From positions 145 through 64,144 of the forward strand of contig JBILXZ010000001.1 of the NCBI GenBank assembly GCA_044378015.1: a stretch of 64,000 nt of DNA, in the 5' to 3' direction. Positions 1-64,000 of the stretch are shown one piece after another. This DNA comes from Tagaea sp. GTDB taxonomy: Bacteria; Pseudomonadota; Alphaproteobacteria; CACIAM-22H2. The notes under the pieces are model-generated. The model was not told where the DNA came from, did no database searches, and worked only from the letters and a program-made list of their open reading frames with translations. The translations under genes were made by a program, and so were the position numbers. The first letter of the stretch is position 1; each line of letters begins with the position of its first letter.

Positions 1-4
1 CCTC

Positions 5-1438
5 GTGCTGTTCCGCGACGGTGCCGTGCGCCACACGCGCATGGTCACGGCCAATTACTGGCACGGCTACGGGGCGCGGGGCGTGCGCGCGTGGATGCTG
101 CTGCTCGACGCCGACGGCAAGGAAATCGCGAACTGGGAAGAAGCGCTGCCCGACGCGGTCGCAGGCTTCACGGTCGACAGCCGCGACGTGCGAAAGCGCT
201 TCAAGCTCGGCGATTTCGACGGCCAGCTCTTCGTGCACATGGTCGGCATCGCCGGACACGACGTGCTCAAATACGCGCTCGACAGTTTCGGGCCCGAAGA
301 GCTCAGCTGCACGCACGACGCCAATCCCTGGCCGGCCGACTTCTACGCCGGCATTCCGGCCCCGGCCCCAGGCGAGCGCGTGCGCGTGTGGGTGCAGAAC
401 TGCCAGCCTTGCGCGATCCCGGCCGACGGCGTGCGCTTCGCCGCGATGGGCAGCGACGTGTGGGCGCCGATCGGCACGTCGATTCCCGCCTTCGGCATGC
501 GCGAGATCGACATGGGCGATCTGCTCCCCGGCCTCGCGTGGCCGCAGCAGATCGAAATGGACGCAGGCAAATATGTCGTGCGGCCGCGCTACGAAGTGGT
601 CCGCCCCGGCGGCAAGCGCCACATCGCGCACGCCAACGTCGAGCGCGCCGATCTTGCCGGCGATCCCGACATTGCGGGGCTGCCCGCGCATTTCGGCAAG
701 GGTTTCATCCTGTCGGCCCCGATCCTGCCGCAGCAAACCTATACGAGCCTCGCCCTGCCCACGCCGATGGCGCGCGCCCAAGCGAGCCTGCCGCTGATCG
801 CGCGCTTCTACGACGCCGACGGCACGTCGGCGGGCGAGCGTTTCCTCGGCAATCTGCCGCGCAGCCACGCACACCTCGTCGATCTCGGCGAAGCCAAGCT
901 CAAAAGCGGCTACGGCCATGTCGAACTCAGCTACGATTTTCGCGACGGGGGAGTCGGCGACGGTTGGATCCACGGGCTGTTCCGCTACGCGCGCATCGAC
1001 GCCCCCGCGCATGCCGCCGAAACGAGCTTCGGCAGCCACATCTTCAACACGCCGCTCGTTTTCAAGAACGAGCCGCAATCCTATATCGGCCGCCCGCCGG
1101 GCCTGTCGACGCGGCTCTTCCTGCGGCTCGGCAGCGACGGCTACGAATCGATGTGCCATCTCGTCTATCCCGCTTCCACGCCGTGGCACGCGCATTCCGA
1201 CACGCATCTCGAACTCTACGATGCCGCGGGCGCGAAGCTCGCCGAGGCGAAACTCGCGATTCCCTGCTCGGGCTCGCGCCTGTGGCGCCCGAGCGAGTTC
1301 TTCGCCCCATCCGAGCTTGCGCGCGCGGCAGGCGGGGGCTACGTGCTGATCCGCGACCGCACCTGCCGCCTGTTCGGCTACCACGGCCTCGTGGCGGCCG
1401 ACGGGCGCTTCTGCCTCGACCACATGTTCGGATTCTGA
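5..1438 (+). CDS. hypothetical protein, probably 5' truncated by the window edge (GTG at 5; frame open to position 1)
   Basis: Long ORF with regular high-GC codon usage and no domain I can name; followed by the next gene after 53 nt. Confidence 0.4.
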   Translation: MLFRDGAVRHTRMVTANYWHGYGARGVRAWMLLLDADGKEIANWEEALPDAVAGFTVDSRDVRKRFKLGDFDGQLFVHMVGIAGHDVLKYALDSFGPEELSCTHDANPWPADFYAGIPAPAPGERVRVWVQNCQPCAIPADGVRFAAMGSDVWAPIGTSIPAFGMREIDMGDLLPGLAWPQQIEMDAGKYVVRPRYEVVRPGGKRHIAHANVERADLAGDPDIAGLPAHFGKGFILSAPILPQQTYTSLALPTPMARAQASLPLIARFYDADGTSAGERFLGNLPRSHAHLVDLGEAKLKSGYGHVELSYDFRDGGVGDGWIHGLFRYARIDAPAHAAETSFGSHIFNTPLVFKNEPQSYIGRPPGLSTRLFLRLGSDGYESMCHLVYPASTPWHAHSDTHLELYDAAGAKLAEAKLAIPCSGSRLWRPSEFFAPSELARAAGGGYVLIRDRTCRLFGYHGLVAADGRFCLDHMFGF

Positions 1439-1491
1439 CGCCGCGTTCGGCAGATCGTTGACAAAAGCAACGATCGTGCCGACGATGCCGC

Positions 1492-2433
1492 ATGGCTGCC
1501 GCTTCTTCCGACCAGACCGACGCGGTGCGCCGCTTCGCCCGCCTGTTCACGGCCCGGCTCGGCGTGCTGCGCAAAGGCCTCTACGGCAGCCGCTTCTCGC
1601 TGGCCGAGGCGCGCGTACTCTACGAGGTCGCGAACCGGCAGGCGCCGACGGCTGGTGCCGTCGCCGCCGATCTCGGCATCGATCCCGGCTATATGAGCCG
1701 AATTTGCAGCGGCCTTGCGCGCGCCAAACTTCTGCGCCGCGCCAAGGTCGCAGGCGACGGCCGCCAGCGCCGTCTCGAACTGACCAAGACCGGGGCTGCC
1801 GCTTTCGCCAAAATCGAAGCCGCTTCGCGCGTCGAGGTGGCGGCGTTGCTGGAACCGCTTGCAGCGCCCGCGCGCCGCACGCTCGTCGAAGCGCTGGCGC
1901 AAGCCGAGACTGTTCTGGATCCGCGCGCGGCGGCGGCACCGCGCGCTTTCGCGCTGCGCGCGCCGCGGCCGGGCGATCTCGGCTGGATCGTGCATCGGCA
2001 CGCGGCGATCTATGCGGCCGAATACGGGTGGGACGCGCATTTCGAAGCCGACGTTGCCGCGATCGTGGCCAAGTTCGCGGCCGCGCACGATCCGGTTTGC
2101 GAGCGCTGCTGGATTGCCGAGGGTGCGGGGGCGATCGTCGGCGCAATCGTCGTCGTGCGCGAAGACAAGGCGACCGCGAGACTGCGGCTGTTCTACCTGG
2201 AGGCAGAAGCGCGCGGCCACGGCTTGGCCCGGCAGTTGGTCGAGACGCTGCTCGGCTTCGCGCGCCAAGCAGGCTATCGGCGCATCGTGCTGTCGACCTA
2301 CGCGAACCTGACAGCTGCGCGCAAACTCTACGAGAAATTCGGGTTTGTGCGCACGGCGCAAAGCCCCAAGCGCCATTACGGCAAAAAGCTTGTCGCCGAA
2401 GACTGGGCGCTCGATCTTTGCCGAGGCGACTGA
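1492..2433 (+). CDS. MarR-type HTH regulator fused to GNAT N-acetyltransferase
   Basis: N-terminal winged-helix (LAEARVLYEVANRQAPTAGAVAADLGIDPGYMSRICSGLARAKLLRR...RRLELTKTG) typical of MarR; C-terminal GNAT fold (RLFYLEAEARGHGLARQLVE...GYRRIVLSTYANLTAARKLYEKFGF). Confidence 0.75.
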   Translation: MAAASSDQTDAVRRFARLFTARLGVLRKGLYGSRFSLAEARVLYEVANRQAPTAGAVAADLGIDPGYMSRICSGLARAKLLRRAKVAGDGRQRRLELTKTGAAAFAKIEAASRVEVAALLEPLAAPARRTLVEALAQAETVLDPRAAAAPRAFALRAPRPGDLGWIVHRHAAIYAAEYGWDAHFEADVAAIVAKFAAAHDPVCERCWIAEGAGAIVGAIVVVREDKATARLRLFYLEAEARGHGLARQLVETLLGFARQAGYRRIVLSTYANLTAARKLYEKFGFVRTAQSPKRHYGKKLVAEDWALDLCRGD

Positions 2434-2476
2434 GCCGGATCCAAGAACTGCGAATTGCGCCGCCGACGTCGCGACA

Positions 2477-2512
2477 CAAAGAAAAACGCCGCTAGGTCAT
2501 AGACCTAGCGGC
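2477..2512 (-). terminator. probable intrinsic terminator of the trxB-LysR transcript (also closes the convergent MarR-GNAT gene)
   Basis: Perfect 11-bp inverted repeat GCCGCTAGGTC-ata-GACCTAGCGGC (2488-2512); read on the minus strand it is followed by GTTTTTCTTTGTG. Confidence 0.5.
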
Positions 2513-2716
2513 AAGTTGAACAGGGAGGCATGGCGTCATGAGGGGACGCCAGGATCTGGAAAGACCCCCTTCGGCCCGCAAAGGCCAAAGCCCGCCGAAA
2601 ACCGTCGGCTCCGTCGATCAAAGATCAACAGCCAAGAGATAGTACGGATAATGCCTTAAAAAACGGCAAAGATCGCATACGAGGCATGAAATGTTCGCAT
2701 GCCTATGACTTTGCCG

Positions 2717-3616
2717 TCAGAATTGGGATTCTGCGACCTTCTGGACGAGATAGTCGCGGAACACGGCGATGCGTTTGGAGCTGCGCAGCTCCTCGGGATA
2801 CACGAAATAGGCCTCGTAGGTCGGCCCCTCGAGCTCGGGCAGGATCTGCACGATGGCGCTGCTCTGCTGGGCGACATAGTCGGGAAAGGCCGCGATGCCG
2901 ATGCCGTTTTCGACCGCGCGCAGGATCGCCGAGACGTTGTTGACCATCAAAGTCGGCGTGCGCTTCTTGCCGCCCGACGTGCCGACCTCGAGCAGCCAGT
3001 TCACGTTCGGGAAAGGCGGATTGGGATCGTCGCCGTAGACGATCAGGCGATGGCGGTCGAGATCGGCCGCCGATTTGGGGGCGCCGTGCTTGGCGAGATA
3101 CGCCTCCGACGCGAACACGTGCACATGCACCGACAGAAGATGGCGCTGGATGAGATCGGCCTGGCGCGGCGGGTGCATGCGGATGGCGCAGTCCGCCTCG
3201 CGCATGCCGAGATCGAGTTCGCGGTCGTCGACGCGCATGCTGAACTGCATGTCCGGATAGAGCTCGGCGAATTCGCGCAAGCGCGGGGCGAGCCACACCG
3301 AACCGAACGCGACGGTCGTGGTCACGCGCAGCAGGCCCGACGGGCGCTCCTTGGTTTCGGCGAGCTGCGCTTCGACGAGCGCGAGCTTGTCGAACACGTC
3401 GCGCACCGTGTTGAACAGCAATTCGCCCTGCTCGGTCAGGATGAGGCCGCGCGCGTGGCGGTGGAAAAGCGAGGCGCGCACCGATTCTTCGAGCGCCGAA
3501 ATCTGGCGGCTCACGGCCGACTGGCTGAGATTGAGCTTCTCGCCGGCATGCGTGAACGAGCCCGCCGCAGCAACCGCATGGAAGATCCGCAGCTTGTCCC
3601 AATCCATCGCCGACAT
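2717..3616 (-). CDS. LysR-family transcriptional regulator
   Basis: N-terminal HTH MDWDKLRIFHAVAAAGSFTHAGEKLNLSQSAVSRQISALEE plus LysR substrate-binding domain; single Cys, so not OxyR; 12 nt downstream of trxB on the same strand. Confidence 0.85.
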   Translation of the reverse strand: MSAMDWDKLRIFHAVAAAGSFTHAGEKLNLSQSAVSRQISALEESVRASLFHRHARGLILTEQGELLFNTVRDVFDKLALVEAQLAETKERPSGLLRVTTTVAFGSVWLAPRLREFAELYPDMQFSMRVDDRELDLGMREADCAIRMHPPRQADLIQRHLLSVHVHVFASEAYLAKHGAPKSAADLDRHRLIVYGDDPNPPFPNVNWLLEVGTSGGKKRTPTLMVNNVSAILRAVENGIGIAAFPDYVAQQSSAIVQILPELEGPTYEAYFVYPEELRSSKRIAVFRDYLVQKVAESQF

Positions 3617-3628
3617 GGTCGCGCCGTC

Positions 3629-4600
3629 CTATTCGGCTGCAGCCGATTGATGGCCCGCTTGCGCGTGGGCGAGGAATTTTTCGGCCTCGAGCGCGGCCAT
3701 GCAGCCCATGCCCGCCGCCGTCACGGCCTGGCGGAACACTTTGTCCTTCACGTCGCCCGCCGCGTAGACGCCGGGCAAGTCGGTCGCCGTCGAATCGGGC
3801 TTTGTCAGGATGTAGCCCTCCGCGTCGAGGGCGATCTGGCCCTTGAAAAGTTCGGTCGCCGGCACGTGGCCGATCGCGACGAACAGACCGTCGACCGCAA
3901 GCGTGCTGCGTTCGCCCGTGACGAGATTCTTGAGCGCCAAGCCCGTCACTGCCGCAGGCGTGCCGGTGCCGAGCACCTCGTCGACGGCCGAATTCCAAAC
4001 GACCTCGATTTTGGGGTGCTTGAGCAGGCGGGCCTGCAGCATCTTTTCGGCGCGCAGCGCGTCGCGGCGATGGATCAGCGTGACCTTGGCGGCGTGGTTG
4101 GTGAGATAGAGCGCTTCTTCGACCGCCGTGTTGCCGCCGCCGACCACGGCCACGTTCTTGCCGCGGAAGAAAAAACCGTCGCAGGTGGCGCACGCCGAAA
4201 CGCCCGCGCCGCGGAATCTGGTTTCCGATTCGAGCCCGAGCCAGCGGGCTTGCGCGCCCGTGCAGATCACGATCGTGTCGGCGATGTAGGTGTCGCCCGA
4301 ATCGCCGGTCGCGACGTAGGGGCGTTTGGAGAGATCGACTTCGACGACGATGTCTTCGAGGATCAGCGTGCCGACATGGGCGCACTGCTTGTACATCTGC
4401 TCCATCAGCCACGGCCCTTGGATCGCCGTCTCGAAACCCGGATAGTTTTCGACGTCGGTCGTGATCGACAATTGGCCGCCGGGTTGGATGCCGCGGACGA
4501 GGATGGGGGAAAGATTGGCGCGCGTCGCGTAAATGGCCGCCGTATAGCCCGCAGGCCCCGAACCAAGGATCAGCATTTTGGTGCGATGGGTTTGCGGCAT
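3629..4600 (-). CDS. trxB: thioredoxin-disulfide reductase
   Basis: KMLILGSGPAGYTAAIYATRANL FAD motif, CATC redox centre (SACATCDGFFF), NADPH motif VAVVGGGNTAVEEAL; start chosen at the internal Met (MPQTHRTKM...) preceded by GGAAAGG, not at the track Met at 4639. Confidence 0.9.
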   Translation of the reverse strand: MPQTHRTKMLILGSGPAGYTAAIYATRANLSPILVRGIQPGGQLSITTDVENYPGFETAIQGPWLMEQMYKQCAHVGTLILEDIVVEVDLSKRPYVATGDSGDTYIADTIVICTGAQARWLGLESETRFRGAGVSACATCDGFFFRGKNVAVVGGGNTAVEEALYLTNHAAKVTLIHRRDALRAEKMLQARLLKHPKIEVVWNSAVDEVLGTGTPAAVTGLALKNLVTGERSTLAVDGLFVAIGHVPATELFKGQIALDAEGYILTKPDSTATDLPGVYAAGDVKDKVFRQAVTAAGMGCMAALEAEKFLAHAQAGHQSAAAE

Positions 4601-4681
4601 CGGACGACCTTTCCGTCTCGGGCTATGCGTCTGGCGCAAGCCTAGCAGGCATGCCTCGGCGTTGGGAAGCAGGCGCCGGAT

Positions 4682-5659
4682 TTATCCCCAGCCAAATTTC
4701 TGCCGCAACAGGCGGGCGGCCCGCGCCGTATCGTCGGGCGGGACATAGGTCCAATGCTCGAAGCGGCCTTCGAACGGGCGCGTAAAGCCTTTGGCCTGCA
4801 TGGTGGCCTGAAACGCGGCAATGCGGCCCGAACGGCCTTCAAGGGCGGCGACGAACACGGGCTTGCCGGTCGAAAGCGCTTCGCTGGTCATCGACACGGA
4901 ATCCTCGGTCACAACGATGCCGTCCGCCAATGCCAACAGCCCGAAATAGGGATTCTCGCCCTCGCCGTCCCAAGCATAGCCGCCGAGCGCGCGCACGGTC
5001 TTCACAAGCGCTTCGCGGGCCGGCGGGTCGGTACGACGCGACGGCGTCAATGCAAGGCCGCAACCGCCTGCCGCCAAACTTTCGAGGCCAGCCGCCAGAC
5101 GCGCGACGGCGCCCTCCGTCATCTGGAAGCGGCGCCAGCCGTTCGAACCGCCCAGGATCACGGCAATCAGCGGCCGCTTGAGAGCGGTCAATCGCGGCGC
5201 CCAAACTTCGGCTGCGGCGGCGAGCTTCGCCGGCGTCACATGGTGAAGCGCCATTTGCGTTTCGATGACGTTGGCCCCGACGATTTCGTCGTGCGCAGGC
5301 ACGATCACCGCATCGAGCCAAGCGACCGGGACCGCCGGACGCTGCACGTGAAGGGCAAATACCCTGCCGCCGCTGCGCCGCTTCATCGCAACGCCGATGG
5401 GCGCGCAACGCGAACCCAGCGTAATCGCCATGTCGGGCCAAGGTTCGGACAGATCGGGGCTGTCGGCGCGCAACATCGCGAGCGGATCGCCGCGCACGAG
5501 GGCCACTTCGGGGAGCCACGAATAAGGCGGGCGAAACGCCACATCCTTGAATTCGAAGGCGAGGCCCAGGGCCTCGGCAATGCCGCGGCATTGCGCTTTC
5601 ATGCCGACCTGCCCCGGGCTGATAATCCAGGCGGTTTTGGGGGCGGAGGGGGTTGTCAT
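4682..5659 (-). CDS. ELM1-like (mitochondrial fission ELM1 / DUF1022) family protein
   Basis: Size and motifs (AWIISPGQVGMKAQCRGIAEALGL...VILGGSNG...PSRRT) resemble the ELM1/GT-B-like family common in alphaproteobacteria; called from memory of the family only. Confidence 0.55.
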   Translation of the reverse strand: MTTPSAPKTAWIISPGQVGMKAQCRGIAEALGLAFEFKDVAFRPPYSWLPEVALVRGDPLAMLRADSPDLSEPWPDMAITLGSRCAPIGVAMKRRSGGRVFALHVQRPAVPVAWLDAVIVPAHDEIVGANVIETQMALHHVTPAKLAAAAEVWAPRLTALKRPLIAVILGGSNGWRRFQMTEGAVARLAAGLESLAAGGCGLALTPSRRTDPPAREALVKTVRALGGYAWDGEGENPYFGLLALADGIVVTEDSVSMTSEALSTGKPVFVAALEGRSGRIAAFQATMQAKGFTRPFEGRFEHWTYVPPDDTARAARLLRQKFGWG

Positions 5660-5778
5660 CGCGGGCGGGACTATGGCCGCGCTGCGGCGATTTGCGCAAT
5701 TTTTTTAGCCATACGGCTTGCGTTTACGCGCGCATTGGTAATATTGTTTCAACTTCGTCGAAATTCGGGACCTGAAAA

Positions 5779-6282
5779 ATGCGCGGGCACAAGCTTGACG
5801 ACGTGGATCGCCAGATTCTCCACGATCTCCAGAACGACGGGCGAATGACCAATGTCGAGCTTGCGCGCCGGGCCGGTGTTTCGGCCCCGCCCTGCTTGCG
5901 CCGCGTGCGCGTGCTCGAGGAAGCCAATGTGATCCGCGGCTATCACGCCGACATCGACCCGCATGCGCTGGGTTTCGGGGTGGCTGTATTCGCGTTCGTC
6001 AGCCTCAAGAGCCAAGCCGATGCCGATCTGCGGGCTTTCCAGGCGATCATCGATTCCTGGCCGATGGTGCGGGAATGCCACATGCTGACCGGGGAAACCG
6101 ATTTCCTCATCAAAGTCGTAGCGCAGGATTGGGACGCGTACGAAAAATTCCTGACGACGCAGCTGACGGCAGCCCCCAATGTCAGCAACGTCAAGTCGGC
6201 GCTGACGATCCGCACGACCAAAAACCAGCCGGGCGTGCCGATCGAGGCCAAACAGCCCGACGCCAAAGCGGCGCGCAAATAG
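5779..6282 (+). CDS. Lrp/AsnC-family transcriptional regulator
   Basis: LDDVDRQILHDLQNDGRMTNVELARRAGVSAPPCLRRVRVLEE HTH plus RAM (ACT-like) C-terminal domain. Confidence 0.85.
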   Translation: MRGHKLDDVDRQILHDLQNDGRMTNVELARRAGVSAPPCLRRVRVLEEANVIRGYHADIDPHALGFGVAVFAFVSLKSQADADLRAFQAIIDSWPMVRECHMLTGETDFLIKVVAQDWDAYEKFLTTQLTAAPNVSNVKSALTIRTTKNQPGVPIEAKQPDAKAARK

Positions 6283-6650
6283 CCGTTATTCCCCGGGCTT
6301 CAGCACGCGCAGATCGCCGCTTGCCGAATCGCGTTCGACGATTTTCATATGGGCTGCCCACCGCGCGACCGCTTCGAGCGGCAGGTCGCGGCGCGCCAAC
6401 CGACGGCCCAGCGCTTGTGCGCGCGCCTCGGTCCAAGCGAAAAACGCGACGATTTCGGGTGCCGCATCGTCGAACGGTTCGGGAGCGCCATTCATTTCGA
6501 CGGAATCGGTCGAACGAAGACGCCTGCACGCAAAGGTTTGTGCCTTGGTGAGCGAGAAGCGATTTCTCTACTTCGAGTATGCCGAAGAAGCAGAACGCGA
6601 ATCAAATGTTGAATTCTACGCCGGCTCGGCGAGCGGCGGCGTCAAGCCGC

Positions 6651-8318
6651 TCATGCCAGTTTCGTCGCGTCCTTGACGATGCGCATCGCCAAAACGCCTT
6701 GGCGGCCGCGTATATCGGTCGTCTCCTCGGGAAAACCAGAAAAATCGAGGCCGCTGGCGCGCGCAGCGTCGGTCGAGACCAAAAGATCGGCACCGTATGT
6801 TTTGGTGAGCGCTTCGAGGCGACTTGCCGTATTGACCGTGTCGCCGATGGCGGTGAATTGGCGCACGTCGCCGTAGCCCATCTCGCCGACGATGGCGGGG
6901 CCCGTATGGATGCCGATGCCGATCCGCAACGGCGCGCCGAGATCGTGCGCAAGGGCAGCGTTGAGGGCGGCGAGCCGTTCGATCATGGCGCGAGCCCCGG
7001 CAAGCGCTTCGCGCGTGCCTTGCGCGGGCCCGCTTTCGACGCCGAACAGCGCGACGATGCCGTCGCCCACGAATTTGTCGATGCGCCCGCCCGCCGTTTC
7101 GATCGCAGCCCCCATTTCCGCGAAATAGCGGTTGAGCAGAAAGACCACGTCGAACGGCAACTTGTTTTCCGACAACGTCGTGAAGCCGCGCAGATCGGCG
7201 AACATCACGGCGATGGTTTTCTCGACCCCCGAATTGTCGCGCGAGCGGCGCTGGGCAACGGATGCGGAGCCGACAGCGGCGGGCAGCAGCGGCACGATCG
7301 CGACGTCGCCTTCGGCGCGCGCCTGGCATGCCAGACGCACGCTCGGCGGCGCCGCGACGCGCGCAAGCACGGCCAACTCGTCGGCGGCGGCCGGCGACAG
7401 GTTTTCGCTCCCGCGCTCGACGCGCACGCGGCAAGTCGAGCAGCGGCCCCGCCCGCCGCATACGGAAGCGTGCGCAATCCGTCCTTGGCGGCTCGCCTCG
7501 AGCAGCGTCGTGCCGCGCGCGACGGCGACCGTCGCGTCGCGCGGGTAGGCCACGACCGCCCGCCCGCCGCGATCCGCATGCCACGCGCGCACGCGCCGGG
7601 CGGCGAACACGGCGGCGATCGACAAAGCCCACAGCGCCAGCACGCCGCTCTGGATGCGCTCGAGAGTCGCGGCATCGTCGGCATTCGGCAAACGATGGCG
7701 CTCGGCAAGGCCAGCGCGCCAAGCCGGGTCGGCGAACAATGCGGCGACTTCGCGGCTGCCGGCGAGATATCCCGCCACGGCAAGGGCGCCGAGGATCGTC
7801 GCCGCCGCCAACAGCCACGGCTGCCAGCGCGCGTAGAGCGGCTTCAAGCGCAGCCAGTAATGCACGCCCGCGCAGCCGTGCAGCCAGACCAGCAGCAGGC
7901 CCGAGACGAGCAGCAGCCCGCCCGACGGGTCGATCTGGGTCGTTGCGACCGCGACCGACGCATGCGAGGGCAGCATGCCGAACAGCAACGCGCCGAAGCG
8001 CACCGGAACCACGTGACCCGCGAGGATCGGCACGACGGCCAAGCCCGCGACAAGCTGCACAGTTTCGCCGCGCGACAGGGTGGCGAGATCGCGCCGCAGA
8101 TAGACGGTCCGCAGCGACAGCCCGAAATGCGCGGCGAGCGACAAATAGAGAAGGACGCGAACCGGCGGCAGCCCCACGACCGAGAACATCGCCTGGGCAA
8201 AGGCATCGGCCGCCGCCAAAGAAACGTTCATCAGCGCGTGGTTGGCCAGATGCAGCGCGACATAGACGAACAGCGCGAGGCCGGAAGCCAGCCGCACCTG
8301 GCGCGCCGCGATCCTCAT
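6651..8318 (-). CDS. membrane-anchored 2Fe-2S ferredoxin-domain adenylate/guanylate cyclase (class III)
   Basis: C-terminal CYC domain (IAVMFADLRGFTTLSE...FVGDGIVALFG...IGIHTGPAIVGEMGYGDVRQFTAIGDTVNTASRLE); central plant-type 2Fe-2S motif (CGGRGRCSTCRV...RLACQA); N-terminal multi-TM region with paired His; ATG at 8318 overlaps the upstream stop (ATGA). The first 253 codons of the 808-aa track ORF are rejected because they overlap the plsC frame. Confidence 0.8.
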   Translation of the reverse strand: MRIAARQVRLASGLALFVYVALHLANHALMNVSLAAADAFAQAMFSVVGLPPVRVLLYLSLAAHFGLSLRTVYLRRDLATLSRGETVQLVAGLAVVPILAGHVVPVRFGALLFGMLPSHASVAVATTQIDPSGGLLLVSGLLLVWLHGCAGVHYWLRLKPLYARWQPWLLAAATILGALAVAGYLAGSREVAALFADPAWRAGLAERHRLPNADDAATLERIQSGVLALWALSIAAVFAARRVRAWHADRGGRAVVAYPRDATVAVARGTTLLEASRQGRIAHASVCGGRGRCSTCRVRVERGSENLSPAAADELAVLARVAAPPSVRLACQARAEGDVAIVPLLPAAVGSASVAQRRSRDNSGVEKTIAVMFADLRGFTTLSENKLPFDVVFLLNRYFAEMGAAIETAGGRIDKFVGDGIVALFGVESGPAQGTREALAGARAMIERLAALNAALAHDLGAPLRIGIGIHTGPAIVGEMGYGDVRQFTAIGDTVNTASRLEALTKTYGADLLVSTDAARASGLDFSGFPEETTDIRGRQGVLAMRIVKDATKLA

Positions 8319-9055
8319 CGCGCGTCGTCGGCCGAGGCGTGGCCTTCTTCGAGGCGCCTCGTGGCCGTTTCGATGCGCGTCTCGAGTTCGCGCATGAACT
8401 CTGCGCGCTTGAGGCCGGCCGGAATCGCGTCGAGCACCTCGACCGTGATGAGGCCGGGCTTCTTGGCGAACGTGCGCCTGCCCCAGAACAGGCCGGAGTT
8501 GAGCGCGACCGGCACGCACGGCATGTCGAGCTTGCTGTAGAGCGCCATGACGCCGGGATGGTAGGGCCAGTCTGCGGCGTCGCTGCGCACCGGCGTGCGC
8601 GTCCCTTGCGGAAAGATCACGATCTGGCGGCCTTCCGCGATCGCTTCTTGCGCCATCGTCAGCATGCGCTTCAAGGCCGCTCCGCCGCCTTTGCGGTCGA
8701 CCGGGATCATTTTCTGCTTTTGCGCATGCCATCCGTAGAGCGGGATCGACAGAAGCTCCTTCTTCATCACGTAGGTCGGATCGCCGCACAGCGCGTAGAA
8801 GATCAGCGTGTCCCACGCCGACTGGTGCTTGCACGCGACAAGCGCCGGGCCTTCGAGCAGGTCGACCCGGCCGACGAGGCGGTGTTCGAGCCTGCAGATG
8901 TGCTTGAGACCCCACACGACGGTCTTGGCCCAGACCCGCGCGATGAAATGCACGCCGCGTCGATCCATGAAATGGCAGGGCAACGAAGCGATCAGCAGCG
9001 CCGTCGTGGCGCCGAAAAACCAGACATTGAACAGAAACGACCGCAGCTGGATCAT
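8315..9055 (-). CDS. lysophospholipid (1-acyl-sn-glycerol-3-phosphate) acyltransferase, PlsC family
   Basis: Acyltransferase H-X4-D box (ACKHQSAWDTLIF) and FPQGTR motif; ATG at 9055 overlaps the upstream stop (ATGA). Confidence 0.8.
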   Translation of the reverse strand: MIQLRSFLFNVWFFGATTALLIASLPCHFMDRRGVHFIARVWAKTVVWGLKHICRLEHRLVGRVDLLEGPALVACKHQSAWDTLIFYALCGDPTYVMKKELLSIPLYGWHAQKQKMIPVDRKGGGAALKRMLTMAQEAIAEGRQIVIFPQGTRTPVRSDAADWPYHPGVMALYSKLDMPCVPVALNSGLFWGRRTFAKKPGLITVEVLDAIPAGLKRAEFMRELETRIETATRRLEEGHASADDAR

Positions 9056-9648
9056 GGGGGGACATCCGCAAAAGCAAGATAGGGGCGCAGCAATGCGCCG
9101 ACGTATTTGTGGTACTCGGCCTGCAGCAGCGCGTAGGTTCCCGGCCAGCGCCACCATTCGTCGATATGGAAGTTTTCGGGGTAGACGGGCTGGGCGATCA
9201 GATCGATGTCCGGCATCGCGCGGCGGAACTCGAGCGTCGCGCGCCGCAGATGGTAGTTGGCCGTCACGAGCCGCAGCGAGGCGATCTTCTCGCGCGCGAC
9301 GAAGGCGGCGGCCTCGCGCGCATTGCCTTGGGTCGAATCCGCGTCGTAGCCGAGTTCGACGCAGCATTCGAGAGCGCCCGGCCCCTGGCGCGCCACGCGC
9401 AGCAGCTCCTGCAGCTCGACATTGCGGTTGACGCCAGAGACCAGCAGCTTTTTGGCCTTGCCCTCGGCCATCAGACGCAGGCCCTCGCGCAGGCGCAGCT
9501 GGCCGCCCGTCAGCACCACGATCGCGTCGGTCGCGCGCGCATCGACCGGGCCCTCGCGCGGGATCGCGGCGGCGAACCACACGAGCCCGCCCAAATAGAT
9601 CAAGCCCAACGCGGCCGCCGCAGCGCCCAAGCGCAGGAGCGTCGCCAT
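9052..9648 (-). CDS. DUF218 (YdcF/ElyC/SanA-family) envelope protein
   Basis: N-terminal TM, then DAIVVLTGG...KLLVSGV...GYDADSTQGNAREAAAF, characteristic of DUF218. Confidence 0.7.
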   Translation of the reverse strand: MATLLRLGAAAAALGLIYLGGLVWFAAAIPREGPVDARATDAIVVLTGGQLRLREGLRLMAEGKAKKLLVSGVNRNVELQELLRVARQGPGALECCVELGYDADSTQGNAREAAAFVAREKIASLRLVTANYHLRRATLEFRRAMPDIDLIAQPVYPENFHIDEWWRWPGTYALLQAEYHKYVGALLRPYLAFADVPP

Positions 9649-9654
9649 TTCCCG

Positions 9655-10197
9655 TCAACCCAGCAGCGCGGCCACGGCCGCGCCGAGATCTTCGTGCACG
9701 CCGACAGGCAGCACGGCATCGGGCAGACCCGCAGCCAAGGTTTTGGCGCCGTGGCCGGTGCGCACGAGATGGCGCGGGCAGCCGATCGCCGCGGCAGCTT
9801 GCAGATCGCGCAGACTGTCGCCGACGAAGGGTGTGGCGGCCGCGTCGGCCGCGAACATGGCGATGGCCTCGATCAGCATGCCGGGGGCCGGCTTGCGGCG
9901 CGTCGAAACCGGGCCGGGCGCGTCGGGGCAATGGAAGATCGCGTCGAGTTTCGCGCCCTCGCGCGCCAGCCCGTCGCGCAGGGCCTCGTGGATGCGCGCC
10001 AGCATCGCTTCGTCGAAGATGCCGCGCCCGATCGGCGACTGGTTCGTGCACACGGCCACGGCATATCCCGCGCGATTGAGGCGCGCGACGGCCGCCGCCG
10101 CTCCGGGCAGGAACACAAGCTCGCCCGGATGCTTCACATAGTCGGCACGATCGACGTTCAGCACGCCGTCGCGATCGAGGAGGACGAGTCGGGCCAT
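9655..10197 (-). CDS. gmhB: D-glycero-beta-D-manno-heptose-1,7-bisphosphate 7-phosphatase (HAD-IIIA)
   Basis: LDRDGVLN, CTNQSPIGRG, RRKPAPGM, GDSLRDLQAA and VRTG motifs align with E. coli GmhB. Confidence 0.85.
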   Translation of the reverse strand: MARLVLLDRDGVLNVDRADYVKHPGELVFLPGAAAAVARLNRAGYAVAVCTNQSPIGRGIFDEAMLARIHEALRDGLAREGAKLDAIFHCPDAPGPVSTRRKPAPGMLIEAIAMFAADAAATPFVGDSLRDLQAAAAIGCPRHLVRTGHGAKTLAAGLPDAVLPVGVHEDLGAAVAALLG

Positions 10198-10209
10198 GTC
10201 CGTCCGAGC

Positions 10210-11079
10210 CTACAGGATACGCGCGAGATTTCGCATCACCGTGCCGTAGGCAGCGGCGGCCGCGACTGCGGTTGCGGCGAACGGCACGCTTGCGAGCAGC
10301 AGCCAATCGCTCCACCCCAACGCCGGCAGCGGAAAGGCGAGCGCGGCGCTGCCGCTTGCCACCGCCGAGGCGGCGACCAACACGAGCGCGGCCCCCGCAG
10401 CCCCGAGGCCGGCACCTGCAAAAGCCAGCCGCATCGCCGCGCGCGCGAACTGCACGGCGATGTAGGCGTCGGGCGCGCCGACCAGATGCAGAAGATCGAC
10501 CGCCTCGCGATGCACGGCCAGACCCGCGCGCGTTGCAAACGCGACGCAGCTTGCAGCCGCCAGCGCCACCGCCGACAGCACGATCGCCGCCACGAGCCCC
10601 GCCGCGCGCGCCAGCGCCAAGAAACCGCCGAGCCAGCGCCCATGGTCGTCGATCGCCGCATCCGGCACGGCCGCCTCCAAACGCCGGCCCAACGCCGCGA
10701 GATTGGGCGTGGCGCCCGCGACAAGCCGCACGTCGATCAGCACCGGGATCGGCAGATCCTGGAGATTGCCGGCGCCAAGCCACGGGCCCAAAAGCGCCTC
10801 GGCCGCCGCACGCGAAATCTGCGTCGCCGCCGCGACCGCCGGGTCGGCGCGCAGCAGCGCCAAAGCGGCGGCCGGATCGGCGCCGGCAGGCAGCTCGACC
10901 GTGAGCGTGCCCGCGAAATTCGCCTGCCAGCGCTTGGCCGTGCCCGACAAAGCGAGGGCGAGACCGAGCGCGAGCGTGGCGAGGAACGCAAGAGCCGCGA
11001 CAACGGCCGCAATCCAGCGCCGTTCGCGGTCGCGTTCCAACGCAAGCTCGCTGCCGCGCCCGAAACCGAAGCCCGCCAT
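10210..11079 (-). CDS. ftsX: cell-division ABC transporter permease FtsX
   Basis: Directly downstream of ftsE; N-terminal TM, periplasmic region and C-terminal TM bundle typical of FtsX; start MAGFGFGRG chosen inside the longer track ORF. Confidence 0.75.
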   Translation of the reverse strand: MAGFGFGRGSELALERDRERRWIAAVVAALAFLATLALGLALALSGTAKRWQANFAGTLTVELPAGADPAAALALLRADPAVAAATQISRAAAEALLGPWLGAGNLQDLPIPVLIDVRLVAGATPNLAALGRRLEAAVPDAAIDDHGRWLGGFLALARAAGLVAAIVLSAVALAAASCVAFATRAGLAVHREAVDLLHLVGAPDAYIAVQFARAAMRLAFAGAGLGAAGAALVLVAASAVASGSAALAFPLPALGWSDWLLLASVPFAATAVAAAAAYGTVMRNLARIL

Positions 11080-11084
11080 CGTCG

Positions 11085-11753
11085 CTACGCCGCCTTCGCG
11101 AGTTGCACGAGGGCTCCGGCTTCCAGGCGCAGTTCGGGATGGCGCGAGTCGCGCACCAACTGCATATTGTGCGTCGCGACCACGATCGTCGTGCCGAGGC
11201 GGTTGAGCTCTTCGAACAGCCGCATCAAGCGCAGCGCGATGCGGTCGTCGACGTTGCCGGTGGGCTCGTCCGCGATCAGAAGCTTGGGCCGCCCGATCAC
11301 CGCGCGCGCGATCGCCACGCGCTGCTTTTGCCCGCCCGACAAAGTCGGCGGCAGCGCGCCGAGATGGTCGCCCAACCCGACCCACACCAGCAACTCGGCC
11401 GCGTGCTCGCGCAGCTGCGCCTCGTCTGCCCCCTGCACGCGCAGAGGCAAGGCCACGTTGTCGATGACCGAAAGATGATCGAGCAGGCGGAAATCCTGGA
11501 ATACCGTGCCGATGCGTCGGCGCAAGCCCGGCAGATCGCGCCGCGCCATGCGGGCGACGTCGCGCCCGAACATATGGACGGTGCCGCGGCTCGGCAGGCG
11601 TGCGAGATAAAGCAGCGAAAGCAGCGACGATTTGCCCGCCCCCGACGCGCCGGTCAGAAAATGGAAACTGCCGGGCTGCAGCGCGAAGCTCACGTCGCGC
11701 AGCACTTCGGGCCCCAGGCCGTAACGCAAGCCCACTTGTTGGAAGACGATCAT
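11085..11753 (-). CDS. ftsE: cell-division ATP-binding protein FtsE
   Basis: Walker A GASGAGKSS, signature LSGGQKQRVAIARA, Walker B LLIADEPTGNVD; start taken at MIVFQQVGLRY (the track Met at 11774 is 7 codons upstream). Confidence 0.9.
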   Translation of the reverse strand: MIVFQQVGLRYGLGPEVLRDVSFALQPGSFHFLTGASGAGKSSLLSLLYLARLPSRGTVHMFGRDVARMARRDLPGLRRRIGTVFQDFRLLDHLSVIDNVALPLRVQGADEAQLREHAAELLVWVGLGDHLGALPPTLSGGQKQRVAIARAVIGRPKLLIADEPTGNVDDRIALRLMRLFEELNRLGTTIVVATHNMQLVRDSRHPELRLEAGALVQLAKAA

Positions 11754-11832
11754 TGGCAGGGCGGATGCTGGCACGCGCGGGCAAGACGGCGCAAGCTTGC
11801 CCCCGTGCCGTCTAAGGCCCTATAAAAGCCGT

Positions 11833-12702
11833 ATGATTCTGGCGTGCCCAACTTGCTCTACGCGCTTTCGCGTGCCCGATGGTGCCCTCGGCTCTGCCGG
11901 GCGCACCGTAAGGTGCGGCAATTGCGGGCATAGCTGGCACCAAAAGCCGCGCCAAGCGATCCTCGAAATCAATCCGCACTTCCCCAAGACGGCAAAACGG
12001 ATGCGCCAGAGCTTGGGCGACGACGAACAGCTCGACATGCCGGATGCGCCGGGCCGCAGCTATTCGCCTCCCCCGCCGCCGCCTATTCCGAAGGCGGCCC
12101 CGCCGCCGCCGCCGCCGATCAAAGAGTCCGAAGAGCCCGTCCCGGTTTCCCTGAGCTTCCAACGCACGATGGAAGCGGTGCGCGAGACCATCGCCACCGA
12201 AGCCGACCCGATGCCGGCCGCCCTCAAGCCAGCGGACGAGGCGACGGCGCCCGCGCCGAAGCGCCGCTCGATCGCGGCAGCGATCGGCTGGCTTCTGTTC
12301 GCGTTGACGACCTCGGTGCTCGGGGCCGGGATTTTCGCGCAGACCGAAATCATGGCGCGCTTCCCCGAGACGCGGGCGATCTACCAAGCGCTGCAGTTTC
12401 CCGTCCCTTTGCCGGGCGAAGGGCTCGAAGTCGTGTCGCCCGTGCCGACGCGCGGCACGCTCGACGGCGCGCCGGTCCTTCTCGTCACGGGCCGCGTGCG
12501 AAACGCAACCGACCTGCCGCGAAACGTGCCGCAGATGCGCGCCGTCCTGCGCGACGCAAACGGCACCGAGGTCGCAAGCTGGGAATTCGCCGCCGAGATC
12601 GCGCGCCTCGAGCCGGGCGAGGAGACGGCGTTCGCGACCCACCTCCCCAGCCCGCCCGCCGACGCCAACCAGCTTCAGATCGTGTTCTTGGACAAATACT
12701 GA
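11833..12702 (+). CDS. MJ0042-type zinc-ribbon / DUF3426 membrane protein with a Pro-rich linker
   Basis: MILACPTCSTRFRVPDG...RCGNCGHSW zinc ribbon; poly-Pro tract (PPPPPIPKAAPPPPPPI); TM; C-terminal DUF3426-like domain; divergent from ftsEX as in many alphaproteobacteria. Confidence 0.7.
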   Translation: MILACPTCSTRFRVPDGALGSAGRTVRCGNCGHSWHQKPRQAILEINPHFPKTAKRMRQSLGDDEQLDMPDAPGRSYSPPPPPPIPKAAPPPPPPIKESEEPVPVSLSFQRTMEAVRETIATEADPMPAALKPADEATAPAPKRRSIAAAIGWLLFALTTSVLGAGIFAQTEIMARFPETRAIYQALQFPVPLPGEGLEVVSPVPTRGTLDGAPVLLVTGRVRNATDLPRNVPQMRAVLRDANGTEVASWEFAAEIARLEPGEETAFATHLPSPPADANQLQIVFLDKY

Positions 12703-13253
12703 CGCAGCATGCGCTCGGCGGCCGGACTGTCCCACGCGGCCGCCCCTTCGAGACGGCCGCGCTCGAACCCGTCCGGGTCGATTACCATCGTGGTCGGCAG
12801 ACCTCGCACCGCGAAAGCGCGCATCGACGCCCCCGAAGGATCGAGATAGACGGGAAGATTGGCAAGCGTGTTGGCCGCGAAAAACGGGGCGACTTGGCGC
12901 ATGCCGCCGCGATCGACCGATATCGCCAGCACGGCAACGCCGAGATTGCCCATCCGCGCCTGCAGCCGGTCGAGCGACGGCATCTCTTCCACGCACGGCG
13001 CGCACCATGTCGCCCAGTAGTTCAGCACGACGACGCGGCCGCGAAAGTCGCCGAGCCCCAGCGTGCGCCCCTCGGCATCCTGGAACGCGATTTCCGGCGT
13101 GCGCACCGGTTCGGGGTGCGGCTTGAACGGCCCGAGCTTGCCCGCGAAGCCGGACGCTTGGGCGAAAACACTTGATCCCTGGCCGCCAAGCGCTAGGGTC
13201 GCGCCCGCCGCCAGGGCCAGCACCGTCCGCCGGTTGGTGTTCGCGCTTTGCAT
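12675..13253 (-). CDS. TlpA-family periplasmic thiol:disulfide oxidoreductase (Tat/Sec signal)
   Basis: NRRTVLALAAGATLALGG signal peptide and thioredoxin-fold motif VVVLNYWATWCAPCVEEMP; start taken at MQSANTNRR to avoid overlapping the divergent argH. Confidence 0.8.
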   Translation of the reverse strand: MQSANTNRRTVLALAAGATLALGGQGSSVFAQASGFAGKLGPFKPHPEPVRTPEIAFQDAEGRTLGLGDFRGRVVVLNYWATWCAPCVEEMPSLDRLQARMGNLGVAVLAISVDRGGMRQVAPFFAANTLANLPVYLDPSGASMRAFAVRGLPTTMVIDPDGFERGRLEGAAAWDSPAAERMLRQYLSKNTI

Positions 13254-13272
13254 GCTGCTAATATAGGTCGCC

Positions 13273-14691
13273 ATGGCTCGCCCGACAAAGACTTCGCGTT
13301 CCAAAAAGAAAGCCGCCAACCCGATGTGGGGCGGTCGTTTCGGCGTCGCCCCCGACGCGATCATGCAGAGGATCAATGCCTCGATCGACGTCGACCGGCG
13401 GCTCTACGCCGAAGACATTGCGGGCTCGACCGCGCATGCGAAGATGCTGGCGCACGCCAAAATCCTGAAGGCCAAAGACGTGGCCGCGATCGTGCGCGGA
13501 CTCGAGGAGGTGCGCCGGGAAATCGAACAAGGCGAGTTCGTTTTCAAGACCGAACTCGAAGACATCCACATGAACGTCGAAGCGCGGCTGGCCGACCTGA
13601 TCGGCGAGCCCGCCAAGCGCCTGCATGTGGCCCGCTCGCGCAACGACCAAGTCGCGCTCGACTTCAAAATGTGGGTGCGCGCGGCCTGCGACCGCGCCGA
13701 AGCCGCGTTGCGCGAATTCCAGCGCGCGCTCATCGACAAGGCGGCCGTCCATGCGGGCACCGTCATGCCGGGCTTCACGCATCTGCAGCCCGCCCAACCC
13801 GTCACGTTTGGCCACCATCTGATGGCCTATGTCGAAATGGCGGGCCGCGATCGCGCGCGCTTTGCCGATGCCCGCCGCCGCATGAACGAGTGCCCGCTGG
13901 GGGCTGCCGCGCTTGCCGGGACGTCGTTCCCGATCGACCGCAACTTCACGGCGCGCGCGCTGGGCTTCGAGCGGCCGACCGCAAACTCGCTCGACAGCGT
14001 GGCCGACCGCGATTTTGCGCTCGAGTTTCTGGCCGCAGCCGCGATCGCGGCCTTGCATCTGTCGCGGCTGGCCGAAGAAATCGTATTCTGGACCGGCCCG
14101 CAATTCGGCTTCGCGCGCCTGTCGGACGCGTGGACGACCGGCTCCTCGATCATGCCGCAGAAGCGCAATCCGGACGCGGCCGAACTCGTGCGCGCATCGA
14201 CAGGCCGCCTGCTCGGCGCGTTCGTCGGGCTCGCCACCGTGATGAAGGGGCTGCCGCTCACCTATTCCAAAGACATGCAGGAGGACAAGGCGCGCTGCTT
14301 TGCCGCCGCCGACGCGCTGATGCTGGGCATTGGCGCCATGACCGGCATGATCGACGACATCTCGGTCGACGCCGCGCGGATGAAGGCGACGGCAAGCGCC
14401 GGTTTTACGACGGCGACGGATCTTGCCGACTGGCTCGTACGCGTGCTCGGCATGCCGTTTCGCGAGGCGCACCATGCGACGGGCCGCATCGTGCGCCGGG
14501 CCGAGGAAAAAGGCTGCGACATCGCCGAGCTGCCGCTTGCCGACATGCAGGCCGTCGAACCGCGCATCGACAAGTCCGTGTTCAGGGTTCTGGGCGTCGA
14601 AAACTCCGTCGCCAGCCGCACGAGCTATGGCGGCACGGCGCCTGCCAACGTCAAGAAAGCCGTCGCGGCGGCGCGCCGGAGGTTTCTGTGA
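13273..14691 (+). CDS. argH: argininosuccinate lyase
   Basis: MWGGRFG N-terminal signature, fumarate-lyase signature [12 protein letters not shown]; an alternative start at 13324 (MWGGRF) is possible. Confidence 0.95.
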
Positions 14692-14894
14692 AACGCACCC
14701 TTGCAGCTTTTCTCGCCCTCGCGCTGGTCTTGGGCGTCGCCGCCTGCGGGCGCAAGGGCGATCCCGAAGCGCCCGCCAATGTCGATCCGCGCTTTCCGCG
14801 CGCCTATCCCGGCAACGCGCCGCGCGCGCCAGCCCCGCCCGCAGCCCCGCAGCTTCCGGGCGACGACAATTTCATCCCGAGAACCACGCCATGA
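14688..14894 (+). CDS. small lipoprotein (argH-lysA intergenic lipoprotein)
   Basis: GTG overlapping the argH stop (GTGA); lipobox [11 protein letters not shown]; Pro-rich mature part; conserved position between argH and lysA. Confidence 0.55.
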
Positions 14895-16183
14895 GCATCG
14901 GCTTTACGCGCAAGAACGCGGCCCTCCACTGCGACGGGCTGGCGGTCGGCAAACTCGCGGCCGATTACGGCACGCCCCTGTGGCTCTACAGCCAGTCGAT
15001 GCTGGAAGCGCGCTACAAGATGTTTGCGGCCAGCCTTGCCGACCTCGCGCCGACCATCTGCTACGCGCTGAAGGCCAACTCGAACCAGGCTGTGATCGCC
15101 ACCTTCGCGAAATTGGGCGCGGGCGCCGACATCGTGTCGGCAGGCGAATTGCTGCGCGCGTTGCAGGCGGGCGTGCCGCCGCGCAAGATCGTGTTTGCGG
15201 GCGTGGGCAAATCGGCCGAAGAAATGGCGCTCGCCCTCGATGCGGGCATCCTGCAGTTCAACGTCGAATCCGGCGAAGAGCTCGCGCGCCTGTCGGCGGT
15301 GGCCCGGGCCCAGCACGGCGTGGCGCGCGTGGCTTTGCGCGTCAATCCCGACGTCGACGCGAAGACGCACAAGAAAATCACGACCGGCAAAACGGAAAAC
15401 AAATTCGGCATCGAGATCGCGCACGCGATGGCGCTCGCCGACCAGGCGCGCGGCCTCAAGGGCGTCGCCATCGAGGCGATCTCGACGCATATCGGCAGCC
15501 AGATCACAGACGTGACCCCCTATCGCGCGGCCTTCAAGCGCATGGCCGAAATGGCGACAGCCCTGCGCGCGCGAGGCCACGCGCTGAAGCGCATCGATTT
15601 CGGCGGCGGGCTCGGCGTCGTCTACAAAAACGAGACGCCGCCCGATCTCAAAGCCTATGCCGCCGCCGTGCGCGCGGCCGTCAAGGGTTTGGGCCTGGAT
15701 CTGATCGTCGAGCCCGGCCGCTGGCTCGTGGCCGATGCGGGCGCGCTCGTGGCGCGGGTCGAATACGTCAAGAAGGGCTCGGCCAAGAGCTTCGCCATTC
15801 TCGACGCAGCGATGAACGATCTCATCCGGCCGACTCTCTACGAGGCCTGGATGCCGATCGAACCGGTCGCGGCCCCGCGCAAAGGAAAAAAACGGCCGTA
15901 CGACGTGGTCGGGCCCGTCTGCGAATCGGGCGATTTCTTTGCGCACGGCCGCGCGCTTCCGCCGCTCGAACAGGGCGACCTTGTCGCGGTGCGCCAGGCG
16001 GGCGCTTACGGGGCGGTGATGTCGTCCACTTACAACGCGCGCCCGCTCGCGCCCGAAGTGCTCGTGAAAGGCAAGCGACACGCGGCCGTGCGCGTACGCC
16101 AGACGCTGGCCGAGCTGATCGGCCAGGATGCGCTGGCACCCTGGCAGGGTGCGGGGCAGACTAAGCGCAAGGGCGCGCGCTAG
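14891..16183 (+). CDS. lysA: diaminopimelate decarboxylase
   Basis: PLP-dependent Orn/DAP decarboxylase motifs (YALKANSN..., EPGRWLVADAG, CESGD); ATG overlaps the lipoprotein stop (ATGA). Confidence 0.95.
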   Translation: MSIGFTRKNAALHCDGLAVGKLAADYGTPLWLYSQSMLEARYKMFAASLADLAPTICYALKANSNQAVIATFAKLGAGADIVSAGELLRALQAGVPPRKIVFAGVGKSAEEMALALDAGILQFNVESGEELARLSAVARAQHGVARVALRVNPDVDAKTHKKITTGKTENKFGIEIAHAMALADQARGLKGVAIEAISTHIGSQITDVTPYRAAFKRMAEMATALRARGHALKRIDFGGGLGVVYKNETPPDLKAYAAAVRAAVKGLGLDLIVEPGRWLVADAGALVARVEYVKKGSAKSFAILDAAMNDLIRPTLYEAWMPIEPVAAPRKGKKRPYDVVGPVCESGDFFAHGRALPPLEQGDLVAVRQAGAYGAVMSSTYNARPLAPEVLVKGKRHAAVRVRQTLAELIGQDALAPWQGAGQTKRKGAR

Positions 16184-16456
16184 ACGAAGACATTTGCAGC
16201 CGACCCGTGAACAAGGCATGCGTCCGCACCGAAATCGCAAGCCTTGGCTCAACCAAGAACCAAACAATTTCAGCATCTTGAATTATATTTACGGATGCTT
16301 GCGCTGCCGACTTGCGGGACTCGGTCGGCCGGTTTTGCCGGATCCTGCCGAGCCGTGGCGGTAGACACCTTGCTTTTTGCCTGCGCATGATTGTTGCAAG
16401 TCCTTATCCGACGACTCGTTTTTGCGCCGCCGCGTTCTACCTTCGATGGGGTGAAA

Positions 16457-19030
16457 ATGCCTCAAACGCAGCAAGTGCCGCCGATCGGTCCGGGTCTCGC
16501 CCGGGTTCCCGCTTTGCTTTGGCGCGCGCGGCTTGCGCTGGCCTGGGAAAGACTGTGGCCGGCACTCTGGCCCGCTTTCGCGGTTGTTACGCTCTTCGCA
16601 GCGGTTGCCTTGTTCGATCTGCTGCCGCGTCTGCATTGGCTTGGCCATGGGGCGGCGCTGCTGCTGTTCGGGGCCGCCTTGGGGACAGCTTTGTGGCATG
16701 CGCGCAAAGCGTTCCGCTTGCCGGACGCCGTTGCCGCAAGGCGACGCGTGGAGACCGCCAGCGGCCTTGCGCACCGCCCGCTCGCCACCCTTGAGGACCG
16801 TCTGCCGCTGGGATCGAACGACGCAATGGCGCAGGCTCTGTGGGCCGCCCACCGCGTGCGGATCGCGCGCATGCTGGCGCGCTTGCGCGCCGGGTGGCCG
16901 CATCCGGGCATGGCAATGCGCGATCCGCTGGCACTGCGCGTCGTGTTGGGGCTGGTCTTGATCGTGGCGGTCGCCGTCGGCGGCGACCGGGCCGGGCGCA
17001 ATTTTGCGCGTGCATTGTCGCCGGGGATCGAGACGCTTGCGGTGCTGCCCGGCACCCTCGATTTGTGGATTACGCCGCCAGCCTATACTGGCCTGCCGCC
17101 GGTGCTGCCGCGCCTCGAGGCGGGCGAAATCGCCGTTCCTGTCGGCAGCCAGGTCATCGCCCAGGTCGCCGGCGGCAAGGGCCAGCCGCGGTTGGTCGTG
17201 GATACGGCCGTGCAGGCCTTCGCGCCCATGGAAAATGCCGCGCTCGCCGCCGCGCCGTCCGCCGCCGGGGCCGCGAGCCTGCAGGCCTGGCGCGTGGCCG
17301 CCGACTTGAAAGAGGGCCAGCGTCTCACCATCGAGCAGGGCAACGGCACGCTTGCCTCGTGGGCGCTGCGCTTGATCCCCGATACCCCGCCGACGGCGGA
17401 ATTCGCGGCGCCGCCGCAGCGCAATCCGCGCGCGGCCGTGCGCATGGAGTACCGCGCGCGCGACGATTACGGCCTCGCGAGCGTGGTCGCCGAGATCCGC
17501 CGCCCGGCCGACGCCAAACCGAGCCCCGGCGCGCCCATCGACCTCGCGCTGCCGCTCGCGGCCTTGCGCGCCAAGGACAGCACGGCCATCAGCCTGCACG
17601 ATCTCACGAGCCATCCGTGGGCCGGGCTCGACGTGCGCGTGACGTTGCGCGCGTCGGACGAAACCGGCCAGACGGGCCAGTCCGAAACGCTCGACTGGGT
17701 GCTGCCCGAACGGCTCTTCGAGCATCCGGTGGCGCGCGCGGTGATCGAACAGCGCAAATTGCTGATGGGCAATCCCGAACTGCGCGCCGGCGTGGCCCGC
17801 GCGCTTGCCGCCATCGGCCTCAACCCCGCGCAGTATGCCGACGACCAGACGGTGTTTTTGAGCCTGCGCGTCGCGTCGTTGCGTTTGGTGCGCGCCGATC
17901 CCGCCAATCTCGGCGAGGTGCTCGACGACGTGCAAGGCTTGATGTGGGAAACGGCCTTGCGCATCGAAGACGGCCGCCAGTCGGGCACCGAGCGCGAATT
18001 GCGCGCCCTCATGGAACGGCTGCAGGACGCGCTCGCCAAAAACGCGCCGGACGCCGAAATCGAGCAGATGATGCGCGAATTGCAGACGGCGATCGACCGG
18101 CATCTGCGCGCGATGCTCGAACAGGCCCTGCGCAACCCCGACCAAAGCCGCCAGCCGCCCGACCGCAACGCCCAACGCATGGAGCGCCAGGATCTGCAGA
18201 AACTGCTCGACCAGGCGCGCCAGCTTGCGCGCACGGGCGCACGCGACGCGGCGCGCGATCTGCTGTCGCGGCTCCAGCAGATGCTCGAGAATCTCCGCGT
18301 GCAGCAGGCCCAGCGCGAAGGCAACCAGGACTCCCAGCCCGGCGACGGCCAGGCGCAGGAAATGATGAAGAGCCTGCAGGAAATGATGCGCCGCCAGCAG
18401 AGCCTGATCGACCGCACGTTCCGCCGCTCGCAGCAGAACCGGCCCGGCCAATTCCGCCCCGGCCAACAGGGCCAGCAAGGGCAGCAGGGGCAACAAGGCC
18501 AGCAAGGTCAGCAAGGCGAGGGCGAAGGGGACGGCGAAGGCGATGCGGCCGAGCAGGACGCGCTTCGAGGGGCACTTGCCGATCTCATGGGCCAGCTCGG
18601 CGACCTGATGGGCCAGGTGCCCGAAGGTTTCGGGCGCGCCGAACGCTCGATGCGCGACGCGCAAGGCCAGCTGCAGCGCGGCGCGCCCTCGCGGGCGCTC
18701 CGCCCGCAGATGGAAGCGCTCGACCAGATGCGCTCGGCCGCCCGCGACGCGATGCGCCAGATGATGGAACGTTTCGGCCAGGCCGAAGGCGAAGGGGCGG
18801 GCGAGGATGCCTTCAACCAGCAGCAGGCCGAGGACCGCGATCCCTTGGGCCGCGGGCCCGACGGCAGCAACGGCACCTTGTCGGACAGCTACCAGCGCGT
18901 GCCGCAGGTCGGCGAAGGCCAGCTGCTGCGCTCGCAGGAAATCCTCGACGAGCTGATAAGGCGCCTGGGCGAACGCAGCCGCCCGACGGTCGAGCGCGAC
19001 TATCTCGAACGCCTGCTGCGCCGTTTCTAG
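16457..19030 (+). CDS. TIGR02302/DUF4175 family large low-complexity membrane protein (alphaproteobacteria-specific)
   Basis: N-terminal TM helices, about 857 aa, Gln/Arg/Glu-rich coiled region, conserved position after lysA; start placed at MPQTQQVPPIG. Confidence 0.7.
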   Translation: MPQTQQVPPIGPGLARVPALLWRARLALAWERLWPALWPAFAVVTLFAAVALFDLLPRLHWLGHGAALLLFGAALGTALWHARKAFRLPDAVAARRRVETASGLAHRPLATLEDRLPLGSNDAMAQALWAAHRVRIARMLARLRAGWPHPGMAMRDPLALRVVLGLVLIVAVAVGGDRAGRNFARALSPGIETLAVLPGTLDLWITPPAYTGLPPVLPRLEAGEIAVPVGSQVIAQVAGGKGQPRLVVDTAVQAFAPMENAALAAAPSAAGAASLQAWRVAADLKEGQRLTIEQGNGTLASWALRLIPDTPPTAEFAAPPQRNPRAAVRMEYRARDDYGLASVVAEIRRPADAKPSPGAPIDLALPLAALRAKDSTAISLHDLTSHPWAGLDVRVTLRASDETGQTGQSETLDWVLPERLFEHPVARAVIEQRKLLMGNPELRAGVARALAAIGLNPAQYADDQTVFLSLRVASLRLVRADPANLGEVLDDVQGLMWETALRIEDGRQSGTERELRALMERLQDALAKNAPDAEIEQMMRELQTAIDRHLRAMLEQALRNPDQSRQPPDRNAQRMERQDLQKLLDQARQLARTGARDAARDLLSRLQQMLENLRVQQAQREGNQDSQPGDGQAQEMMKSLQEMMRRQQSLIDRTFRRSQQNRPGQFRPGQQGQQGQQGQQGQQGQQGEGEGDGEGDAAEQDALRGALADLMGQLGDLMGQVPEGFGRAERSMRDAQGQLQRGAPSRALRPQMEALDQMRSAARDAMRQMMERFGQAEGEGAGEDAFNQQQAEDRDPLGRGPDGSNGTLSDSYQRVPQVGEGQLLRSQEILDELIRRLGERSRPTVERDYLERLLRRF
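18464..18517 (+). repeat. in-frame (CAR CAR GGN)x6 microsatellite encoding QQGQQGQQGQQGQQGQQG
   Basis: Direct tandem 9-nt units read inside the TIGR02302 gene. Confidence 0.7.
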
Positions 19031-19037
19031 CGTCGGG

Positions 19038-19670
19038 ATGTTCGATCTCGGCAATCTTCTGCTTTTCCTTGCCGCCGCCCTGGTGATTGCGGTCACGCCG
19101 GGGCCCGGCATTTTCTACGTCGCGGCGCGCAGCCTTGCGGGCGGCAGGCGCGACGGGCTCGCGTCGAGCTTCGGCACCGGCCTTGGCGGGCTCGCGCATG
19201 TGGCCGCCGGGGCCGTCGGCGTTTCGGCGTTGATGCTGGCGAGCGCGCAAGCCTTCGCGCTGCTCAAGATCGCGGGCGCGATCTATCTCGTGTGGCTCGG
19301 CATCCAAACCTGGCGCCAGGCGGGCGAGGCTTTGACCGCGCCCGACGGAGCTGGCGCCGGAACGGCGCGCGCCTTCCGCGACGGCATCGTCGTCGAAATC
19401 TTCAATCCCAAGACGGCCGCTTTTTTCCTCGCCTTCCTGCCGCAATTCGTCGATCCGCAGGCGGGGTCGGTCGCGCTTCAATTTGTCGTGTTGGGCACAA
19501 TATCCGTGGCGCTCAACACAGGCGCCGACGTCGTCGTTGCGTTCGCGGCATCGCGCGCGCGCGACGGTCTTGCGCGCTATCCCGTCGCCATTCGCCGCAT
19601 CCGCCGTGCGGCCGGAGCGTCGATCGCCGCCCTGGGGCTGGCTCTCGCCTTCGCGCGCAGGCCCGGCTGA
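19038..19670 (+). CDS. LysE/RhtB-family amino-acid exporter
   Basis: LLFLAAALVIAVTPGPG N-terminal signature; about 210 aa; 6 TM. Confidence 0.85.
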   Translation: MFDLGNLLLFLAAALVIAVTPGPGIFYVAARSLAGGRRDGLASSFGTGLGGLAHVAAGAVGVSALMLASAQAFALLKIAGAIYLVWLGIQTWRQAGEALTAPDGAGAGTARAFRDGIVVEIFNPKTAAFFLAFLPQFVDPQAGSVALQFVVLGTISVALNTGADVVVAFAASRARDGLARYPVAIRRIRRAAGASIAALGLALAFARRPG

Positions 19671-19676
19671 CGCCGT

Positions 19677-20699
19677 TCAGAAGATCATGTCGTCGTCGCC
19701 GCCGCGCCCGCTCAGCACGATTTCGCCGCGCGCGGCGAGATCCTTGGCGAGATCGATGATGGCACGCTGCGCTTCGCCCACCTCTTTGACGCGGACCGGG
19801 CCGAGCGCGGCCATGTCGTCGTGCAGAAGCGTGGCGGCGCGCTCGGACATGTTGGCGAGGAAAACGTCGCGCACTTCGTCGGGCGCGCCCTTGAGTGCCA
19901 GGGCCAGACGCCGCTTGTCGATCGCGCGCAGCAGCGTCTGCACGCCTGCCGGTGCGAGCCGCGCCATGTCCTCGAACTTGAACATGCTGTCGCGCACTTT
20001 GTCGGCGACGTCGGGCGCGCGCTCCTCGAGCGCGCCCATGAAGCGCCGCTCGGTCGCCGCTTCGAACTCGTTGAAGATTTCGGCGACGGATTCGTGGGTG
20101 TTCTTACGCGGCGCTTTGGCGACGTTGCTCATGAACTCGTTGCGCAGGATCGCCTCGATCTCTTCGAGCACCTCCTTGGGCACGGTTTCGAGGCGCAGCA
20201 TGCGCGTGACGACCTCCATCGCGAAACTGTCGCTCAACTGCGACAGAACCTTGGCGGCGTAAGCCGGCGCCACCTTCGAAAGCACGACGGCGGCGGTCTG
20301 CGGATATTCGTTCTTGAGATACGTCGCCAGCATCTGCTCGGGCACGTAGCCGAGCTTCTCCCAGATCGTGCGCCCGCGCGGTCCGCGGATTTCTTCGAGA
20401 ATGCCGCCCGCCCGCTTGCCGAGCGCCTTGCCCAAAAAGCGTTCGGTGCCTTCCATGGTCCCGGCAAGACCGGATCCCTGGCCCATTTGGGCCGCGAAGT
20501 CGGCGACCAGCTGTTCGATGACCGGCGCGCCGACCGCGCCCAATCCGGCCATGACGAGGGAGAGCTCTTTGATCTCCTCGTCGTCCATCATCGCGAAGAT
20601 TCTGGCCGCACTCTCCTCGCCGACGGCCAACAGCAAGATGGCCGCCTTTTCCGAACCGGTCAAAGTCCGGTAGTCGTCGACGGAGCGAGGACTAGACAT
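19677..20699 (-). CDS. fliG: flagellar motor switch protein FliG
   Basis: Full-length FliG: N-terminal SGSEKAAILLLAVGEE, middle EIRGP, C-terminal torque helix (MFKFEDMARL...VGEAQRAIIDLAKDLAARGEIV). Confidence 0.85.
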   Translation of the reverse strand: MSSPRSVDDYRTLTGSEKAAILLLAVGEESAARIFAMMDDEEIKELSLVMAGLGAVGAPVIEQLVADFAAQMGQGSGLAGTMEGTERFLGKALGKRAGGILEEIRGPRGRTIWEKLGYVPEQMLATYLKNEYPQTAAVVLSKVAPAYAAKVLSQLSDSFAMEVVTRMLRLETVPKEVLEEIEAILRNEFMSNVAKAPRKNTHESVAEIFNEFEAATERRFMGALEERAPDVADKVRDSMFKFEDMARLAPAGVQTLLRAIDKRRLALALKGAPDEVRDVFLANMSERAATLLHDDMAALGPVRVKEVGEAQRAIIDLAKDLAARGEIVLSGRGGDDDMIF

Positions 20700-20850
20700 A
20701 GGACTCCCATTTTACGCCGATTCGGCGGCTTGGCAAAACCAACCGCCCCAAACGGGGCCTCGAATATCTTGCAATCCGCCGCAGTTCCCCTAAATGGAGG
20801 GTCGAACCGGCGGACGCGGAAAAACGGCTTATCCAGAGCGGCAGCTTCAA

Positions 20851-21794
20851 TGATCGAAATCCAGGGCCTGAAGAAATATTTCGGCCATATTCGGGCGGTC
20901 GACGACGTTTCGTTTTCGGTCGCGCGCGGCGAAGTGCTGGGATTTCTGGGCCCCAACGGGGCGGGAAAATCCACGACCATGAAGATGGCGACGGGCTTTC
21001 TCGCGCCGACGGCGGGGACCGCGCGCATTTGCGGCTTCGACGTGCAGACCGATCCCGTCGCCGCCAAGCGCAAGATGGGCTACCTGCCCGAAGGGGCCCC
21101 CGCCTATCCCGACATGACGGCCGCCTCCTTCCTCGATTTCATCGCCGCCATCCGCGGCTTCGACGGCGCGCAGCGGGCGAAGCGCGTGGCGGCGGCAGTC
21201 GAACGCACGCAGCTTGCGGGCATTCTGGACCAGTCGATCGACACGCTCTCGAAGGGCTTCAAGCGGCGCGTGGGCCTCGCACAAGCGCTGCTGCACGACC
21301 CCGACGTGCTGATCCTGGACGAGCCAACCGACGGGCTCGATCCCAACCAGAAGCACGAGGTGCGCAACCTCATCCGCGACATGGCGGCCGACAAGGCGAT
21401 CGTGATCTCGACGCACATTCTCGAAGAGGTCGATGCGATTTGCACGCGCGCGATCATCGTCGCCAAGGGGCGCGTGCTGGCGGACGGCACGCCCGAAGCG
21501 CTCGAGAAACGTTCGCGCTGGCACTATGCCGTTTCGTTCGTGACCGACGCTTCGGCCATCGACGCGTTGCAGGCGGCCCTCGGCGCGCACGCGGGCGTGG
21601 GCGGCTTCGAGCGCGTTGCGGGCGAGGACGGGCTTGCGATGCTGACCGCATTCCCGCGCAACGGGGTCCCGATGCTGGTCGAACTCGGCGCCATCGCGCG
21701 CGCCAGCGGCGCGCGCATCCACGAAATCCGCGAGGAACGCGGCCGCCTCGACGAGGTGTTCCGCGCCGTCACCACCGCCCGGCAGGCAGCCTGA
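20851..21794 (+). CDS. ABC transporter ATP-binding protein (GldA/ABC-2 type)
   Basis: Walker A GPNGAGKST, signature LSKGFKRRVGLAQAL, Walker B VLILDEPTDGLD. Confidence 0.85.
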
Positions 21795-21798
21795 CGCC

Positions 21799-22533
21799 AT
21801 GCGCAACATCTGGTTCATCTTCAAGCGCGAACTCGGCGGCTATTTCGCCACCCCGGTCGCCTACGTGTTTCTGGTCATCTTCCTCGTGCTGGCCAGCGTC
21901 TTCACCTTCTATCTCGGCAATTTCTTCGAGCGCGGCCAGGCCGACCTGCAGGCCTTCTTTTCGTTCCATCCGTGGCTCTATCTGTTCCTGATCCCGGCCA
22001 TCGCGATGCGGCTGTGGTCGGAGGAGCGCCGCTCGGGCACGATCGAGCTGTTCTTGACGCTGCCGATCACCGTAGGCCAAGCCGTGCTCGGCAAATTTCT
22101 CGCCGCATGGGCGTTCGTGGTGCTGGCCCTTGCCCTCACCTTTCCGATCTGGATCACGGTCAACCGGCTGGGCGAGCCCGACAACGGGATCGTGCTCGCA
22201 AGCTACGCGGGCTCGGCCATGATGAGCGCGGGCTATCTCGCCATCGGATCGGCGATTTCGGCGACGACCAAAAGCCAGGTCGTGGCCTTCGTGATTTCGG
22301 CGGCAGTCTGCTTCGCGTTCACGGTCGCAGGCACGCCGCTCGTGCTGTCCTTCTTCTCGGGCTGGGCGCCGGGCGCTGTCGTCGACGCCGTCGCAAGCTT
22401 CAGCTTCCTCACCCATTTCAACGCGATTTCGCGCGGCGTCATCGACCTGCGCGACGTCGTCTATTTCGTCTCGCTCGTCGCGGCGTGCCTTTTCGCCAAT
22501 GCCGCGATCGTCGAACTGAAAAAGGCGGGCTGA
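21799..22533 (+). CDS. ABC-2 type transporter permease (GldF-like)
   Basis: 6-TM ABC-2 permease, 4 nt after the ATPase gene. Confidence 0.8.
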   Translation: MRNIWFIFKRELGGYFATPVAYVFLVIFLVLASVFTFYLGNFFERGQADLQAFFSFHPWLYLFLIPAIAMRLWSEERRSGTIELFLTLPITVGQAVLGKFLAAWAFVVLALALTFPIWITVNRLGEPDNGIVLASYAGSAMMSAGYLAIGSAISATTKSQVVAFVISAAVCFAFTVAGTPLVLSFFSGWAPGAVVDAVASFSFLTHFNAISRGVIDLRDVVYFVSLVAACLFANAAIVELKKAG

Positions 22534-22537
22534 TCCG

Positions 22538-24445
22538 ATGGCAGGCAACGCCCCTTCCAATGCCGCCGCCAAGCGCGCGGCCGCTGCAGGCGCCGGCATA
22601 GCGCTCGCGGCACTGCTGTTCGTGGCCGTCAACATGCTGGCCAATCTCCTGTTCGCCAATGCCCGGCTCGACCTCACCGCCGACCGGCTCTTCACCTTGA
22701 GCCAGGGCACGCGCGCGATCCTCGGCAAGATCGAAGAGCCCATCGTCCTTCGCTTCTACTATTCCGAGCGCCTGGGCCGCGAAGTGCCGAGCTACGGCGT
22801 CTACGCCCAGCGCGTGCGCGAACTGCTCGAGGAATACCGCAACAATTCGCGCGGCCGCCTGCGCCTCGAAACGATCGACCCCGCCCCCTATTCGGACGAA
22901 GAAGACCGCGCGGTCGCCTTCGGCCTGCAGGGCGTGCCGCTGAACCAGCAGGGCGAGACCGTCTATTTCGGGCTCGTCGGCACCAACGGCGCCGACCGCG
23001 AAGAGACCATCGCTTTCTTCCAGCCCGAGCGCGAGCGCTTTCTCGAATACGATCTCACCAAGGCCGTCTACAATCTGACGGTCGCGAAGAAGCCCCAGGT
23101 CGGCCTCCTCTCGAGCCTGCCGATGGAGGGCGAGTTCCGCGGCCGCGGCCAGCCGAGCCCGCCTTGGGCTGTCTATACCCAGCTGGGCCAGTTCTTCGAC
23201 ATCCGCCCCGTGGCGCGCGACGCGGCCGAAATTCCGGCCGAGATCGGCGTGCTGATGGTCGTGCATCCGAAGAGCCTGCCCGAGCCCACGCTCTACGCGA
23301 TCGACCAGTTCGTGCTGCGCGGCGGCCGCGCGCTTGTTTTCGTCGATCCGATGTCGGAAAGCGAGATGGTGCGCGGCGGGCCTGCCGCCATGGGCGGCCC
23401 CGTCGGCTCGAACCTTGCCAAGCTGTTCGACGCGTGGGGCCTGTCGATGGAAGACGACAAGCTCGCGGGCGACCGGGCGGCGGCGCGGCGCGTCAATGCC
23501 GGCACCGAGGGCCGCGTGCGCGCGGTCGACTACGTGCTGTGGCTGAGTCTGCGGGAGCCGAATTTCGAGCGCAGCGACGTGCTGCTGACCGAAGCGAGCA
23601 CGATCCAGATGGCGTCGGCCGGAATTCTCGCCAAGAAGGAAGGGGCCGCGACCGAATTCGTGCCGCTGCTGCGCACAAGCGCGCAATCGCAGGCGATCGG
23701 CGTGGACGAAGTGCGCATGCAGCCCGATCCGGCCGCATTGCTCGCCAATTTCAAACCCTCGGGCGCATCGTTCGCGCTCGCCGCGCGCATTCGCGGCGAA
23801 AGCCGGTCGGCGTTCGCGGAGGCCCCTGCGCTGGCCGAGGGCCAGCCGGCGCGCGCGGCAACGCATCTCGCGCAGTCGACCGGGCCCATCAACGTCGTCG
23901 TCGTCGCCGATACGGACATGCTCGAAGACCGGTTCTGGGTGCAGGTGCAGGATTTCTTCGGCCAGCGCGTGGCGACACCTGCCGCGTACAACGGCGATTT
24001 CGTCGTGAACGCGGTCGACAATCTGCTGGGTTCGTCGGACCTCATCGGCCTGCGCGGGCGCGGCCTGTCGCAGCGCCCCTTCACGCTGCTGGCCGACATC
24101 CAGCGCGACGCCGAGTTGCGCTTCCGCGCCAAGGAGCGCGAACTCAGCGAGAAGCTGCGCGAAACCGAGCGGCGCCTGGCCGAGCTGCAGGGCCGCGGGG
24201 GGCCTCGCGGCGAAGACGCCCCGCGCTCGATCCTGACGGCCGACCAGCAGACCGAGATCGACCGTTTCCGCGCCGAACTCCTCGGCGTGCGCCGCGAACT
24301 GCGCGACGTGCAGCGCGATCTGCGCCAGGACATCGAAGCCGTCCAGACCTTCGCGAAAGCGGTCAATATCGGCGCGGTCCCGGCTCTCGTCGCCCTGCTG
24401 GCGATCGGGCTCGGCGCGGCGCGCCTGCGCCGCCGCAGCGGCTGA
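22538..24445 (+). CDS. GldG-family ABC-transporter auxiliary protein
   Basis: N- and C-terminal TM helices flanking a large periplasmic domain; RLDLTADRLFTLSQGTRAILGKIEEPIVLRFYYS motif typical of GldG. Confidence 0.75.
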   Translation: MAGNAPSNAAAKRAAAAGAGIALAALLFVAVNMLANLLFANARLDLTADRLFTLSQGTRAILGKIEEPIVLRFYYSERLGREVPSYGVYAQRVRELLEEYRNNSRGRLRLETIDPAPYSDEEDRAVAFGLQGVPLNQQGETVYFGLVGTNGADREETIAFFQPERERFLEYDLTKAVYNLTVAKKPQVGLLSSLPMEGEFRGRGQPSPPWAVYTQLGQFFDIRPVARDAAEIPAEIGVLMVVHPKSLPEPTLYAIDQFVLRGGRALVFVDPMSESEMVRGGPAAMGGPVGSNLAKLFDAWGLSMEDDKLAGDRAAARRVNAGTEGRVRAVDYVLWLSLREPNFERSDVLLTEASTIQMASAGILAKKEGAATEFVPLLRTSAQSQAIGVDEVRMQPDPAALLANFKPSGASFALAARIRGESRSAFAEAPALAEGQPARAATHLAQSTGPINVVVVADTDMLEDRFWVQVQDFFGQRVATPAAYNGDFVVNAVDNLLGSSDLIGLRGRGLSQRPFTLLADIQRDAELRFRAKERELSEKLRETERRLAELQGRGGPRGEDAPRSILTADQQTEIDRFRAELLGVRRELRDVQRDLRQDIEAVQTFAKAVNIGAVPALVALLAIGLGAARLRRRSG

Positions 24446-24478
24446 GACGCGACACCACTTCGGAAAAGAGACGCCAAG

Positions 24479-25558
24479 ATGCGAACCAAAACGCTTGTCG
24501 TGCTGGCCGGTCTGACGCTCGCAACGGGGGCAGGCGCGTTCTATGCGACGCACCAGCGCAACGCGCCCGACGCGAGCGCTGCCGTGCAGAACCAGCCGGT
24601 GCTGCCGGGCTTGGCCGCGCGCATCGACGGGCTCGCGCGCGTCGAAATCGAGCGCGGCGGTGCCGCCTTCGCGCTGCAGCGCGGGGCCGACGGCAACTGG
24701 TCGCTGCCCGGCAAAGCCGACTACCCGGTCGCTTTCGAACCCGTGCGCCGCTTGGCGCTCGACATGGCGAATTTGCGCATCCTCGAGGCGCGCACGGCCA
24801 ATCCGGCGCTGCACGGCGAAATCGATCTCGACGGCGCAGGCGCCGACCAGAAAGCGACGCGCGTGACGCTGTTCGGCCCCGACGGCCAAACGCTTGCGAG
24901 CCTGCTTGTGGGCCGCACGCGTTTCGGCCGCCAGGGGACGGCCGGCGACGGAACTTTCGTTCGCCTCGCGGGCCAAAACCAGGTGTGGCTGGCGCAAGGC
25001 CGCGTTTCGGTCGAGCGCGAGGCGGCACGCTGGCTCGACCGGCGCTTGGCCGACGTCGCGCGCGAACGCATCGCCAGTGCGCGCATCGTCGCCGCCGACG
25101 GCAAGTACCTCGCGGTTTCGCGCGACAAGCCGGCCGACGAGGATTTTGCGCTCGCCGACCTTCCCCGCGGCAAAAAAATCAAGTCGGCCTTCGACGTCAA
25201 TCTTGTGGCAAGCGCGCTCGAAGGGCTCGAACTCGAGGATGTGCGCAAGGCCGACGGACTGGCGTTTGCCGCCGACGCCGACTATTCGGAATATCGCAGC
25301 TTCGACGGGCTCGTGGTGCGCGCCCAGCGCGCGCGCGACGGCAGCGACGTCTGGGTGCGGTTCGCGGCCCGCTTCGAGCCCGCCGCCGCGCGCGATCCGT
25401 TGCCCGAGGATGCCAAGCTCAAATCCGCCGACGACGTCGCCAAAGAAGCGGCGGCTCTCAACGCGCGCACCGCCGGCTGGGCCTATCGGCTGCCCGGCTA
25501 CAAAATCGAATATATGACCCGCAGCGTCGCCGATTTGGTCGAAGACAAAACGCCCTGA
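24479..25558 (+). CDS. DUF4340 domain protein (fourth component of the GldAFG-type system)
   Basis: Signal/TM N-terminus; conserved placement after gldG; repeated beta-rich modules. Confidence 0.6.
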   Translation: MRTKTLVVLAGLTLATGAGAFYATHQRNAPDASAAVQNQPVLPGLAARIDGLARVEIERGGAAFALQRGADGNWSLPGKADYPVAFEPVRRLALDMANLRILEARTANPALHGEIDLDGAGADQKATRVTLFGPDGQTLASLLVGRTRFGRQGTAGDGTFVRLAGQNQVWLAQGRVSVEREAARWLDRRLADVARERIASARIVAADGKYLAVSRDKPADEDFALADLPRGKKIKSAFDVNLVASALEGLELEDVRKADGLAFAADADYSEYRSFDGLVVRAQRARDGSDVWVRFAARFEPAAARDPLPEDAKLKSADDVAKEAAALNARTAGWAYRLPGYKIEYMTRSVADLVEDKTP

Positions 25559-25614
25559 TTCGGAGCAGCAAAAGGCTCCTGTGAAACCTGGGGATAAGTC
25601 CGAAAGCATCTGCC

Positions 25615-25630
25615 CCACAATATCTTGTGA
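25615..25630 (+). promoter_or_regulatory. candidate NrdR box upstream of nrdJ
   Basis: cCACAATATCTTGTGa matches the NrdR box consensus acaCwAtATaTwGtgt with perfect CACAA/TTGTG arms; no convincing second box. Confidence 0.35.
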
Positions 25631-25740
25631 GTCTGGAGATTGTGGAAACATAGAGAGAACATTTCGATTGAAGCGGTCGCATTCTCGGGCTTAGACTGCA
25701 GCCCTTCATTGCCAATATGCGCCTTGCGAAAGCCCCTGCC

Positions 25741-28167
25741 ATGCGTCCGATCGCTGCCATCTCCCAGCAAATCTGGGACATGAAGTACCGTTTCAAAACG
25801 CCCGACGGTGCCCCTATCGACAAGTCGATCGAGGACACCTGGATGCGCGTGGCAACCGCTTTGGCCGCATGCGAGGCGGATCCGGCGGCGTGGACGGCGC
25901 GCTTCTACGAAGCGCTCGACGGCTTCAAATTCATCCCCGCCGGCCGCATTGTCGCGGGGGCCGGGACCGCGCGCAGCGTCACGCTGTTCAACTGCTTCGT
26001 GATGGGCACGGTGCCCGACGACATGGGCGGCATTTTCGCGCATCTGCGCGAAGCGGCCCTCACGATGCAGCAAGGCGGGGGCATCGGCTACGATTTCTCG
26101 ACGCTGCGACCCAAGGGGGCGGCCGTCAAGGGCGTGGGTGCGGACGCCTCGGGCCCGCTCACCTTCATGGACGTGTGGGACGCGATGTGCCGCACGATCA
26201 TGTCGGCGGGGAGCAGGCGCGGCGCCATGATGGCGACCTTGCGCTGCGACCATCCGGACATCGAGGCCTTCATCGAGGCCAAGCGCGAACCCGGGCGCCT
26301 GCGCATGTTCAATCTTTCCGTCCTCGCGACCGACGCCTTCATGACGGCCGTCAAGGAAGACGCGCCCTGGCAGCTCGTGTTCGGCGGCACGCACTACAAG
26401 ACGCTGCGCGCGCGCGAGCTGTGGGACAAGATCATGCGCGCGACCTACGCCTTCGCCGAACCCGGCGTGATCTTCATCGACCGCATCAACCGCACCAACA
26501 ATCTCTGGTACGCCGAACAAATCGCGGCGACGAACCCGTGCGGCGAGCAGCCGCTGCCGCCCTACGGCGCCTGCCTGCTGGGCTCGGTCAATCTCGCGGC
26601 CTTCGTGACCGACCCGTTCGGCGCCGACGCCAAGCTCGACGAGGCCGAACTGCTGCGCACCATCCCGCTTGCCGTGCGCATGATGGACAATGTCACGGAC
26701 GTGTCGCGCTTTCCGCTGCCCGAGCAGCGGAAGGAAGCGCACGACAAGCGCCGCATCGGCCTCGGCGTCACGGGCCTCGCGGACGCGCTTGCCATGTGCA
26801 AGCTGCGCTACGGCACCGATCCGGCCGTCGCCACGACCGAGCGCTGGATGCGCCTCATCCGCGACGCGGCCTATGCGGCCTCGGTCGAGCTTGCGCGCGA
26901 GAAGGGCCCCTTCCCGCTGTACGAGCGCGACAAATATCTGGCCGGCCCCGCGATCCAAGGTCTCGACGACGATCTGCGCGCGCGGATCGCCGAACACGGC
27001 ATCCGCAACGCGCTTTTGACGTCGATAGCACCCACGGGAACGATCTCGCTGATGGCCGACAACGTGTCGTCGGGCCTCGAACCGATTTTCTCGCTGAGCT
27101 ACACGCGCACGGTGCTGATGCCCGACGGCACGCGCCGCCAGGAGGAAGTCAGCGACTACGCGTACCGGCTCTACAAGCGCCTCCACGGCGACAACGCGGA
27201 ACTGCCGGGCTATTTCGTCGATGCCCAGCGCTTGAGCCCGTCCGAGCATGTCGTGATGCAGGCCGCCGTGCAGAAATACATCGACGCTTCGATCTCCAAG
27301 ACCATCAACTGCCCCGAAGACATGTCCTTCGACGCGTTCAAGGACGTCTACGGCCAAGCCTACGCGCTGGGCTGCAAGGGCTGCACGACCTACCGGCCCA
27401 ACGACGTGACGGGCTCGGTCTTGACGGTCAAGAAAGAGGAAACCAAGAAGGCGGCCTCGCCCGTGCAGCAGACGCTGCCGCTCGGCAAGGCGCCGGTACG
27501 CGCGGCCGACCCCTACGAGGCGGGCGGCATCGTCTACATGACGCGCCCGCTCGACCGGCCCGAAGCGCTGCCGGGCCAGACCTACAAGATCAAATGGGCC
27601 GAGGCCGAACACGCGCTCTACATCACGATCAACGACGTGATCACCGACGGGCGCAGGCGCCCGTTCGAAGTGTTCATCAACTCGAAGAACACCGAGCACT
27701 ATGCGTGGACGGTCGCCCTCACGCGCATGATCTCGGCCGTGTTCCGGCGCGGCGGCGACGTGTCCTTCGTGGTCGAAGAGCTGAAGGCCGTGTTCGATCC
27801 GCGCGGCGGCCAATGGATGAACGGGCGCTACGTGCCCTCGCTGCTGGCGGCGATCGGCGAAGTCATCGAGCGCCACATGGTGCAGATCGGCTTCCTGCGC
27901 GCGGGCGAAGCCTTGGCCGCCGACCCGATGGCCGAGCACGCGCCCGTCGCGATCGCGGCAAGCGAGCTTGCCCCGCCCTCGCCCGCCACCGGTGCGGTCG
28001 CGAACCTGTTCGCGCAGACAATGGCGTCCGGCACCCTGGGCAAAATCGATTCGGGCCCCGGCCGCCTTGCGGGGGCGCGCACCTGCCCCAAATGCCAAGC
28101 GCCGACGCTGATCCGCCAGGAAGGTTGCGACAGCTGCTCGAGCTGCGGCTATTCGAAATGCGGGTGA
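25741..28167 (+). CDS. nrdJ: adenosylcobalamin-dependent (class II) ribonucleoside-diphosphate reductase
   Basis: ISQQIWDMKYRF N-terminus, catalytic region (NPCGEQPLPPYGACLLGSVNLA) and C-terminal Cys pair (CDSCSSCGYSKCG), as in class II RNR; alternative start at 25717. Confidence 0.85.
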   Translation: MRPIAAISQQIWDMKYRFKTPDGAPIDKSIEDTWMRVATALAACEADPAAWTARFYEALDGFKFIPAGRIVAGAGTARSVTLFNCFVMGTVPDDMGGIFAHLREAALTMQQGGGIGYDFSTLRPKGAAVKGVGADASGPLTFMDVWDAMCRTIMSAGSRRGAMMATLRCDHPDIEAFIEAKREPGRLRMFNLSVLATDAFMTAVKEDAPWQLVFGGTHYKTLRARELWDKIMRATYAFAEPGVIFIDRINRTNNLWYAEQIAATNPCGEQPLPPYGACLLGSVNLAAFVTDPFGADAKLDEAELLRTIPLAVRMMDNVTDVSRFPLPEQRKEAHDKRRIGLGVTGLADALAMCKLRYGTDPAVATTERWMRLIRDAAYAASVELAREKGPFPLYERDKYLAGPAIQGLDDDLRARIAEHGIRNALLTSIAPTGTISLMADNVSSGLEPIFSLSYTRTVLMPDGTRRQEEVSDYAYRLYKRLHGDNAELPGYFVDAQRLSPSEHVVMQAAVQKYIDASISKTINCPEDMSFDAFKDVYGQAYALGCKGCTTYRPNDVTGSVLTVKKEETKKAASPVQQTLPLGKAPVRAADPYEAGGIVYMTRPLDRPEALPGQTYKIKWAEAEHALYITINDVITDGRRRPFEVFINSKNTEHYAWTVALTRMISAVFRRGGDVSFVVEELKAVFDPRGGQWMNGRYVPSLLAAIGEVIERHMVQIGFLRAGEALAADPMAEHAPVAIAASELAPPSPATGAVANLFAQTMASGTLGKIDSGPGRLAGARTCPKCQAPTLIRQEGCDSCSSCGYSKCG

Positions 28168-28171
28168 GCGT

Positions 28172-29899
28172 TTAGCTCTCGCGGCTGCCGGGGACCACGG
28201 TCAGGGCCGGGCGGCCGACGTCGAGGCCGATTTTGTCGAGGTCGAGATCGGCGAGCCACGGGCGCTCGACGCTCGGCGTGCCGAACAGATAACCCTGCAG
28301 GAGCTTCACGCCCTTGCGCGCGAGATGCTGGGCTTCCTGCGCGCTCTCCACGCACTCGGCCACCGTCTCGAGCCCGAAGCCGTCGGCGAGGCCCAGCAGC
28401 GTGCGGATGAAAAGCTGGTTGTCGACGTTGTTCGCCACGCCGCGCACGAAGCTGCCGTCGATCTTGACGCTGTCCACCGCGATCGCTTTGAGGTTGCGGA
28501 AGCTCGTGTAGCCCGCGCCGAAATCGTCGAGCGACACGCGGCACCCGAGTTCGCGCACCTGAGCCACGAACTTGGCCGTCTCGTCGATGTCCTGGATCGC
28601 CACCGTTTCGGTTATCTCGACCGTCAGGCGCTTGGCAAGATCGGGGCGCGTCTTGAGGGTGCCCGAGAGCGCCCGCAGCCACGAAGGATCGCCCGCCGTG
28701 AGGCCCGAGATGTTGATGGCAAGCCGCACGTCCGGCCAGCGCATGAGTTCGCCCATCGCCATTTCGAGCACGCGCCGATCGAGCAGCCGCATGAGGCCGG
28801 TCTGCTCGACGACCGGAATGAACGAGCCCGCGGGCGCTATCGTGCCGTCCATGCGCTGCAGCCGGATCAGACATTCGTAATGGTCCACGACGTAGGTCGT
28901 GGCGTCGACGATCGGCTGGAAGGCGAAGATCAGGCGCTCGTCCTTGAGGGCGGCCTGCACGTCCGAGGAAATCGCCACGAGGCGCTGATGCAGCTCGCGT
29001 TGCGCGGGGCTTGCCGAGAATATCGCGTAGCGATTGCGCCCGGCGCGCTTGGCCTCGTGCAGCGCGGATTCCGCGCGCGCCATCACCTCGACCGCCGAAG
29101 GACCTTGCTCGAGGAACAGCACCGCACCGGCGGACGCCGTCACGTGCAGCGGCCCGTCCGGCGTTTCGATGGGGGCACTGCGCACGGCCGTGAGCAGCCG
29201 GTCGGCGGCAAGGCCGATCTCGGATTCGGGGCACTGGGCGAGGACGAGGCCGAAACGGTCGCCGCCCGCGCGCCCGATCGTGTCGGAAGCGCGCAGGCTG
29301 CGCTCGAGGCGCTGGCCGATGCCGACCAGAAGCGCGTCGGCAGTCGACCAGCCGAACGCGTCGTTGATCGCCGAGAGATTGTCGACGCCGATCAGCAGGA
29401 ACGCGCCGGGCGCCTTGTAGCGAACCGCGTACTCGATCGCGTGGTCGAGCGATTCGCGCAGCCTCGAGGCGTTGAAATGCCCGGTCAGCGGATCGTAGTT
29501 GGCGAGATACTCCAGACGCGCTTCCTTTTCCTTGCGCGTCGTGATCGCGCGCAGCGTGCCGACGAGGCGCAAGGGTTTGCCGTCTTCGGCGAAGGTCGCG
29601 CGCCCGCGGTCGTGCACCCAGATCAGGTTGCCGCCGTCGCCGCGGATGCGGTAGTCGAGATCGTAGGCGATGCGGTCGACGAAATGGGCGGACAGCGCCT
29701 TGAGGCGCTGCGGCAGGTCTTCGGCGTAGACGCGGCTCTGGAATATCTGGCCCGAGTCCGGAAAATCGGCGCGGCCGCCGAACACGTTTTCCGCGCGGCC
29801 GTGCCAGGCGATCGTGTCGGCCGCGAGGTCCCACGCGTAGGCGGCATCGCCCGCCGCGTCGAGCGCGGATGCCGCAAAATCGCGAGTCGCGCCCGTCAT
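28172..29899 (-). CDS. PAS-GGDEF(degenerate)-EAL c-di-GMP phosphodiesterase-type signalling protein
   Basis: PAS region; GGDEF domain whose signature is degenerate (RAGGDRFGL); EAL domain with catalytic residues (ECLIRL, EITE, DDFGAGYTSF, KIDGSFV); start ATG 29899 overlaps the aminotransferase stop by 1 nt (TGATG). Confidence 0.85.
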   Translation of the reverse strand: MTGATRDFAASALDAAGDAAYAWDLAADTIAWHGRAENVFGGRADFPDSGQIFQSRVYAEDLPQRLKALSAHFVDRIAYDLDYRIRGDGGNLIWVHDRGRATFAEDGKPLRLVGTLRAITTRKEKEARLEYLANYDPLTGHFNASRLRESLDHAIEYAVRYKAPGAFLLIGVDNLSAINDAFGWSTADALLVGIGQRLERSLRASDTIGRAGGDRFGLVLAQCPESEIGLAADRLLTAVRSAPIETPDGPLHVTASAGAVLFLEQGPSAVEVMARAESALHEAKRAGRNRYAIFSASPAQRELHQRLVAISSDVQAALKDERLIFAFQPIVDATTYVVDHYECLIRLQRMDGTIAPAGSFIPVVEQTGLMRLLDRRVLEMAMGELMRWPDVRLAINISGLTAGDPSWLRALSGTLKTRPDLAKRLTVEITETVAIQDIDETAKFVAQVRELGCRVSLDDFGAGYTSFRNLKAIAVDSVKIDGSFVRGVANNVDNQLFIRTLLGLADGFGLETVAECVESAQEAQHLARKGVKLLQGYLFGTPSVERPWLADLDLDKIGLDVGRPALTVVPGSRES

Positions 29900-31230
29900 C
29901 ACGCGACCCGACGCAAGGCAGCCGACAGCATCTCGGCCATCCGGTCGATCTGCGGCTTTTCGACGATCAGCGGCGGCGACAGGGCGACGATGTCGCCCGT
30001 CGTGCGGATCAGCAGACCCGCTTCGAAACAGTCGACGAGCACGTCGTAGGCCCTGGTGCCGGGGGCTCCGGCACGCGGCTCGAGCTCGATGCCCGCCACC
30101 AAACCCAGATTGCGGATGTCGACGACGTGGCGCGTGCCTTTGAGGGCGTGCATCGTCGCCTCCCAATAGGGGGCGAGGTCGGCTGCGCGCGCGAACAGGC
30201 CTTCGTCGCGATAGACGTCGAGGGTCGCGATGCCGGCGGCGCAGGCGAGCGGATGGCCCGAGTAGGTGTAGCCGTGGAAAAACTCGATGGTGTTTTCAGG
30301 CCCCTGCATGAACGCGTCGTAGATCGCCTTGGTCGCGAACACGGCCCCCATCGGCACGGCGGCGTTGGTGATGCCTTTGGCGACCGTCATGAGGTCCGGC
30401 ATCACGGCGAAGCGTTCGGCCGCAAAGGCCGTGCCGAGGCGCCCGAAGCCCGTGATGACTTCGTCGAAGATCAAGAGAATGCCGTGCTTGCTGCAGATCG
30501 CGCGCAGCTTTTCGAGATAGCCTTTGGGCGGTATCAATACCCCGGTCGAGCCCGCGACCGGCTCGACGATCACGGCCGCGACGTTCGACGGATCGTGCAG
30601 GGCGAGGATGGCTTCGAGCCGGTCGGCGAGCTCCGCACCGTGTTCGGGCTGGCCCTTCGAATAGGCGTTGCGCACCGGGTCGTGCGTGTGCGGCAGATGG
30701 TCGACATAGGGCAATTGCAGCCCGAACTGCTTGCGGTTGGGCGAAATGCCGCCCACAGAGATGCCGCCGAACCCCACGCCGTGATAGCCGCGCTCGCGGC
30801 CGATGAAGCGCACGCGCTGGGATTCGCCGCGCGCGCGATGGTAGGCGAGGGCGATCTTGAGCGCGGTATCGACCGACTCGGAGCCCGAATTCGTGAAGAA
30901 AACCTGGTTGAGATCGCCCGGCAGCATCGCCTGCAGACGCGCCGCGAACTCGAACGACAGCGGATGGCCCATCTGGAAGCCGGGGGCGAAATCCATCGTT
31001 GCGGCCTGCTTTTGGATCGCTTCGACGATGGATTTGCGGCCGTGGCCCGCATTCACGCACCACAGGCCGGCCGTGCCGTCCAAAATCTGGCGATTGTCCG
31101 GCGTGTAGTAGTACATCCCTTCCGCGCGCGAAAGCAGTCGCGGTTTGCGCTTGAATTGCCGGTTGGCCGTGAACGGCATCCAAAGCGCTTCGAGGTTGTT
31201 GGGATCGACCGGCATAGAAGCGGCTGGCAT
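29899..31230 (-). CDS. class III (omega-amino acid/beta-alanine--pyruvate type) PLP aminotransferase
   Basis: PLP-lysine region (DEVITGFGRLG), YTYSGHP motif, length about 443 aa; start at MPAASMPV with AGGAG 10 nt upstream. Confidence 0.85.
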   Translation of the reverse strand: MPAASMPVDPNNLEALWMPFTANRQFKRKPRLLSRAEGMYYYTPDNRQILDGTAGLWCVNAGHGRKSIVEAIQKQAATMDFAPGFQMGHPLSFEFAARLQAMLPGDLNQVFFTNSGSESVDTALKIALAYHRARGESQRVRFIGRERGYHGVGFGGISVGGISPNRKQFGLQLPYVDHLPHTHDPVRNAYSKGQPEHGAELADRLEAILALHDPSNVAAVIVEPVAGSTGVLIPPKGYLEKLRAICSKHGILLIFDEVITGFGRLGTAFAAERFAVMPDLMTVAKGITNAAVPMGAVFATKAIYDAFMQGPENTIEFFHGYTYSGHPLACAAGIATLDVYRDEGLFARAADLAPYWEATMHALKGTRHVVDIRNLGLVAGIELEPRAGAPGTRAYDVLVDCFEAGLLIRTTGDIVALSPPLIVEKPQIDRMAEMLSAALRRVA

Positions 31231-31284
31231 CGCGCGTACTCTCCTGAAATAGCCAACGGATTGCCCCAACCCTAAATCCGACCA

Positions 31285-31440
31285 CGTTCTAATGTAACTG
31301 CTAAATCTCAAGAGTGATTGATCTTTCTATATAATAAGCTTTTATAATAATTTTAAGATAATTGAATATTTCTCTTGATTTCGATTTGTATCTAATTTTA
31401 AAATAATTTTATGGTCGCTGCTCCTAATATTATTCTGCTG
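31285..31440. promoter_or_regulatory. sharply AT-rich island (about 25% GC) in the divergent promoter region
   Basis: Sequence 31285-31440 is dominated by TAAT/TTTTAA/AATAATTTT runs in an otherwise 65-70% GC window. Confidence 0.6.
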
Positions 31441-31791
31441 CCGCCGCCCAGTGCCCGCCAAAGCGACGGGCCGCGCGTCGATGATTCGAGCCAGCGCCGC
31501 AAAACTGCACCTAACAACGACAATAATGCCGGTTTCACCGATGGTTTTGCCGCCTCAACCGCCCGTGCCGAGACCGCCTCGCCGCGCCAAAGGGCGCGGA
31601 CGCGGAGTTTCGCCGACGAATTGGTCGGCGAAAGCGGGCGCGCCTCGGGGGCCTTGACCTTCGCGACCCAGCGCATTGCCCAAGAGCGGCTGCGCAGCGG
31701 CGCGTACGTCGAAAACTGGCGCCAAGCGACCGCCGCCTATGCCCAGACCGCGCGCAACGCCGAGCAAAATTTGGGCGGCGTGCGCGCCTAG
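31411..31791 (+). CDS. small hypothetical protein (126 aa, predicted disordered); may be spurious
   Basis: ORF begins inside the AT-rich island; low-complexity Ala/Arg/Gln-rich product; no recognisable domain. Confidence 0.3.
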   Translation: MVAAPNIILLPPPSARQSDGPRVDDSSQRRKTAPNNDNNAGFTDGFAASTARAETASPRQRARTRSFADELVGESGRASGALTFATQRIAQERLRSGAYVENWRQATAAYAQTARNAEQNLGGVRA

Positions 31792-31846
31792 AAATCGTCG
31801 CTTCAACCTGCTATCGACACGTCCTCTGCGAAGAAAGGACGAGACG

Positions 31847-33367
31847 ATGGCGTTTGCGACGATGTGGGAGCTTCTGCGGAACGGAGCCGACGGCAGCCCG
31901 GCTTTGGGCGCGCCCGAAACGGCGGCGTTGACCTTCAAGGATCTGCGCGCGCTTGCGGCAGACACGGTTGCCGCGCTCAACCGCATGGGCATCGGCCGCA
32001 ACGACCGGGTCGCGATCGTGCTGCCCAACGGGCCGGAAATGGCTGCGGCCTTTCTTTGCGTCGCCGCCGGGGCGACGACGGCCCCCTTGAACCCCGCCTA
32101 CCGGCAGGAGGAGTTCGAGTTCTACATCGCCGACCTCAAATCCAAAGCCGTGATCGTGCAGACGGGCGACGACACGCCCGCGCGCGCCGCCGCCGCCAAG
32201 CTCGGCGTGCCGCTGATCGAGTTGGCGCCGCAGCGCGATCTCGGTGCGGGCGCCTACAAGCTTTCCTCGAACCTCGCCGGCGCGGCCGCCGCACCGGGCT
32301 TTGCGGCCGCCGACGACGTGGCCCTCATTCTGCACACGTCGGGCACCACCTCGCGGCCGAAGATCGTGCCGCTGTCGCAGGCGAACATTTGCGCCTCGGC
32401 CCGGCATATCGGCGCCACGCTCGAGCTCAAGGGCCACGACCGCTGCCTCAACATCATGCCGCTGTTCCACATCCACGGGCTCATCGCGGCCGTGCTGTCG
32501 TCCTTGGCGGCCGGCGGCCAGACCGTGTGCACGCCGGGCTTCAACGCGCTCAAATTCTTCGCGTGGCTCGACGAGGCGGGACCCAGCTGGTACACGGCCG
32601 TGCCGACCATGCACCAGGCGATCCTCGCGCGCGCCGAGCGCAACAAGGAGAGCCTCGCAAAATCGAAGCTGCGCTTCATCCGCTCGTCTTCGGCCTCGCT
32701 GCCGCCGCAGGTGATGCAAGCCCTCGAAGACACGTTCGGCTGCCCCGTCGTCGAAAGCTACGGCATGACGGAAGCCGCCCACCAGATGGCCTCGAACCCG
32801 CTGCCGCCGCGCGCGCGCTTCGCGGGCTCGGTCGGCATCGCGGCGGGGCCCGAGGTGCGCGTGATGGACGAGGAAGGCAATCTCCTCGGCCCCAACACGC
32901 TCGGCGAAATCGTGATCCGAGGCCCCAACGTGACCAAGGGCTACGAAGCCAACCCCGACGCCAATCTCAAAGGCTTTGCGAATGGCTGGTTCCGCACCGG
33001 CGACCAGGGCACGCTCGACGACCAAGGCTATCTGCGCATCACCGGCCGCTTGAAGGAACTGATCAATCGCGGCGGCGAAAAAGTGAGCCCGCTCGAGGTC
33101 GATGAAGTGGTGATGGACCATCCGGCCGTGCAGCAGGTCGTGACGTTCGCGATCCCGCACGACAAGCTCGGCGAAGAGGTGGGGGCCGCCATCGTGCTGC
33201 GCGAAGGCCAGAGCGCGACCGAACGCGACATCCGCGACTTCGCCGCCAAGCGCCTCGCCGACTTCAAAGTGCCGCGCAAGGTCGTGTTCCTTGCCGAGAT
33301 CCCGAAGGGGGCGACCGGCAAGCTGCAGCGCATCGGCTTGGCAGAGAAGCTGGGGTTGGGCAAATGA
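31847..33367 (+). CDS. acyl-CoA synthetase of the AAE3/Pcs60 (oxalate--CoA ligase-like) family
   Basis: AMP-binding motifs LHTSGTTSRPKIV, MPLFHIHGL, YGMTEA, GWFRTGD, GGEKVSP closely follow Arabidopsis AAE3 / yeast Pcs60; AAAGGA SD 9 nt upstream. Confidence 0.8.
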   Translation: MAFATMWELLRNGADGSPALGAPETAALTFKDLRALAADTVAALNRMGIGRNDRVAIVLPNGPEMAAAFLCVAAGATTAPLNPAYRQEEFEFYIADLKSKAVIVQTGDDTPARAAAAKLGVPLIELAPQRDLGAGAYKLSSNLAGAAAAPGFAAADDVALILHTSGTTSRPKIVPLSQANICASARHIGATLELKGHDRCLNIMPLFHIHGLIAAVLSSLAAGGQTVCTPGFNALKFFAWLDEAGPSWYTAVPTMHQAILARAERNKESLAKSKLRFIRSSSASLPPQVMQALEDTFGCPVVESYGMTEAAHQMASNPLPPRARFAGSVGIAAGPEVRVMDEEGNLLGPNTLGEIVIRGPNVTKGYEANPDANLKGFANGWFRTGDQGTLDDQGYLRITGRLKELINRGGEKVSPLEVDEVVMDHPAVQQVVTFAIPHDKLGEEVGAAIVLREGQSATERDIRDFAAKRLADFKVPRKVVFLAEIPKGATGKLQRIGLAEKLGLGK

Positions 33368-34344
33368 GCCGCGTTCTGATTTTCGGCGCCGGGGCCATCG
33401 GCGGCTACATGGGCGTGATGATGGCGAAGGCAGGCGCCCGCGTGACGTTCTTCGCGCGCGGCGCGCACCTTGCGGCCATGAAGGAAAACGGCATCAAGCT
33501 GATTTCCGAGGGCGCCGAAACCGTGATCTGCGACGCGGTCTTCACCGACGATCCGGTCGAGGCGGGCCCGCAGGATTTCGTCGTGGTCGCCCTCAAGGCG
33601 CACGGGCTTGTTGCGGCAGCACCGCAGATCGCCAAGCTTCTCGCACCCGAAACCGCCATCGTCACGGCGATGAACGGCGTGCCCTACTGGTATTTCTACA
33701 AACATGGCGGCCCGCACGACGGGGCACGCCTCAAATCCGTCGATCCGGACGGCAAATTGTGGGACACGCTCGCCCCCGAACGCGCCATCGGCTGCATCGT
33801 CTACCCTGCCGCCAATATTCTTGCCCCCGGCGTCATCGAACACACCTACTCCAACCGCTTCGCGCTGGGCGAACCCGACGGCGCCAAATCGGCGCGCGCG
33901 GCCAAGCTCGGCGAGATCATGATCGCGGGCGGCCTCAAAGCGCCCGTGCGCCCGAAGATCCGCGACGACATGTGGGTGAAGCTGTGGGGCAATCTCAGCT
34001 TCAACCCAGTGTCGGCGCTGACGGGCGCGACCCTCGACGTGATCACGGGCGATCCCGAAACGCGCAGCGTGGCGCGCGCGATGATGCTGGAAGCGCAGGA
34101 AGTCGGCGAAGCGCTCGGCATCCGCTTCGGCATCGACGTCGAAAAGCGCATCGACGGTGCCGGCGAAGTGGGGGCGCACAAAACCTCGATGCTGCAGGAT
34201 CTCGAAGCCAAAAAGCCGATGGAAATCGACGCGCTTCTGGGGGCCGTCGTCGAGATGGGCGAACTCACGGGCCACGCCATGCCGATCTGCCGCACGGTGC
34301 TGGGCCTCGTGCGCCAGCGCGCGCGCGTGGCCGGCGTCTACTAG
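33364..34344 (+). CDS. PanE/ApbA-family 2-dehydropantoate 2-reductase homolog (candidate oxalyl-CoA reductase, PanE2-like)
   Basis: N-terminal Rossmann motif VLIFGAGAIGGYMG; ApbA C-terminal domain; ATG overlaps the ligase stop (ATGA). Confidence 0.75.
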   Translation: MSRVLIFGAGAIGGYMGVMMAKAGARVTFFARGAHLAAMKENGIKLISEGAETVICDAVFTDDPVEAGPQDFVVVALKAHGLVAAAPQIAKLLAPETAIVTAMNGVPYWYFYKHGGPHDGARLKSVDPDGKLWDTLAPERAIGCIVYPAANILAPGVIEHTYSNRFALGEPDGAKSARAAKLGEIMIAGGLKAPVRPKIRDDMWVKLWGNLSFNPVSALTGATLDVITGDPETRSVARAMMLEAQEVGEALGIRFGIDVEKRIDGAGEVGAHKTSMLQDLEAKKPMEIDALLGAVVEMGELTGHAMPICRTVLGLVRQRARVAGVY

Positions 34345-34352
34345 CCGCCGTC

Positions 34353-34553
34353 ATGGCCGTCGAATCGCCGTGCGTCAACGTCTGCAAGCTCGACGAAGCG
34401 CGCGTTTGCATCGGGTGCGGGCGCAGCGTGGCCGAAATCCGCGACTGGAAGGCGTCCGGCGACGGCGCCAAACGCCGCATCGTCGAGCGCATTCGCCGTC
34501 AGGGGTATCCGCGCCCCGACGCCCTTCGAGCGATCACAGAATCGCAATCCTAA
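34353..34553 (+). CDS. DUF1289 (YdhL-like) small Cys-rich protein
   Basis: SPCVNVCKLDEARVCIGCGRSVAEIRDW matches the DUF1289 Cys pattern. Confidence 0.6.
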   Translation: MAVESPCVNVCKLDEARVCIGCGRSVAEIRDWKASGDGAKRRIVERIRRQGYPRPDALRAITESQS

Positions 34554-34624
34554 CGTCATAGGATTGCCGTGCGATGGCGCTACGCCTCCGGGTGTCGATC
34601 ACTCTCGAAACCGGAGACTCGCGC

Positions 34625-35980
34625 ATGCGCCAGACACTCGCCGCCGCCTCGATCCTCGCCCTGATTGCGGGCGCTGCCCTCGCCGACCAGAAATTTCCGG
34701 CGACCCTCGCGGGCCATGCGCTGCTCCCCGCCAATACGATGGTGCCCGCCCCCGCCGACGCGCCGGACATGCTGAAGACGTCCGGCAAATTCGCCGGTCC
34801 CGGCAACCTGCGCAACGAGCGCCTGGCGAGCGTCCCGGGCACGACAGGCACGCCCGCCGCAAGCCGCCCGACGGGCCTCTCCTTCCCGTTCCAGGGCCAG
34901 CCCGTGCAGGGCTTCTCAGGCATCAAGCGCATCGGCGACGGCACCTACTGGACGCTCACCGACAACGGCTTCGGCAGCAAGGTGAATTCGCCGGACGCGA
35001 TGCTGATGTTCCACCGCATCCGCCCCGACTTCCAGAGCGGCCGCGTCGAGCGCCTCGAAACGATTTTCCTGCACGATCCCGACAAGCTGCTGCCGTTCCC
35101 GATCGCGGCGGAAGCCACGGCCAAGCGCTACCTCACCGGGGCGGACCTCGATCTCGAATCGATCCAGCCGATCGGCGACTCCTTCTATTTCGCCGAGGAG
35201 TTCGGGCCGTATCTCGTCCGCACCGACCGCCAGGGCAAGGTCACCGGCTTCTGGCCGACCGAACTCGACGGCAAGCCCGTGCGCTCGCCGGACAACGCCT
35301 CGAACCGCACGCCGGGCGTGCCGGGCGGCGCTTTCGAGTTCAACCTGCCGCGTTCGAAGGGCTACGAAGGCATGGCCGCCTCGCCCGACGGCAAGTTCCT
35401 CTACGCGATGCTCGAAGGACCGGTCTATGCCGACGGCAAGCCCGAAACCGTCGACGGGCGCGAATTCCTGCGCGTGATCGAATTCGACGTCGCCGCATCC
35501 AAATGGACCGGCCGCAGCTTCCGCTACGTACTCGAAGCCAACGGCCTTGCGATCGGCGACTTCAACATGATCGACGCCAACCGCGCGCTCGTGATCGAAC
35601 GCGACAACGGCGAAGGCGATCCGGCGCGCGCCTGCCCGCAGGGGCAGAACGCGCCCACGTGCTTCGCCACGCCCGCACGCCTCAAGCGCGTATACGCGGT
35701 GAGCTTCGAGGGCGTCGCGTCGGGCGCTTCGTTGCGCAAGCTCGGCCATATCGATCTCATGGATATCGCCGACCCGCGCAATCTCGCCCGCCAGGGTGGG
35801 GCGAACGGCAAGTTCACCTTCCCGTTCTTCACGATCGAGAATGTGGACGTGGTCGATGCCGAGCACATCGTCGTGGGCAACGACAACAACCTGCCCTTCT
35901 CGGCCGGCCGTTCGCTCGACAAAGCCGACGACAACGAAGTGATCCTGCTGCGCGTGCCCGAACTGCTGAACGCGCGCTAA
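34625..35980 (+). CDS. secreted esterase-like-activity-of-phytase (PF13449-like) family protein
   Basis: Signal peptide MRQTLAAASILALIAGAALA; DNGFGS and repeated beta-propeller-like blocks typical of the phytase-like esterase family. Confidence 0.65.
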   Translation: MRQTLAAASILALIAGAALADQKFPATLAGHALLPANTMVPAPADAPDMLKTSGKFAGPGNLRNERLASVPGTTGTPAASRPTGLSFPFQGQPVQGFSGIKRIGDGTYWTLTDNGFGSKVNSPDAMLMFHRIRPDFQSGRVERLETIFLHDPDKLLPFPIAAEATAKRYLTGADLDLESIQPIGDSFYFAEEFGPYLVRTDRQGKVTGFWPTELDGKPVRSPDNASNRTPGVPGGAFEFNLPRSKGYEGMAASPDGKFLYAMLEGPVYADGKPETVDGREFLRVIEFDVAASKWTGRSFRYVLEANGLAIGDFNMIDANRALVIERDNGEGDPARACPQGQNAPTCFATPARLKRVYAVSFEGVASGASLRKLGHIDLMDIADPRNLARQGGANGKFTFPFFTIENVDVVDAEHIVVGNDNNLPFSAGRSLDKADDNEVILLRVPELLNAR

Positions 35981-35990
35981 CCGCCCGCCC

Positions 35991-38225
35991 TCAACGGCTC
36001 TCGCGCGGCGTGAAGCTGCGCGCAGAGCCGTACTGGGGCGGCCAGGGCATCTTGTAGCCTTGCTCGTAGGCGGCGTGGCGCGTCCAGTAGGGATCGTAGA
36101 GATGGGCGCGCGCGAGCACGCATAGATCGGCGCGCCCCGCCGTCAGGATCGTGTTGCAGTCCGCCCAAGACGAGATGTTGCCGACCGTCATCGTCGGCAC
36201 GTCGGCCCCGAAGCGCACGCGGTCGGAAAACGGCGTTTGGAAAAGGCGCCCGTAGACGGGCTGGTCGTCGGCAACCGTCTGGCCTGCCGACACGTCGACG
36301 ATGTCCGCGCCGTGCGCCTTCAAGCGTTTGGCGATTTCGACCGCATCTTCGGCCGTGTTGCCGTCCTCTTTCCAGTCGGTCGCCGATATGCGCACCGAAA
36401 TCGGCCGCTCGGCGGGCCAAGCGCTGCGCACCGCGTCGAACACTTCGAGCGGGAAGCGCATGCGGCCGTCGATGTCGCAGCCGTATTCGTCGGCACGCAC
36501 GTTCGTGAGCGGCGACAGGAAACTCGCCAAAAGATAGCCGTGCGCCATATGCACTTCGACGAGGTCGAAACCCGCTTCGAGGGCGTAGCGCGTCGCCCGC
36601 ACGAAATCGGCCTTGACCGCATCCATGTCGGCGCGGTCCATCGCCTTGGGCGTCTGGCTGTCTTTTTTGTAGGGCAGTGCGGAGGCCGACAGGAGCGGCC
36701 AATTGCCGTCCGCCAAGGGTCGGTCGATGCCCTCCCAGGCTTTGCGCGTCGAGCCCTTGCGGCCCGCGTGCGCCAGCTGCACGCCGATCTTGGCCGGCGA
36801 ATGCGCATGCACGAAATCGACGGTGCGCTTCCATGCCGCGACGTGTTCGGGCGCATAGAGGCCAGTGCAACCCGGCGTGATCCGGCCGTCGGCGCTCACA
36901 TCCGTCATCTCGGTCATCACAAGCCCGGCCCCGCCCACGGCGCGGCTGCCCAGATGAACGAGATGCCAGTCGTTGGCCAGCCCGTCTTCGGCCGAATACT
37001 GGCACATGGGCGAAACGACGATGCGGTTGGCGAGCGTGAGGCCGCGCAGCTTGAACGGCACGAACATCGGCGGCGTGTCGGCGGGGGCGCCGAAACGCGC
37101 GGCAAAGGCCGCATCCACCTTGGCGACGAGGGCGGCGTCGCGCAGCTTCAGATTCGCGTGCGTGATGCGCATCGAGCGCGTGAGCATCGACATCGCGAAA
37201 TCGAGCGGCGCCAGCTTGCCCGCATAGCGCTCGGTCTCCTCGAACCATTCGAGGCTGATCTGCGCGGCGCGCTGGATCGCTTCGGTCTGTGGCCGACGTT
37301 CGGCCTCGTAGGCGGCAAGCGCCTGCGGCACGCTTTTGTGGCGCTCGACGGCGTCGGCAAGCGCGATCGCGTCTTCCATCGCAAGCTTTGTGCCCGAGCC
37401 GATCGAGAAATGCGCGGTGTGCGCGGCGTCGCCCATCAGCACGACGTTGCCGAACGACCAATTGGCGCAGCGCACGGTCGGGAAAGTGCGCCAGATCGAA
37501 CGGTTGGCGACGAGGCGATGGCCGCCGAGCTCTTCGGCGAAGAGGTTTTCGCAGAAGGCCAGCGTCTCGGCCTCCCCGGCCGCGTCGAGGCCCGCCTTTT
37601 TCCAGGTCTCTTCGGTGCACTCGACGATGAAGGTCGAGTTCGCCGCGTCGTACTGGTAGGCGTGCACGCGGAACAGGCCGGTCGCGTGCGGTTTGAAATG
37701 GAACGTGAAGGCCGGATGCGGGCGCGTGGTGCCGAGCCAAACGAATTTGTTGCGCCGCCAGTCGAGCGCGGGCAGCAGCCGGTCGGCGTATTTCGCGCGG
37801 ATGCCGGAATTGACGCCGTCGGCCGCGAGGATCAAGTCGGCGTCCGGAAAATCTCCGGGGTCTTTGGCTTCCGTCTCGAACGCGACGCGCACGCCGAGCG
37901 CCTTGGCGCGGCGCTGCAATATCTCGAGCAGCTTCACGCGCGCGAGGCCGGAAAAACCGTGCCCTGCCGAGGTCACGACCGTGCCGCCGTAGTGGATGTC
38001 GATGTCCGTCCAGTGCGCGAAGGCGCGCGCGATCTCGGCGTAGCTTTCGGGATCGGCGGCGGCGAAATTGCCGAGCGTTTCGTCCGAGAACACGACGCCG
38101 AAGCCGAAGGTGTCGTGCGGCCGATTGCGCTCGACGACGAGAATGTCGCGCGACGGATCGGCTTTTTTGGCCAGGATGGCGAAATAGAGGCCCGCCGGCC
38201 CGCCGCCGATGCTGACGATCTTCAT
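35991..38225 (-). CDS. bifunctional FAD-dependent aromatic monooxygenase / Old-Yellow-Enzyme (FMN) reductase fusion (anthraniloyl-CoA monooxygenase/reductase and salicylyl-CoA 5-hydroxylase family)
   Basis: N-terminal [19 protein letters not shown] motif, DG and GD motifs ([14 protein letters not shown]; [25 protein letters not shown]); C-terminal OYE TIM barrel ([11 protein letters not shown]...[24 protein letters not shown]); start at Met-60 of the 803-aa track ORF. Confidence 0.85.
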
Positions 38226-38271
38226 GGCCCGTGTCTCCCGGTCGCTGCGCCAAATCGAAATTACTTTAGAC

Positions 38272-39063
38272 CTAAAATATCGTCGGCGGAAGCCCCCCGC
38301 GCTGCTGGAGAGCGGCGATGCCGTCCCACAGCAGCTTGACGCCCGTGAGCAGCAGGAAGACGTTGCACCAGAAAAAGAACGGCTTTTCGGGCACGCGCGC
38401 ATGCAGCCAGATGCCGAGCGCCATGCCGAGCGGCGCGAGCGGCAGCAGCACGAGGCTCGTGGCCAGATTCTCGAACGAAAACAGGCCGAGATAGACGAAC
38501 GGCCCGAGCTTCATGGCGTTGACGGCCGCGAAGAAGACGACCGTCGTCGCCACGAACGCGGTCTTGTCGAGCCGCAGCGGCAGCAGATAGACCTGCAAGG
38601 GCGGCCCGCCGGCGTTGGCGACGAAACTCGTGACGCCCGAAACGGCCGACCAGAAAACGCCCTTTGGCCAGCTCGGCCCTCGCGCGGGGGCCGCGCGCCC
38701 GAGGGCCGCCACGAGCCAATCGTTGGCGGTGAAAACCACGGCCACGGCGCCGACGATCACGCGGACCCAGGCCTCGTCGAGACGTTCGAAGGCGAGATAG
38801 CCGAGCACCGTGCCGAGCGCGGCCCCAACCATCAGGAACGCCATGTGCCCGCGCGCGTATTGGGTGCGGTACTTCCACAGGCCGATCGCGTCCATGACCA
38901 TCAGCAGCGGCAGCATGATGGCGGCCGCCTGCGGCACGGGGATGGCGAGCGCCATCAGCGGCACGCCCATCGAACCCATGCCCGACCCGAACCCGCCTTT
39001 GGAAACGCCGACGACCAGAAAGGCCGGCACGGCTAGCGCGTAGAAGAACCAGTCGGTCAGCAC
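38272..39063 (-). CDS. TauE/SafE (DUF81) family anion exporter
   Basis: Repeated GxGGG-type motifs ([18 protein letters not shown]...; [16 protein letters not shown]); GTG start 4 nt after the Anbu stop. Confidence 0.8.
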
Positions 39064-39067
39064 GAAC

Positions 39068-39799
39068 TCAGACTTTCCAGTCCGGATCGGGCACGGTCTG
39101 GAACACCGAACGCAAGCCTTCGGACCAGCGGCGGCGAATGTCGGAGAGATAGACGTCTTTTTCGTCGAGCCTGCGGCGCACGGCCAAGCGGCATTCGTCG
39201 CGTCGCACGATCGCGATGTCGACCGGTAGGCCGACCGACACGTTCGAGCGCAGCGTGGAATCCATCGAGATCAGCGCGCATTTTGCCGCTTCGTTGAGGG
39301 TCGTCTTGCCCATCACGACGCGGTCCAGGATCGGTTTTCCGTATTTCGTTTCGCCGATCTGGAAATAGGGCGTCTCGGCAGAAGCTTCGATGAAATTGCC
39401 GGCCGAGTAGATCTGGAACAGGCGCAAGCGGCGGCCCTTGAGCTGGCCGCCCAGAATGAGCGAGATCGAGAACTCGGTTCCCTGCTCCTTGAGCCGGGCC
39501 GCGTCGAGATCGTAGATCTCGCGCACCGCCCGGCCCGCGAGCCGGGCCGCCTCGAACATCGAGGGCACGTTGGCGAGCGTCTCGGTGCGGTCCTTGCCCA
39601 TGCCCTCGGTCAGTAGATTGACGACCGACTGGGAGATCGCGAGATTGCCCGCGGTCAGCAGCACGAGGCAGCGCTCGCCCGGATTTTCCCAGACATGCAT
39701 CTTGTTGAAGACCGCGACGTGGTCCACGCCCGCGTGCGTGCGCGAATCCGAACACAGAACGAGCCCGTCTTCGAGCAGCAATCCAACCCCGTATGTCAT
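39068..39799 (-). CDS. Anbu (ancestral beta-subunit) proteasome homolog
   Basis: MTYGVGLLLEDGLVLCSDSRTHAGVDHVAVFNKMHVWENPGERCLVLLTAGNLA: Thr2 Ntn-nucleophile arrangement and Anbu-specific block; about 243 aa. Confidence 0.8.
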   Translation of the reverse strand: MTYGVGLLLEDGLVLCSDSRTHAGVDHVAVFNKMHVWENPGERCLVLLTAGNLAISQSVVNLLTEGMGKDRTETLANVPSMFEAARLAGRAVREIYDLDAARLKEQGTEFSISLILGGQLKGRRLRLFQIYSAGNFIEASAETPYFQIGETKYGKPILDRVVMGKTTLNEAAKCALISMDSTLRSNVSVGLPVDIAIVRRDECRLAVRRRLDEKDVYLSDIRRRWSEGLRSVFQTVPDPDWKV

Positions 39800-39841
39800 T
39801 GCGGAAACTCTCCCCTGGCGCCCTCGAAAGGGCGGATGTCG

Positions 39842-40789
39842 CTAGCGCGCGAGCCCGAAATCGTCGGCGATGGCCGTGCCGATGCGGGCATTGGTCTCGA
39901 CGATTTCGGTCAGGAACTCGTGCAGACCCTGATTGAAGATGTTGTCGATCGAATCGAAGCGAAGACGGTTGTAGGTCTGGTCGGCGAGACGCGCCGACAC
40001 GTAGTCGCGTCCGAACATTTCGCGCAGCTCGTCGAGCAGGCGCGTGAGTTCGCGCAGACACGAGCGCAGCGAGCGCGGCATGTCCTCGCGCAGGATCAGC
40101 AGCTCGGCCACGCGCCGCGGCACGATCGCGTCGCGATAGAGGCGCCGGTAGGCCTGGAAGGCCGACACCGAACGCAGCAGCGCGCCCCACTGGTAGTAGT
40201 CGACCGCGCCGCCCACGTCGCGCGTGGAGGGCAGCAGCACGTGGTATTTGACGTCGAGCAGGCGGGCGGTCGCGTCCGCGCGCTCGAGGAAGGTGCCGAC
40301 GCGCACGAACCGGTAGGCCGCATCGCGCGTCATCGTGCCGTAGCCGACGCCGCGGAACAGATGGCTGCGTTCCTTGACCCAGTCGAAAAACGCGCGCAGG
40401 CCCATCGCCTCGATCTTTGGGTAGTCGAGGGCGCGCATCTCGAGCCAGGTCCCGTTCAGCGCTTCCCACATTTCGGTGGTGATCTGCGTGCGCATCGCGC
40501 GCGCGTTTTCGCGCGCCATCCACAGGGCCGACCGGATCGACGAGGGATTGTCGGCCGCAAGGGCCAGAAACTCGATGACGTTGCGCGCGTCGATTTTCTT
40601 GCCCGTCTCCTTGAAGGGCGCCTCGCAGCCCGCCACGACAAGGGCCGGCTCCCACTGCGTCTGCTGGGAATAGGCATCCGTCGCGGTCAGCGACATGCGG
40701 TAGGAGACGTCGAGCAGGCGCGCCGTGTTTTCGGCGCGCTCCATGTAGCGGGACATCCAGTAGAGCGAATCGGCGGCGCGCGACAGCAT
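39842..40789 (-). CDS. alpha-E (DUF403) domain protein
   Basis: MLSRAADSLYWMSRYMERAENTARLLDV N-terminal signature of the alpha-E family; GAGGA SD overlaps the upstream stop. Confidence 0.85.
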   Translation of the reverse strand: MLSRAADSLYWMSRYMERAENTARLLDVSYRMSLTATDAYSQQTQWEPALVVAGCEAPFKETGKKIDARNVIEFLALAADNPSSIRSALWMARENARAMRTQITTEMWEALNGTWLEMRALDYPKIEAMGLRAFFDWVKERSHLFRGVGYGTMTRDAAYRFVRVGTFLERADATARLLDVKYHVLLPSTRDVGGAVDYYQWGALLRSVSAFQAYRRLYRDAIVPRRVAELLILREDMPRSLRSCLRELTRLLDELREMFGRDYVSARLADQTYNRLRFDSIDNIFNQGLHEFLTEIVETNARIGTAIADDFGLAR

Positions 40790-40791
40790 GG

Positions 40792-42192
40792 CTAATCCTC
40801 CAGCACCCAGGTGTCTTTGGTGCCGCCGCCTTGCGAGGAATTGACGACGAGCGAACCTGCGCGCAACGCCACGCGCGTGAGGCCGCCGGGCACGAGCTTC
40901 ACGTCCTTGCCGACCAGCAGATAGGGCCTGAGATCGACGTGGCGCGGGGCCACGCCCTCGTCGACGAAAGTGGGGCATGTCGACAGCGCCAGCGTGGGCT
41001 GGGCGATGTAGTTGTCGGGATCGGCGAGGATGCGCAGGCGGAAATCCTCGATCTCGGCCTTGGTCGATTTCGGGCCCACGAGCATGCCGTAGCCGCCCGA
41101 GCCGTGCACTTCCTTCACCACCAGCTCGGCCAGGTGCTCGAGGGCGTATTTGAGGTCGTCCTTGTTGCGCAGCGTGTAGGTCGGCACGTTGGCGAGCTTG
41201 GGCTCTTCGCCCAGATAGAAGCGCACCATCTCCGGCACGTAAGGATAGACCGATTTGTCGTCGGCAACGCCCGTGCCCACCGCGTTGGCAAGGTTGACGT
41301 TGCCGCGGCGGTAGGCGTCGAACAGGCCGCGCACGCCGAGAACGCTGTCGGGATTGAAGGCGGCGGGATCGATGAAGGCGTCGTCCAGGCGCCGATAGAT
41401 CGTGTCGACGCGCTTGGGGCCCGCGACCGTGCGCATGTAGACGAAACCGTCGTCCACGAACATGTCCTGGCCTTCGACCAGCTCCACGCCCATCTGCTCG
41501 GCGAGGAAAACGTGCTCGAAATAGGCCGAATTGTAGGCCCCCGGCGTCATCACGACGACCGTGGGCTCGTCCTTGTTGAGGCAGTTTTCCGGCGGCAGCG
41601 AGCGCAGCGACTTGAGGAGTTCGTCGGGATAGTGGCCCACGGGACGCACGCGGTTGGCGCTGAACAGCTCGGGAAAAAGCCGCATCATGGCTTCGCGGTT
41701 CTCGAGCATGTAGGACACGCCCGACGGCGTGCGCGCGTTGTCTTCGAGCACGTAGAACTGGTTCTCGGACACGCGCACCACGTCGATGCCCGCGATGTGC
41801 GTGTAGACGTTGCCCGGCAGCGCCACGCCGATCATCTCGGGCCGGTACTGCGAATTGGCGACGACCAGCTCCCGCGGGATCTTGCCCGCGCGCACGATGT
41901 TCATGCCGTGATAGACGTCGTAGAGAAAAGCGTTGAGCGCGCGAACGCGCTGGACGAGCCCTTCGGACAGGGCGTGCCATTCGGCGCCCGTAATCACGCG
42001 CGGGATGAGATCGAACGGAATAAGCCGCTCGGGATCGCCGCCCTCGCCGTAGACGGCGAAGGTAATGCCGAGGCGGCGGAAAAGCAGATCGGCCTCGCGG
42101 CGCTTGGCGTCCGTCTGGCTTGCGGGCATGCGCTCGAGCCATTCCGCCAATTCGGCGTAGGCCGCGCGAACCGCACCGTCCGCCGCGCTCAT
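40792..42192 (-). CDS. circularly permuted ATP-grasp type 2 (DUF404/DUF407) amidoligase
   Basis: Conserved CP-ATP-grasp blocks (NAFLYDVYHG, ARTPSGVSYMLENR, VKEVHGSGGYGMLVGP); start placed at internal ATG 42192, because the track ORF begins with TTG at 42324. Confidence 0.85.
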   Translation of the reverse strand: MSAADGAVRAAYAELAEWLERMPASQTDAKRREADLLFRRLGITFAVYGEGGDPERLIPFDLIPRVITGAEWHALSEGLVQRVRALNAFLYDVYHGMNIVRAGKIPRELVVANSQYRPEMIGVALPGNVYTHIAGIDVVRVSENQFYVLEDNARTPSGVSYMLENREAMMRLFPELFSANRVRPVGHYPDELLKSLRSLPPENCLNKDEPTVVVMTPGAYNSAYFEHVFLAEQMGVELVEGQDMFVDDGFVYMRTVAGPKRVDTIYRRLDDAFIDPAAFNPDSVLGVRGLFDAYRRGNVNLANAVGTGVADDKSVYPYVPEMVRFYLGEEPKLANVPTYTLRNKDDLKYALEHLAELVVKEVHGSGGYGMLVGPKSTKAEIEDFRLRILADPDNYIAQPTLALSTCPTFVDEGVAPRHVDLRPYLLVGKDVKLVPGGLTRVALRAGSLVVNSSQGGGTKDTWVLED

Positions 42193-42425
42193 CTCGTCGA
42201 AAGCGGCCCCTGCCGAGGACTGCGTCTGCCTCACCCCATCCTCCTTGGCTTGCCCACCCGCAACAAGCGCGGCCGGTCGCTTCCCGTCGCCTTGGCATGC
42301 AACGCCCGGACCAGACTCTGGCAATTCGTACAGGGCTTTGCAACCAATCGAATCGCGGGCAATGGAATCGCCGAAAGGGATGAGCTAGGGTCCCGGCTTC
42401 GCGATTTGCCACAAAAGAGGTCGTT

Positions 42426-43541
42426 TTGGATTCGTTTTCGCAGGCAGCTCTCGGGGCAGCAGTCGGCTACGCCGTCGCCGGGCGGCGTTTGGGCCGCCGC
42501 GCCATCGCCTTCGGGGCGCTTGCAGGCACCGTTCCCGATCTCGACAATGTCGCCTTGCTGCTGACCGACGGCTGGGCCGAGTGGCGACATCACCGCGGCC
42601 TCACGCACGGGCTTTTCTTCGCGCCCGTGATGGGGCCGCTGCTGGGCTGGATCGCATGGCGCATGCACAACCGCACCCGGCCCTTCGAACCGGCGGGCAG
42701 CCACGATGCCGCCCCTGCCTGGATGGCGCTGTTTTTCTTCGGGCTCATAACCCACCCGCTGCTCGATTTTTTCACGATCTACGGAACCCAGCTTTTGGCG
42801 CCGTTCGACGCGACCCGTTTTGCGGCACCCGGGCTCGGCATCATCGATCCCGGCTACACGCTTCCGTTGCTGGCGGCATTGATCGTGGCCCTTTGGCGGC
42901 CGCGCGCGGGCCTCTCGTTCCTCGCCGTCTTCGCCGCTCTTTTTGCGACGAGCGTCTATCTGTTCTACGGCCTGTCGAACAACGCCAAGGTCGAGGCGCG
43001 CGCGCGCGCGCAGCTTGCCGCCGAAGCGGTCGAACCGGCCGACGTGCGCGTCTACACGACGATCTTCCAGCCGTGGCTGCGCCGCATCGTCGTCGACGAG
43101 CCCGAAGGTGCGCGCGTCGGGTTCGCCACGGCGGACCAGAAAGACGCGATCGCGTGGCTGTGCTTCGCACGCCCCCGCCATCCGGCGATCCAGGCCGCTT
43201 TGGCCACGCCCGAGGGCAAGCTGTTCGCCTGGTTTGCGATGGGCGAAGTGTGGCCGAGCCTTGCTGCGGCCGACGACGGCTCGACCGTGGTGCGGCTCAC
43301 CGACCGTCGCTACGGCGTGCCGGGGACGACCGCCCAAGGCTGGTGGGGCATCGAGATGCGCATCGCCGCCGACGGCAGCGTGGCCGAAGCGCCGCGCCGC
43401 ATCGATCTGCCGCGCGGCGCCGACGGCGACGCGATCGGCCAGCTTTTCGCGGCGGCGCGCGGGCAGGCGACCGCGCTTTTTGCGCACGCCGCAAGCGCGC
43501 AGGACGCAGCCGAGAAGTGCCGCGCGTCGCGCGCCGGCTAG
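42426..43541 (+). CDS. membrane-bound metal-dependent hydrolase (YdjM/DUF457-like) with a C-terminal extension
   Basis: N-terminal MDSFSQAALGAAVGYAV...PDLD...HRGLTHGL pattern of DUF457; 371 aa, longer than E. coli YdjM. Confidence 0.55.
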   Translation: MDSFSQAALGAAVGYAVAGRRLGRRAIAFGALAGTVPDLDNVALLLTDGWAEWRHHRGLTHGLFFAPVMGPLLGWIAWRMHNRTRPFEPAGSHDAAPAWMALFFFGLITHPLLDFFTIYGTQLLAPFDATRFAAPGLGIIDPGYTLPLLAALIVALWRPRAGLSFLAVFAALFATSVYLFYGLSNNAKVEARARAQLAAEAVEPADVRVYTTIFQPWLRRIVVDEPEGARVGFATADQKDAIAWLCFARPRHPAIQAALATPEGKLFAWFAMGEVWPSLAAADDGSTVVRLTDRRYGVPGTTAQGWWGIEMRIAADGSVAEAPRRIDLPRGADGDAIGQLFAAARGQATALFAHAASAQDAAEKCRASRAG

Positions 43542-43837
43542 ACGTATTTGTCGCCGCGCAGCACCGACACGTCGCCGAGCCACGCGATGGTGGCAAAGCG
43601 CGGGAAATAATGTTCGGCAAGCCGGGCCATGATTTTCTCGGCCACGGATTCGCTGACGACCGCATCGATGCGCAAATTCAGTTCGCCCACCCGTCCCATG
43701 CGCTTGCCGCGCGAACCCTGGCCGTGCGCTTCGACTATCGTGTAGCCGGAGGCGCCCAGCCGCATCATGTCTTCGGCGATCTTGGGGGCCACGACCTCTT
43801 CGGCGACGACCGTGATGAGTTTCAGCGCCACAGTCAT
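43538..43837 (-). CDS. sbtB: P-II-like signalling protein SbtB
   Basis: 99-aa GlnB-fold protein (KLITVVAEEVVAPKIAEDMMRLGASGYTIVEAHGQG) 1 nt downstream of sbtA. Confidence 0.7.
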   Translation of the reverse strand: MTVALKLITVVAEEVVAPKIAEDMMRLGASGYTIVEAHGQGSRGKRMGRVGELNLRIDAVVSESVAEKIMARLAEHYFPRFATIAWLGDVSVLRGDKYV

Positions 43838-43838
43838 G

Positions 43839-44807
43839 TCACGACCCTTTCAGCATCTGCGCGAAAGCGAAAAAGAGCGGCAGCCCAACCACCAGATTGA
43901 ACGGAAAAGTGATCGCAAGCGACGCGGTCAGATAAAAGCCCGGATTGGCCTCGGGCAGCGCTATGCGCACGGCGGCCGGCGCTGCGATGTAGGAGGCGCT
44001 TGCCGCCAGCACGCCGAGGATCGTCGCCCCGCCGACCGACAAGCCGATCTCGTGGCCCACGAATACGCCGAGAATGCCGTGCAGAACCGGCATCGCGATC
44101 GCAAACGCGATGAGGAACGGACCGACCTGTTTGAAGTCGCCCAAGCGCCGTGCCGCGACAAGGCCCATATCGAGCAGGAACAGGCACAAAGCGCCCTGGA
44201 AAGGATCGGCGAAAAAGGGCGCGACCGATTTGTAGCCCGTGGGACCGGCCAGAAAGCCGATCGCAAGCCCGCCGACCAGCAGCACGACGCTCTTGCCCGC
44301 CAGCACTTCGGGCAGTGCTGCCCGCCAATCGCCGTCCGACGCCCCTTTGAGCTTGGCGAGCAGCAAGGCCACGACGATGGCCGGCACTTCCATGACCGCC
44401 AGCACGGCCGGCATGAAACCTTCGGCCGGCAGCCCCGCCGACTGGAGATAGGCCGTGGCGGCGATGAACGTGACGGCCGAGACCGAACCGTAATGCGCCG
44501 CGATCGCCGCCGCGTTCGACGCGTCGAACTTGCCGAACCGCGTGAGGATATGGAACGACCAGAGCGGGATCGCCGTGCCGAGCCCGAAGCCCGCGAGCAA
44601 TGCCAGTATCACCGTGCCGAACGGCGCCACCGACAACGCGACCCCGCCTTTGAGGCCGATCGCGAACAGAAGATAGATCGACAGCGCCGCGTAGATTTGG
44701 TCCGGAAACTTGAGGTCGCTGCGCACCAGATGGGCGACCGCCCCCAGCACGAAGGACAGCACCATCGGCGACAGCAGGTTGAGGCGAACCAGTTCGAGCG
44801 TCGTCAT
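43839..44807 (-). CDS. sbtA: sodium-dependent bicarbonate transporter SbtA-family permease (DUF897)
   Basis: 322 aa, 10-TM inverted-repeat layout with blocks LSIYLLFAIGLKGG / LFLLDMGLVAARRL typical of SbtA; paired with sbtB. Confidence 0.8.
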   Translation of the reverse strand: MTTLELVRLNLLSPMVLSFVLGAVAHLVRSDLKFPDQIYAALSIYLLFAIGLKGGVALSVAPFGTVILALLAGFGLGTAIPLWSFHILTRFGKFDASNAAAIAAHYGSVSAVTFIAATAYLQSAGLPAEGFMPAVLAVMEVPAIVVALLLAKLKGASDGDWRAALPEVLAGKSVVLLVGGLAIGFLAGPTGYKSVAPFFADPFQGALCLFLLDMGLVAARRLGDFKQVGPFLIAFAIAMPVLHGILGVFVGHEIGLSVGGATILGVLAASASYIAAPAAVRIALPEANPGFYLTASLAITFPFNLVVGLPLFFAFAQMLKGS

Positions 44808-44918
44808 CGGGCACCAATCGGAAAGCGCGAAATTACAGCAACGATACGCGGTATTTGCGGACAAGCTGGGCGCGATAATGGCTTGGCTTTCGGCATTCGG
44901 ATAGCCATATTCGCACGC

Positions 44919-46322
44919 ATGAAAATCATATTCGCTGCCATCGCGTTTGCCTTTGCCGCCTTCCCCGCCTTTGCCGCCGCAGCAGATGCGCCCAAACTGG
45001 CCGGCGATCTTATGGGTCTTGCCTGGGTCTTGCCGTTCGTCGCGATCCTGCTTGGCATTGCATTGGGACCGCTGCTGGCGGCGCATTTGTGGCACGCGCA
45101 TTACGGCAAATTCGCGGTTGCCTGCGCAGCCGCGTTTTTGGCGCCGTGCGCCGCGATATTCGGCGCCGACGTGGCACTCTACGAGTTTCTGCACACGATG
45201 CTGCTCGAATACATTCCGTTCATCGTGATGCTGTTTTCGCTTTACGTCGTGGCCTGCGGCGTGCGGTTGCGCGGCGATCTTGTCGGAACGCCGGCGCTCA
45301 ATACGGGCATGCTGGCCTTCGGCACCCTGATCGCGAGCGTGATGGGAACAACCGGTGCATGCATGCTGCTGATCCAGCCGATGCTTCGCGCGAACGCGTG
45401 GCGAAAAAAGAACGTGCATGTTTTCGTGTTCTTCATCTTCCTGGTCGGCAATGTCGGCGGCAGCCTGACCCCGCTGGGCGATCCGCCGCTTTTCATCGGC
45501 TTTCTGGAGGGTGTTGATTTCTTCTGGACGACGAAGGCGATGCTGGTCCCCATGCTGCTCGTCGCAGTGCCGCTGCTGGTCGCGTTCTACGCGCTCGACA
45601 GCTATCTCTTTCGCAGCGAAGGGGCCCCACCCGGTCCGAGCGGCGAAACCTTCGCGGTCGAAGGCAAAATCAATCTGCTTCTGCTGGCGGGCATCGTGGC
45701 GGCCGTGCTGCTGTCGGGCGTGTGGCGCCCGAATATGCCCGTCGAGTTCTACTACACGCCCGTCGCCCTCGAAAGCATCGTGCGCTCGGTTCTGCTGCTG
45801 GCCCTCGCCTGGGCCTCGCTCGCATTGACAGACAACGACAGCCGCATGGCGAACGGATTCAGCTGGGAGCCGATCGCGGAAGTCGCGAAGCTCTTCGTTG
45901 GCATTTTCGTGACGATCGTGCCCGTGCTTGCGATCATCCGCTCAGGCCAGGAGGGGGCGCTCGGCGGCCTGATCGCGCTGCTCAACAGCGACGGCCGACC
46001 CGACAACCTGATGTATTTCTGGATCACCGGAATCCTGTCGGGTTTCCTCGACAACGCCCCCACATATCTGCTGTTCTTCAATCTGGCGGGCGGCGATCCC
46101 GAAACATTGATGGGACCGCTCGCAACCACGTTGCTGGCGATCTCGTGCGGCTCGGTTTTCATGGGCGCGCTCACCTATATCGGCAACGCGCCCAATTTCA
46201 TGGTCAAGGCGGTGGCCGAAAAAGCCGGCATCAGGATGCCCAGTTTCTTCGGCTATATGCTGTGGTCGGCCGCGTTCCTGCTGCCGCTTTTTGCGCTCGT
46301 CACGCTGGTGTATTTTCGCTAG
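44919..46322 (+). CDS. NhaD/ArsB-superfamily ion transporter (putative Na+/H+ antiporter), paralog 1
   Basis: 467 aa; hydrophobic N-terminus MKIIFAAIAFAFAAFPAFA; 10-12 TM; GDPPLF motif; highly similar to the next gene. Confidence 0.65.
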   Translation: MKIIFAAIAFAFAAFPAFAAAADAPKLAGDLMGLAWVLPFVAILLGIALGPLLAAHLWHAHYGKFAVACAAAFLAPCAAIFGADVALYEFLHTMLLEYIPFIVMLFSLYVVACGVRLRGDLVGTPALNTGMLAFGTLIASVMGTTGACMLLIQPMLRANAWRKKNVHVFVFFIFLVGNVGGSLTPLGDPPLFIGFLEGVDFFWTTKAMLVPMLLVAVPLLVAFYALDSYLFRSEGAPPGPSGETFAVEGKINLLLLAGIVAAVLLSGVWRPNMPVEFYYTPVALESIVRSVLLLALAWASLALTDNDSRMANGFSWEPIAEVAKLFVGIFVTIVPVLAIIRSGQEGALGGLIALLNSDGRPDNLMYFWITGILSGFLDNAPTYLLFFNLAGGDPETLMGPLATTLLAISCGSVFMGALTYIGNAPNFMVKAVAEKAGIRMPSFFGYMLWSAAFLLPLFALVTLVYFR

Positions 46323-46352
46323 CTTCGCAAAAAACACTGCGGAGCCGGGCCC

Positions 46353-47759
46353 ATGCGCGTTGCTGGATTGGTCGTTTCGTTCCTTCTGATTGCCACCCCC
46401 GCTTTCGCCGCCGAGGGCCTCGACGGCTCGAAGCTCGGCATCGTCTGGGCCGTTCCGTTCGTTGGCATCCTCTTGTCGATCGCGATCCTGCCGCTCGCCG
46501 CGCCGAAGCTTTGGCACCACCATTATGGCAAGATCGCGCTCGGCTGGGCGCTCGCGTTTTTGCTGCCCTTCGCCGCGATCGCCGACCTCGGCACGGTCGT
46601 GGAGACGACCGCGCACGTGCTGCTGGGCGAGTACATTCCGTTCATCATCCTGATCGGCGCGCTGTTCACGGTCGCGGGCGGTGTGCTGTTGCGCGGCAAC
46701 ATCCACGGCAGTGCGGGCATGAACACGGGCCTGCTGGCCATCGGCACCGGCATCGCGAGCTTCACCGGCACCACGGGTGCCGCCATGCTGATGATCCGGC
46801 CGATGCTGCGCGCCAACGACAACCGGCGCCACAACGCGCATGTGTTCGTGTTTTTCATCTTCCTCGTCGCCAATGTCGGCGGCAGCCTCACCCCGCTCGG
46901 CGATCCGCCGCTGTTCCTGGGCTTCCTCAAGGGTGTCGATTTCTTCTGGCCCACGGTGCATCTGTTCTTGCCGATGCTGACGGTAACCGCGCTGCTGCTC
47001 GCCGCGTTCTATGTCGTCGACAGCTACTACTATCGTTTCGACACGCATCTCCCGCCCAAGCCCGATCCAACGCCGGACACGCGCCTGCGCCTGGAAGGCC
47101 GCCTCAATCTGCTGCTGTTGGGCGGCGTGGTCGGCGCCGTGCTGCTGTCGGGCGCTTGGAAATCGGGCGTCGAATTCAAGGTTTTGGGCGTGGCCTTGTC
47201 GCTCGAAGGGCTGGTGCGCGACGCGGCTCTGCTGGGCCTGGCGGCCGTGTCGGTCGCGGCCACCTCGAAGCAGGTGCGCGACGACAACGGATTCAGCTGG
47301 GGCCCGATCCTCGAAGTCGCCAAGCTGTTCTTCGGCATTTTCGTGACGATCGTGCCGGTCATCGCGATGCTGCGCGCGGGCACCGACGGCGCTTTCGCGG
47401 GCCTCGTCCATCTCGTCACGCGGCCCGACGGCACGCCCAACGTCGCGATGTATTTCTGGATGACCGGGCTCCTGTCGAGCTTCCTCGACAATGCGCCCAC
47501 CTATCTCGTGTTCTTCAATCTGGCGGGCGGGGACCCGGCGACGCTGATGGGCCCGCTCGCGGCCACGCTTGCGGCGATCTCGGCCGGTGCGGTGTTCATG
47601 GGTGCCAACTCGTATATCGGCAACGCCCCCAACTTCATGGTCAAGGCCGTCGCCGAAGAGGCGGGCGTGCGCATGCCGAGTTTCTTCGGCTACATGGGCT
47701 GGGCGTTCGTGTTCCTGATCCCGTGCTTCGCGCTGACGACCTGGCTGTTCTTCATCTGA
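46353..47759 (+). CDS. NhaD/ArsB-superfamily ion transporter, paralog 2 (tandem duplicate)
   Basis: 468 aa; colinear with the upstream paralog through LEYIPFI...GTTGA...LRAN...HVFVFFIFLV.NVGGSLTPLGDPPLF...DNAPTYL...GNAPNFMVKAVAE. Confidence 0.65.
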   Translation: MRVAGLVVSFLLIATPAFAAEGLDGSKLGIVWAVPFVGILLSIAILPLAAPKLWHHHYGKIALGWALAFLLPFAAIADLGTVVETTAHVLLGEYIPFIILIGALFTVAGGVLLRGNIHGSAGMNTGLLAIGTGIASFTGTTGAAMLMIRPMLRANDNRRHNAHVFVFFIFLVANVGGSLTPLGDPPLFLGFLKGVDFFWPTVHLFLPMLTVTALLLAAFYVVDSYYYRFDTHLPPKPDPTPDTRLRLEGRLNLLLLGGVVGAVLLSGAWKSGVEFKVLGVALSLEGLVRDAALLGLAAVSVAATSKQVRDDNGFSWGPILEVAKLFFGIFVTIVPVIAMLRAGTDGAFAGLVHLVTRPDGTPNVAMYFWMTGLLSSFLDNAPTYLVFFNLAGGDPATLMGPLAATLAAISAGAVFMGANSYIGNAPNFMVKAVAEEAGVRMPSFFGYMGWAFVFLIPCFALTTWLFFI

Positions 47760-48069
47760 TGCGCGCTTGCGCTGCCGCGCGCGCCACGGCCAGCAGCGCG
47801 TCGCGGTCGTCGGCGGCGGCACTCTTGCAGCGCCGCTCGGTGCGGCAAACCTCGCAGATATGCGTGAGGGTCCAGCCGCCGCGCGCCGGTTCGACCGCAA
47901 CCGGCCGCATCGCCCCGCCGCATTCGTCCGCCCGGTCGCCCGGATTGACATCGACATGGCGCGACCACAGGCATTCCGGGCAATGATTCGTATAGCCGTC
48001 GCCGGCGACTTGCGTGCCGCAATGGCCGCACACAAAATCCTCCATGCGGCGCTGGAAGCGTTTGCTCAT
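47752..48069 (-). CDS. RNHCP-domain zinc-ribbon protein
   Basis: FVCGHCGTQV...YTNHCPECLWSRHVD...CEVC matches the RNHCP signature; ATG overlaps the chrA stop (ATGA). Confidence 0.7.
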   Translation of the reverse strand: MSKRFQRRMEDFVCGHCGTQVAGDGYTNHCPECLWSRHVDVNPGDRADECGGAMRPVAVEPARGGWTLTHICEVCRTERRCKSAAADDRDALLAVARAAAQARIR

Positions 48070-49370
48070 AGGCCCAAAAGATAGCGCGCAAGGCCGAAGG
48101 CCGCCCCTGCGATCACCAACCAATGGATCGCAAGGCCGACGCGCACCAAGAGGCCGAGGGCTGCCGCAGCCACCGCGATCGCGACGAAATCCACACCGCT
48201 TGCAGGCCAGAACACAGCCTGGCCAAGAAACACGCCGAGATTGAGGATCACGCCGACGACCGCGGCCGTGATCGCGCCCAGGGCTGCCGAAGCCGCCTTG
48301 TTCTCGTGCAGGCCCTCGACATAGGGCGCGCCGGCGAGAATGAACAGAAAGCTCGGCAGGAACGTAACGTATGTGGCCAGCAACGCCGCGACGGTCGCAG
48401 CCGTCAGCGGGTCGGCCGCACCGGCATTCCAGCCCGCGAAGAAACCGACATATTGCAGCACCAGGATGAGCGGCCCGGGCGTCGTCTCGGCGAGCGCCAA
48501 ACCGTTCAGCATGTCGGCGGGCGTGAGCCAACCGTAGAGATTGACCGCCGCGTCCGCGACATAAGGGAGAACGGCATAGGCGCCGCCGAACGTGACGAAG
48601 GCCGCCTTCGTGAACAGGGCTGCCACGTCGGCAAAAGGCTTCGCGCCCATCGCGAACAGCACGCCCACGACCGGGATCGCCCACAGCACGGCGAACACGG
48701 CGCCCAAGCCGGCAAAACGCAGCATCGGCCTGGCCGGCAGCAGCACGTCGTCCGGCACGTTGCCGCCGGTGCTGCTCGCGTGCCCGCCGGTCGCAAAGGG
48801 CGAAGCCGTTGTCCCTCGCGCCGACGACACGCCCACGAGAGCCGCCGCTGCCACGACCCACGGGAACCCGACGCCGAAAAAATGGATGGCAACGAAGGCC
48901 GCGGCGGCAAGTGCTGCCGCTTGCCAAGTTTGCAGCGCCTTCTTGCCGATGCGCCAGACCGCATGCAGCACGACGGCAACGACGACCGGTTTGAGCCCGT
49001 CGAAAATCGCCCCGACGGCGCCCGTCTCGCCGTGCACGGCCGCAATGTAGGACAGCACCAGCATGCACAAGGCGCCCGGCAGCACGAACAAGGCGCCCGC
49101 CGCAACCCCGCCCCATGTGCCGTGCAGGCGCCAGCCGATATAGGTGGCAAGCTGCTGCGCTTCGGGGCCCGGCAGCAAAGTGGCGAACGAAAGCCCGCGC
49201 AGGAAACTGCGCTGGCCGATCCAACGCTGCTTGTCGACGAGATCGTGCTGCATCATCGCGATCTGCCCGGCGGGCCCGCCGAAGGACAGGCAGCCCAGCT
49301 TGAGCCAATAGGCGAGGGCGGTCCGGTAGCTCGGCCGGTCGCCGAAAGCGGGGGTGGAAGCGTCGGGCAT
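48066..49370 (-). CDS. chrA: chromate efflux transporter (long, two-domain ChrA)
   Basis: Duplicated CHR domains (LGCLSFGGPAGQIAMMQ and FVTFGGAYAVLPYV); AGGAGG SD 5 nt upstream of ATG 49370. Confidence 0.85.
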   Translation of the reverse strand: MPDASTPAFGDRPSYRTALAYWLKLGCLSFGGPAGQIAMMQHDLVDKQRWIGQRSFLRGLSFATLLPGPEAQQLATYIGWRLHGTWGGVAAGALFVLPGALCMLVLSYIAAVHGETGAVGAIFDGLKPVVVAVVLHAVWRIGKKALQTWQAAALAAAAFVAIHFFGVGFPWVVAAAALVGVSSARGTTASPFATGGHASSTGGNVPDDVLLPARPMLRFAGLGAVFAVLWAIPVVGVLFAMGAKPFADVAALFTKAAFVTFGGAYAVLPYVADAAVNLYGWLTPADMLNGLALAETTPGPLILVLQYVGFFAGWNAGAADPLTAATVAALLATYVTFLPSFLFILAGAPYVEGLHENKAASAALGAITAAVVGVILNLGVFLGQAVFWPASGVDFVAIAVAAAALGLLVRVGLAIHWLVIAGAAFGLARYLLGL

Positions 49371-49399
49371 TGTTCCTCCTTGAAAATGCGGGCGCAAGG

Positions 49400-50326
49400 C
49401 TAGCGCACCTCTTGCCCGCGCACACCCTTGGCGACGACCGGTTTGCCCATAGCGCGCCAGCCGACGATGCCCGTGTCGAGAAACGACGCATCGTAGCCTT
49501 GGGCGCGCAGGGCTGCCGCCGTGTCGCGGCTGAACGAAAAACCGTACACGCAATAGACGACGATTTTGCGTGCGCGCGGTAAGCCCGCTTTGGCGCCGTC
49601 CGGATCGGCCGGATCGAGGCGCAGCGCTTGCGGCAGCATGTCGGTTCCGGCCTCGAAGGCGGGCGCGCGCCGCGCATCGACGAAAACGCCGTCGAAACCG
49701 TCGAGCGCCTCGGCCGCAACGCCGTGCAAGGCGGGCCGTGCTACCTCGCCCCGCCACCGCCGCTCGGCCCCAGTCCAGTCGATCGTGGCCAGAAACGCAT
49801 CGACATAGCGCCCGGCTTCGGCGCCGTAGTCGAGATGGTAGGCGTGTTCGTACATGTCGAGCGCAAGCAACGGCGTTGCGCCCGCAAAACCCATCGCATG
49901 GTCGGCGCCCCATTGGATGGCCAAACGCCCGTCGCGATTCTCGCGCACCAGCACGACCCAGCCCGATCCGCCCGCCAACGCCTTCGCGCAGGCCGCAAAG
50001 CGCCTTTCCCAGATTTCGAACGCGCCGAAATCGCGCGCGATCGCCGCAGCGAATTCCGCGGAGGGCGGTTTCGACGGTGCGAGCGCTTCGAAATAGATTT
50101 CGTGAAGCACCATCGAGTTGTAGGCGGCGAGCTCCTCGCGCTTGAGGGCGTTCAACTCGAAAGCAGGAGCGGAAACGTCGAGCGCATCGAGCCGCCCGGC
50201 GATCGCGTTGAGGCGCTTCACCGCCCCGGCGTAGTTGTTGGCGTAGTGGCTCGCGACCAGCTTTTCGCTGAAACCGGGATAGGATTCGGGTTTAGCCGCC
50301 AAAGGCTTCAGATAACGCATGTCCAT
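49400..50326 (-). CDS. Fe/Mn-SOD-fold (ChrC-like) domain fused to a rhodanese (ChrE-like) domain
   Basis: N-terminal SOD-like fold (SHYANNYAGAV...LHEIYFE...WGADHAMGF...LALDMYEHAYHLDY) with partial metal-ligand set; C-terminal rhodanese active-site loop VVYCVYGFSFSRD. Confidence 0.75.
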   Translation of the reverse strand: MDMRYLKPLAAKPESYPGFSEKLVASHYANNYAGAVKRLNAIAGRLDALDVSAPAFELNALKREELAAYNSMVLHEIYFEALAPSKPPSAEFAAAIARDFGAFEIWERRFAACAKALAGGSGWVVLVRENRDGRLAIQWGADHAMGFAGATPLLALDMYEHAYHLDYGAEAGRYVDAFLATIDWTGAERRWRGEVARPALHGVAAEALDGFDGVFVDARRAPAFEAGTDMLPQALRLDPADPDGAKAGLPRARKIVVYCVYGFSFSRDTAAALRAQGYDASFLDTGIVGWRAMGKPVVAKGVRGQEVR

Positions 50327-50330
50327 CTCC

Positions 50331-50358
50331 TCTCAAGCAAAACCCCTTGAAGGGGTTC
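50331..50358 (-). terminator. intrinsic terminator downstream of greA
   Basis: AACCCCTT-g-AAGGGGTT hairpin followed on the minus strand by TTTTGCTTG. Confidence 0.5.
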
Positions 50359-50471
50359 GCTCAAAAGGCAGCGCTTGGACGAGCGGATCGTCTTGGAAAA
50401 TTCGGGGCGACTGCCGACGGCCCCGCGTGGGGGTCTTCATACGCGCGCGCGCGCGCGAACGCAAGTCGCAC

Positions 50472-50945
50472 TTACTTGAAGCGGACCTTCATGATCTCGT
50501 AGGCCTTGCTGCCGCGCGGCGTGGTCACTTCGACCGTGTCGCCGGCCTGCTTGTTGATAAGCGCGCGCGACAGAGGCGAGGTGATCGAAATGCGGCCCTT
50601 TTCGACGTCGGCCTCGTCGGCGCCGACGATCTGGTAGGTGGCTTCTTCGTTCGTGTCGACGTCGGCCAGCGTCACTTTGGCGCCGAACTTGATGTGTTTG
50701 CCCGACAGCGAGGCGACGTCGATGATCTCGCCGCGGCTCACCTTGTCCTCGAGCTCGCCGATGCGCCCCTCGATGAAGGACTGGCGTTCGCGCGCGGCAT
50801 GGTATTCGGCGTTTTCGGAAAGGTCGCCGTGGTCGCGGGCTTCGGCGATGGCGCGAATGACGGCCGGACGCTCGACAGTCTTGAGGTTCTTTAGTTCCGC
50901 TTCGAGGCGTTCGTAGCCCTCGCGCGTCATCGGAATCTTGTCCAT
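50472..50945 (-). CDS. greA: transcription elongation factor GreA
   Basis: 157 aa; N-terminal coiled coil with acidic tip ([13 protein letters not shown]), C-terminal FKBP-like domain. Confidence 0.95.
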
Positions 50946-51098
50946 TGCTTGCCGATCCGTGCCCTAACGCTTCCTGTTGTCGCCACGCCGATTTTGCATC
51001 GGCGCCGCCGCCTCTCGCGCCCCATCAACGCTTGTCCGCCGCGGACGGTCTTCGATCGACCGGCCGTCGCGCAAGACCCGCTGGTAAGGGGATCGCCG

Positions 51099-54350
<3,252 letters not shown>

Positions 54351-54353
54351 GTC

Positions 54354-55535
54354 TCAGGCCGCCTTCGAGTTTGTCATCAATGCCGCGAAGCGCGCGAACA
54401 GGTGGTGCGCGTCTTGCGGGCCGGGGCTGGCTTCGGGGTGGTATTGCACCGAGAAGGCCGGGCGGTCGAGGCAGCGCAGGCCTTCGTTGGTCTGGTCGAA
54501 CAGCGACACGTGCGTGGCTTGCGCTGTCGCGGGCAGCGTTTCGGGCAGCACGGCAAAGCCGTGGTTCTGGCTCGTGATCTCGACTTTGCCGGTTTCGAGA
54601 TCCTTGACCGGATGGTTAGCACCCCGATGGCCGCGCGCAAGTTTTGTCGTCTTGGCGCCCAAAGCCAGCGCCAGCAATTGATGGCCCAAGCAGATGCCGA
54701 AAATGGGGATGCGCTTGTCGAGCAGCGCCTTGATCGTCGGCACGGCGTACACGCCCGTTGCCGCTGGATCGCCGGGACCGTTCGACAGGAACACGCCGTC
54801 CGGCTTGTGGCGCAGCACGTCTTCGGCCGTGGCTTGGGCGGGCAGAACCGTCACTTTGCAGCCGGCCTCGGCCAGGCAGCGCAGAATGTTGCGCTTGGCC
54901 CCAAAGTCGATCGCGACCACGTGGAATCTGGGTTTGCCCAACTTGCCGTAGCCCTTGCCGAGCGCCCACACGGTTTCGTCCCACGTGTAGCTTTGGCGCG
55001 CGGTTACTTCCTTCGCGAGGTCCATGCCTTCGAGGCCCGGCCATGCGGCGGCCTCCGCAACCAAGGCGGCCGCGTCGATCCTGCCGTCGGGGCGATGCAG
55101 CAGCGTGCCGTTGGGGGCGCCCGCATCGCGGATATGGCGCGTCAGCGCGCGCGTATCGATGCCGCAAATGCCCGGGATGCCGTTGACCTTCAGCCACACA
55201 TCGAGCGATTGCGTGGCGCGGAAATTCGAAGGCGCCATGACGTCCTCACGCAGCACGAGGCCACGTGCCGCCGGCACCAAGGTTTCGATGTCCTCGGGAT
55301 TGGCGCCGACATTGCCGATATGCGGGAAGGTGAAGGTGACGATCTGGCCCGCATAGGACGGATCGGTCAGGATTTCCTGGTAGCCGGTGATCGAGGTGTT
55401 GAAGCACACCTCGCCGGTCTTCTTGGCCGCAGCCCCGAGCCCCTTGCCCCAGAAGACCGTGCCGTCCGATAGCGCCAAGGCGGCGGTCGCACCGGGGGGC
55501 GCACCGTGCGGCGGGCTCGATTTGCGGTTGGGCAT
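54354..55535 (-). CDS. carA: carbamoyl-phosphate synthase small subunit (glutamine amidotransferase)
   Basis: GATase triad region [12 protein letters not shown]; 4 nt upstream of carB; start at MPNRKS with GAGGAG SD. Confidence 0.95.
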
Positions 55536-55732
55536 CGGCGATCTCCTCGGGTGGCGGTGGACACGCGATGCGAGGCGTCTACGCAAAGAGCCGTCGGCCG
55601 GTCAATCGCCGCTTTTCCACAGCCCAAACAACTGATCCGACCGCAGTTTTCGGCATGCAGGCGCGCGCGGCCGAGCGGCCGAGCGCCCGAATCGCTGGCA
55701 TTTCCTGGACCGTTCGGATAAGTCTGTACCGA

Positions 55733-56290
55733 ATGGTAAAGCAGATCGCCGAACGCAACGACCTGTTGCCGAAGCTCGCCCAACTCTTCCGGCGACACGG
55801 CTACGAAGGGACTTCGCTTGCCGCGATCGCGGCGGGCACGGGCTTGGGCAAAGGCAGCCTCTACCATTTTTTCCCGCGCGGTAAGCCCGAGATGGCGCAA
55901 GCCGTGCTCGACGAAACGGCGGCGTGGTTCGCGCGCGAAGTACTGGGGCCTTTGCGCCATCCGGGGCCCCCGCGCGTCGCGATCCGCGAAATGTGCCGGG
56001 CCCTCGAAGCGCACCACAAAGGCGGCACGCAAATCTGCGCCTTCACGCTGTTCGCGGCCGACGAAACGCAAACGCTGTTCGCGGCGCCGTTGCGCGCGCA
56101 TTTCCAGCAATGGATCGAAGCTTTGGCGCGCGTGCTGGTGCTCGCAGGCCGCGGGCCCGCTGCCGCGCGCACCGAGGCGTTCGATGCGGTCGCAACCGTG
56201 CAAGGGGCGATCGTTCTGGCGCGTGCGGCCGAAGACGGGCGCGTGTTCGCAGGTGCGGTCGCGCGGCTCGAAGCGCGGCTATGCGCCTAA
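55733..56290 (+). CDS. TetR/AcrR-family transcriptional regulator
   Basis: HTH YEGTSLAAIAAGTGLGKGSLYHFFPRGKPEMAQAV; divergent from carAB; 3' end overlaps glcF by 12 nt (convergent). Confidence 0.8.
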   Translation: MVKQIAERNDLLPKLAQLFRRHGYEGTSLAAIAAGTGLGKGSLYHFFPRGKPEMAQAVLDETAAWFAREVLGPLRHPGPPRVAIREMCRALEAHHKGGTQICAFTLFAADETQTLFAAPLRAHFQQWIEALARVLVLAGRGPAAARTEAFDAVATVQGAIVLARAAEDGRVFAGAVARLEARLCA

Positions 56291-57580
56291 CGCGGCCGGC
56301 TTCGGCCCGCCGGTGGCCCAATCCATCAGCTCGACCGTGTGGACGACCGGCATGTCGGCGGCGGCGGCGATCTGCGCCATGCAGCCGATATTGCCGGCCG
56401 CAACGACGCTGGCGCCCGTGGCCGCAAGATTGGCGACCTTGCGCGCCTGCAATTGCCCGGCGATTTCGGGCTGCATCAGATTGTAGGTGCCGGCCGACCC
56501 GCAGCACAGATGCCCCTCGGCCGGGTCGCGCATCGCAAAGCCCGCATCGGCAAGCAACTTGCGCGGCACCGCCCCCAGCTTCTGCCCGTGCTGCAGCGAG
56601 CAGGCCGAATGGTACGCCACGACAAGCGGCTCGGGCGCTTTCGCGGCCGGTTCGAGGTCGCGCAAGATTTCGGAAACGTCGCGCGCCCGGCTCGAGACGG
56701 CTTCGGCCGCCACTTTCAGCTGCGCGTCTTCGCGGAACATGAAGCCGTAATCCTTGACCGTGGTGCCGCAACCCGACGCGTTGACGACGATCGCGTCCGG
56801 CCCGCGCCCGTCCCACATCCCCATCCAGGCGCGGATATTGGCCGCCGCCGACGCATGGCTCGCATCGACATTGCCCATATGGTGCGTCAATGCCCCGCAG
56901 CATCCCGAACCGGGCGCGATCGCCACCTCGCAGCCCAGTCTTGTGAGCACGCGCACGGTCGCTTCGTTGATCTGCGGGGCCAGCACTTGCTGGGCACAAC
57001 CTTGCAGCAGGGTCACGCGCATTTTGGTTTCGCCCTGCGCCGGGAATATCCGCGCTTCGCCGATCTGCGAGGGCGACGGGATCGAGGTCGGCGCCATTTC
57101 CAACATTGCGCGCAGCCGCGCAAACGGCACGGTCCGGGGCAACAGCCCCTTCAAGGGCCGTGCGAGCAAAGCTCCGACGAGGGCCACGCGAAAGCGCTGC
57201 GGATGCGGCAACACGAATGCCAGCACGCGGCGCAGCAGGCGCTCGTGCCACGGGCGCACATAGGTCGCCTCGATATGCGCGCGCGCATGGTCGACGAGAT
57301 GCATGTAGTTGACGCCCGATGGGCACGTGGTCATGCACGAAAGGCACGAGAGGCACCGGTCCACGTGCTTGACCGTGCGCGCATCCGCCGGCCGGTTCTT
57401 TTCGAGCATGTCTTTGATGAGATAGATGCGCCCGCGCGGAGAGTCGAGTTCGTCGCCGAGCAGCGTGTAGGTCGGGCACGTTGCCGTGCAGAAACCGCAA
57501 TGCACGCATTTGCGCAGGATCGCTTCCGACGCCTTCATGTCGGGATCGGCCAATTGGGCAAGCGTGAAATTGGTTTGCAT
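56279..57580 (-). CDS. glcF: glycolate oxidase iron-sulfur subunit
   Basis: Two 4Fe-4S motifs (CVHCGFCTATCPT; CLSCLSCMTTCP) and CCG domains. Confidence 0.9.
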   Translation of the reverse strand: MQTNFTLAQLADPDMKASEAILRKCVHCGFCTATCPTYTLLGDELDSPRGRIYLIKDMLEKNRPADARTVKHVDRCLSCLSCMTTCPSGVNYMHLVDHARAHIEATYVRPWHERLLRRVLAFVLPHPQRFRVALVGALLARPLKGLLPRTVPFARLRAMLEMAPTSIPSPSQIGEARIFPAQGETKMRVTLLQGCAQQVLAPQINEATVRVLTRLGCEVAIAPGSGCCGALTHHMGNVDASHASAAANIRAWMGMWDGRGPDAIVVNASGCGTTVKDYGFMFREDAQLKVAAEAVSSRARDVSEILRDLEPAAKAPEPLVVAYHSACSLQHGQKLGAVPRKLLADAGFAMRDPAEGHLCCGSAGTYNLMQPEIAGQLQARKVANLAATGASVVAAGNIGCMAQIAAAADMPVVHTVELMDWATGGPKPAALGA

Positions 57581-57591
57581 CGGGGGCGCTC

Positions 57592-58797
57592 TCAGTAGGC
57601 TTCCGACAGGCGGCCGGGATTGAGGATGCCCTTGGGATCGAACTGGGCTTTGACGCCGCGATTGAGGGCAGCCACGGCGGCCGACGGCGGTTCGAACACG
57701 GGCACGGCCAGGCGCAACGCGTCGGGTGCGCGCATCAAAGTCGCGTGGCCTTCCGCGAAGCTAGCGCGGATAATGGACGCCTGCGCGTCACCCGAGGCGG
57801 GCACGGCCAGCCAAACCAAGCCCCCGCCCCAGTCGCAGAACCAATCCGCGTCGGATGCCGCGGCCGCAACGGCGGGTCCTCGCGTGGGTGCGACCGACAC
57901 GCGCCAGATCGCCGCGTTGCGGTCGGGCAGCAGGGCGGCGACGTCGCGGATCTCGCGCCAGAGTTTGAGGCTGCGCATCGTGTGCAGTTCTTCGACCGGT
58001 CCGAACGCGCCCAAGCTGCGGCGCAAAGCCTCGCAGCGAGCCGCGACCGAAACGGAAGTGCCCTCGACGCGGATGGCGATGACGCTCGCACTCGCCTGGG
58101 CCACATGGTCGACGCCCGAGCGTGCGGCCGCGCGCTTGGGCAGATAGGCCGCTCCCGACACTTCCCACGGGCTGTTGAGCGCGTCGGCCATCGCTGCCAC
58201 GGCTTTGGCGGGATCGAGGCCGAACACGAGCACGCTGCGCGTCTTGGCACCCGCCGGCATCACCTTGACCGTGACGCGGTCGAGGACAGCAAGCGTGCCC
58301 ATGGCACCCGCCACGATCTTCGGCAGATCGTAGCCGGTCACGTTCTTGACGACTTTGGACCCTGCCTTGAATTCCTCGCCGCGCCCCGACACGCCCGAGA
58401 ATCCCAAGAAATGGTCGCGCGCCGATCCCATTTTGATGCGGCGCGGGCCGCCCAGATTGGCGGCCAACGCGCCGCCTATGCTGCCGCTGTCGGCTTCCGC
58501 GATACCGTAGAGGACACCCAGATCCGGCGGCTCGAAAGCCAGCATCTGCGCGCGCTGTTCGAGCAGCAGCAGAATGTCGCGCATCTTCGTGGCGGCATTG
58601 CAGGTCAGCACGAGCTCTTCGGGCTCGTATTCGACATCGCCCGCCAGCGCCGACAGATCGAGCGTGCGTGCGGGCGCCGTCGGCCGACCGAGGCCCGACT
58701 TGGTGCCGAGGCCCTGCACGCGCAGCGCCTCGCCTTCGGCGGCGGCGTAGGCCACGCATTCCTGCAGCTGTTTGGCGTTGGTCGGCTTGAAATCCAT
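57592..58797 (-). CDS. glcE: glycolate oxidase FAD-binding subunit
   Basis: FAD-binding PCMH domain; position between glcD and glcF. Confidence 0.85.
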   Translation of the reverse strand: MDFKPTNAKQLQECVAYAAAEGEALRVQGLGTKSGLGRPTAPARTLDLSALAGDVEYEPEELVLTCNAATKMRDILLLLEQRAQMLAFEPPDLGVLYGIAEADSGSIGGALAANLGGPRRIKMGSARDHFLGFSGVSGRGEEFKAGSKVVKNVTGYDLPKIVAGAMGTLAVLDRVTVKVMPAGAKTRSVLVFGLDPAKAVAAMADALNSPWEVSGAAYLPKRAAARSGVDHVAQASASVIAIRVEGTSVSVAARCEALRRSLGAFGPVEELHTMRSLKLWREIRDVAALLPDRNAAIWRVSVAPTRGPAVAAAASDADWFCDWGGGLVWLAVPASGDAQASIIRASFAEGHATLMRAPDALRLAVPVFEPPSAAVAALNRGVKAQFDPKGILNPGRLSEAY

Positions 58798-58813
58798 CGC
58801 GCGTTTGCCGCCT

Positions 58814-60304
58814 TTAGAATCGCGGCAGATCGGGGAACGGCACCTGGCCCTTGTGCACGCGCATGCGCCCCATCTCGGCGCAGCGATGCAGCTGCGGGAA
58901 CACTTTGCCAGGATTGAGCAGCCCGTCGGCGTCGAAGGCGCATTTGAGGCGCATCTGCGTGGCGAGGTCGTCGTCGTCGAACATCGCGGGCATCAGATCG
59001 CGCTTCTCGACGCCCACGCCGTGCTCGCCGGTGAGCACGCCGCCCGCCGCCACGCACAGGCGCAGAATGTCGGCGCCGCAGGCTTCGGCGGCCAGCAATT
59101 CGCCGTCCTTGTTGGCGTCGAACAGAATGAGCGGATGCAGATTGCCGTCGCCCGCATGGAACACGTTGGCCACGCCCACGCCGTGCTTGGCGGCGATGTC
59201 GGAAATGCCGCGCAGCACGTCGGCGAGGCGCTTGCGCGGGATCGTGCCGTCCATGCAGATGTAGTCCGGGCTGATGCGCCCCACCGCCGGGAACGCCGCC
59301 TTGCGCCCGGCCCAGAAGCGCATGCGCTCCTCTTCCGATTCCGAAATGCGGCTCGTGACGGCGTTGTTCTCGCGCGCGATGCGCTCCACGTTCGCGATGA
59401 GCTCGTCGACTTCCGCCTGCGGCCCGTCGAGTTCGACGATGAGCAGGCTTTCGACGTCGAGCGGATAGCCCGCGTGCACGAAGGCTTCGGCCGCATGGAT
59501 CGCGGGCTTGTCCATCATCTCGATGCCGCCGGGCACGATGCCCTCGGCGATGATCTGCGCCACGCAATTGCCGCCGTCTTCGAGCGAGGGGAAACCGACG
59601 AGCACGGCGCGCGCTGTCTCGGGCTTGCGCAGCAGACGCACGGTCACTTCTGTGACCACACCCAAAAGCCCTTCGGAACCGACCACGATGCCGAGCAGAT
59701 CGTAGCCGCCCGCATCGAGATGCTTGCCGCCGAGCCGCACCACGTCGCCCGCCATCGTCACCATCTCGACGCCCAGCACGTTGTTCGTCGTGAGGCCGTA
59801 TTTGAGGCAGTGCACGCCGCCCGAGTTTTCGGCGACGTTGCCGCCGATCGTGCAGGCGATCTGCGAGGAAGGATCGGGCGCGTAGTAGAAGCCTGCATGC
59901 TGAACGGCCTGGGTGATGCCGAGATTGGTCACGCCCGGCTGCACGCGGGCGCAGCGGTTTGCGAAATCGATCTCGAGCACCTTGTTGAACTTCGCCATGC
60001 CGAGCAGGATGCCGTCTTCGAGCGGCAAGGCGCCGCCCGACAAGCCCGTGCCCGCCCCGCGCGGCACGATCTTGATGCCGTTGGCCTGGCAGTATTTCAT
60101 CACGGCGGCGACCTGCGCCACGTTCGAGGGCAGCACCACGACCATCGGCAATGCGCGGTATATGTTGAGCCCGTCGCATTCGTAGGCGCGGCGCTCTTCT
60201 TCGGCGTCGATCACGCCCTCGCCGGGAACCAGTCCGCGCAGATCGGCCACAATCCTGTCGCGGCGGGCGAGGATTGCGGCATCGGGTACCGGCATGGTCG
60301 GCAT
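58814..60304 (-). CDS. glcD: glycolate oxidase subunit GlcD
   Basis: Aligns over full length with E. coli GlcD (RGAGTGLSGGALP; CIGGNVAENSGGVHCLKYGLT; HAGDGNLHP; NPGKVFP..HRCAE). Confidence 0.9.
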   Translation of the reverse strand: MPTMPVPDAAILARRDRIVADLRGLVPGEGVIDAEEERRAYECDGLNIYRALPMVVVLPSNVAQVAAVMKYCQANGIKIVPRGAGTGLSGGALPLEDGILLGMAKFNKVLEIDFANRCARVQPGVTNLGITQAVQHAGFYYAPDPSSQIACTIGGNVAENSGGVHCLKYGLTTNNVLGVEMVTMAGDVVRLGGKHLDAGGYDLLGIVVGSEGLLGVVTEVTVRLLRKPETARAVLVGFPSLEDGGNCVAQIIAEGIVPGGIEMMDKPAIHAAEAFVHAGYPLDVESLLIVELDGPQAEVDELIANVERIARENNAVTSRISESEEERMRFWAGRKAAFPAVGRISPDYICMDGTIPRKRLADVLRGISDIAAKHGVGVANVFHAGDGNLHPLILFDANKDGELLAAEACGADILRLCVAAGGVLTGEHGVGVEKRDLMPAMFDDDDLATQMRLKCAFDADGLLNPGKVFPQLHRCAEMGRMRVHKGQVPFPDLPRF

Positions 60305-60370
60305 TGGCGGTCTCCCAGGGACGTCGTTCGTCCGACTATAGAAGAGGCAGCCGCAGGGCAGTCAAAAGAA

Positions 60371-60405
60371 AACCCGCGCCGGGCGGGCCGACGCGGGGTT
60401 TTTCC
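60371..60405 (-). terminator. intrinsic (bidirectional-looking) terminator after rpmJ
   Basis: aaaaCCCGCG-(loop)-CGCGGGgtttttcc: GC stem flanked by an A-run and a T-run. Confidence 0.5.
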
Positions 60406-60440
60406 GCGATACAGAATAAAATCGCGCGCGCGCCGCTCGG

Positions 60441-60566
60441 TCAGCCTTGGCGGGCCTTGAAGCGCGGATTCTTCTTGTTGATCACATAGACGCGGCCCTT
60501 GCGACGGACGATCTTGCAGTCCTTGTCGCGCTTTTTGGCCGACTTCAGGGAGTTCACGACCTTCAT
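60441..60566 (-). CDS. rpmJ: 50S ribosomal protein L36, zinc-independent (C-) form
   Basis: Hand translation gives [41 protein letters not shown] (41 aa, single Cys); absent from the ORF track because it is under the length cut-off. Confidence 0.85.
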
Positions 60567-60795
60567 GGCACGTCTGTTCCAGCGATAAAGTTGCGCGTCC
60601 AGGCCGATTTGTCCGGCCCCGAAAGAGCGCGGAACATAGGGGGGTATGCGCCGCCTGTCAACCCGCCCAAAAGCCTTTGATAAAAAACCGAATAGCGCCG
60701 CAGCGCCGATGGACAGGCGGCATCCCCGCCCCTAGGATGCCGCCCGGCGTTGCCGAAGAACCGGTGTCCCCCAACCCGGCGACCAGAAGAAGTCG

Positions 60796-61389
60796 ATGAT
60801 CGAGTGGATCGAAAGTCACGGCGAGTGGTTCTACCTGATCACGTTCGTCTGGACCTTTTTCGAAGGCGAAACCTTCGTGATTTTCGCGGGCGTCGCGGCC
60901 CAGCTCGGCATTCTGCGGCTCGACTATCTGATCGCCTGCGCATGGTTCGGCAGTTTTCTCGGCGACAATCTCTATTTCTGGCTCGGGCGGCGCTACGGCG
61001 AGCGGCTGGTCGCGCGCTTTCCGCGGATCAAGCCCGGCACGGACCTCGCCATTCTTTGGCTCAAGAAATACAATACCGGCTTCATTCTGAGTTTCCGCTT
61101 CATCTATCTCGTCCGCAACTTCAGTTCCTTCGCGTGCGGCATGAGCGGCATCTTCTGGCCGCGCTTCATGGTGCTGAATTTCATCGCGGCCGGCGTGTGG
61201 GCCTCGACCTTCGCGGGAGCGGGCTACCTGTTCGGCGTCGTGTTCACGGAGGCCGCCTTGCCGATAAAGATCGGCGTGCTGTGCGTGTTCGGCAGCCTCA
61301 TCGGCTACGCGATCTACATGCACCGCAAAAACAGGAAAACGACCGAAGCGCTCAAAGCGGCCGAAGCGTCCAACCCGCCGGCACCGTGA
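60796..61389 (+). CDS. DedA-family (SNARE-associated, TVP38/TMEM64) membrane protein
   Basis: FFEGETFVIFAGVAAQLG and GxxxFLGDNLYFWLGRRYG DedA signature. Confidence 0.85.
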   Translation: MIEWIESHGEWFYLITFVWTFFEGETFVIFAGVAAQLGILRLDYLIACAWFGSFLGDNLYFWLGRRYGERLVARFPRIKPGTDLAILWLKKYNTGFILSFRFIYLVRNFSSFACGMSGIFWPRFMVLNFIAAGVWASTFAGAGYLFGVVFTEAALPIKIGVLCVFGSLIGYAIYMHRKNRKTTEALKAAEASNPPAP

Positions 61390-61393
61390 AACG

Positions 61394-62353
61394 CTAGGCC
61401 GTTTTCGCGGCCACGATCCGCACGACGCGCAGATCGCCGCCGTCCATGGCCGCCAGGCGCCGCGCCCACGATTTGGCTTCGTCCATCAGCGCTTCGCCCT
61501 CGGTCGCGTCGAGTTGGCCGCGCACGACGAGCCGGTCGATCTTCGCCCAGCCGACGAGAAGCGCGGCGCGAAACGCAGCCGTGAAATCCTCGTTGTCGGC
61601 AATGCCGAACCCGGCCGCCTCGATCTGGCCCGCGAGCCGCGCTTGCGTCGACAGGCGCGGCGCCGTCGCCTCCCCGAGGCGATAGGCGTCGAGCGCGTCG
61701 CTGTGCGCGTCTTCGCGCGCGATCGCCCAGTCGAAGGCGACGAGTTTGGCCTCCGGCTTCATGCCGGCCGCCAGCCGCGCGAGCAGCTTCGGCTTGTCCG
61801 AGATCAAGGAGAGCACGTTGCGCACCAGCACGCCGTCGTAGCGGCCGGGCTTGAAAACGCCGTCGGCCAGGTCGAGAAAGCCGATCGGAGCTTTGCGCGC
61901 CATGCCGGCGCTGCGCGACAGGGCGGCGCCTGCCCGCGCAAGCTCGAGCGACGGATCGCAGCCCTCCATCCAAGCGCCGCTTGCCTGCGCAAGAGCGCGC
62001 GTGCCGGCCCCGAGCCCGCAGCCGAGATCGAGGCCGATCGCGTTGCGCCCGAGCGTCAGCGGAACCGCCAGCTTCAGCGCGAAATCGACCGCTCCGGGAA
62101 ACGTGAACCCGTCGCCCCAGACGAGCTGGGCCACCTTGATGCGTTCGCGCGGCCACCGGTCTTTGACGACGATTTTGCCGGTCGTCGGCAGCTCGATCGG
62201 ATCGGGATGCGCGCCATCCTGCGATGATGCCGGTTCGGCAGGCGCGGTCGCCGCAGGCTTGCCGTATTCGTAGCCTTCCCACCACGCATGCAGTCGCGCG
62301 CGCAATTCGGGCTTTGGAACCTTGCCCGATTCCTGCTTCGGCGCCCGCGCCAT
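61394..62353 (-). CDS. class I SAM-dependent methyltransferase
   Basis: Motif I LDLGCGLGAG and downstream motifs; about 319 aa. Confidence 0.75.
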   Translation of the reverse strand: MARAPKQESGKVPKPELRARLHAWWEGYEYGKPAATAPAEPASSQDGAHPDPIELPTTGKIVVKDRWPRERIKVAQLVWGDGFTFPGAVDFALKLAVPLTLGRNAIGLDLGCGLGAGTRALAQASGAWMEGCDPSLELARAGAALSRSAGMARKAPIGFLDLADGVFKPGRYDGVLVRNVLSLISDKPKLLARLAAGMKPEAKLVAFDWAIAREDAHSDALDAYRLGEATAPRLSTQARLAGQIEAAGFGIADNEDFTAAFRAALLVGWAKIDRLVVRGQLDATEGEALMDEAKSWARRLAAMDGGDLRVVRIVAAKTA

Positions 62354-62355
62354 CG

Positions 62356-62691
62356 TCAGTCGACCGCGCGAATGCCGTCACGCGACGGCGCAAAACGCGG
62401 GCGCGCGCCGCCCGTGCCCAGGCCGAGCGCGATCAGATCGCCGGTTTCGTCGAACGTCAGCAGCACCAGGTCGCCCGCCGCATTGCGCGCCTCGACGCGG
62501 TAGCAGCCATCGACCACCGCCATGTTTTCGAAACCGACGAATCCCATATCGAGCAAGCGGTCTGTGACTTTGGCGACGGCCGCGCGATCGAAGCCCGCAG
62601 CTTTGCACGACGGGCGGCCCGCCGTCGGGGCCTGTGCCGCTGCGCTCGCGGCCGCAACGCAAAGAAGGAGGGGCAGACAGAAAAGACGCAT
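62356..62691 (-). CDS. secreted PepSY-like small protein
   Basis: Signal peptide MRLFCLPLLLCVAAASAAA; about 90-aa domain with Cys pair; start chosen inside the longer track ORF. Confidence 0.5.
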   Translation of the reverse strand: MRLFCLPLLLCVAAASAAAQAPTAGRPSCKAAGFDRAAVAKVTDRLLDMGFVGFENMAVVDGCYRVEARNAAGDLVLLTFDETGDLIALGLGTGGARPRFAPSRDGIRAVD

Positions 62692-62696
62692 GGGCG

Positions 62697-63032
62697 CTAG
62701 CCTAGCACGCCGCCGGCCGCCGCCGCGATAACGGCGGCGGCGGCGGAGCAACCTGCGAACAGACTGCGCCTGAACAAAACGTACGTGCCGAGCGCTGCAG
62801 CGCACGCGCCCAAGCGCACGGACAATGCGATCTCGCGCAGCTCGCCGGACGGAAACACGACCAGCCGCACGACCAAGGCCGCGAGAATCGCGTAGGCGAC
62901 GGCGGCGAACCATTCGAACAACAAGCCATTGGGATCGAGCCTGCCGCCGACCGCCACGCCGAAACCGCGCCAGAAATAGGTCGCCGCGGCGCCCGCGACC
63001 GCTGCCCCGTAGAGCCCGATCTCGGCGCTCAT
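62697..63032 (-). CDS. azlD: branched-chain amino acid exporter small subunit AzlD
   Basis: About 111 aa, 3-4 TM, overlaps the upstream azlC by 4 nt (ATGA). Confidence 0.7.
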   Translation of the reverse strand: MSAEIGLYGAAVAGAAATYFWRGFGVAVGGRLDPNGLLFEWFAAVAYAILAALVVRLVVFPSGELREIALSVRLGACAAALGTYVLFRRSLFAGCSAAAAVIAAAAGGVLG

Positions 63033-63775
63033 CGCCGCACCGCGACGCGGCGGTAGATCGCCGCCACCGTGCCGCCCGCAAGCCCCGCGATCAGCAGGCT
63101 CCATTCGGGGCTGTAGAGCTGGGCGGGCACGCAAAGCGCGCCGCCCGTCAGCAAGGCCACGAGGCGCGTGGCGTCGCGCGCGCCTTGGGTGCTTTGCAAG
63201 AATAGCAGCAGGAAATAGACCGGATTGAGAAAAACCAGCGCCTGCGTGAGGGCCGTCGGCAGCTGGGCCGCCGCATAGTAGCCCACGACCGTGCCGACGA
63301 GCGACGCCCCCCACAAAACGAGCGAACAGCCGACGAACCAGCTCAAGCGGTCGCGGCGCGCCAGACCGGGCGCTTGCGCCATCGTCATGGCCCAGCAGGT
63401 GACGGCCACGAAAAACGCCGACGCGTAGATCCGCCAGACGGGCCTGCCGGGCGCGGCCACCAGCGGCATCATCGCGACCGTCATCGGCGCCAAGCGCATG
63501 TTGGCAAGCCCAACCGCCAGCACGATCGACAAGACGCCCGATCCCGCCAGATAGAGCTCGACCAGCACGACCTGCCCCGGCAAGGCCCACGCCGTCAGCG
63601 TGTTGAACAGCGCGAATTCGAGGCTGAGTTCGTGCGCGCCCACGAGCGACCCGTAGCCGACATAGGATGCGCCCAGCACGAGTGCGGGCGCCAGCGCAGC
63701 CGCGCGCGCGCCGGCCAGCAACGCGCCGCGCGTGCCCAGAGCGGGCGCTGCATCGTCGTCCGTCGCGCGCGTCAA
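63029..63775 (-). CDS. azlC: branched-chain amino acid exporter AzlC-family protein (start uncertain, possibly TTG)
   Basis: AzlC-like TM profile (GALLAGARAAALAPALVLGASYVGYGSLV...); about 248 aa if started at the TTG next to the aldolase stop. Confidence 0.6.
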   Translation of the reverse strand: MTRATDDDAAPALGTRGALLAGARAAALAPALVLGASYVGYGSLVGAHELSLEFALFNTLTAWALPGQVVLVELYLAGSGVLSIVLAVGLANMRLAPMTVAMMPLVAAPGRPVWRIYASAFFVAVTCWAMTMAQAPGLARRDRLSWFVGCSLVLWGASLVGTVVGYYAAAQLPTALTQALVFLNPVYFLLLFLQSTQGARDATRLVALLTGGALCVPAQLYSPEWSLLIAGLAGGTVAAIYRRVAVRR

Positions 63776-64000
63776 TACGGTCCCGTCGGTTTGGCGGGTG
63801 CTGCGTTCTGGCCGCGCAACGCCGCGAGGAATTCTGCGGCACGGCTCACCATCATGCCCATGTCCGACGCGACCGCGACGTAGCTGTAGCCCATGGCCAG
63901 GAACTTGCCGACCATGTCCGGATTGGGGCCGACGATGCCGCACGGCTTTCCCAGCTTCTTGGCCTTTGCGGCGCAATCGGCCAAGGCGGCTTGCACGTTG
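63772..64000 (-). CDS. HpcH/HpaI aldolase / citrate-lyase-beta family protein, C-terminal fragment (gene continues beyond the window)
   Basis: C-terminus GIVGPNPDMVGKFLAMGYSYVAVASDMGMM typical of HpcH/HpaI aldolases. Confidence 0.6.
   Translation of the reverse strand, partial: NVQAALADCAAKAKKLGKPCGIVGPNPDMVGKFLAMGYSYVAVASDMGMMVSRAAEFLAALRGQNAAPAKPTGPY

Follow-up and report, generated by a model that had tools for sequence, protein, structure and literature searches.

Gene content of the cluster

The window, by which we mean the whole 64,000-nucleotide stretch of Tagaea sp. DNA that was analysed, contains six minus-strand genes that run from 11753 down to 6651; three of their junctions are short gaps (5, 12 and 6 nt), and the other two are ATGA overlaps (9052–9055 and 8315–8318). 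Every ORF and every junction of this layout was recovered as in the original prediction. The features of the locus are as follows.

11754–11832, no strand assigned: short intergenic stretch flanked by ftsE and a divergently oriented Zn-ribbon/DUF3426 gene; presumed to hold the operon promoter
11085–11753, minus strand: ftsE, cell-division ABC ATPase (TIGR02673, PF00005); 5-nt gap to ftsX
10210–11079, minus strand: ftsX-like permease (weak PF02687 and TIGR00439); 12-nt gap to the next gene
9655–10197, minus strand: HAD-IIIA phosphatase, GmhB-like (NF006506); 6-nt gap to the DUF218 gene
9052–9648, minus strand: DUF218 protein of the YdcF/ElyC/SanA type (PF02698); stop/start overlap with the acyltransferase gene, ATGA 9052–9055
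8315–9055, minus strand: lysophospholipid (PlsC-family) acyltransferase (PF01553); stop/start overlap with the cyclase gene, ATGA 8315–8318
6651–8318, minus strand: predicted CyaC-type adenylate cyclase, 555 aa, last gene of the cluster (PF00111 and PF00211)
6286–6495, minus strand: remnant of a PAS_5 gene, 69 aa, outside the conserved unit; intact homologue of 188 aa in L001, the closest relative

In the profile searches, FtsE passed the equivalog model TIGR02673 (272.5 bits versus a cut-off of 264.85). The FtsX match to PF02687 was weak (18.5 bits versus 25.5), and its TIGR00439 score was 43.8 bits versus a cut-off of 255, yet the latter match was colinear over model positions 26–289 of 292. 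Furthermore, ftsX lies directly after ftsE in the window (5 nt) and always does so in the related loci. The phosphatase passed the GmhB model NF006506 marginally (181.4 bits versus 178) and remained under the cut-off of TIGR00213 (87.9 bits versus 149.6); it is certainly a HAD-IIIA phosphatase, and the gmhB label is only marginally backed by the curated models. The DUF218 protein matched PF02698 with 50.8 bits. For the acyltransferase, PF01553 was the only model passed (70 bits). It failed the PlsC equivalog TIGR00530 (66.9 bits versus 102.95) and scored 21.7 bits versus 501 for NF011593, with every specific NCBIfam model under its cut-off; lysophospholipid acyltransferase family protein is the most fitting name for it, plsC being a generic label. 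The identities first assigned to these genes, including the membrane, 2Fe-2S and class III architecture of the cyclase, were correct, with the reservation that the names gmhB and plsC are marginal and generic, respectively, according to curated models.

Distribution and origin of the linkage

Every component of the cluster comes from a described family, and the gene order is lineage-specific and undescribed. The cyclase gene was found directly after the acyltransferase gene in 9/9 related loci of the Tagaea-like clade (L001, L002, L081–L086 and L090), with cyclase identities of 52–84%. At each of these loci, the two genes meet with a spacing of −4 or +1 nt, despite cyclase divergence down to 52% identity. 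Tight spacing alone is ordinary for a high-GC operon, and it is the conservation of this junction in 9/9 related loci that places it above chance. The adjacency is not strain-specific, being kept in every member of the clade that was examined, and the refuting case set out in the original prediction therefore does not apply.

The core ftsE-ftsX-(HAD)-DUF218-acyltransferase cluster without the cyclase was present in five more distant alphaproteobacterial loci. Four of them (L087, L088, L089 and L092) carried the cyclase-free five-gene core, with acyltransferase identities of 53–60%, and the Kiloniellales locus L091 lacked both the cyclase and the HAD gene. These clusters resemble that of the window in genes, order, tight spacing and the divergent Zn-ribbon/DUF3426 neighbour; the head-to-head Zn_ribbon_4/DUF3426 neighbour of ftsE was kept in most loci examined. 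Unlike the window, they end at the acyltransferase gene or have a 2OG-Fe(II) oxygenase gene or an opposite-strand chemoreceptor gene before ribonucleotide reductase, whereas a cyclase at the end of the core cluster was seen only in the Tagaea-like clade. Among 80 cyclase family members from species-representative genomes, 78 sit elsewhere, all of them more distant members in unrelated contexts. No neighbour shared by all of these 78 loci, for instance a TetR gene as in Sinorhizobium meliloti, was found, and the commonest neighbour was a divergent ABC-2 transporter cluster (approximately 20/78). The proposed linkage of ftsEX with a cyclase is therefore real and conserved but limited to one clade.

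The nine linked sequences placed in a neighbour-joining tree, which held 84 cyclases, formed one exclusive clade, indicating a single acquisition. The GC3 of the cyclase gene was 0.83, compared with 0.83–0.86 for its neighbours, and its dN/dS against L001 was 0.18, suggesting purifying selection. A recent horizontal transfer of the cyclase gene was also considered and was rejected on the basis of the neighbour-like GC3 and the single clade of linked cyclases. A CyaC-type cyclase gene would have entered once, in a Tagaea-related Rhodospirillales ancestor, between the acyltransferase and ribonucleotide reductase genes, and would have been kept since.

No conserved gene followed the cyclase gene in the linked loci compared, and the next gene varied. 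The intact PAS_5 gene (188 aa) stands there in L001, and the window retains only the 69-aa remnant. In the near-identical pair L082/L083, the downstream ORF was unrelated to PAS_5 (compared for L083). A CBS/BON gene was found in L084, ribonucleotide reductase in L086, and convergent small ORFs in L081 and L090. Folding of 106 nt at the cyclase stop gave no recognisable terminator (z = −1.04), and the hairpin there had no U-tract.

Domain architecture of the cyclase and the CyaC family

Three regions were distinguished in the cyclase.

7569–8318, minus strand: residues 1–250, helical membrane anchor with a predicted diheme cytochrome b fold (alignments and AlphaFold model)
7314–7541, minus strand: residues 260–335, 2Fe-2S ferredoxin domain (PF00111 Fer2, 40.6 bits)
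6798–7220, minus strand: residues 367–507, class III catalytic domain (PF00211, 66.6 bits)

A PDB sequence search with the N-terminal 250 residues gave no match even at E = 10, and the fold of the anchor was therefore examined by structure prediction. The AlphaFold model of the anchor had a mean pLDDT of 95.5. The top three Foldseek matches, 9lay_C, 2bs4_C and 1e7p_C, were all cytochrome b subunits, with TM-scores of 0.52–0.56, probabilities of 0.99–1.0 and weak E-values (0.1–0.5), over approximately 226 aligned columns at approximately 15% sequence identity. They represent the diheme type of this subunit (FrdC/SdhC), from Wolinella succinogenes fumarate reductase (2bs4/1e7p chain C) and Chloroflexus aurantiacus succinate dehydrogenase (9lay chain C). 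The alignment and the model showed that histidines H23, H27, H64, H102 and H147 of the anchor are invariant in 81 sequences and spread over four different helices, so that the anchor, like FrdC/SdhC, has one or two invariant histidines per helix on four transmembrane helices. Unlike FrdC/SdhC, it has an extra C-terminal helix and is fused to the ferredoxin and cyclase domains instead of being docked to flavoprotein and iron-sulfur subunits. In the ferredoxin domain, cysteines C287, C293, C296 and C331 were invariant in the alignment (motif CGGRGRCSTC...LAC).

Judged by sequence and structural model, the last gene is a CyaC-type redox-sensing adenylate cyclase, a family that has already been described (PMC4821796, PMC10463352). 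The ferredoxin-containing class IIIb cyclases form 'cluster 1', for example Rhodopseudomonas palustris Q132R4, and their 6TM anchor is cytochrome-b-like and has four histidines (PMC4821796). The window cyclase has the same domain order as cluster 1 and, by description, as S. meliloti CyaC (SMc01818; PMC10463352), namely, a 6TM cytochrome-b-like anchor with intramembrane histidines, a 2Fe-2S ferredoxin domain and a class IIIb cyclase domain. As summarised in PMC10463352, citing Wissig et al. 2019, S. meliloti CyaC contains heme-B, is redox-sensitive and is activated once quinones have oxidised it. The gene before cyaC in S. meliloti is cycR, which encodes a TetR-type regulator, and the CyaC signal goes via the transcription factors Clr and CycR, not via envelope proteins (PMC10463352). 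In contrast to cyaC beside cycR, the window cyclase gene ends an ftsEX operon, with presumably coupled translation, and has no adjacent regulator.

By analogy with CyaC, the expected mechanism would be control of cAMP synthesis by a quinone-set redox state of heme-B. Its architecture, conserved ligand residues and fold, together with the literature, suggest that the window cyclase most likely works as S. meliloti CyaC does: two b-type hemes in the anchor would swap electrons with the quinone pool, and the 2Fe-2S domain would pass the redox state on to the class IIIb catalytic domain, a homodimer that would produce cAMP.

Expression of the cyclase and its possible coupling to division and envelope functions

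The cluster has the features of an operon, that is, one strand, minimal spacing and a gene order conserved across genomes, and the six genes are likely co-transcribed. Because the start codon of the cyclase gene overlaps the stop codon of the acyltransferase gene or lies next to it, a shared transcript and coupled translation are most likely, and the cyclase gene would be transcribed from the ftsE promoter. The operon-like organisation with overlaps of the translational-coupling type was thus borne out, at the level of sequence, by the junctions in the window and in the 9/9 related loci. Jointly, the observations are best explained by a widely conserved operon, a single cyclase insertion, probable co-expression and a CyaC-like sensor expressed at a housekeeping level, a reading to which we give a probability of about 0.7. 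The linkage would most plausibly provide the sensor with steady, housekeeping-level, membrane-coupled expression. The evolutionary interest lies in a redox-sensing adenylate cyclase that appears to have been captured once at the tail of a housekeeping division/envelope operon, with the junction kept despite substantial divergence.

A dedicated regulatory circuit from cAMP to division or envelope functions is possible. Redox-dependent cAMP, or the cyclase protein itself, would then regulate FtsEX-dependent division, lipid synthesis by the acyltransferase or the envelope functions of the DUF218 protein, and translational coupling would lead to stoichiometric co-assembly in the membrane. The −4/+1-nt junction was retained in all nine related loci over 52–84% cyclase identity while the downstream genes turned over, and its persistence across approximately 50% protein divergence could mean selection for synthesis coupled with that of the envelope proteins. 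The purifying selection on the cyclase is consistent with such a role, as are the membrane nature of both the FtsX-like protein and the cyclase and the envelope-associated families of the other products. However, the sister lineages keep the core operon with the slot after the acyltransferase gene empty or occupied by a 2OG-Fe(II) oxygenase or chemoreceptor gene, and because this slot is variable, adjacency is weak evidence for cAMP control of division or envelope functions. The claim of the original prediction that the operon ties a cAMP or cGMP signal to envelope and division functions was overstated for this reason. Dedicated coupling is also opposed by the unrelated contexts of 78/80 family members from other genomes and by the action of S. 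meliloti CyaC through Clr and CycR (PMC10463352). A low-sensitivity search detected no cNMP-binding or CRP-like gene in the cluster or the window; the tblastn search of the window for a CRP-like gene used an approximate E. coli CRP query. No second cyclase was found in the window, and a literature search found no paper linking ftsEX with a CyaC-type cyclase. We therefore consider dedicated coupling unlikely. Still less expected is that, in the Tagaea-related clade, respiratory redox is wired directly to division or envelope lipid synthesis, either by local cAMP or by the cyclase assembling co-translationally with the acyltransferase, the DUF218 protein or FtsEX; under such wiring, the conserved −4/+1-nt junction would reflect selection for stoichiometric co-synthesis.

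To our knowledge, S. meliloti is the only species in which downstream targets of the CyaC family have been identified. A functional coupling would be a concrete route by which respiratory-chain redox could act on alphaproteobacterial cell division or membrane biogenesis, and it would place the CyaC family in a second physiological setting. If the coupling were not functional, the locus would be a clean case of the 3′ ends of conserved operons gathering unrelated genes.

Housekeeping-level expression of the cyclase from the ftsE promoter was also compared with adjacency without co-expression, in which a promoter lying towards the 3′ end of the acyltransferase gene would drive the cyclase gene alone and the overlap would reflect compact packing. 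The later addition of the cyclase gene to an older operon would fit a separate promoter. A consensus scan of 6000–12200, to which non-consensus alphaproteobacterial promoters are invisible, gave no sigma-70-like match, and terminator-like hairpins in the same region showed no excess over shuffled sequence (6 found versus 6.3 expected); these scans thus gave no indication of internal promoters or terminators that would part the cyclase gene from ftsEX, as envisaged in the original prediction. Furthermore, in every linked locus the start codon of the cyclase gene either overlaps the preceding stop codon or lies right next to it. No recognisable Shine-Dalgarno sequence was found within 15 nt of the ATG of the window cyclase, consistent with ribosomes reinitiating once they have reached the acyltransferase stop. 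Taken with these observations, a separate promoter is highly improbable, and co-expression with the operon remains the preferred reading.

The catalytic domain has the metal-binding residues D375 and D419, the substrate pair K415 and T489, and the transition-state residues N496 and R500, all invariant in 21 homologues. The Lys/Thr substrate pair, which is of the class IIIb type, predicts cAMP and not cGMP as the product, so that of the two signals first proposed, cAMP is favoured and cGMP is disfavoured by K415/T489. The closest solved relatives of the domain by sequence were the class III cyclases 2w01 and 1wc0. That the domain yields cGMP or another product, or is inactive in a protein acting as a redox enzyme and not as a signal generator, is hardly credible: the nearest solved domain, 2w01, is what we take to be the Synechocystis guanylate cyclase Cya2, but the 21 homologues share without exception both metal-binding aspartates, the transition-state Asn/Arg and the Lys/Thr pair typical of class IIIb adenylate cyclases, and 2w01, unlike the window cyclase, carries Glu and Gly at the two substrate positions.

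Organization of the six-gene ftsEX array

Six ORFs follow one another on the minus strand of the window from 11753 to 6651, and rereading the sequence confirmed all coordinates and overlaps that the original prediction had assigned to this array.

Junctions and boundaries of the array (window coordinates; junctions and the cyclase stop read from the sequence)
11833-12702, plus: upstream boundary, divergent Zn_ribbon_4/DUF3426 gene
11087-11085, minus: ftsE stop TAG; 5 nt gap to the ftsX ATG at 11079
10212-10210, minus: ftsX stop TAG; 12 nt gap to the HAD phosphatase ATG at 10197
9657-9655, minus: HAD phosphatase stop TGA; 6 nt gap to the DUF218 ATG at 9648
9055-9052, minus: ATGA overlap of the DUF218 and acyltransferase genes
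8318-8315, minus: ATGA overlap of the acyltransferase and cyclase genes
6653-6651, minus: cyclase stop TGA
5779-6282, plus: downstream boundary, convergent Lrp/AsnC regulator

The first protein exceeded the cut-off of the FtsE equivalog model (272.5 versus 264.85 bits). The second matched the FtsX models weakly, yet colinearly over its full length, and the FtsX-like gene directly followed ftsE in every case. The third protein is a HAD-IIIA phosphatase, for which the proposed name gmhB holds only in part: one GmhB model was barely passed (181.4, cut-off 178), whereas the score for a second was below its cut-off (87.9 versus 149.6). The fourth protein is a DUF218 protein. The fifth carries the acyltransferase domain PF01553, as its earlier plsC label implied, but passed none of the specific PlsC or OlsA models; the cautious designation is "lysophospholipid acyltransferase family".

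The reading of this array as an operon agrees with the shared strand and the overlaps. As there is no promoter room outside the coding sequence, no promoter-like site in the cluster in a consensus scan, and no excess of terminator-like sites, the cyclase is probably co-transcribed from the ftsE promoter. Translational coupling of the cyclase to the acyltransferase is likewise suggested, since no Shine-Dalgarno-like sequence was found within 15 nt of the cyclase ATG in the window.

The Zn_ribbon_4/DUF3426 gene lies head-to-head with ftsE. Most related loci share this arrangement, whether or not they carry the cyclase, and the gene seems to be conserved as a divergent partner of the ftsEX operon in Alphaproteobacteria. 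At the other end, the cyclase stop lies within a further ATGA (6651-6654, minus strand) that opens a 12-codon ORF (6616-6654; MSGLTPPLAEPA); this ORF showed no conservation in L001, the closest relative, and is probably due to chance.

The ferredoxin-containing class III cyclase

The sixth protein (555 aa) contains a Fer2 domain at residues 260-335 and a class III cyclase domain at residues 367-507, and its first ~250 residues had no Pfam match. More than 7,000 proteins matched the cyclase in a database search (E <= 1e-10); the best 120 listed all agreed with it in length and in their Fer2 and cyclase domains. Residue conservation was assessed in two alignments, of 21 and 81 homologues. Five histidines of the N-terminal part (H23, H27, H64, H102, and H147) were invariant, as were the four cluster ligands (C287, C293, C296, and C331). 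In the catalytic domain, the invariant residues were the metal-binding aspartates D375 and D419, the two that specify the substrate (K415 and T489), and also N496 and R500. Lys/Thr is the pair of class IIIb adenylate cyclases. The closest solved domain, 2w01, that of the guanylate cyclase Cya2, has Glu and Gly at these positions; the product is therefore predicted to be cAMP and not cGMP, which narrows the earlier proposal of either nucleotide to the first.

AlphaFold modelled residues 1-250 as helical throughout (mean pLDDT 95.5). The model's top three Foldseek matches in the PDB were the diheme cytochrome b subunits of two enzymes, succinate dehydrogenase from Chloroflexus and fumarate reductase from Wolinella, with TM-scores of 0.52-0.56 and probabilities of 0.99-1.0 but weak E-values (0.1-0.5); by sequence alone, these residues matched nothing in the PDB. 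Beltz et al. described class IIIb cyclases in which a ferredoxin domain separates the membrane anchor from the catalytic domain and whose 6TM anchors resemble the cytochrome b of fumarate reductase and succinate dehydrogenase and carry four spaced histidines (PMC4821796). The window cyclase belongs to this family by architecture and fold. According to the account of Wissig et al. 2019 given in PMC10463352, CyaC of Sinorhizobium meliloti carries two heme B groups, senses redox state through ubiquinone, and becomes active once oxidised by quinones. By a CyaC-like route, the window cyclase probably couples the quinone redox state to cAMP. The gene context differs, in that the TetR-type regulator gene cycR precedes cyaC in S. 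meliloti (PMC10463352), whereas the ftsEX operon precedes the window cyclase.

Conservation of the linkage and the variable slot

The cyclase alignment was used to scan one genome per species, the best 80 loci were retained, and the other five operon proteins were then located in them. The full array was present in only two: L001, whose cyclase is 84% identical, and L002, which comes from a Tagaea sp. MAG (67%). Contigs encoding additional close cyclase homologues yielded further arrays in unchanged order: L081, L082/L083, L084/L085 (64-65%), L090, and the Tagaea-like contig L086, which retains the six genes in order although its cyclase is just 52% identical. The contigs of L081 and L090 are 4.1 and 4.5 Mb long, and the clade includes cultured members such as Tagaea marina. 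The acyltransferase/cyclase junction in every linked locus was a 4-nt overlap (ATGA or GTGA) or a single-nucleotide gap, showing that the coupling-type junction is conserved clade-wide. A neighbour-joining tree was built from 84 cyclases, nine of them linked, and these nine grouped as one exclusive clade. The cyclase GC3 (0.83) equals that of the neighbouring genes, and dN/dS against L001 was 0.18 for the cyclase and 0.04-0.13 for the other five genes. The cyclase was acquired once, long ago, and is under purifying selection. Its adjacency to the operon is therefore not strain-specific, being kept across the linked clade, although the cyclase (40-51% identical) does lie in another gene context in 78 of the 80 loci.

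A reverse survey covered the contigs of acyltransferase homologues at 52-60% identity. The ftsE-ftsX-HAD-DUF218-acyltransferase core was found in these contigs, in most cases beside the divergent Zn-ribbon/DUF3426 gene seen in the window; the Kiloniellales locus L091 has the core without the HAD phosphatase gene. No cyclase was present at the core loci L087, L088, L089, L091, and L092. A ribonucleotide reductase immediately follows the acyltransferase in L087 and L091, a 2OG-Fe(II) oxygenase (2OG-FeII_Oxy_5) intervenes in L088 and L089, and an opposite-strand chemoreceptor gene intervenes in L092. In L086 the cyclase lies between the acyltransferase and the same class II ribonucleotide reductase; therefore, the gap between these two genes is a variable slot, filled differently by different lineages.

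The gene after the cyclase also varies between linked loci: the convergent Lrp regulator in the window and in L001 (where an intact PAS_5 gene precedes it), and elsewhere convergent small ORFs, an unrelated same-strand ORF, a CBS/BON protein, or the reductase of L086. The strict retention of the acyltransferase/cyclase junction during this turnover would fit a dedicated link by which the cAMP signal regulates division or envelope functions, as originally proposed. However, the slot varies between lineages, the rest of the family occupies unrelated contexts, a low-sensitivity search detected no cAMP-receptor gene near the cyclase, and the CyaC of S. meliloti acts through transcription factors. 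Such a link is thus unlikely. The anatomy and the membrane/2Fe-2S/class III architecture of the original prediction stand. A literature search found no paper linking ftsEX with a CyaC-type cyclase; the cyclase belongs to a known family and occupies a lineage-specific operon position, previously undescribed but unremarkable.

Other neighbours of the cyclase family and of the array

Outside the linked clade, ~20 of the 78 CyaC-type cyclases (among L003-L080) adjoin a divergently transcribed ABC-2 transporter cluster within ~2-4 kb upstream (e.g., L067 8806-9756, L057 8169-8903, and L006 6169-8121). It comprises an ABC ATPase, the one assignment backed by a similarity match, a ~244-aa protein resembling a membrane permease, and a ~650-aa protein without an assigned family. 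A ~215-aa protein with TPR-like repeats lies near ~14 of the 78, mostly downstream.

In the window, the 69-aa ORF just after the cyclase (6286-6495, minus strand) is what remains of a PAS_5 protein; L001 has the intact 188-aa form (11783-12349, plus strand). The ~320 bp missing from the window look like an in-frame deletion between two short "LRV"-encoding repeats, with loss of the PAS core. Across the whole window, a single Rfam match exceeded the gathering score, a chrB-b cis-regulatory RNA (50368-50425, minus strand, 52.6 bits). Two genes past the cyclase, and also a neighbour in L001, lies a bacterial homologue of the mitochondrial fission ELM1 family (4682-5659, minus strand), with a full-length match to PF06258 (Mito_fiss_Elm1) at 312.7 bits.

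Follow-up and report, generated by a model that had tools for sequence, protein, structure and literature searches.

A probable CyaC-type adenylate cyclase with a cytochrome b-like membrane anchor and a 2Fe-2S ferredoxin domain in Tagaea sp.

What does a cyclase sense when it carries both a histidine-rich membrane domain and an iron-sulfur module, and which cyclic nucleotide does it make? The question is raised by a minus-strand gene in the window analysed here, a 64,000-nt stretch of contig JBILXZ010000001.1 from Tagaea sp. (Alphaproteobacteria), which an initial annotation had described as a candidate redox-sensing adenylate or guanylate cyclase. Translation of 6651-8318 on the minus strand gives a protein of 555 amino acids (aa), and all the motifs that had been quoted for it are found there: HLANHAL contains H23 and H27, AAHFGLSL contains H64, LAGHVVP contains H102, WLHGCAGVHYW contains H147 and H153, CGGRGRCSTC contains C287, C293 and C296, and RLAC contains C331. 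A six-helix membrane domain (aa 1-250) is followed by a Fer2 ferredoxin domain (aa 253-343) and a class III cyclase domain (aa 364-548). The gene, its upstream neighbour and its domains are:

8315..9055, minus strand: PlsC-like acyltransferase gene, upstream context and not part of the sensor (Pfam; its TGA overlaps the cyclase ATG)
6651..8318, minus strand: probable CyaC-type adenylate cyclase, complete coding sequence, 555 aa plus stop (translation; 555-aa full-length homologues; collinearity with CyaC of Sinorhizobium meliloti)
7569..8318, minus strand: membrane domain, aa 1-250 (AlphaFold2 domain model; hydrophobic cores and Lys/Arg distribution; Foldseek; TIGR02046)
7290..7562, minus strand: 2Fe-2S ferredoxin domain, aa 253-343 (Pfam Fer2; four invariant Cys; PDB sequence matches with Cys aligned)
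7458..7460, 7440..7442, 7431..7433 and 7326..7328, minus strand: codons of C287, C293, C296 and C331, respectively, predicted cluster ligands
7230..7289, minus strand: low-confidence linker from ferredoxin to cyclase, aa 344-363 (pLDDT <50 for aa 345-362; poorly conserved sequence)
6675..7229, minus strand: class IIIb cyclase catalytic domain, aa 364-548 (Pfam Guanylate_cyc; invariant residues; alignment to CyaC; structural matches)

Where does the gene begin? At 8318 an ATG shares bases with the TGA that closes the acyltransferase frame upstream (ATGA), the nearest homologues are 555 aa long and span 100% of the query, and an 808-aa open reading frame (6651-9077) is an in-frame extension over the acyltransferase gene, which is itself recognised by Pfam in another frame. 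The start at 8318, which had been preferred over that of the 808-aa frame, is therefore right. The 808-aa frame was rejected as a high-GC artefact, as were large open reading frames on the opposite strand or in other frames (e.g. 6579-8540 and 7262-9082, both on the plus strand). A full-length AlphaFold2 model of the 555-aa protein has a mean pLDDT of 87 and is weak only at the cluster-binding loop, the linker (aa 345-362) and one short loop.

Conservation was assessed in three sets: one of 121 sequences with at least 47% identity, one of 66 proteins taken from named genomes, and one of 27 divergent membrane domains at 27-41% identity that include those of S. meliloti and R. etli. The catalytic domain, recognised by Pfam as Guanylate_cyc (PF00211, aa 367-507, E 2.8e-18), carries the metal-binding residues D375 and D419, the substrate-specifying residues K415 and T489, and the transition-state residues N496 and R500, all six of them invariant in the 121- and 66-sequence sets. 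K415, T489, N496 and R500 align with K410, T484, N491 and R495 of S. meliloti CyaC, positions that published work on CyaC has mutated and that are numbered here after PMC10463352. Given the Lys/Thr pair, ATP rather than GTP is the expected substrate, and the signature of guanylate cyclases (Glu plus a Cys/Gly-type residue at the base-specifying positions) is absent. These sequence features indicate a class IIIb adenylate cyclase rather than a guanylate cyclase, so that only the first of the two activities originally offered stands. The best structural matches of the catalytic domain are likewise class IIIb adenylate cyclases, namely 3r5g and the Spirulina platensis CyaC entries 1wc0-1wc6 (TM-score 0.84-0.87 normalised to target, 32-34% identity). 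S. platensis CyaC, P. aeruginosa CyaB and the photoactivated cyclases share the catalytic fold and the Lys/Thr pair with the protein described here, but they rely on different sensor domains or on bicarbonate and lack any heme or Fe-S module.

The central domain is matched by Pfam Fer2 (PF00111, aa 260-335, E 2.4e-10), and its four cysteines, spaced C-x5-C-x2-C-x34-C, are invariant in the 121- and 66-sequence sets. The motif is thus intact rather than degenerate, a point that the initial annotation had marked for checking. The same annotation called the ferredoxin "plant-type", a label that does not hold: the spacing differs from C-x4-C-x2-C-x29-C, and the NCBIfam model TIGR02008 (fdx_plant) matches only 1 of the 66 family members, whereas fdx_isc and nqrF match all 66. 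The best PDB sequence matches are ISC ferredoxin, putidaredoxin, adrenodoxin and NqrF, which belong to the same Fer2 fold family, share the C-x5-C-x2-C spacing, and have cluster ligands that align with the cysteines here. The present domain differs from them in that its fourth Cys follows after 34 residues and in that it sits between a membrane domain and a cyclase.

What kind of membrane domain precedes these two modules? Because a Foldseek search with the full-length model returned cyclase domains only, we modelled aa 1-250 separately. The AlphaFold2 model (pLDDT 93.1, pTM 0.86) has six long hydrophobic helices, predicted as transmembrane (TM) helices at aa 4-31, 51-74, 83-113, 131-156, 162-195 and 213-250, and two short helices (aa 34-48 and 119-129) in predicted periplasmic loops; the predicted topology, N-in and C-in, fits the Lys/Arg distribution. 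Against the PDB, the sole credible matches were diheme cytochrome b subunits: SdhC of Chloroflexus (9lay_C, probability 0.98), FrdC of Wolinella (2bs4_C, 2bs3_C and 1e7p_C, probability 0.89-0.97, TM-score 0.55-0.57) and the D. gigas QFR (5xmj_C). As a group these reached probabilities of 0.57-0.98 and TM-scores of 0.36-0.57 at E-values of 0.33-1.4, which are not significant, so that the fold assignment rests on probability and TM-score; every other match had a TM-score of 0.25 or less. At the fold level, the model supports an anchor that is an SdhC/FrdC-like cytochrome b bundle of six TM helices. The initial annotation had envisaged a Fer2 domain, a Guanylate_cyc domain and an N-terminal family of the cytochrome b561-like or ferric reductase-like kind; Pfam recovered the first two, and the anchor resembles the SdhC/FrdC diheme cytochromes b instead.

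The link in sequence between this anchor and SdhC is weak but consistent. No Pfam family covers aa 1-250, and the domain used as a single sequence finds no match among PDB sequences. NCBIfam gives a faint match of aa 3-114 to TIGR02046 (sdhC_b558, E 0.098), a model that 30 of the 66 family members match (lowest E 1.5e-4), and a profile built from the divergent membrane domains matches SdhC of M. smegmatis (6lum_C, E 0.007). Since the protein scores 12.3 bits against a TIGR02046 cut-off of 96, and since no sdhAB partner genes lie near the cyclase gene, the anchor shares the SdhC fold but is not a member of that family. Type-B SQR cytochromes b (Wolinella succinogenes FrdC, Chloroflexus aurantiacus SdhC and Bacillus SdhC b558) have the same helical-bundle fold (probability 0.89-0.98, TM-score 0.50-0.57) and, like the anchor, place four His on four separate helices at similar spacing, but identity to them is only about 15%. 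The anchor also differs in having a sixth helix, which returns the chain to the cytoplasm, and in its fusion to a ferredoxin and a cyclase, which points to a sensor rather than a respiratory enzyme. A profile search also suggested a likeness of TM6 plus Fer2 to the N-terminal helix plus Fer2 of NqrF; the single sequence aligned only the Fer2 part with NqrF and not TM6, and we regard the likeness as a hydrophobic-helix artefact.

The strongest constraint on the membrane domain comes from its histidines. Exactly four of them, H23, H64, H102 and H147, show no variation in any of the three sets. Of the roughly 252 membrane-domain columns in the divergent alignment only 8 never vary, and His occupies 4 of them (hypergeometric probability 1.4e-5); W145 and G151 are invariant as well. 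H27 falls short of invariance, with conservation of 90% or more; conservation drops to about 70% at H153, and H119 is mostly Tyr in homologues. The initial annotation had listed conserved His residues in these motifs, and its list stands for the four invariant positions and, at the lower level just given, for H27, but fails for H153. It had also proposed looking for the N-terminal histidines in orthologues, where the four are present and invariant down to about 27% identity. The positions of their codons are:

8250..8252, minus strand: His23, outer half of TM1, predicted distal heme b ligand with His102 (invariance; helix depth; pairing by analogy with FrdC/SdhC)
8127..8129, minus strand: His64, inner half of TM2, predicted proximal heme b ligand with His147 (invariance; aligned with a His of 6lum_C)
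8013..8015, minus strand: His102, outer half of TM3, predicted distal heme ligand (invariance; aligned with a His of S. meliloti CyaC)
7878..7880, minus strand: His147, inner half of TM4 in a conserved W-x-H-G-C motif, predicted proximal heme ligand (invariance; also His in S. meliloti CyaC)

In helices that run outward, H23 and H102 are reached after about 19 residues; in those that run inward, H64 and H147 are reached after 13-16. From this helix depth and the analogy with FrdC, we predict that H23 and H102 hold a distal heme near the outer face and that H64 and H147 hold a proximal one near the inner face, a pairing that matches the pattern in Wolinella FrdC.

Is a protein of this design already known? 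BLASTP against the annotated cyaC of the S. meliloti chromosome (CP090106.1) gave 38% identity over 553 aa (E 2e-119), collinear end to end. S. meliloti CyaC (SMc01818) has the same domain order and nearly the same length (557 versus 555 aa), and the four membrane His, the four Fer2 Cys and the six catalytic residues are all common to both proteins, although identity is only 38%, is lower in the anchor, and H153 is replaced by Trp in CyaC. Beltz et al. 2016 (PMC4821796) described 'cluster 1' bacterial class IIIb cyclases that have a ferredoxin between anchor and catalytic domain, with a six-helix anchor akin to the cytochrome b of fumarate reductase/succinate dehydrogenase and four precisely spaced His, and predicted two hemes for these anchors; S. 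meliloti CyaC is a member of that cluster. PMC10463352, in summarising Wissig et al. 2019, attributes two heme B and a 2Fe-2S cluster to S. meliloti CyaC; ubiquinone is reported there to be able to oxidise or reduce the hemes, and oxidation to activate cAMP synthesis; the activity is described there as being under quinone-dependent redox control, with cAMP as the product. PMC9552081 is a further source on the published properties of CyaC and its family.

Full-length homology, a Fer2 domain with four Cys, a six-helix anchor with four His, a cytochrome b fold and the class IIIb residues are all found in the Tagaea protein, and these features of sequence and fold support its placement among the CyaC-type diheme-B/2Fe-2S class IIIb adenylate cyclases. 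The original proposal of a redox-sensing cyclase with heme-ligating His and a Fer2 module is thus supported, by analogy, through the full-length homology to S. meliloti CyaC and the conserved ligands. The idea is correct but already published, the architecture having been predicted in 2016 and a quinone-responsive homologue described in 2019. ArcB, with which CyaC is compared in PMC10463352, is a functional analogue only: both link gene regulation to how oxidised or reduced the respiratory quinones are, but ArcB is a non-homologous histidine kinase that senses via cysteine disulfides and has another output.

We propose, with a probability of roughly 0.8, that the protein is a CyaC-type class IIIb adenylate cyclase that is membrane-integral and forms homodimers, its function being transferred from a homologue at 38% identity. 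By homology to S. meliloti CyaC, the two His pairs would bind a distal and a proximal heme B, and these hemes would exchange electrons with the membrane quinone/quinol pool. In the sequence and the model, the bundle leads into the cytoplasmic 2Fe-2S ferredoxin domain, with its four Cys ligands intact, and then into a complete ATP-specific catalytic domain. The redox state of the heme/Fe-S chain would set cyclase activity, as in CyaC, where oxidation by quinone is activating, and the cAMP output would report the oxidised or reduced state of the respiratory chain.

The sensor domain belongs to a large family that reaches beyond Alphaproteobacteria. A database search with the protein returned more than 7000 matching proteins, the best 120 of which all have the Fer2 and cyclase domains, and the membrane-domain profile matched 2868 clusters at 50% identity with E of 0.001 or less, 849 of them with E of 1e-30 or less. 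Full-length matches to this profile are 547-626 aa long; shorter ones grade continuously in length and resemble fragments cut off at contig ends. Matches in genomes are mainly from Alphaproteobacteria (Rhodospirillales, Kiloniellales, Stellaceae and Rhizobiaceae), and some matching contigs are labelled Rokubacteria, Methylomirabilota or Betaproteobacteria. The closest relatives, at 84% identity, come from Telmatospirillum/Rhodospirillaceae genomes assembled from metagenomes.

Does the neighbourhood of the gene hint at what the signal serves? The cyclase gene closes a compact string of genes on one strand, ftsE-ftsX-HAD phosphatase-DUF218-acyltransferase-cyclase, and it is convergent with a gene for an Lrp/AsnC regulator. 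Within the string, the acyltransferase ATG likewise forms an ATGA overlap with the stop codon of the DUF218 gene before it. Only the three closest loci (65-84% identity) share this order, which is not found in some 80 more distant loci, nor in R. etli or Thalassobaculum. Across 85 loci, no conserved neighbour gene of the cyclase was found; an ABC-exporter gene cluster recurs at about 20-29 of the 85 and is absent at the locus here. A tblastn search of the window for a Crp/Clr-like cAMP receptor gene, with an approximate E. coli CRP query, gave only noise inside unrelated genes. In S. meliloti, cyaC lies between genes for LysR-type and TetR-type (CycR) regulators, and because both are absent at the Tagaea locus, the downstream wiring may differ between the two organisms. 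These neighbours are a feature of the S. meliloti locus and do not define the family; the R. etli and Thalassobaculum homologues also lack them.

Might the cofactors respond to something other than the quinone pool? In signalling proteins elsewhere, heme and 2Fe-2S groups sense gases or oxidants, and the accounts of CyaC drawn on here leave room for such a role of its Fer2 cluster. Hemes or an Fe-S cluster that respond to a diffusible cue (O2, NO, CO, reactive oxygen species or iron status) would make the cyclase a reporter of gas or oxidative stress. We think this improbable, given that the four invariant His imply two hemes of the SdhC/FrdC kind, both bis-His and six-coordinate and both lacking an open coordination site for gas, and that CyaC is reported to respond to ubiquinone (PMC10463352). 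The invariant residues also weigh against the idea that the membrane domain is mainly an anchor and that control acts on the catalytic domain, for instance through bicarbonate/CO2 in the manner of other Lys/Thr class IIIb enzymes. This idea draws on the closest solved catalytic domains, which are those of the bicarbonate-responsive S. platensis CyaC, and on K415/T489 as the class IIIb signature. A plain anchor, however, would not keep four His, W145, G151 and the full set of Fer2 ligands invariant across 2868 clusters, and bicarbonate control could coexist with redox control instead of replacing it; as a substitute for redox sensing we find it highly improbable.

Could the cyclase be the lesser part of the protein? 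With two hemes followed by an Fe-S cluster at the cytoplasmic face, the cofactors line up as in the wire of succinate:quinone oxidoreductases, and one may picture an enzyme whose primary task is to pass electrons from quinol through the hemes and the 2Fe-2S cluster to a soluble acceptor, with the cyclase secondary or inactive. We find this barely credible: all six catalytic residues of the cyclase are invariant, no partner oxidoreductase gene occurs as a conserved neighbour, and CyaC is reported to make cAMP (PMC10463352). A more speculative proposal, and in our view an unlikely one, takes the 2Fe-2S domain as a second, independent input that would respond to cytoplasmic reductants, to oxygen or nitric oxide damage, or to iron status, so that membrane and cytoplasmic signals would be integrated, and reads the translational coupling to the ftsEX string as a connection to envelope and lipid biogenesis. 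Were this so, a redox signal would be tied to envelope and lipid biogenesis in this lineage.

We return, then, to a CyaC-type cyclase under quinone-linked redox control as the preferred reading. Its practical outcomes are a corrected gene start, annotation of the product as a CyaC-type class IIIb adenylate cyclase, and a map of residues for mutagenesis that comprises the four His, the four Cys and the six catalytic residues. While this adds little new biology, the orthologue could serve as an extra test case for how a heme/Fe-S signal is transferred to the catalytic dimer.

On the minus strand, the cyclase gene stands last in a tightly packed string of six genes, listed here in gene order:

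11085-11774, minus strand: ftsE
about 10210-11100, minus strand: ftsX-like gene, with no Pfam match at E 0.001
9655-10197, minus strand: HAD phosphatase gene
9052-9648, minus strand: DUF218 gene
8315-9055, minus strand: acyltransferase gene
6651-8318, minus strand: CyaC-type adenylate cyclase gene

Because start and stop codons overlap as ATGA at the final two junctions (DUF218/acyltransferase and acyltransferase/cyclase), the sequence suggests that the string forms a single operon with translational coupling. This order is kept only in the three closest relatives, loci L001, L004 and L005.

Other genes of the window, two of them adjoining minus-strand genes, are as follows:

2717-3616, minus strand: LysR-type regulator gene
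3629-4639, minus strand: thioredoxin-reductase-like pyridine nucleotide-disulfide oxidoreductase gene
5779-6282, plus strand: Lrp/AsnC regulator gene
40792-42324, minus strand: 510-aa ORF, class judged by eye

Downstream of the Lrp/AsnC gene lies a bacterial gene (4682-5659, minus strand) with a strong full-length match to the Pfam family 'Mitochondrial fission ELM1' (E 3e-93). ORFs of 648 and 569 aa that overlap the LysR-type and oxidoreductase genes matched no family and appear to be artefacts of high GC content. In an ORF at 1492-2433 (plus strand), an N-terminal MarR-type DNA-binding domain is fused to a GNAT acetyltransferase domain. Judged by eye, the 510-aa ORF is a candidate ATP-grasp-type protein with circular permutation, and another long ORF that looks conserved comes after it on that strand; spurious tblastn matches of E. 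coli CRP fell in the region of these two ORFs.

The S. meliloti strain Ak57 record with an annotated cyaC (CP090106.1) is labelled 'plasmid pSymB' in a plasmid collection; a length of 3.72 Mb and a cyaC gene named SMc01818 point to the chromosome under a wrong label. Two IS4-family transposase genes lie there between cyaC and a TetR-type gene annotated rutR, which occupies the place that the literature assigns to cycR.

What recurs beside related cyclase genes is an ABC-exporter cluster (ATPase, ABC-2 permease and ABC_transp_aux/DUF4340 proteins), not present in the window. It adjoins the cyclase gene in L002 and L003, as well as in about 20-29 of 85 related loci, is divergent from it in L002/L003, the sole locus with gene calls, and is the only recurrent neighbour across the cyclase family.

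Follow-up and report, generated by a model that had tools for sequence, protein, structure and literature searches.

Why should a chromosome of about 67% GC carry, between two divergent genes, a stretch of DNA that is three-quarters A and T? We asked this of a locus in Tagaea sp., using a 64,000-nt window (the whole stretch of DNA that was analysed, 66.6% GC overall) in which a sequence-only reading had pointed to an AT-rich island of about 150 nt and roughly 25% GC, at 31285–31440. That description held, as the 156 nt are 25.0% GC. The explanation that we favour, with a probability of roughly 60% and on the basis of sequence comparison, is that the island is a sigma-70-type promoter and control region of the small-protein gene that begins at 31411, and that it would give this gene a leaderless mRNA.

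Composition and setting of the island

The maximal AT-scoring segment spans 31317–31412 (96 nt, 15% GC) and is the only one of its kind in the 64 kb, the next best being 30 nt long. The lowest 100-nt window, at 31313, has 16% GC, and the remaining stretches below 45% at this window size reach down to 42–44%, while in 150- and 200-nt windows the island is the sole stretch under 45% GC. The remaining intergenic dips in the window are 35–43% GC over 60 nt, and equally AT-rich promoter regions, which would have made the island unremarkable, are not common within the 64 kb. Assembly or sequencing error is excluded, since 281 nt (31200–31480) are the same in 11 independent metagenome contigs, separately assembled from ENA, JGI and Logan samples, with the exception of one coding-region base in one contig. 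In the window's clade the island reaches about 25 nt into the small ORF, where codons 5–8 are AT-rich (CCT AAT ATT ATT; 31425–31434 in the window); Tagaea-type orthologues use GC-rich synonyms at these codons.

The island lies in a 180-nt intergenic space (31231–31410) between divergent genes, and Pfam and NCBIfam scans together with public gene calls agreed with the divergent promoter region and flanking genes first described. On the minus strand is a class III omega-aminotransferase gene (29899–31230; it matches the NCBIfam AptA equivalog with 757 bits, the cut-off being 500) with its own Shine-Dalgarno sequence, AGGAGA, at 31240–31245. A gene for a 575-aa PAS-GGDEF-EAL protein (28172–29899, minus strand) overlaps the aminotransferase stop by 1 nt and is for this reason read as its operon partner. 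On the plus strand, the small ORF encodes a conserved protein of 126 aa (31411–31791, ATG at 31411) and is followed by an acyl-CoA ligase family gene (31847–33367) with the Shine-Dalgarno sequence GAAAGGA, by a 2-dehydropantoate-2-reductase-like (PanE-like) gene (33364–34344) and, further 3′ on the same strand, by a DUF1289 gene and then a phytase-like gene. A scan of the plus strand between 31100 and 31900 found no terminator-like site, and the small ORF is probably the first gene of an operon running into the acyl-CoA ligase and PanE-like genes. GC3 is 0.74 in the small ORF and 0.85–0.89 in the neighbouring genes. The AptA-type omega-aminotransferase and the PanE-like 2-dehydropantoate reductase flank the island on opposite sides with the acyl-CoA ligase between, and a beta-alanine, pantothenate or CoA theme is possible for the flanking genes (28172–31230 on the minus strand, 33364–34344 on the plus strand).

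Taken alone, the compositional contrast would be what one expects of a scar or junction left by horizontally acquired DNA or a mobile element, or of an assembly artefact, and a horizontal-acquisition junction was among the suggestions made from the sequence. We find this barely credible. Besides the agreement of the 11 assemblies, the island keeps the same place and the same neighbours in 20 lineages, its flanks are of normal GC, it has no flanking repeats, there is no tRNA gene in the 64-kb window, and its conserved core is single copy in the window by nhmmer, which taken together rules out a horizontal-acquisition junction. The lack of a tRNA gene in the window also led us to reject a tRNA-associated integration site, and a replication origin or terminus was rejected because the 4-kb GC-skew profile has no switch at the island.

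Conservation of the core across Rhodospirillales

Scanning genome and metagenome collections with the small-protein alignment gave 18 further distinct loci, to which one more (L031) was added via a profile match. The 18 loci belong to Rhodospirillales MAGs labelled Telmatospirillum, 'Tagaea', Rhodospirillaceae and others; our alignment, A3, contains 19 distinct upstream regions, and there are 20 loci when L031 is counted. Comparison with orthologous loci had been proposed as a check on the island, and in all the relatives that we compared the island occupies the same site, the lowest-GC 100 nt starting roughly 80–105 nt upstream of the small ORF in every locus. Although the small proteins are only about 42–90% identical across the 20 lineages, a 73-nt core (31338–31410, plus strand) can still be aligned. 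Of its 73 columns, 28 are invariant in the 19 aligned loci, 7 vary freely within A/T and 38 accept G or C somewhere. Mean information is above 1.1 bit per column in the core versus below 0.6 upstream, and the onset of conservation is abrupt, at about 31338–31345, from where it runs to the ATG; left of the core the sequences are barely alignable between clades (16–55% identity). The GC content of the core is 14–30% in each locus despite a neighbour GC3 of 0.85–0.89 (4-fold sites), indicating that low GC is actively maintained. Pairwise identity is 0.59–0.82 in the core versus 0.63–0.80 at 4-fold sites, a comparison that does not discriminate on its own because both are compositionally constrained, and the argument for selection rests instead on the invariant columns and the maintained low GC. 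From these alignments we conclude that strong purifying selection acts in a sequence-specific manner on the 73 bp preceding the ATG, over a family-level span of Rhodospirillales.

The sequence-only reading expected the island to control both flanking operons, and the comparison separates the two. The most distant loci, L029 and L030, lack the aminotransferase and have the PAS-GGDEF-EAL gene as divergent neighbour, which is thus conserved in this position even without the aminotransferase; the core remains at an unchanged distance from the small ORF, and its persistence there indicates that the element belongs to the small ORF. One could still suppose a bidirectional control region whose main conserved role is the divergent aminotransferase/PAS-GGDEF-EAL operon, as a divergent gene is present at all loci and several have, by hand inspection, -35- and -10-like minus-strand hexamers in and around the upstream of two 14-nt boxes discussed below (box 1), for example TTCAAT-17-TAAATT in L013 and TTGCAT-17-TAAATT in L017. 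These hexamers are not conserved across clades, however, the best in the window being TTCAAT-16-TAAAAG, and the promoter scan finds no minus-strand promoter in the window's island. Moreover, the core keeps its distance to the small-ORF ATG and not to the divergent gene, which varies in both identity and distance. We consider a main role in the divergent operon decidedly improbable, and of the dual control first suggested, the conserved plus-strand core can be assigned to the small ORF while control of the minus-strand operon is possible. The promoter of that operon would probably lie in the left part of the island (31285–31345), which is less conserved and differs between lineages.

Two further features were seen on the divergent side of these loci. 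L029 and L030 share a perfect palindrome, AATGTTT-G-AAACATT, about 85–100 nt upstream of the small-ORF ATG and between the core and the PAS-GGDEF-EAL gene, which is probably the operator of a different regulator in that clade. In L021, tandem 18-nt units (GGACTGGGATG..GAC) are found at the 5′ end of the aminotransferase gene (about 3790–3840), where they lengthen the N-terminus in this MAG.

Base-specific conservation also bears on whether the island is a nucleation or binding site for an AT-reading nucleoid silencer of the MucR/Ros or H-NS-like type, the chief suggestion made from the sequence, maybe one relieved by c-di-GMP from the adjacent PAS-GGDEF-EAL protein. The island is like MucR/Ros and H-NS-type targets in being a short, very AT-rich tract that covers a promoter, contains numerous TpA steps and lies in an alphaproteobacterial genome of high GC; its 96-nt segment is 85% AT and has 15 TpA steps. 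The Ros box, which we take to be TATATTTCAATTTTATTGTAATATA, fits the pattern of the 14-nt boxes, AATTTTA-N3-TAAT. MucR recognizes AT-rich cores of 5 bp that include a TpA step (PMC5693944) and its affinity increases with AT content (PMC9410896), and c-di-GMP is reported to relieve MucR bridging (PMC12560781), which makes the adjacent GGDEF-EAL gene, a conserved divergent neighbour encoding a c-di-GMP enzyme, suggestive. A silencer would also be compatible with a promoter, as an added layer. We nevertheless think it unlikely. Silencer targets are typically AT-rich acquired genes recognized by their composition, whereas the genes beside this island are core genes with a normal GC content (GC3 0.74–0.89, with synteny in 20 lineages), and a protein reading composition or shape does not explain why 28 columns keep their A-versus-T identity and just 7 vary freely in A/T. 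In addition, tblastn found no MucR/Ros homologue in the 64-kb window or the fetched loci.

Several named sites were considered as the source of the conservation and rejected. IHF had been put forward as a binding protein, but there is no match to its site, WATCAANNNNTTR, within 31231–31440 even with one mismatch allowed. The CtrA box TTAA-N7-TTAA has two one-mismatch matches in the island, which is about chance for DNA that is 85% AT, and neither is conserved in Tagaea-type or L029-type loci. FNR/FixK-type half-sites around the -35 region (TTGAT-N4-ATTTG) were dismissed by hand, as the right half is never ATCAA at any locus. A DnaA-box-like sequence, TTAATCCAC, occurs in Tagaea-type loci and is absent from the window's clade, and the same is true of GANTC (CcrM-type) methylation sites at the -35 region, which are confined to Tagaea-type loci. 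In L016–L022 one or two such sites, GATTC and sometimes GAATC, bracket the -35 TTG at about -45 to -30 from the ATG.

Geometry of the probable promoter and the start of the small gene

A generic consensus promoter scan picks the pair TTGATT-18-TAAAAT in the window. The -35-like hexamer, TTGATT (31375–31380, plus strand), keeps its TTG in all 20 loci and has a C before it in 16, resembling the CTTGAC consensus reportedly described for alphaproteobacteria by MacLellan et al. in 2006. The -10-like hexamer, TAAAAT (31399–31404, plus strand), keeps TA in 20 of 20 loci and the T of position 6 in 16, this T being missing in the other 4. The TTG hexamer and the TA are separated by exactly 18 nt in 20 of 20 loci, and the spacer contains an invariant ATTT (31384–31387, alignment A3). 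An 18-nt spacer is longer than optimal, though the arrangement falls within the sigma-70-type pattern of TTGnnn and TAnnnT placed 16–19 bp apart. In the window the -10 hexamer ends 6 nt before the ATG, a distance found in 9 loci, with 8 nt in 6, 5 nt in 3 and 7 nt in 2, and the first T of TAnnn(T) is 11–14 nt before the ATG in all 20. The scan also picks the homologous pair, TTGACT-18-TACATT, in L030, the most distant locus tested; in L020 it reports nothing above threshold, and in L015 it favours TTGAAT-16-TATAAT, which ends 2 nt before the ATG. DNA this rich in A and T is full of -10-like hexamers and the register is not unique, so we regard the TTG-18-TA register as likely but not certain.

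The short distance from the -10 hexamer to the start codon leads directly to the manner in which the small ORF may be translated. All 20 loci begin the small ORF with ATG, and in the window the -10 hexamer itself holds an in-frame stop, TAA, which closes the upstream frame 12 nt before the ATG and makes 31411 the first possible start. In none of the 19 aligned loci do the 20 nt upstream show Shine-Dalgarno complementarity, the duplex energy with the anti-Shine-Dalgarno sequence being at least +0.4 kcal/mol; for the downstream ligase gene it is -5 to -11 kcal/mol in the 17 loci with a Shine-Dalgarno-placed start. The published computational signature of leaderless genes is a TANNNT with its first T some 12 nt upstream of the start codon (PMC3160421). 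Leaderless mRNAs are frequent in alphaproteobacteria, with 375 in Caulobacter (PMC4117421) and 171 in S. meliloti, every one of the latter AUG-initiated (PMC3616915). The small ORF combines a TAnnnT about 12 nt upstream with an AUG start and no Shine-Dalgarno sequence. In this it is like the mapped leaderless sigma-70-type promoters of Caulobacter crescentus, Sinorhizobium meliloti, Mycobacterium and Deinococcus, where TAnnnT lies 11–14 nt upstream of an AUG that lacks a Shine-Dalgarno sequence. Unlike those, the start here is predicted from sequence, about 73 contiguous bp are conserved (far beyond two hexamers), the spacer is 18 bp at every locus and the AT content is extreme for the genome.

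We propose that RNA polymerase with the housekeeping sigma factor would bind TTGATT and TAAAAT and would start transcription at the A of the ATG at 31411, or within 1–2 nt of it. A start at this A would make the mRNA leaderless, and we expect that its translation would not involve Shine-Dalgarno pairing. So high an AT content may ease promoter opening in a 67% GC chromosome, and the AT-rich DNA at about -45 to -95, which includes box 1, could be an UP-like contact for the alpha subunit, a regulator site, or both.

An unstructured leader could look much the same in several respects. If the AT block were transcribed from a promoter farther upstream, it would form an AU-rich 5′ leader that could act as an S1-type translational enhancer in place of a Shine-Dalgarno sequence. 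The lack of a Shine-Dalgarno sequence in 19 of 19 loci fits this, as does the RNA, which would be essentially unstructured: RNAalifold gives 0 conserved pairs and the single-sequence z-score is -0.73. Initiation without a Shine-Dalgarno sequence is common in alphaproteobacteria (PMC4117421), and a TAnnnT is also found within box 1 in most loci. However, inspection by hand revealed no conserved -35-like element at a workable distance upstream of box 1, for which reason we also rejected box 1 as a duplicated full promoter, and for a leader AU-richness alone would suffice, with no need for the invariant TTG-18-TA. Remote relatives of the small protein in a branch that we call 'MANPVAIY' also speak against a leader. 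Their genes have a conserved AT-rich upstream block, TTTTCTWAAAAWTTTAKATRTATTGTT, in contigs of 60–66% GC (about 1745–1790 in L033, 85–125 in L034 and 245–285 in L036), and this block is followed by a 35–45-nt leader of normal GC with the Shine-Dalgarno sequence GAAAGG or AAAGG, an arrangement that fits a promoter role of such blocks at the DNA level. We therefore see an AU-rich leader as an improbable account of the island, on a par with a nucleoid silencer.

A structured RNA was rejected on the folding results given above, and no Rfam family reaches its gathering score in the island, where matches at E values up to 10 are at chance level. With neither a conserved RNA structure nor a credible Rfam match, the conservation appears to act at the level of DNA. 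The sole Rfam match in the window is a chrB-b RNA motif (RF03086) at 50368–50425 on the minus strand, with 52.6 bits versus a gathering score of 36.5.

Elsewhere in the window, a tlpA-like gene for a thioredoxin-fold protein (start at 13253, minus strand) and argH (13273, plus strand) point away from each other, and only 19 nt separate their start codons. Both ATGs are preceded at 12–14 nt by a TAnnnT and, 17–19 nt further up, by a TTG, and their Shine-Dalgarno pairing is weak. The two genes are a candidate back-to-back leaderless pair whose promoters would lie inside each other's coding sequence, which hints that the organism may use leaderless starts more generally.

Twin boxes and the small-protein family

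Two hexamers do not account for everything that is conserved, since the invariant ATTT of the spacer and the dense conservation over 73 nt exceed what a sigma-70 promoter needs, so that part of the signal must be something else. The elements first noted as repeated in the island (TAAT, TTTTAA and AATAATTTT) resolve to two exact copies of AATTTTA-N3-TAAT. Box 1, AATTTTAAGATAAT, is at 31349–31362 (plus strand), with its centre at about -56 from the ATG, and is our proposed UP-like or operator site. Box 2, AATTTTAAAATAAT, is at 31394–31407 (plus strand), 45 nt downstream of box 1, and overlaps the -10 hexamer and the discriminator. The 45-nt spacing is the same at every locus having both exact copies. 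Even with 2 mismatches allowed, the 64-kb window has no further AATTTTA-N3-TAAT outside the island, and a weight matrix derived from both boxes found no additional site in the window. The flanks of the fetched loci likewise gave no further occurrence of the pattern, meaning no regulon signal in the window or in these flanks.

The occurrence of the same 14-nt box over the -10 region and start, and again 45 bp upstream, leads us to infer that one DNA-binding protein probably recognizes both and would act as a repressor at box 2. Over 20 nt the two boxes share about 68% of their positions, and their identity is 13.7/20 within genomes versus 13.4/20 between clades, so concerted evolution is not seen and a shared binding protein is only suggested. 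At 45 bp the boxes are about 4.3 helical turns apart, a distance that does not point to simple cooperative binding on one face of the DNA.

Upstream of the -35 hexamer, an UP element had been offered as one explanation of the AT-rich DNA, and this is compatible with our data although the consensus match is mediocre. Estrem et al. are said to have defined in 1998 a UP consensus, nnAAAWWTWTTTTnnAAAAnnn, that covers -38 to -59 and stimulates via the alpha-CTD. Counted by hand against this E. coli consensus, 31352–31373 (-59 to -38; about 82% A/T) agrees at 8 of the 15 specified positions. The island is like UP elements of the rrnB P1 type in having an A/T block directly upstream of the -35, at about -40 to -65, with AnTn tracts. 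It is unlike them in that its discrete 14-nt box recurs over the -10, which a UP element does not predict.

It is tempting to see the twin boxes as operators of an undescribed sequence-specific regulator, which might be the small basic protein, regulating its own gene, or a c-di-GMP-coupled factor connected with the divergent PAS-GGDEF-EAL gene. We put this forward tentatively, as something possible but not to be expected. If true, such a regulator would control a leaderless gene of a family without relatives in Pfam, NCBIfam or PDB, distant members of which lie directly downstream of phaR. The R. eutropha PhaR repeat, which is reportedly GCAMMAAWTMMD, does not fit and was rejected, and tblastn found no PhaR gene in the window.

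As for the small ORF, sequence conservation shows it to be a real gene. The 126-aa protein has 22 homologues, the lowest identity being 45%, among which the N-terminus MV..N..LLPPP and the C-terminal block RSFADELVGESG...F..QRIAQERL..G...E.W..A..AY show little or no variation. Searches of the small protein against Pfam, NCBIfam and PDB sequences gave no match. An AlphaFold2 model (pLDDT 53), in which the N-terminal half is disordered and the C-terminal part forms three helices, was of too low a confidence to warrant a fold search. A profile search added 48 remote small homologues with the common block ...FAAQQIAQE.L.PG.HFE..., and the wider family (31411–31791 in the window, and P0023–P0069) consists of proteins of 110–150 aa with the motif ...FAAQ(Q/R)IAQE.L..G.H.E....A.AAY..., again with no Pfam, NCBIfam or PDB relative. 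Two remote members are encoded directly downstream of phaR (PHB_acc_N/PHB_acc; 2368–3390 in L037 and 1–694 in L039), and neither of these has an AT island. In L037, phaR and the family member adjoin thiolase and alpha/beta-hydrolase genes. This suggests that distant relatives of the small protein may be linked to polyhydroxyalkanoate metabolism.

Our results do not overturn current understanding, as the island would belong to a known class, the leaderless sigma-70-type promoters, with an extreme composition, deep conservation and a duplicated box added to it; this makes it a good experimental target, though not a surprising one. They do show that, in an alphaproteobacterial genome of high GC, even a conspicuous local change in composition does not have to signal foreign DNA, the island being among the most strongly constrained non-coding stretches of its locus. 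We know of no transcription-start-site maps for Rhodospirillales, and the island provides a phylogenetically footprinted example of a probable leaderless promoter in this order; its core is a defined element of 73 bp that lends itself to experiment and carries two boxes as candidate operators. The island also draws attention to an unannotated small-protein family that is linked to the gene of a c-di-GMP enzyme here and to phaR in distant relatives.

Follow-up and report, generated by a model that had tools for sequence, protein, structure and literature searches.

A coupled ligase-reductase gene pair in Tagaea most likely follows the known oxalate-to-glyoxylate route of Methylobacterium

A pair of overlapping genes in Tagaea sp., judging from homology, most likely encodes two enzymes that turn oxalate into oxalyl-CoA and this in turn into glyoxylate. 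The same route is known from Methylobacterium. The pair most likely represents an ordinary instance of this pathway, though one that is routinely mis-annotated. An earlier sequence-only reading had placed an AAE3/Pcs60-type CoA ligase beside a PanE2-like reductase; the homology of both proteins and the conservation of their neighbourhood support this central claim. The window (the whole stretch of 64,000 nucleotides that was analysed) includes the following features.

31311-31410, no strand: AT-rich divergent intergenic region with two WAATTTTARRWTAAT boxes (GC content, box search, conservation)
31411-31791, + strand: orf126, a small conserved ORF 55 bp 5' of the ligase (JGI gene call and conservation in a second Tagaea locus, L001)
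31847-33367, + strand: putative oxalyl-CoA synthetase (oxalate--CoA ligase, AMP-forming; Oxs/AAE3/Pcs60 type), 506 aa, ATG start (Pfam, PDB, pocket residues)
33364-33367, + strand: ATGA stop/start overlap of ligase and reductase (read in the sequence, gcaaATGAgc)
33364-34344, + strand: putative oxalyl-CoA reductase/CoA-acylating glyoxylate dehydrogenase (PanE2/ApbA2 type, EC 1.2.1.17), 326 aa (Pfam, NCBIfam, homology)
34353-34553, + strand: DUF1289 four-Cys small protein, 66 aa (Pfam accession PF06945, E 6.7e-17)
34574-35980, + strand: secreted phytase-like protein (Pfam accession PF13449, E 1.5e-58)
35991-38225/38402, - strand: gene annotated as bifunctional salicylyl-CoA 5-hydroxylase/oxidoreductase (NF006101)
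56279-60304, - strand: glcDEF-type genes (typical gene order and domain architecture)

The ligase groups with oxalyl-CoA synthetases

The ligase contains AMP-binding (Pfam accession PF00501) and AMP-binding_C (Pfam accession PF13193) domains in a Pfam scan, and has the two-domain ANL architecture with a P-loop (A3) and a C-terminal catalytic lysine (A10). Both motifs previously cited as AAE3/Pcs60 signatures, HTSGTTSRPK and LFHIHGL, are found in the 506-aa translation. The P-loop HTSGTTSRPK is identical to that of AtAAE3, and the equivalent of AtAAE3 Lys500 is Lys492, within ATGKLQR. The top three PDB matches are AtAAE3 (5ie0, 435 bits), LsOCS (6qjz, 419 bits) and Pcs60 (8aff, 375 bits), followed by FadD13 (218 bits) and MatB (208 bits). 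This search shows a roughly two-fold score gap between oxalate-CoA ligases and the next enzyme. The alignments span residues 28 or 43 to 500 with the plant enzymes and 148-501 with Pcs60. The ligase thus groups with structurally characterised oxalate-CoA ligases and not with fatty-acyl or aryl ligases.

Conservation of the substrate pocket points the same way. Among the oxalate-pocket residues listed in PMC8905533, His216, Ser289, Met314, His319 and Lys500 (AtAAE3 numbering) are kept in the ligase, and Val215, Cys288 and Ala313 are replaced by Ile, Ser and Gly. The bacterial clade has Ile-His, Ser-Ser and Gly-Met at positions where the eukaryotic enzymes have Val-His, Cys-Ser and Ala-Met. The oxalate-contacting residues Ser289 and His319, which are reported to be conserved only among oxalyl-CoA synthetases (PMC8905533), correspond to Ser282 and His312. 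Equivalents of Ser289 and His319 occur in 59 and 58, respectively, of 60 aligned ligases, a set that includes the window protein and its duplicate contigs. When an 87-aa pocket segment was used as the sole query, oxalate-CoA ligases were the only PDB matches. The ligase is 65% identical to the panE2-adjacent ligase of Methylobacterium sp. C25, and an M. extorquens OXS homologue has a Km for oxalate of 9 uM (PMC7154664). Based on its sequence, the protein is most likely an oxalyl-CoA synthetase of the AAE3/Pcs60/OCS clade.

The reductase groups with PanE2 and ApbA2

The reductase contains ApbA (Pfam accession PF02558, E 1.1e-26) and ApbA_C (Pfam accession PF08546, E 4.3e-30) domains, with a GAGAIGG motif at residues 8-14. 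It scores 478.7 bits on the NCBIfam model NF005089 (cutoff 223), on which M. extorquens PanE2 scores 435 bits. NCBIfam names this subfamily '2-dehydropantoate 2-reductase'. Compared directly with PanE2 (sequence from the supplement of PMC12686821), the reductase shows 46% identity over 320 aa (E 5e-98, 281 bits). PanE2 interconverts glyoxylate + CoA + NADP+ and oxalyl-CoA in vitro (PMC9485241, PMC8411744).

Identity is higher (~60%) to the ApbA2 orthologue in a C. necator locus (L021), whose gene adjoins frc. This homologue is ~50% identical to PanE2, matching the 51% published for ApbA2, whose gene, when deleted, impairs growth on oxalate (PMC7486775). In a neighbour-joining tree (midpoint-rooted, no bootstrap), the Tagaea reductase falls between PanE2 and the ApbA2 clade, and the Methylobacterium reductases form the most divergent branch of the subfamily.

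The best PDB match of the reductase is the uncharacterised protein 3ghy (247 bits). Verified ketopantoate reductases, including those of S. aureus and T. kodakarensis, score at most 83 bits in this search, as does every PDB '2-dehydropantoate 2-reductase' except 3ghy. The PDB matches at E<=1e-5 do not include 1KS9 or 2OFP, which we take to be the codes of E. coli PanE. The reductase thus groups with PanE2 and ApbA2 and not with verified ketopantoate reductases. The window contains no second ApbA-family gene within its 64 kb. On sequence grounds, the protein is most likely an oxalyl-CoA reductase of the PanE2/ApbA2 type, far from canonical PanE.

The pair is conserved in related loci

We compared 80 related genome loci. 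Because this set comprises the query's nearest relatives, the frequency of adjacency within it is no unbiased estimate for the whole family. An orthologous ligase (59-82% identity) is present in 55 of the 80 loci, and in 52 of them it immediately precedes the reductase on the same strand. Adjacency of the same two orthologues in so many related loci puts the pairing far beyond chance. Ligase-bearing loci come from Alphaproteobacteria and from MAGs labelled Vicinamibacterales (Acidobacteriota), Myxococcales (Myxococcota), Gemmatimonadota, Latescibacterota and Poribacteria. The two genes overlap or are separated by 30 bp or less in 42 of 56 ligase-bearing sequences (the window included; starts are approximate). 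Apparent ligase-reductase gene fusions in two loci (L012 and L029) were rejected as artefacts, each a stop-free off-frame read after a probable MAG frameshift.

The remaining loci point to a connection with oxalate. Among the 25 without the ligase, 16 contain oxlT (TIGR04259), frc (TIGR03253) or oxc (TIGR03254); oxlT also adjoins the ligase in four ligase-bearing loci. Ligase-bearing and oxc/frc-bearing loci are largely alternative contexts for the reductase.

Proposed mechanism

The two genes would form a two-step module from oxalate to glyoxylate, orthologous to Methylobacterium oxs/panE2. In the first step, suggested by the homology and pocket conservation of the ligase, this ANL-family enzyme would adenylate oxalate (oxalate + ATP -> oxalyl-AMP + PPi) and transfer the oxalyl group to CoA, yielding oxalyl-CoA and AMP. 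In the second, suggested by homology to PanE2 and ApbA2, the enzyme with the ApbA/PanE fold would use NAD(P)H as hydride donor to reduce the thioester carbonyl of oxalyl-CoA; this carbonyl sits alpha to a free carboxylate, like the keto group of a 2-oxo acid. The hemithioacetal so formed would then break down to glyoxylate and CoA (EC 1.2.1.17, reductive direction). The likely cofactor is NADPH, as for PanE2.

The sequence-only reading had reported that the ligase stop overlaps the reductase start, and we confirmed an ATGA at 33364-33367. Such overlaps are common in bacterial operons and unremarkable alone. Together with the conserved gene order, the overlap indicates co-transcription and coupled translation. 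Oxalyl-CoA, a reactive thioester, would thus be made and consumed together. Activation by the ligase would cost two ATP equivalents and be effectively irreversible, so the Frc/Oxc formyl-CoA cycle would not be needed to charge oxalate.

Comparison with known systems

The Methylobacterium oxs/panE2 system comprises the same two enzyme families and the same two proposed steps. In Methylobacterium sp. C25, as in Tagaea, the panE2 orthologue and the ligase are neighbours on one strand. The order differs: panE2 precedes the ligase in Methylobacterium (as seen in sp. C25), whereas the ligase precedes the reductase in Tagaea and 52 other loci. The sp. C25 gene string (oxlT–FAH–panE2–ligase) further includes, 5' of panE2, oxlT and a gene of the FAH family, both of which are missing from the Tagaea window.

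Another member of the reductase subfamily is the CoA-acylating glyoxylate dehydrogenase ApbA2 of C. necator H16 (Claassens et al. 2020, PMC7486775), whose L021 orthologue is closer to the Tagaea reductase than PanE2 is (60% versus 46%). Unlike the Tagaea gene, the Cupriavidus gene has no adjoining ligase; it lies beside a GntR regulator, frc, a FAH-family gene and pntAB, with oxc or oxlT nearby. Oxalate is thus charged there by CoA transfer rather than at the expense of ATP.

The best structural homologues of the ligase, AtAAE3 (PDB 5IE0-5IE3), LsOCS (6QJZ) and ScPcs60/Fat2 (8AFF), share with it the P-loop, the oxalate-contacting serine and histidine, and the catalytic lysine. The product of the eukaryotic oxalyl-CoA synthetases is decarboxylated (or used in beta-ODAP synthesis), and is not passed to a PanE2-type reductase. 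Canonical PanE/ApbA (EC 1.1.1.169) has in common with the reductase the two-domain ApbA fold and the transfer of an NAD(P)H hydride to a carbonyl beside a carboxylate. It differs in acting on a ketone rather than the proposed thioester, and is only a distant homologue of the Tagaea protein. The PanE2/ApbA2-type subfamily also keeps company with oxalate genes, not with pantothenate genes.

Substrate, direction and naming of the pair

The pair could carry out the same chemistry on another acid (malonate, mesoxalate, oxamate or glycolate, for example), with the reductase making the aldehyde of that acyl-CoA. The assigned function rests on homology, three of the eight pocket-lining residues are not those of the plant enzymes (Ile for Val, Ser for Cys, Gly for Ala), and ten ligase-bearing loci have genes for TctA (TTT-type) carboxylate transporters, and not oxlT, as neighbours. 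However, these substitutions are conservative and common to the Methylobacterium orthologue, and both oxalate-contacting residues are kept. MatB malonyl-CoA synthetases score less than half of what oxalate ligases do, and LsOCS discriminates 10^4-fold against malonate (PMC8905533). The reductase subfamily, moreover, co-occurs specifically with oxlT, frc and oxc. We consider a substrate other than oxalate unlikely.

It is also quite unlikely that the ligase merely salvages free oxalate into a shared oxalyl-CoA pool that is decarboxylated elsewhere. The window offers no oxc or frc to draw off oxalyl-CoA: tblastn searches with queries from related loci found no match to oxc, frc, oxlT or FAH in the window, and Pfam scans of 36 window proteins revealed no other oxalate-related protein. 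An oxalate transporter was likewise not found within the window, nor was a recognisable enzyme to take up the glyoxylate, be it by malate synthase, the glycerate pathway or transamination. This reading would fit the in vitro reversibility of the reductase-type reaction (PMC9485241), the proposal of this role for C. necator ApbA2 during growth on glycolate (PMC7486775), and the presence of glcDEF in the window. These glcDEF genes, which had been noted as a possible glycolate-glyoxylate connection, do lie 21.9 kb (about 22 kb) away, but they are on the opposite strand, with carAB, greA, a ribonucleotide reductase and roughly a dozen further genes of unrelated function in between, and we dropped them as linked evidence. 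Tight coupling of an ATP-spending ligase to a reductase is sensible chiefly if the product of the one is the substrate of the other, and ligase loci and oxc/frc loci largely replace each other as contexts.

Very unlikely, in turn, is that the database names are correct and the pairing incidental, with a true ketopantoate reductase next to a fatty or medium-chain acyl-CoA ligase (FadD7-like). NCBIfam and all the database names seen do call the reductase '2-dehydropantoate 2-reductase', and the FadD7 family (NF004511) is the best NCBIfam match of the ligase. The ligase score of 443.8 bits (444), however, falls below the curated equivalog cutoff of 650, which the Methylobacterium ligase also misses at 433.7 bits. 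PanE2, although an oxalyl-CoA reductase, goes by this generic name too, and verified ketopantoate reductases reach at most 83 bits against 247 for 3ghy and 281 for PanE2. No pantothenate genes occur among the annotated neighbour gene clusters of the related loci, and ligase-reductase adjacency is conserved across several phyla.

Extremely unlikely is an aryl-CoA ligase serving the convergent salicylyl-CoA 5-hydroxylase/oxidoreductase gene, which scores 1154.7 bits on NF006101 (above the 1078 equivalog cutoff), whose product uses an acyl-CoA and which in Tagaea L001, too, is found 3' of the pair, given that this gene is on the opposite strand and found in just 3 of 80 loci, that enzymes activating salicylate, benzoate and 4-chlorobenzoate reach 150-185 bits where AAE3 reaches 435, and that the oxalate pocket would be far too small for an aromatic ring, going by the description of the AtAAE3 pocket (PMC8905533).

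Upstream region and flanking genes

The AT-rich region at 31311-31410 has 17% GC, the lowest of any 100 bp in the window (the next lowest has 44%). It contains two WAATTTTARRWTAAT boxes, at 31348-31362 and 31393-31407, 45 bp apart. These boxes are found nowhere else in the window (0 expected by chance), and Tagaea L001 carries both at the same 45-bp spacing. A sigma-70-like match lies at 31375-31404. This region is a candidate promoter/operator of an orf126-ligase-reductase unit. When the whole window was scanned with Rfam at the gathering threshold, no riboswitch or other known RNA appeared upstream of the operon; the single hit was a chrB-b motif elsewhere.

The orf126 gene is called in the JGI contigs, with no Pfam match in the JGI precomputed annotation. 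Tagaea L001 has a counterpart at the corresponding place (52% aa identity), and the orf126 GC3 of 0.74 is below that of its neighbours. orf126 is possibly the first gene of the transcription unit. A purine-rich AAAGGA stands 5' of the ligase ATG.

Downstream, the DUF1289 gene begins 8 bp past the reductase stop, and the phytase-like gene begins 20 bp past the DUF1289 gene on the same strand. The N-terminus of the phytase-like protein resembles a Sec-type signal peptide (MRQTLAAASILALIAGAALA/DQ; translation read by eye). The same four genes were called independently in JGI metagenome contigs that carry an identical reductase, and a crude scan predicted no intrinsic terminator on the plus strand among the four same-strand genes. 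The sequence-only reading had pointed to both downstream genes. They do follow the pair on its strand, but they add little to the assignment: DUF1289 homologues lie 3' of the reductase in two other loci (Tagaea L001 and L064) and nearby in a third (L016), with none in the other 77, and the phytase-like gene has no homologue in any of the 80, not even in the 84%-identical Tagaea locus. Neither gene belongs to the conserved core of the module. The DUF1289 gene is probably co-transcribed with the pair as a lineage-restricted accessory.

Implications for annotation and ecology

The value of these observations lies in annotation and ecology and not in new biochemistry. NCBIfam has no oxalate-ligase model, the sub-cutoff 'FadD7 family' being its nearest name for the ligase, and databases leave the ligase as a generic AMP-binding or FadD-like enzyme. 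With such a name for one gene and '2-dehydropantoate 2-reductase' for the other, metabolic reconstructions would overlook the use of oxalate and assign a pantothenate step in error.

The tendency of ligase-less loci to contain oxlT, frc or oxc suggests that ATP-driven activation by the ligase is a widespread alternative to the Frc-dependent charging of oxalate. Surveys of oxalate use that rely on oxc and frc as markers would overlook this widespread operon. One survey of oxalotrophy mentions neither the ligase, the reductase nor glyoxylate (PMC10192776), and a review holds that oxc/frc surveys underestimate oxalotrophy (PMC13409138). More tentatively, the operon might serve as a self-sufficient cassette for oxalate assimilation or detoxification in many bacteria that lack oxc, frc and oxlT, possibly wired here to a lineage-specific AT-rich operator, small ORF, DUF1289 protein and phytase-like esterase; we hold this broader proposal with low confidence. 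If it is true, surveys based on frc, oxc and oxlT, and current automatic annotation, have missed a sizeable guild of oxalate consumers. Both enzymes are already employed in synthetic C1/C2 pathways (PMC7154664, PMC8411744, PMC12686821), and natural variants may thus be useful.

Layout of the ligase–reductase gene pair

Near the middle of the window (~67% G+C) is a gene pair proposed to convert oxalate to oxalyl-CoA and then to glyoxylate: a CoA ligase gene and an ApbA/PanE-family reductase gene. The ligase ATG is preceded by a purine-rich AAAGGA, its translation contains the motifs HTSGTTSRPK and LFHIHGL, and its stop codon (TGA) overlaps the reductase ATG (gcaaATGAgc), which implies coupled expression of the two. 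Pfam assigns AMP-binding and AMP-binding_C domains to the ligase and ApbA and ApbA_C domains to the reductase. Both ORFs have strong coding signatures as judged by GC3, and JGI calls on public metagenome contigs (up to 0.2-1 Mb) bearing an identical reductase give identical gene models.

Genes of the operon region and the glcDEF-like trio
31411-31791, +, orf126, 126 aa, between an AT-rich region and the ligase; called in the JGI contigs
31847-33367, +, AMP-forming CoA ligase, 506 aa, ATG start, GC3 0.89
33364-34344, +, ApbA/PanE-family reductase, 326 aa, GC3 0.85
34353-34553, +, DUF1289 protein, 66 aa, start 8 bp past the reductase stop
34574-35980, +, phytase-like protein (PF13449), 20 bp past the DUF1289 gene
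56279-60304, −, glcD/E/F-like trio, 21.9 kb from the pair

No plus-strand terminator is predicted from orf126 to the phytase-like gene, so these five same-strand genes may share one transcript in this lineage. Every element described in the sequence-only reading (the two ORFs with their motifs and overlap, the DUF1289 and phytase-like genes on the same strand, and glcDEF) was found in the sequence, and the observation is thus confirmed throughout. Its central interpretation, an oxalyl-CoA synthetase coupled to a PanE2-like reductase, is supported in its core by the ligase, reductase and neighborhood comparisons below, and we consider the oxalate to oxalyl-CoA to glyoxylate reading probable.

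Ligase identity

We compared the ligase with all PDB chains. The top three matches are Arabidopsis AAE3 (5ie0, 435 bits), Lathyrus OCS (6qjz, 419 bits) and yeast Pcs60 (8aff, 375 bits), each deposited as an oxalate-CoA ligase. FadD13 is the next enzyme (218 bits); MatB malonyl-CoA synthetases reach ~208 bits and aromatic-acid ligases 150-185 bits. When the 87-residue segment spanning the Ser289 and His319 equivalents was searched against the PDB at E<=1e-3, only the four oxalate-CoA ligase sequences matched.

The oxalate pocket of AtAAE3 comprises Val215-His216, Cys288-Ser289, Ala313-Met314, His319 and Lys500, of which Ser289 and His319 are reported to be conserved among oxalyl-CoA synthetases only (PMC8905533, summarising the AtAAE3-oxalate structure). 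In the PDB alignment, the window ligase reads Ile-His, Ser-Ser, Gly-Met, His and Lys there and thus keeps both specificity residues, and its three substitutions are conservative. This pocket pattern is common to essentially all ligase orthologues of the related loci and to the Methylobacterium ligase.

NCBIfam holds no model for the oxalate-CoA ligase clade. Its best match to the ligase, 'FadD7 family', reaches 444 bits where the cutoff is 650, and that name should therefore not be used.

Reductase identity

The window reductase falls within NCBIfam subfamily NF005089 (478.7 bits, cutoff 223), which carries the generic name 2-dehydropantoate 2-reductase. Methylobacterium extorquens PanE2 (WP_015822665, sequence taken from a codon-optimised cassette in the PMC12686821 supplement) matches the same model at 435 bits and is 46% identical to the window reductase over 320 residues (E 5e-98). 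No verified ketopantoate reductase in the PDB exceeds 83 bits against the window protein, and the nearest structure is an uncharacterised Ralstonia protein (3ghy, 247 bits). The reductase alignment contains an invariant Ala31-Arg32 pair, which would be consistent with 2'-phosphate binding, as for Arg31 of E. coli KPR.

In vitro assays of PanE2 cover oxalyl-CoA reduction (PMC8411744) and NADPH formation from glyoxylate, CoA and NADP+ (PMC9485241). Cupriavidus necator ApbA2 is 51% identical to PanE2 and encoded near frc-oxc, and cells need it to grow normally on oxalate (PMC7486775). In our C. necator locus (L021), the reductase gene, whose product is ~50% identical to PanE2 and 60% to the window protein, stands beside genes for a GntR regulator, Frc, an FAH-family protein and PntAB. 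In a neighbor-joining tree of 80 subfamily members (midpoint-rooted, no bootstrap support, no canonical PanE outgroup), Methylobacterium PanE2 is the outermost branch, an oxc/frc-linked clade with the ApbA2 orthologues falls within the ligase-linked members, and the window reductase lies between PanE2 and that clade, beside the reductase of the Tagaea MAG.

Conservation of the gene neighborhood

We identified 598 confirmed relatives by scanning GTDB species-representative genomes with the reductase alignment and analysed the loci of the best 80 (56-84% reductase identity). Among these 80, tblastn with the window ligase recovered an orthologue (59-82% identity) in 55 loci, directly upstream of the reductase on the same strand in 52 and 1.3-4.7 kb upstream in the other three (L023, L033, L049). 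The two genes overlap or are separated by <=30 bp in 42 of 56 cases (the 55 loci and the window). Ligase-bearing loci come mainly from Rhodospirillales, Acetobacteraceae, Rhodobacterales and Hyphomicrobiales, and also from MAGs labelled Vicinamibacterales, Myxococcales, Gemmatimonadota, Latescibacterota and Poribacteria.

The 25 loci without a ligase (Cupriavidus, Paraburkholderia, Pandoraea, Bradyrhizobium, Xanthobacter, Azospirillum and others) contain at least one of oxlT, frc and oxc in 16 cases; representative sequences pass the NCBIfam equivalog cutoffs (oxlT, TIGR04259, 597-629 bits; frc, TIGR03253, 731 bits; oxc, TIGR03254, 1005 bits). Among ligase-bearing loci, oxlT adjoins the ligase in four, and ten have genes for a TctA (TTT-type) carboxylate transporter. 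Methylobacterium sp. C25 has the gene string oxlT–FAH–panE2–ligase, with a panE2 orthologue 84% identical to PanE2 and a ligase (65% identical to the window ligase) that starts 11 bp past panE2. The conserved neighborhood and the C25 string thus identify the ligase–reductase pairing as an ancient, widely conserved functional unit linked with oxalate genes.

The genes cited alongside the pair in the sequence-only reading should not count as support for that reading. The phytase-like gene has a counterpart in none of the 80 loci, not even in the 84%-identical Tagaea locus, and a DUF1289 gene follows the reductase only in that locus (L001) and one other (L064). The glcDEF-like genes are distant, on the opposite strand and beyond carAB, greA, a CitMHS transporter gene, an ATP-grasp cluster and other genes.

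An FAH-family (PF01557) gene, located at 9088-9852 in L081, ~9011-9802 in L053, L055, L066 and L069, and ~11590-12492 in L011, L020 and L021, is the commonest reductase neighbor in ligase-less loci (15/25). In Methylobacterium sp. C25 it also separates oxlT from panE2. No NCBIfam model matched it at E<=1e-40.

Region upstream of the operon

The operon is preceded by an AT-rich stretch (31311-31410) with 17% GC over 100 bp, against 67% for the genome and 44% for the next-lowest 100 bp of the window. Two WAATTTTARRWTAAT boxes 45 bp apart (31348-31362 and 31393-31407) lie within it; the rest of the window has no copy, and the number expected by chance is 0. The Tagaea MAG has the same boxes at the same spacing (5963-5977 and 6008-6022) upstream of the orthologous operon, and the boxes are missing from the remaining 79 genome loci. 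We regard the region as a candidate operator or promoter specific to this lineage.

The GC3 of orf126 (0.74) is below its neighbors' values, and the JGI annotation records no Pfam match for it. A counterpart occupies the same place in the Tagaea MAG (6027-6419, 52% amino acid identity, shared N-terminus MV..N.ILLPPP).

Proposed route and relation to known systems

Homology and context suggest that the ligase would convert oxalate via oxalyl-AMP to oxalyl-CoA, splitting ATP into AMP and PPi. The reductase would transfer hydride from NAD(P)H, likely NADPH by analogy with PanE2, to the thioester carbonyl, which adjoins a free carboxylate exactly like the ketone in the 2-oxo acids used by the ApbA/PanE fold; collapse of the hemithioacetal would release glyoxylate and CoA. 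The route may serve carbon assimilation or oxalate detoxification. The window itself lacks oxc, frc, oxlT and gcl as well as a malate synthase gene.

The pair, from an uncultured Rhodospirillaceae bacterium near Tagaea, belongs to an already known route. Later papers credit Schneider et al. (2012) with establishing conversion of oxalate via oxalyl-CoA to glyoxylate by Oxs ligase and PanE2 in M. extorquens AM1, and subsequent work characterised the enzymes and built them into engineered pathways (PMC7154664, PMC8411744, PMC9485241, PMC12686821). Unlike the Methylobacterium model system, the window pair has a different gene order and no oxlT or FAH gene next to it. The mildly novel aspect is scale: the adjacent pair is common and spans phyla. 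The annotation gap is consistent across sources: all names seen for the reductase are '2-dehydropantoate 2-reductase' or 'ketopantoate reductase family protein', with one 'hypothetical protein', and a survey of oxalotrophy markers mentions no ligase, reductase or glyoxylate (PMC10192776).

Other genes in the window

Four sizeable ORFs of good coding character (5-1438, 9109-11478, 16289-19111 and 39068-39799; 477, 789, 940 and 243 aa) have no Pfam match at E<=1e-5. Divergent from the operon and sharing its AT-rich intergenic region is a match to omega-aminotransferase AptA (29899-31311, −; 756.7 bits, NCBIfam equivalog cutoff 500), kept beside the pair in only 2 of the 80 loci; amination of glyoxylate by this enzyme would be pure speculation. 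Convergent with the operon is a FAD-monooxygenase/old-yellow-enzyme fusion (35991-38402, −) that matches the equivalog 'bifunctional salicylyl-CoA 5-hydroxylase/oxidoreductase' (1154.7 bits, cutoff 1078). No aromatic-acid ligase or thioesterase gene was seen beside it, and it also lies downstream of the pair in the Tagaea MAG (9157-11391). An Rfam chrB-b cis-regulatory RNA motif (50368-50425, −; 52.6 bits, gathering score 36.5) is located just upstream of a gene (49400-50326, −) encoding a superoxide-dismutase C-terminal domain and a rhodanese domain.
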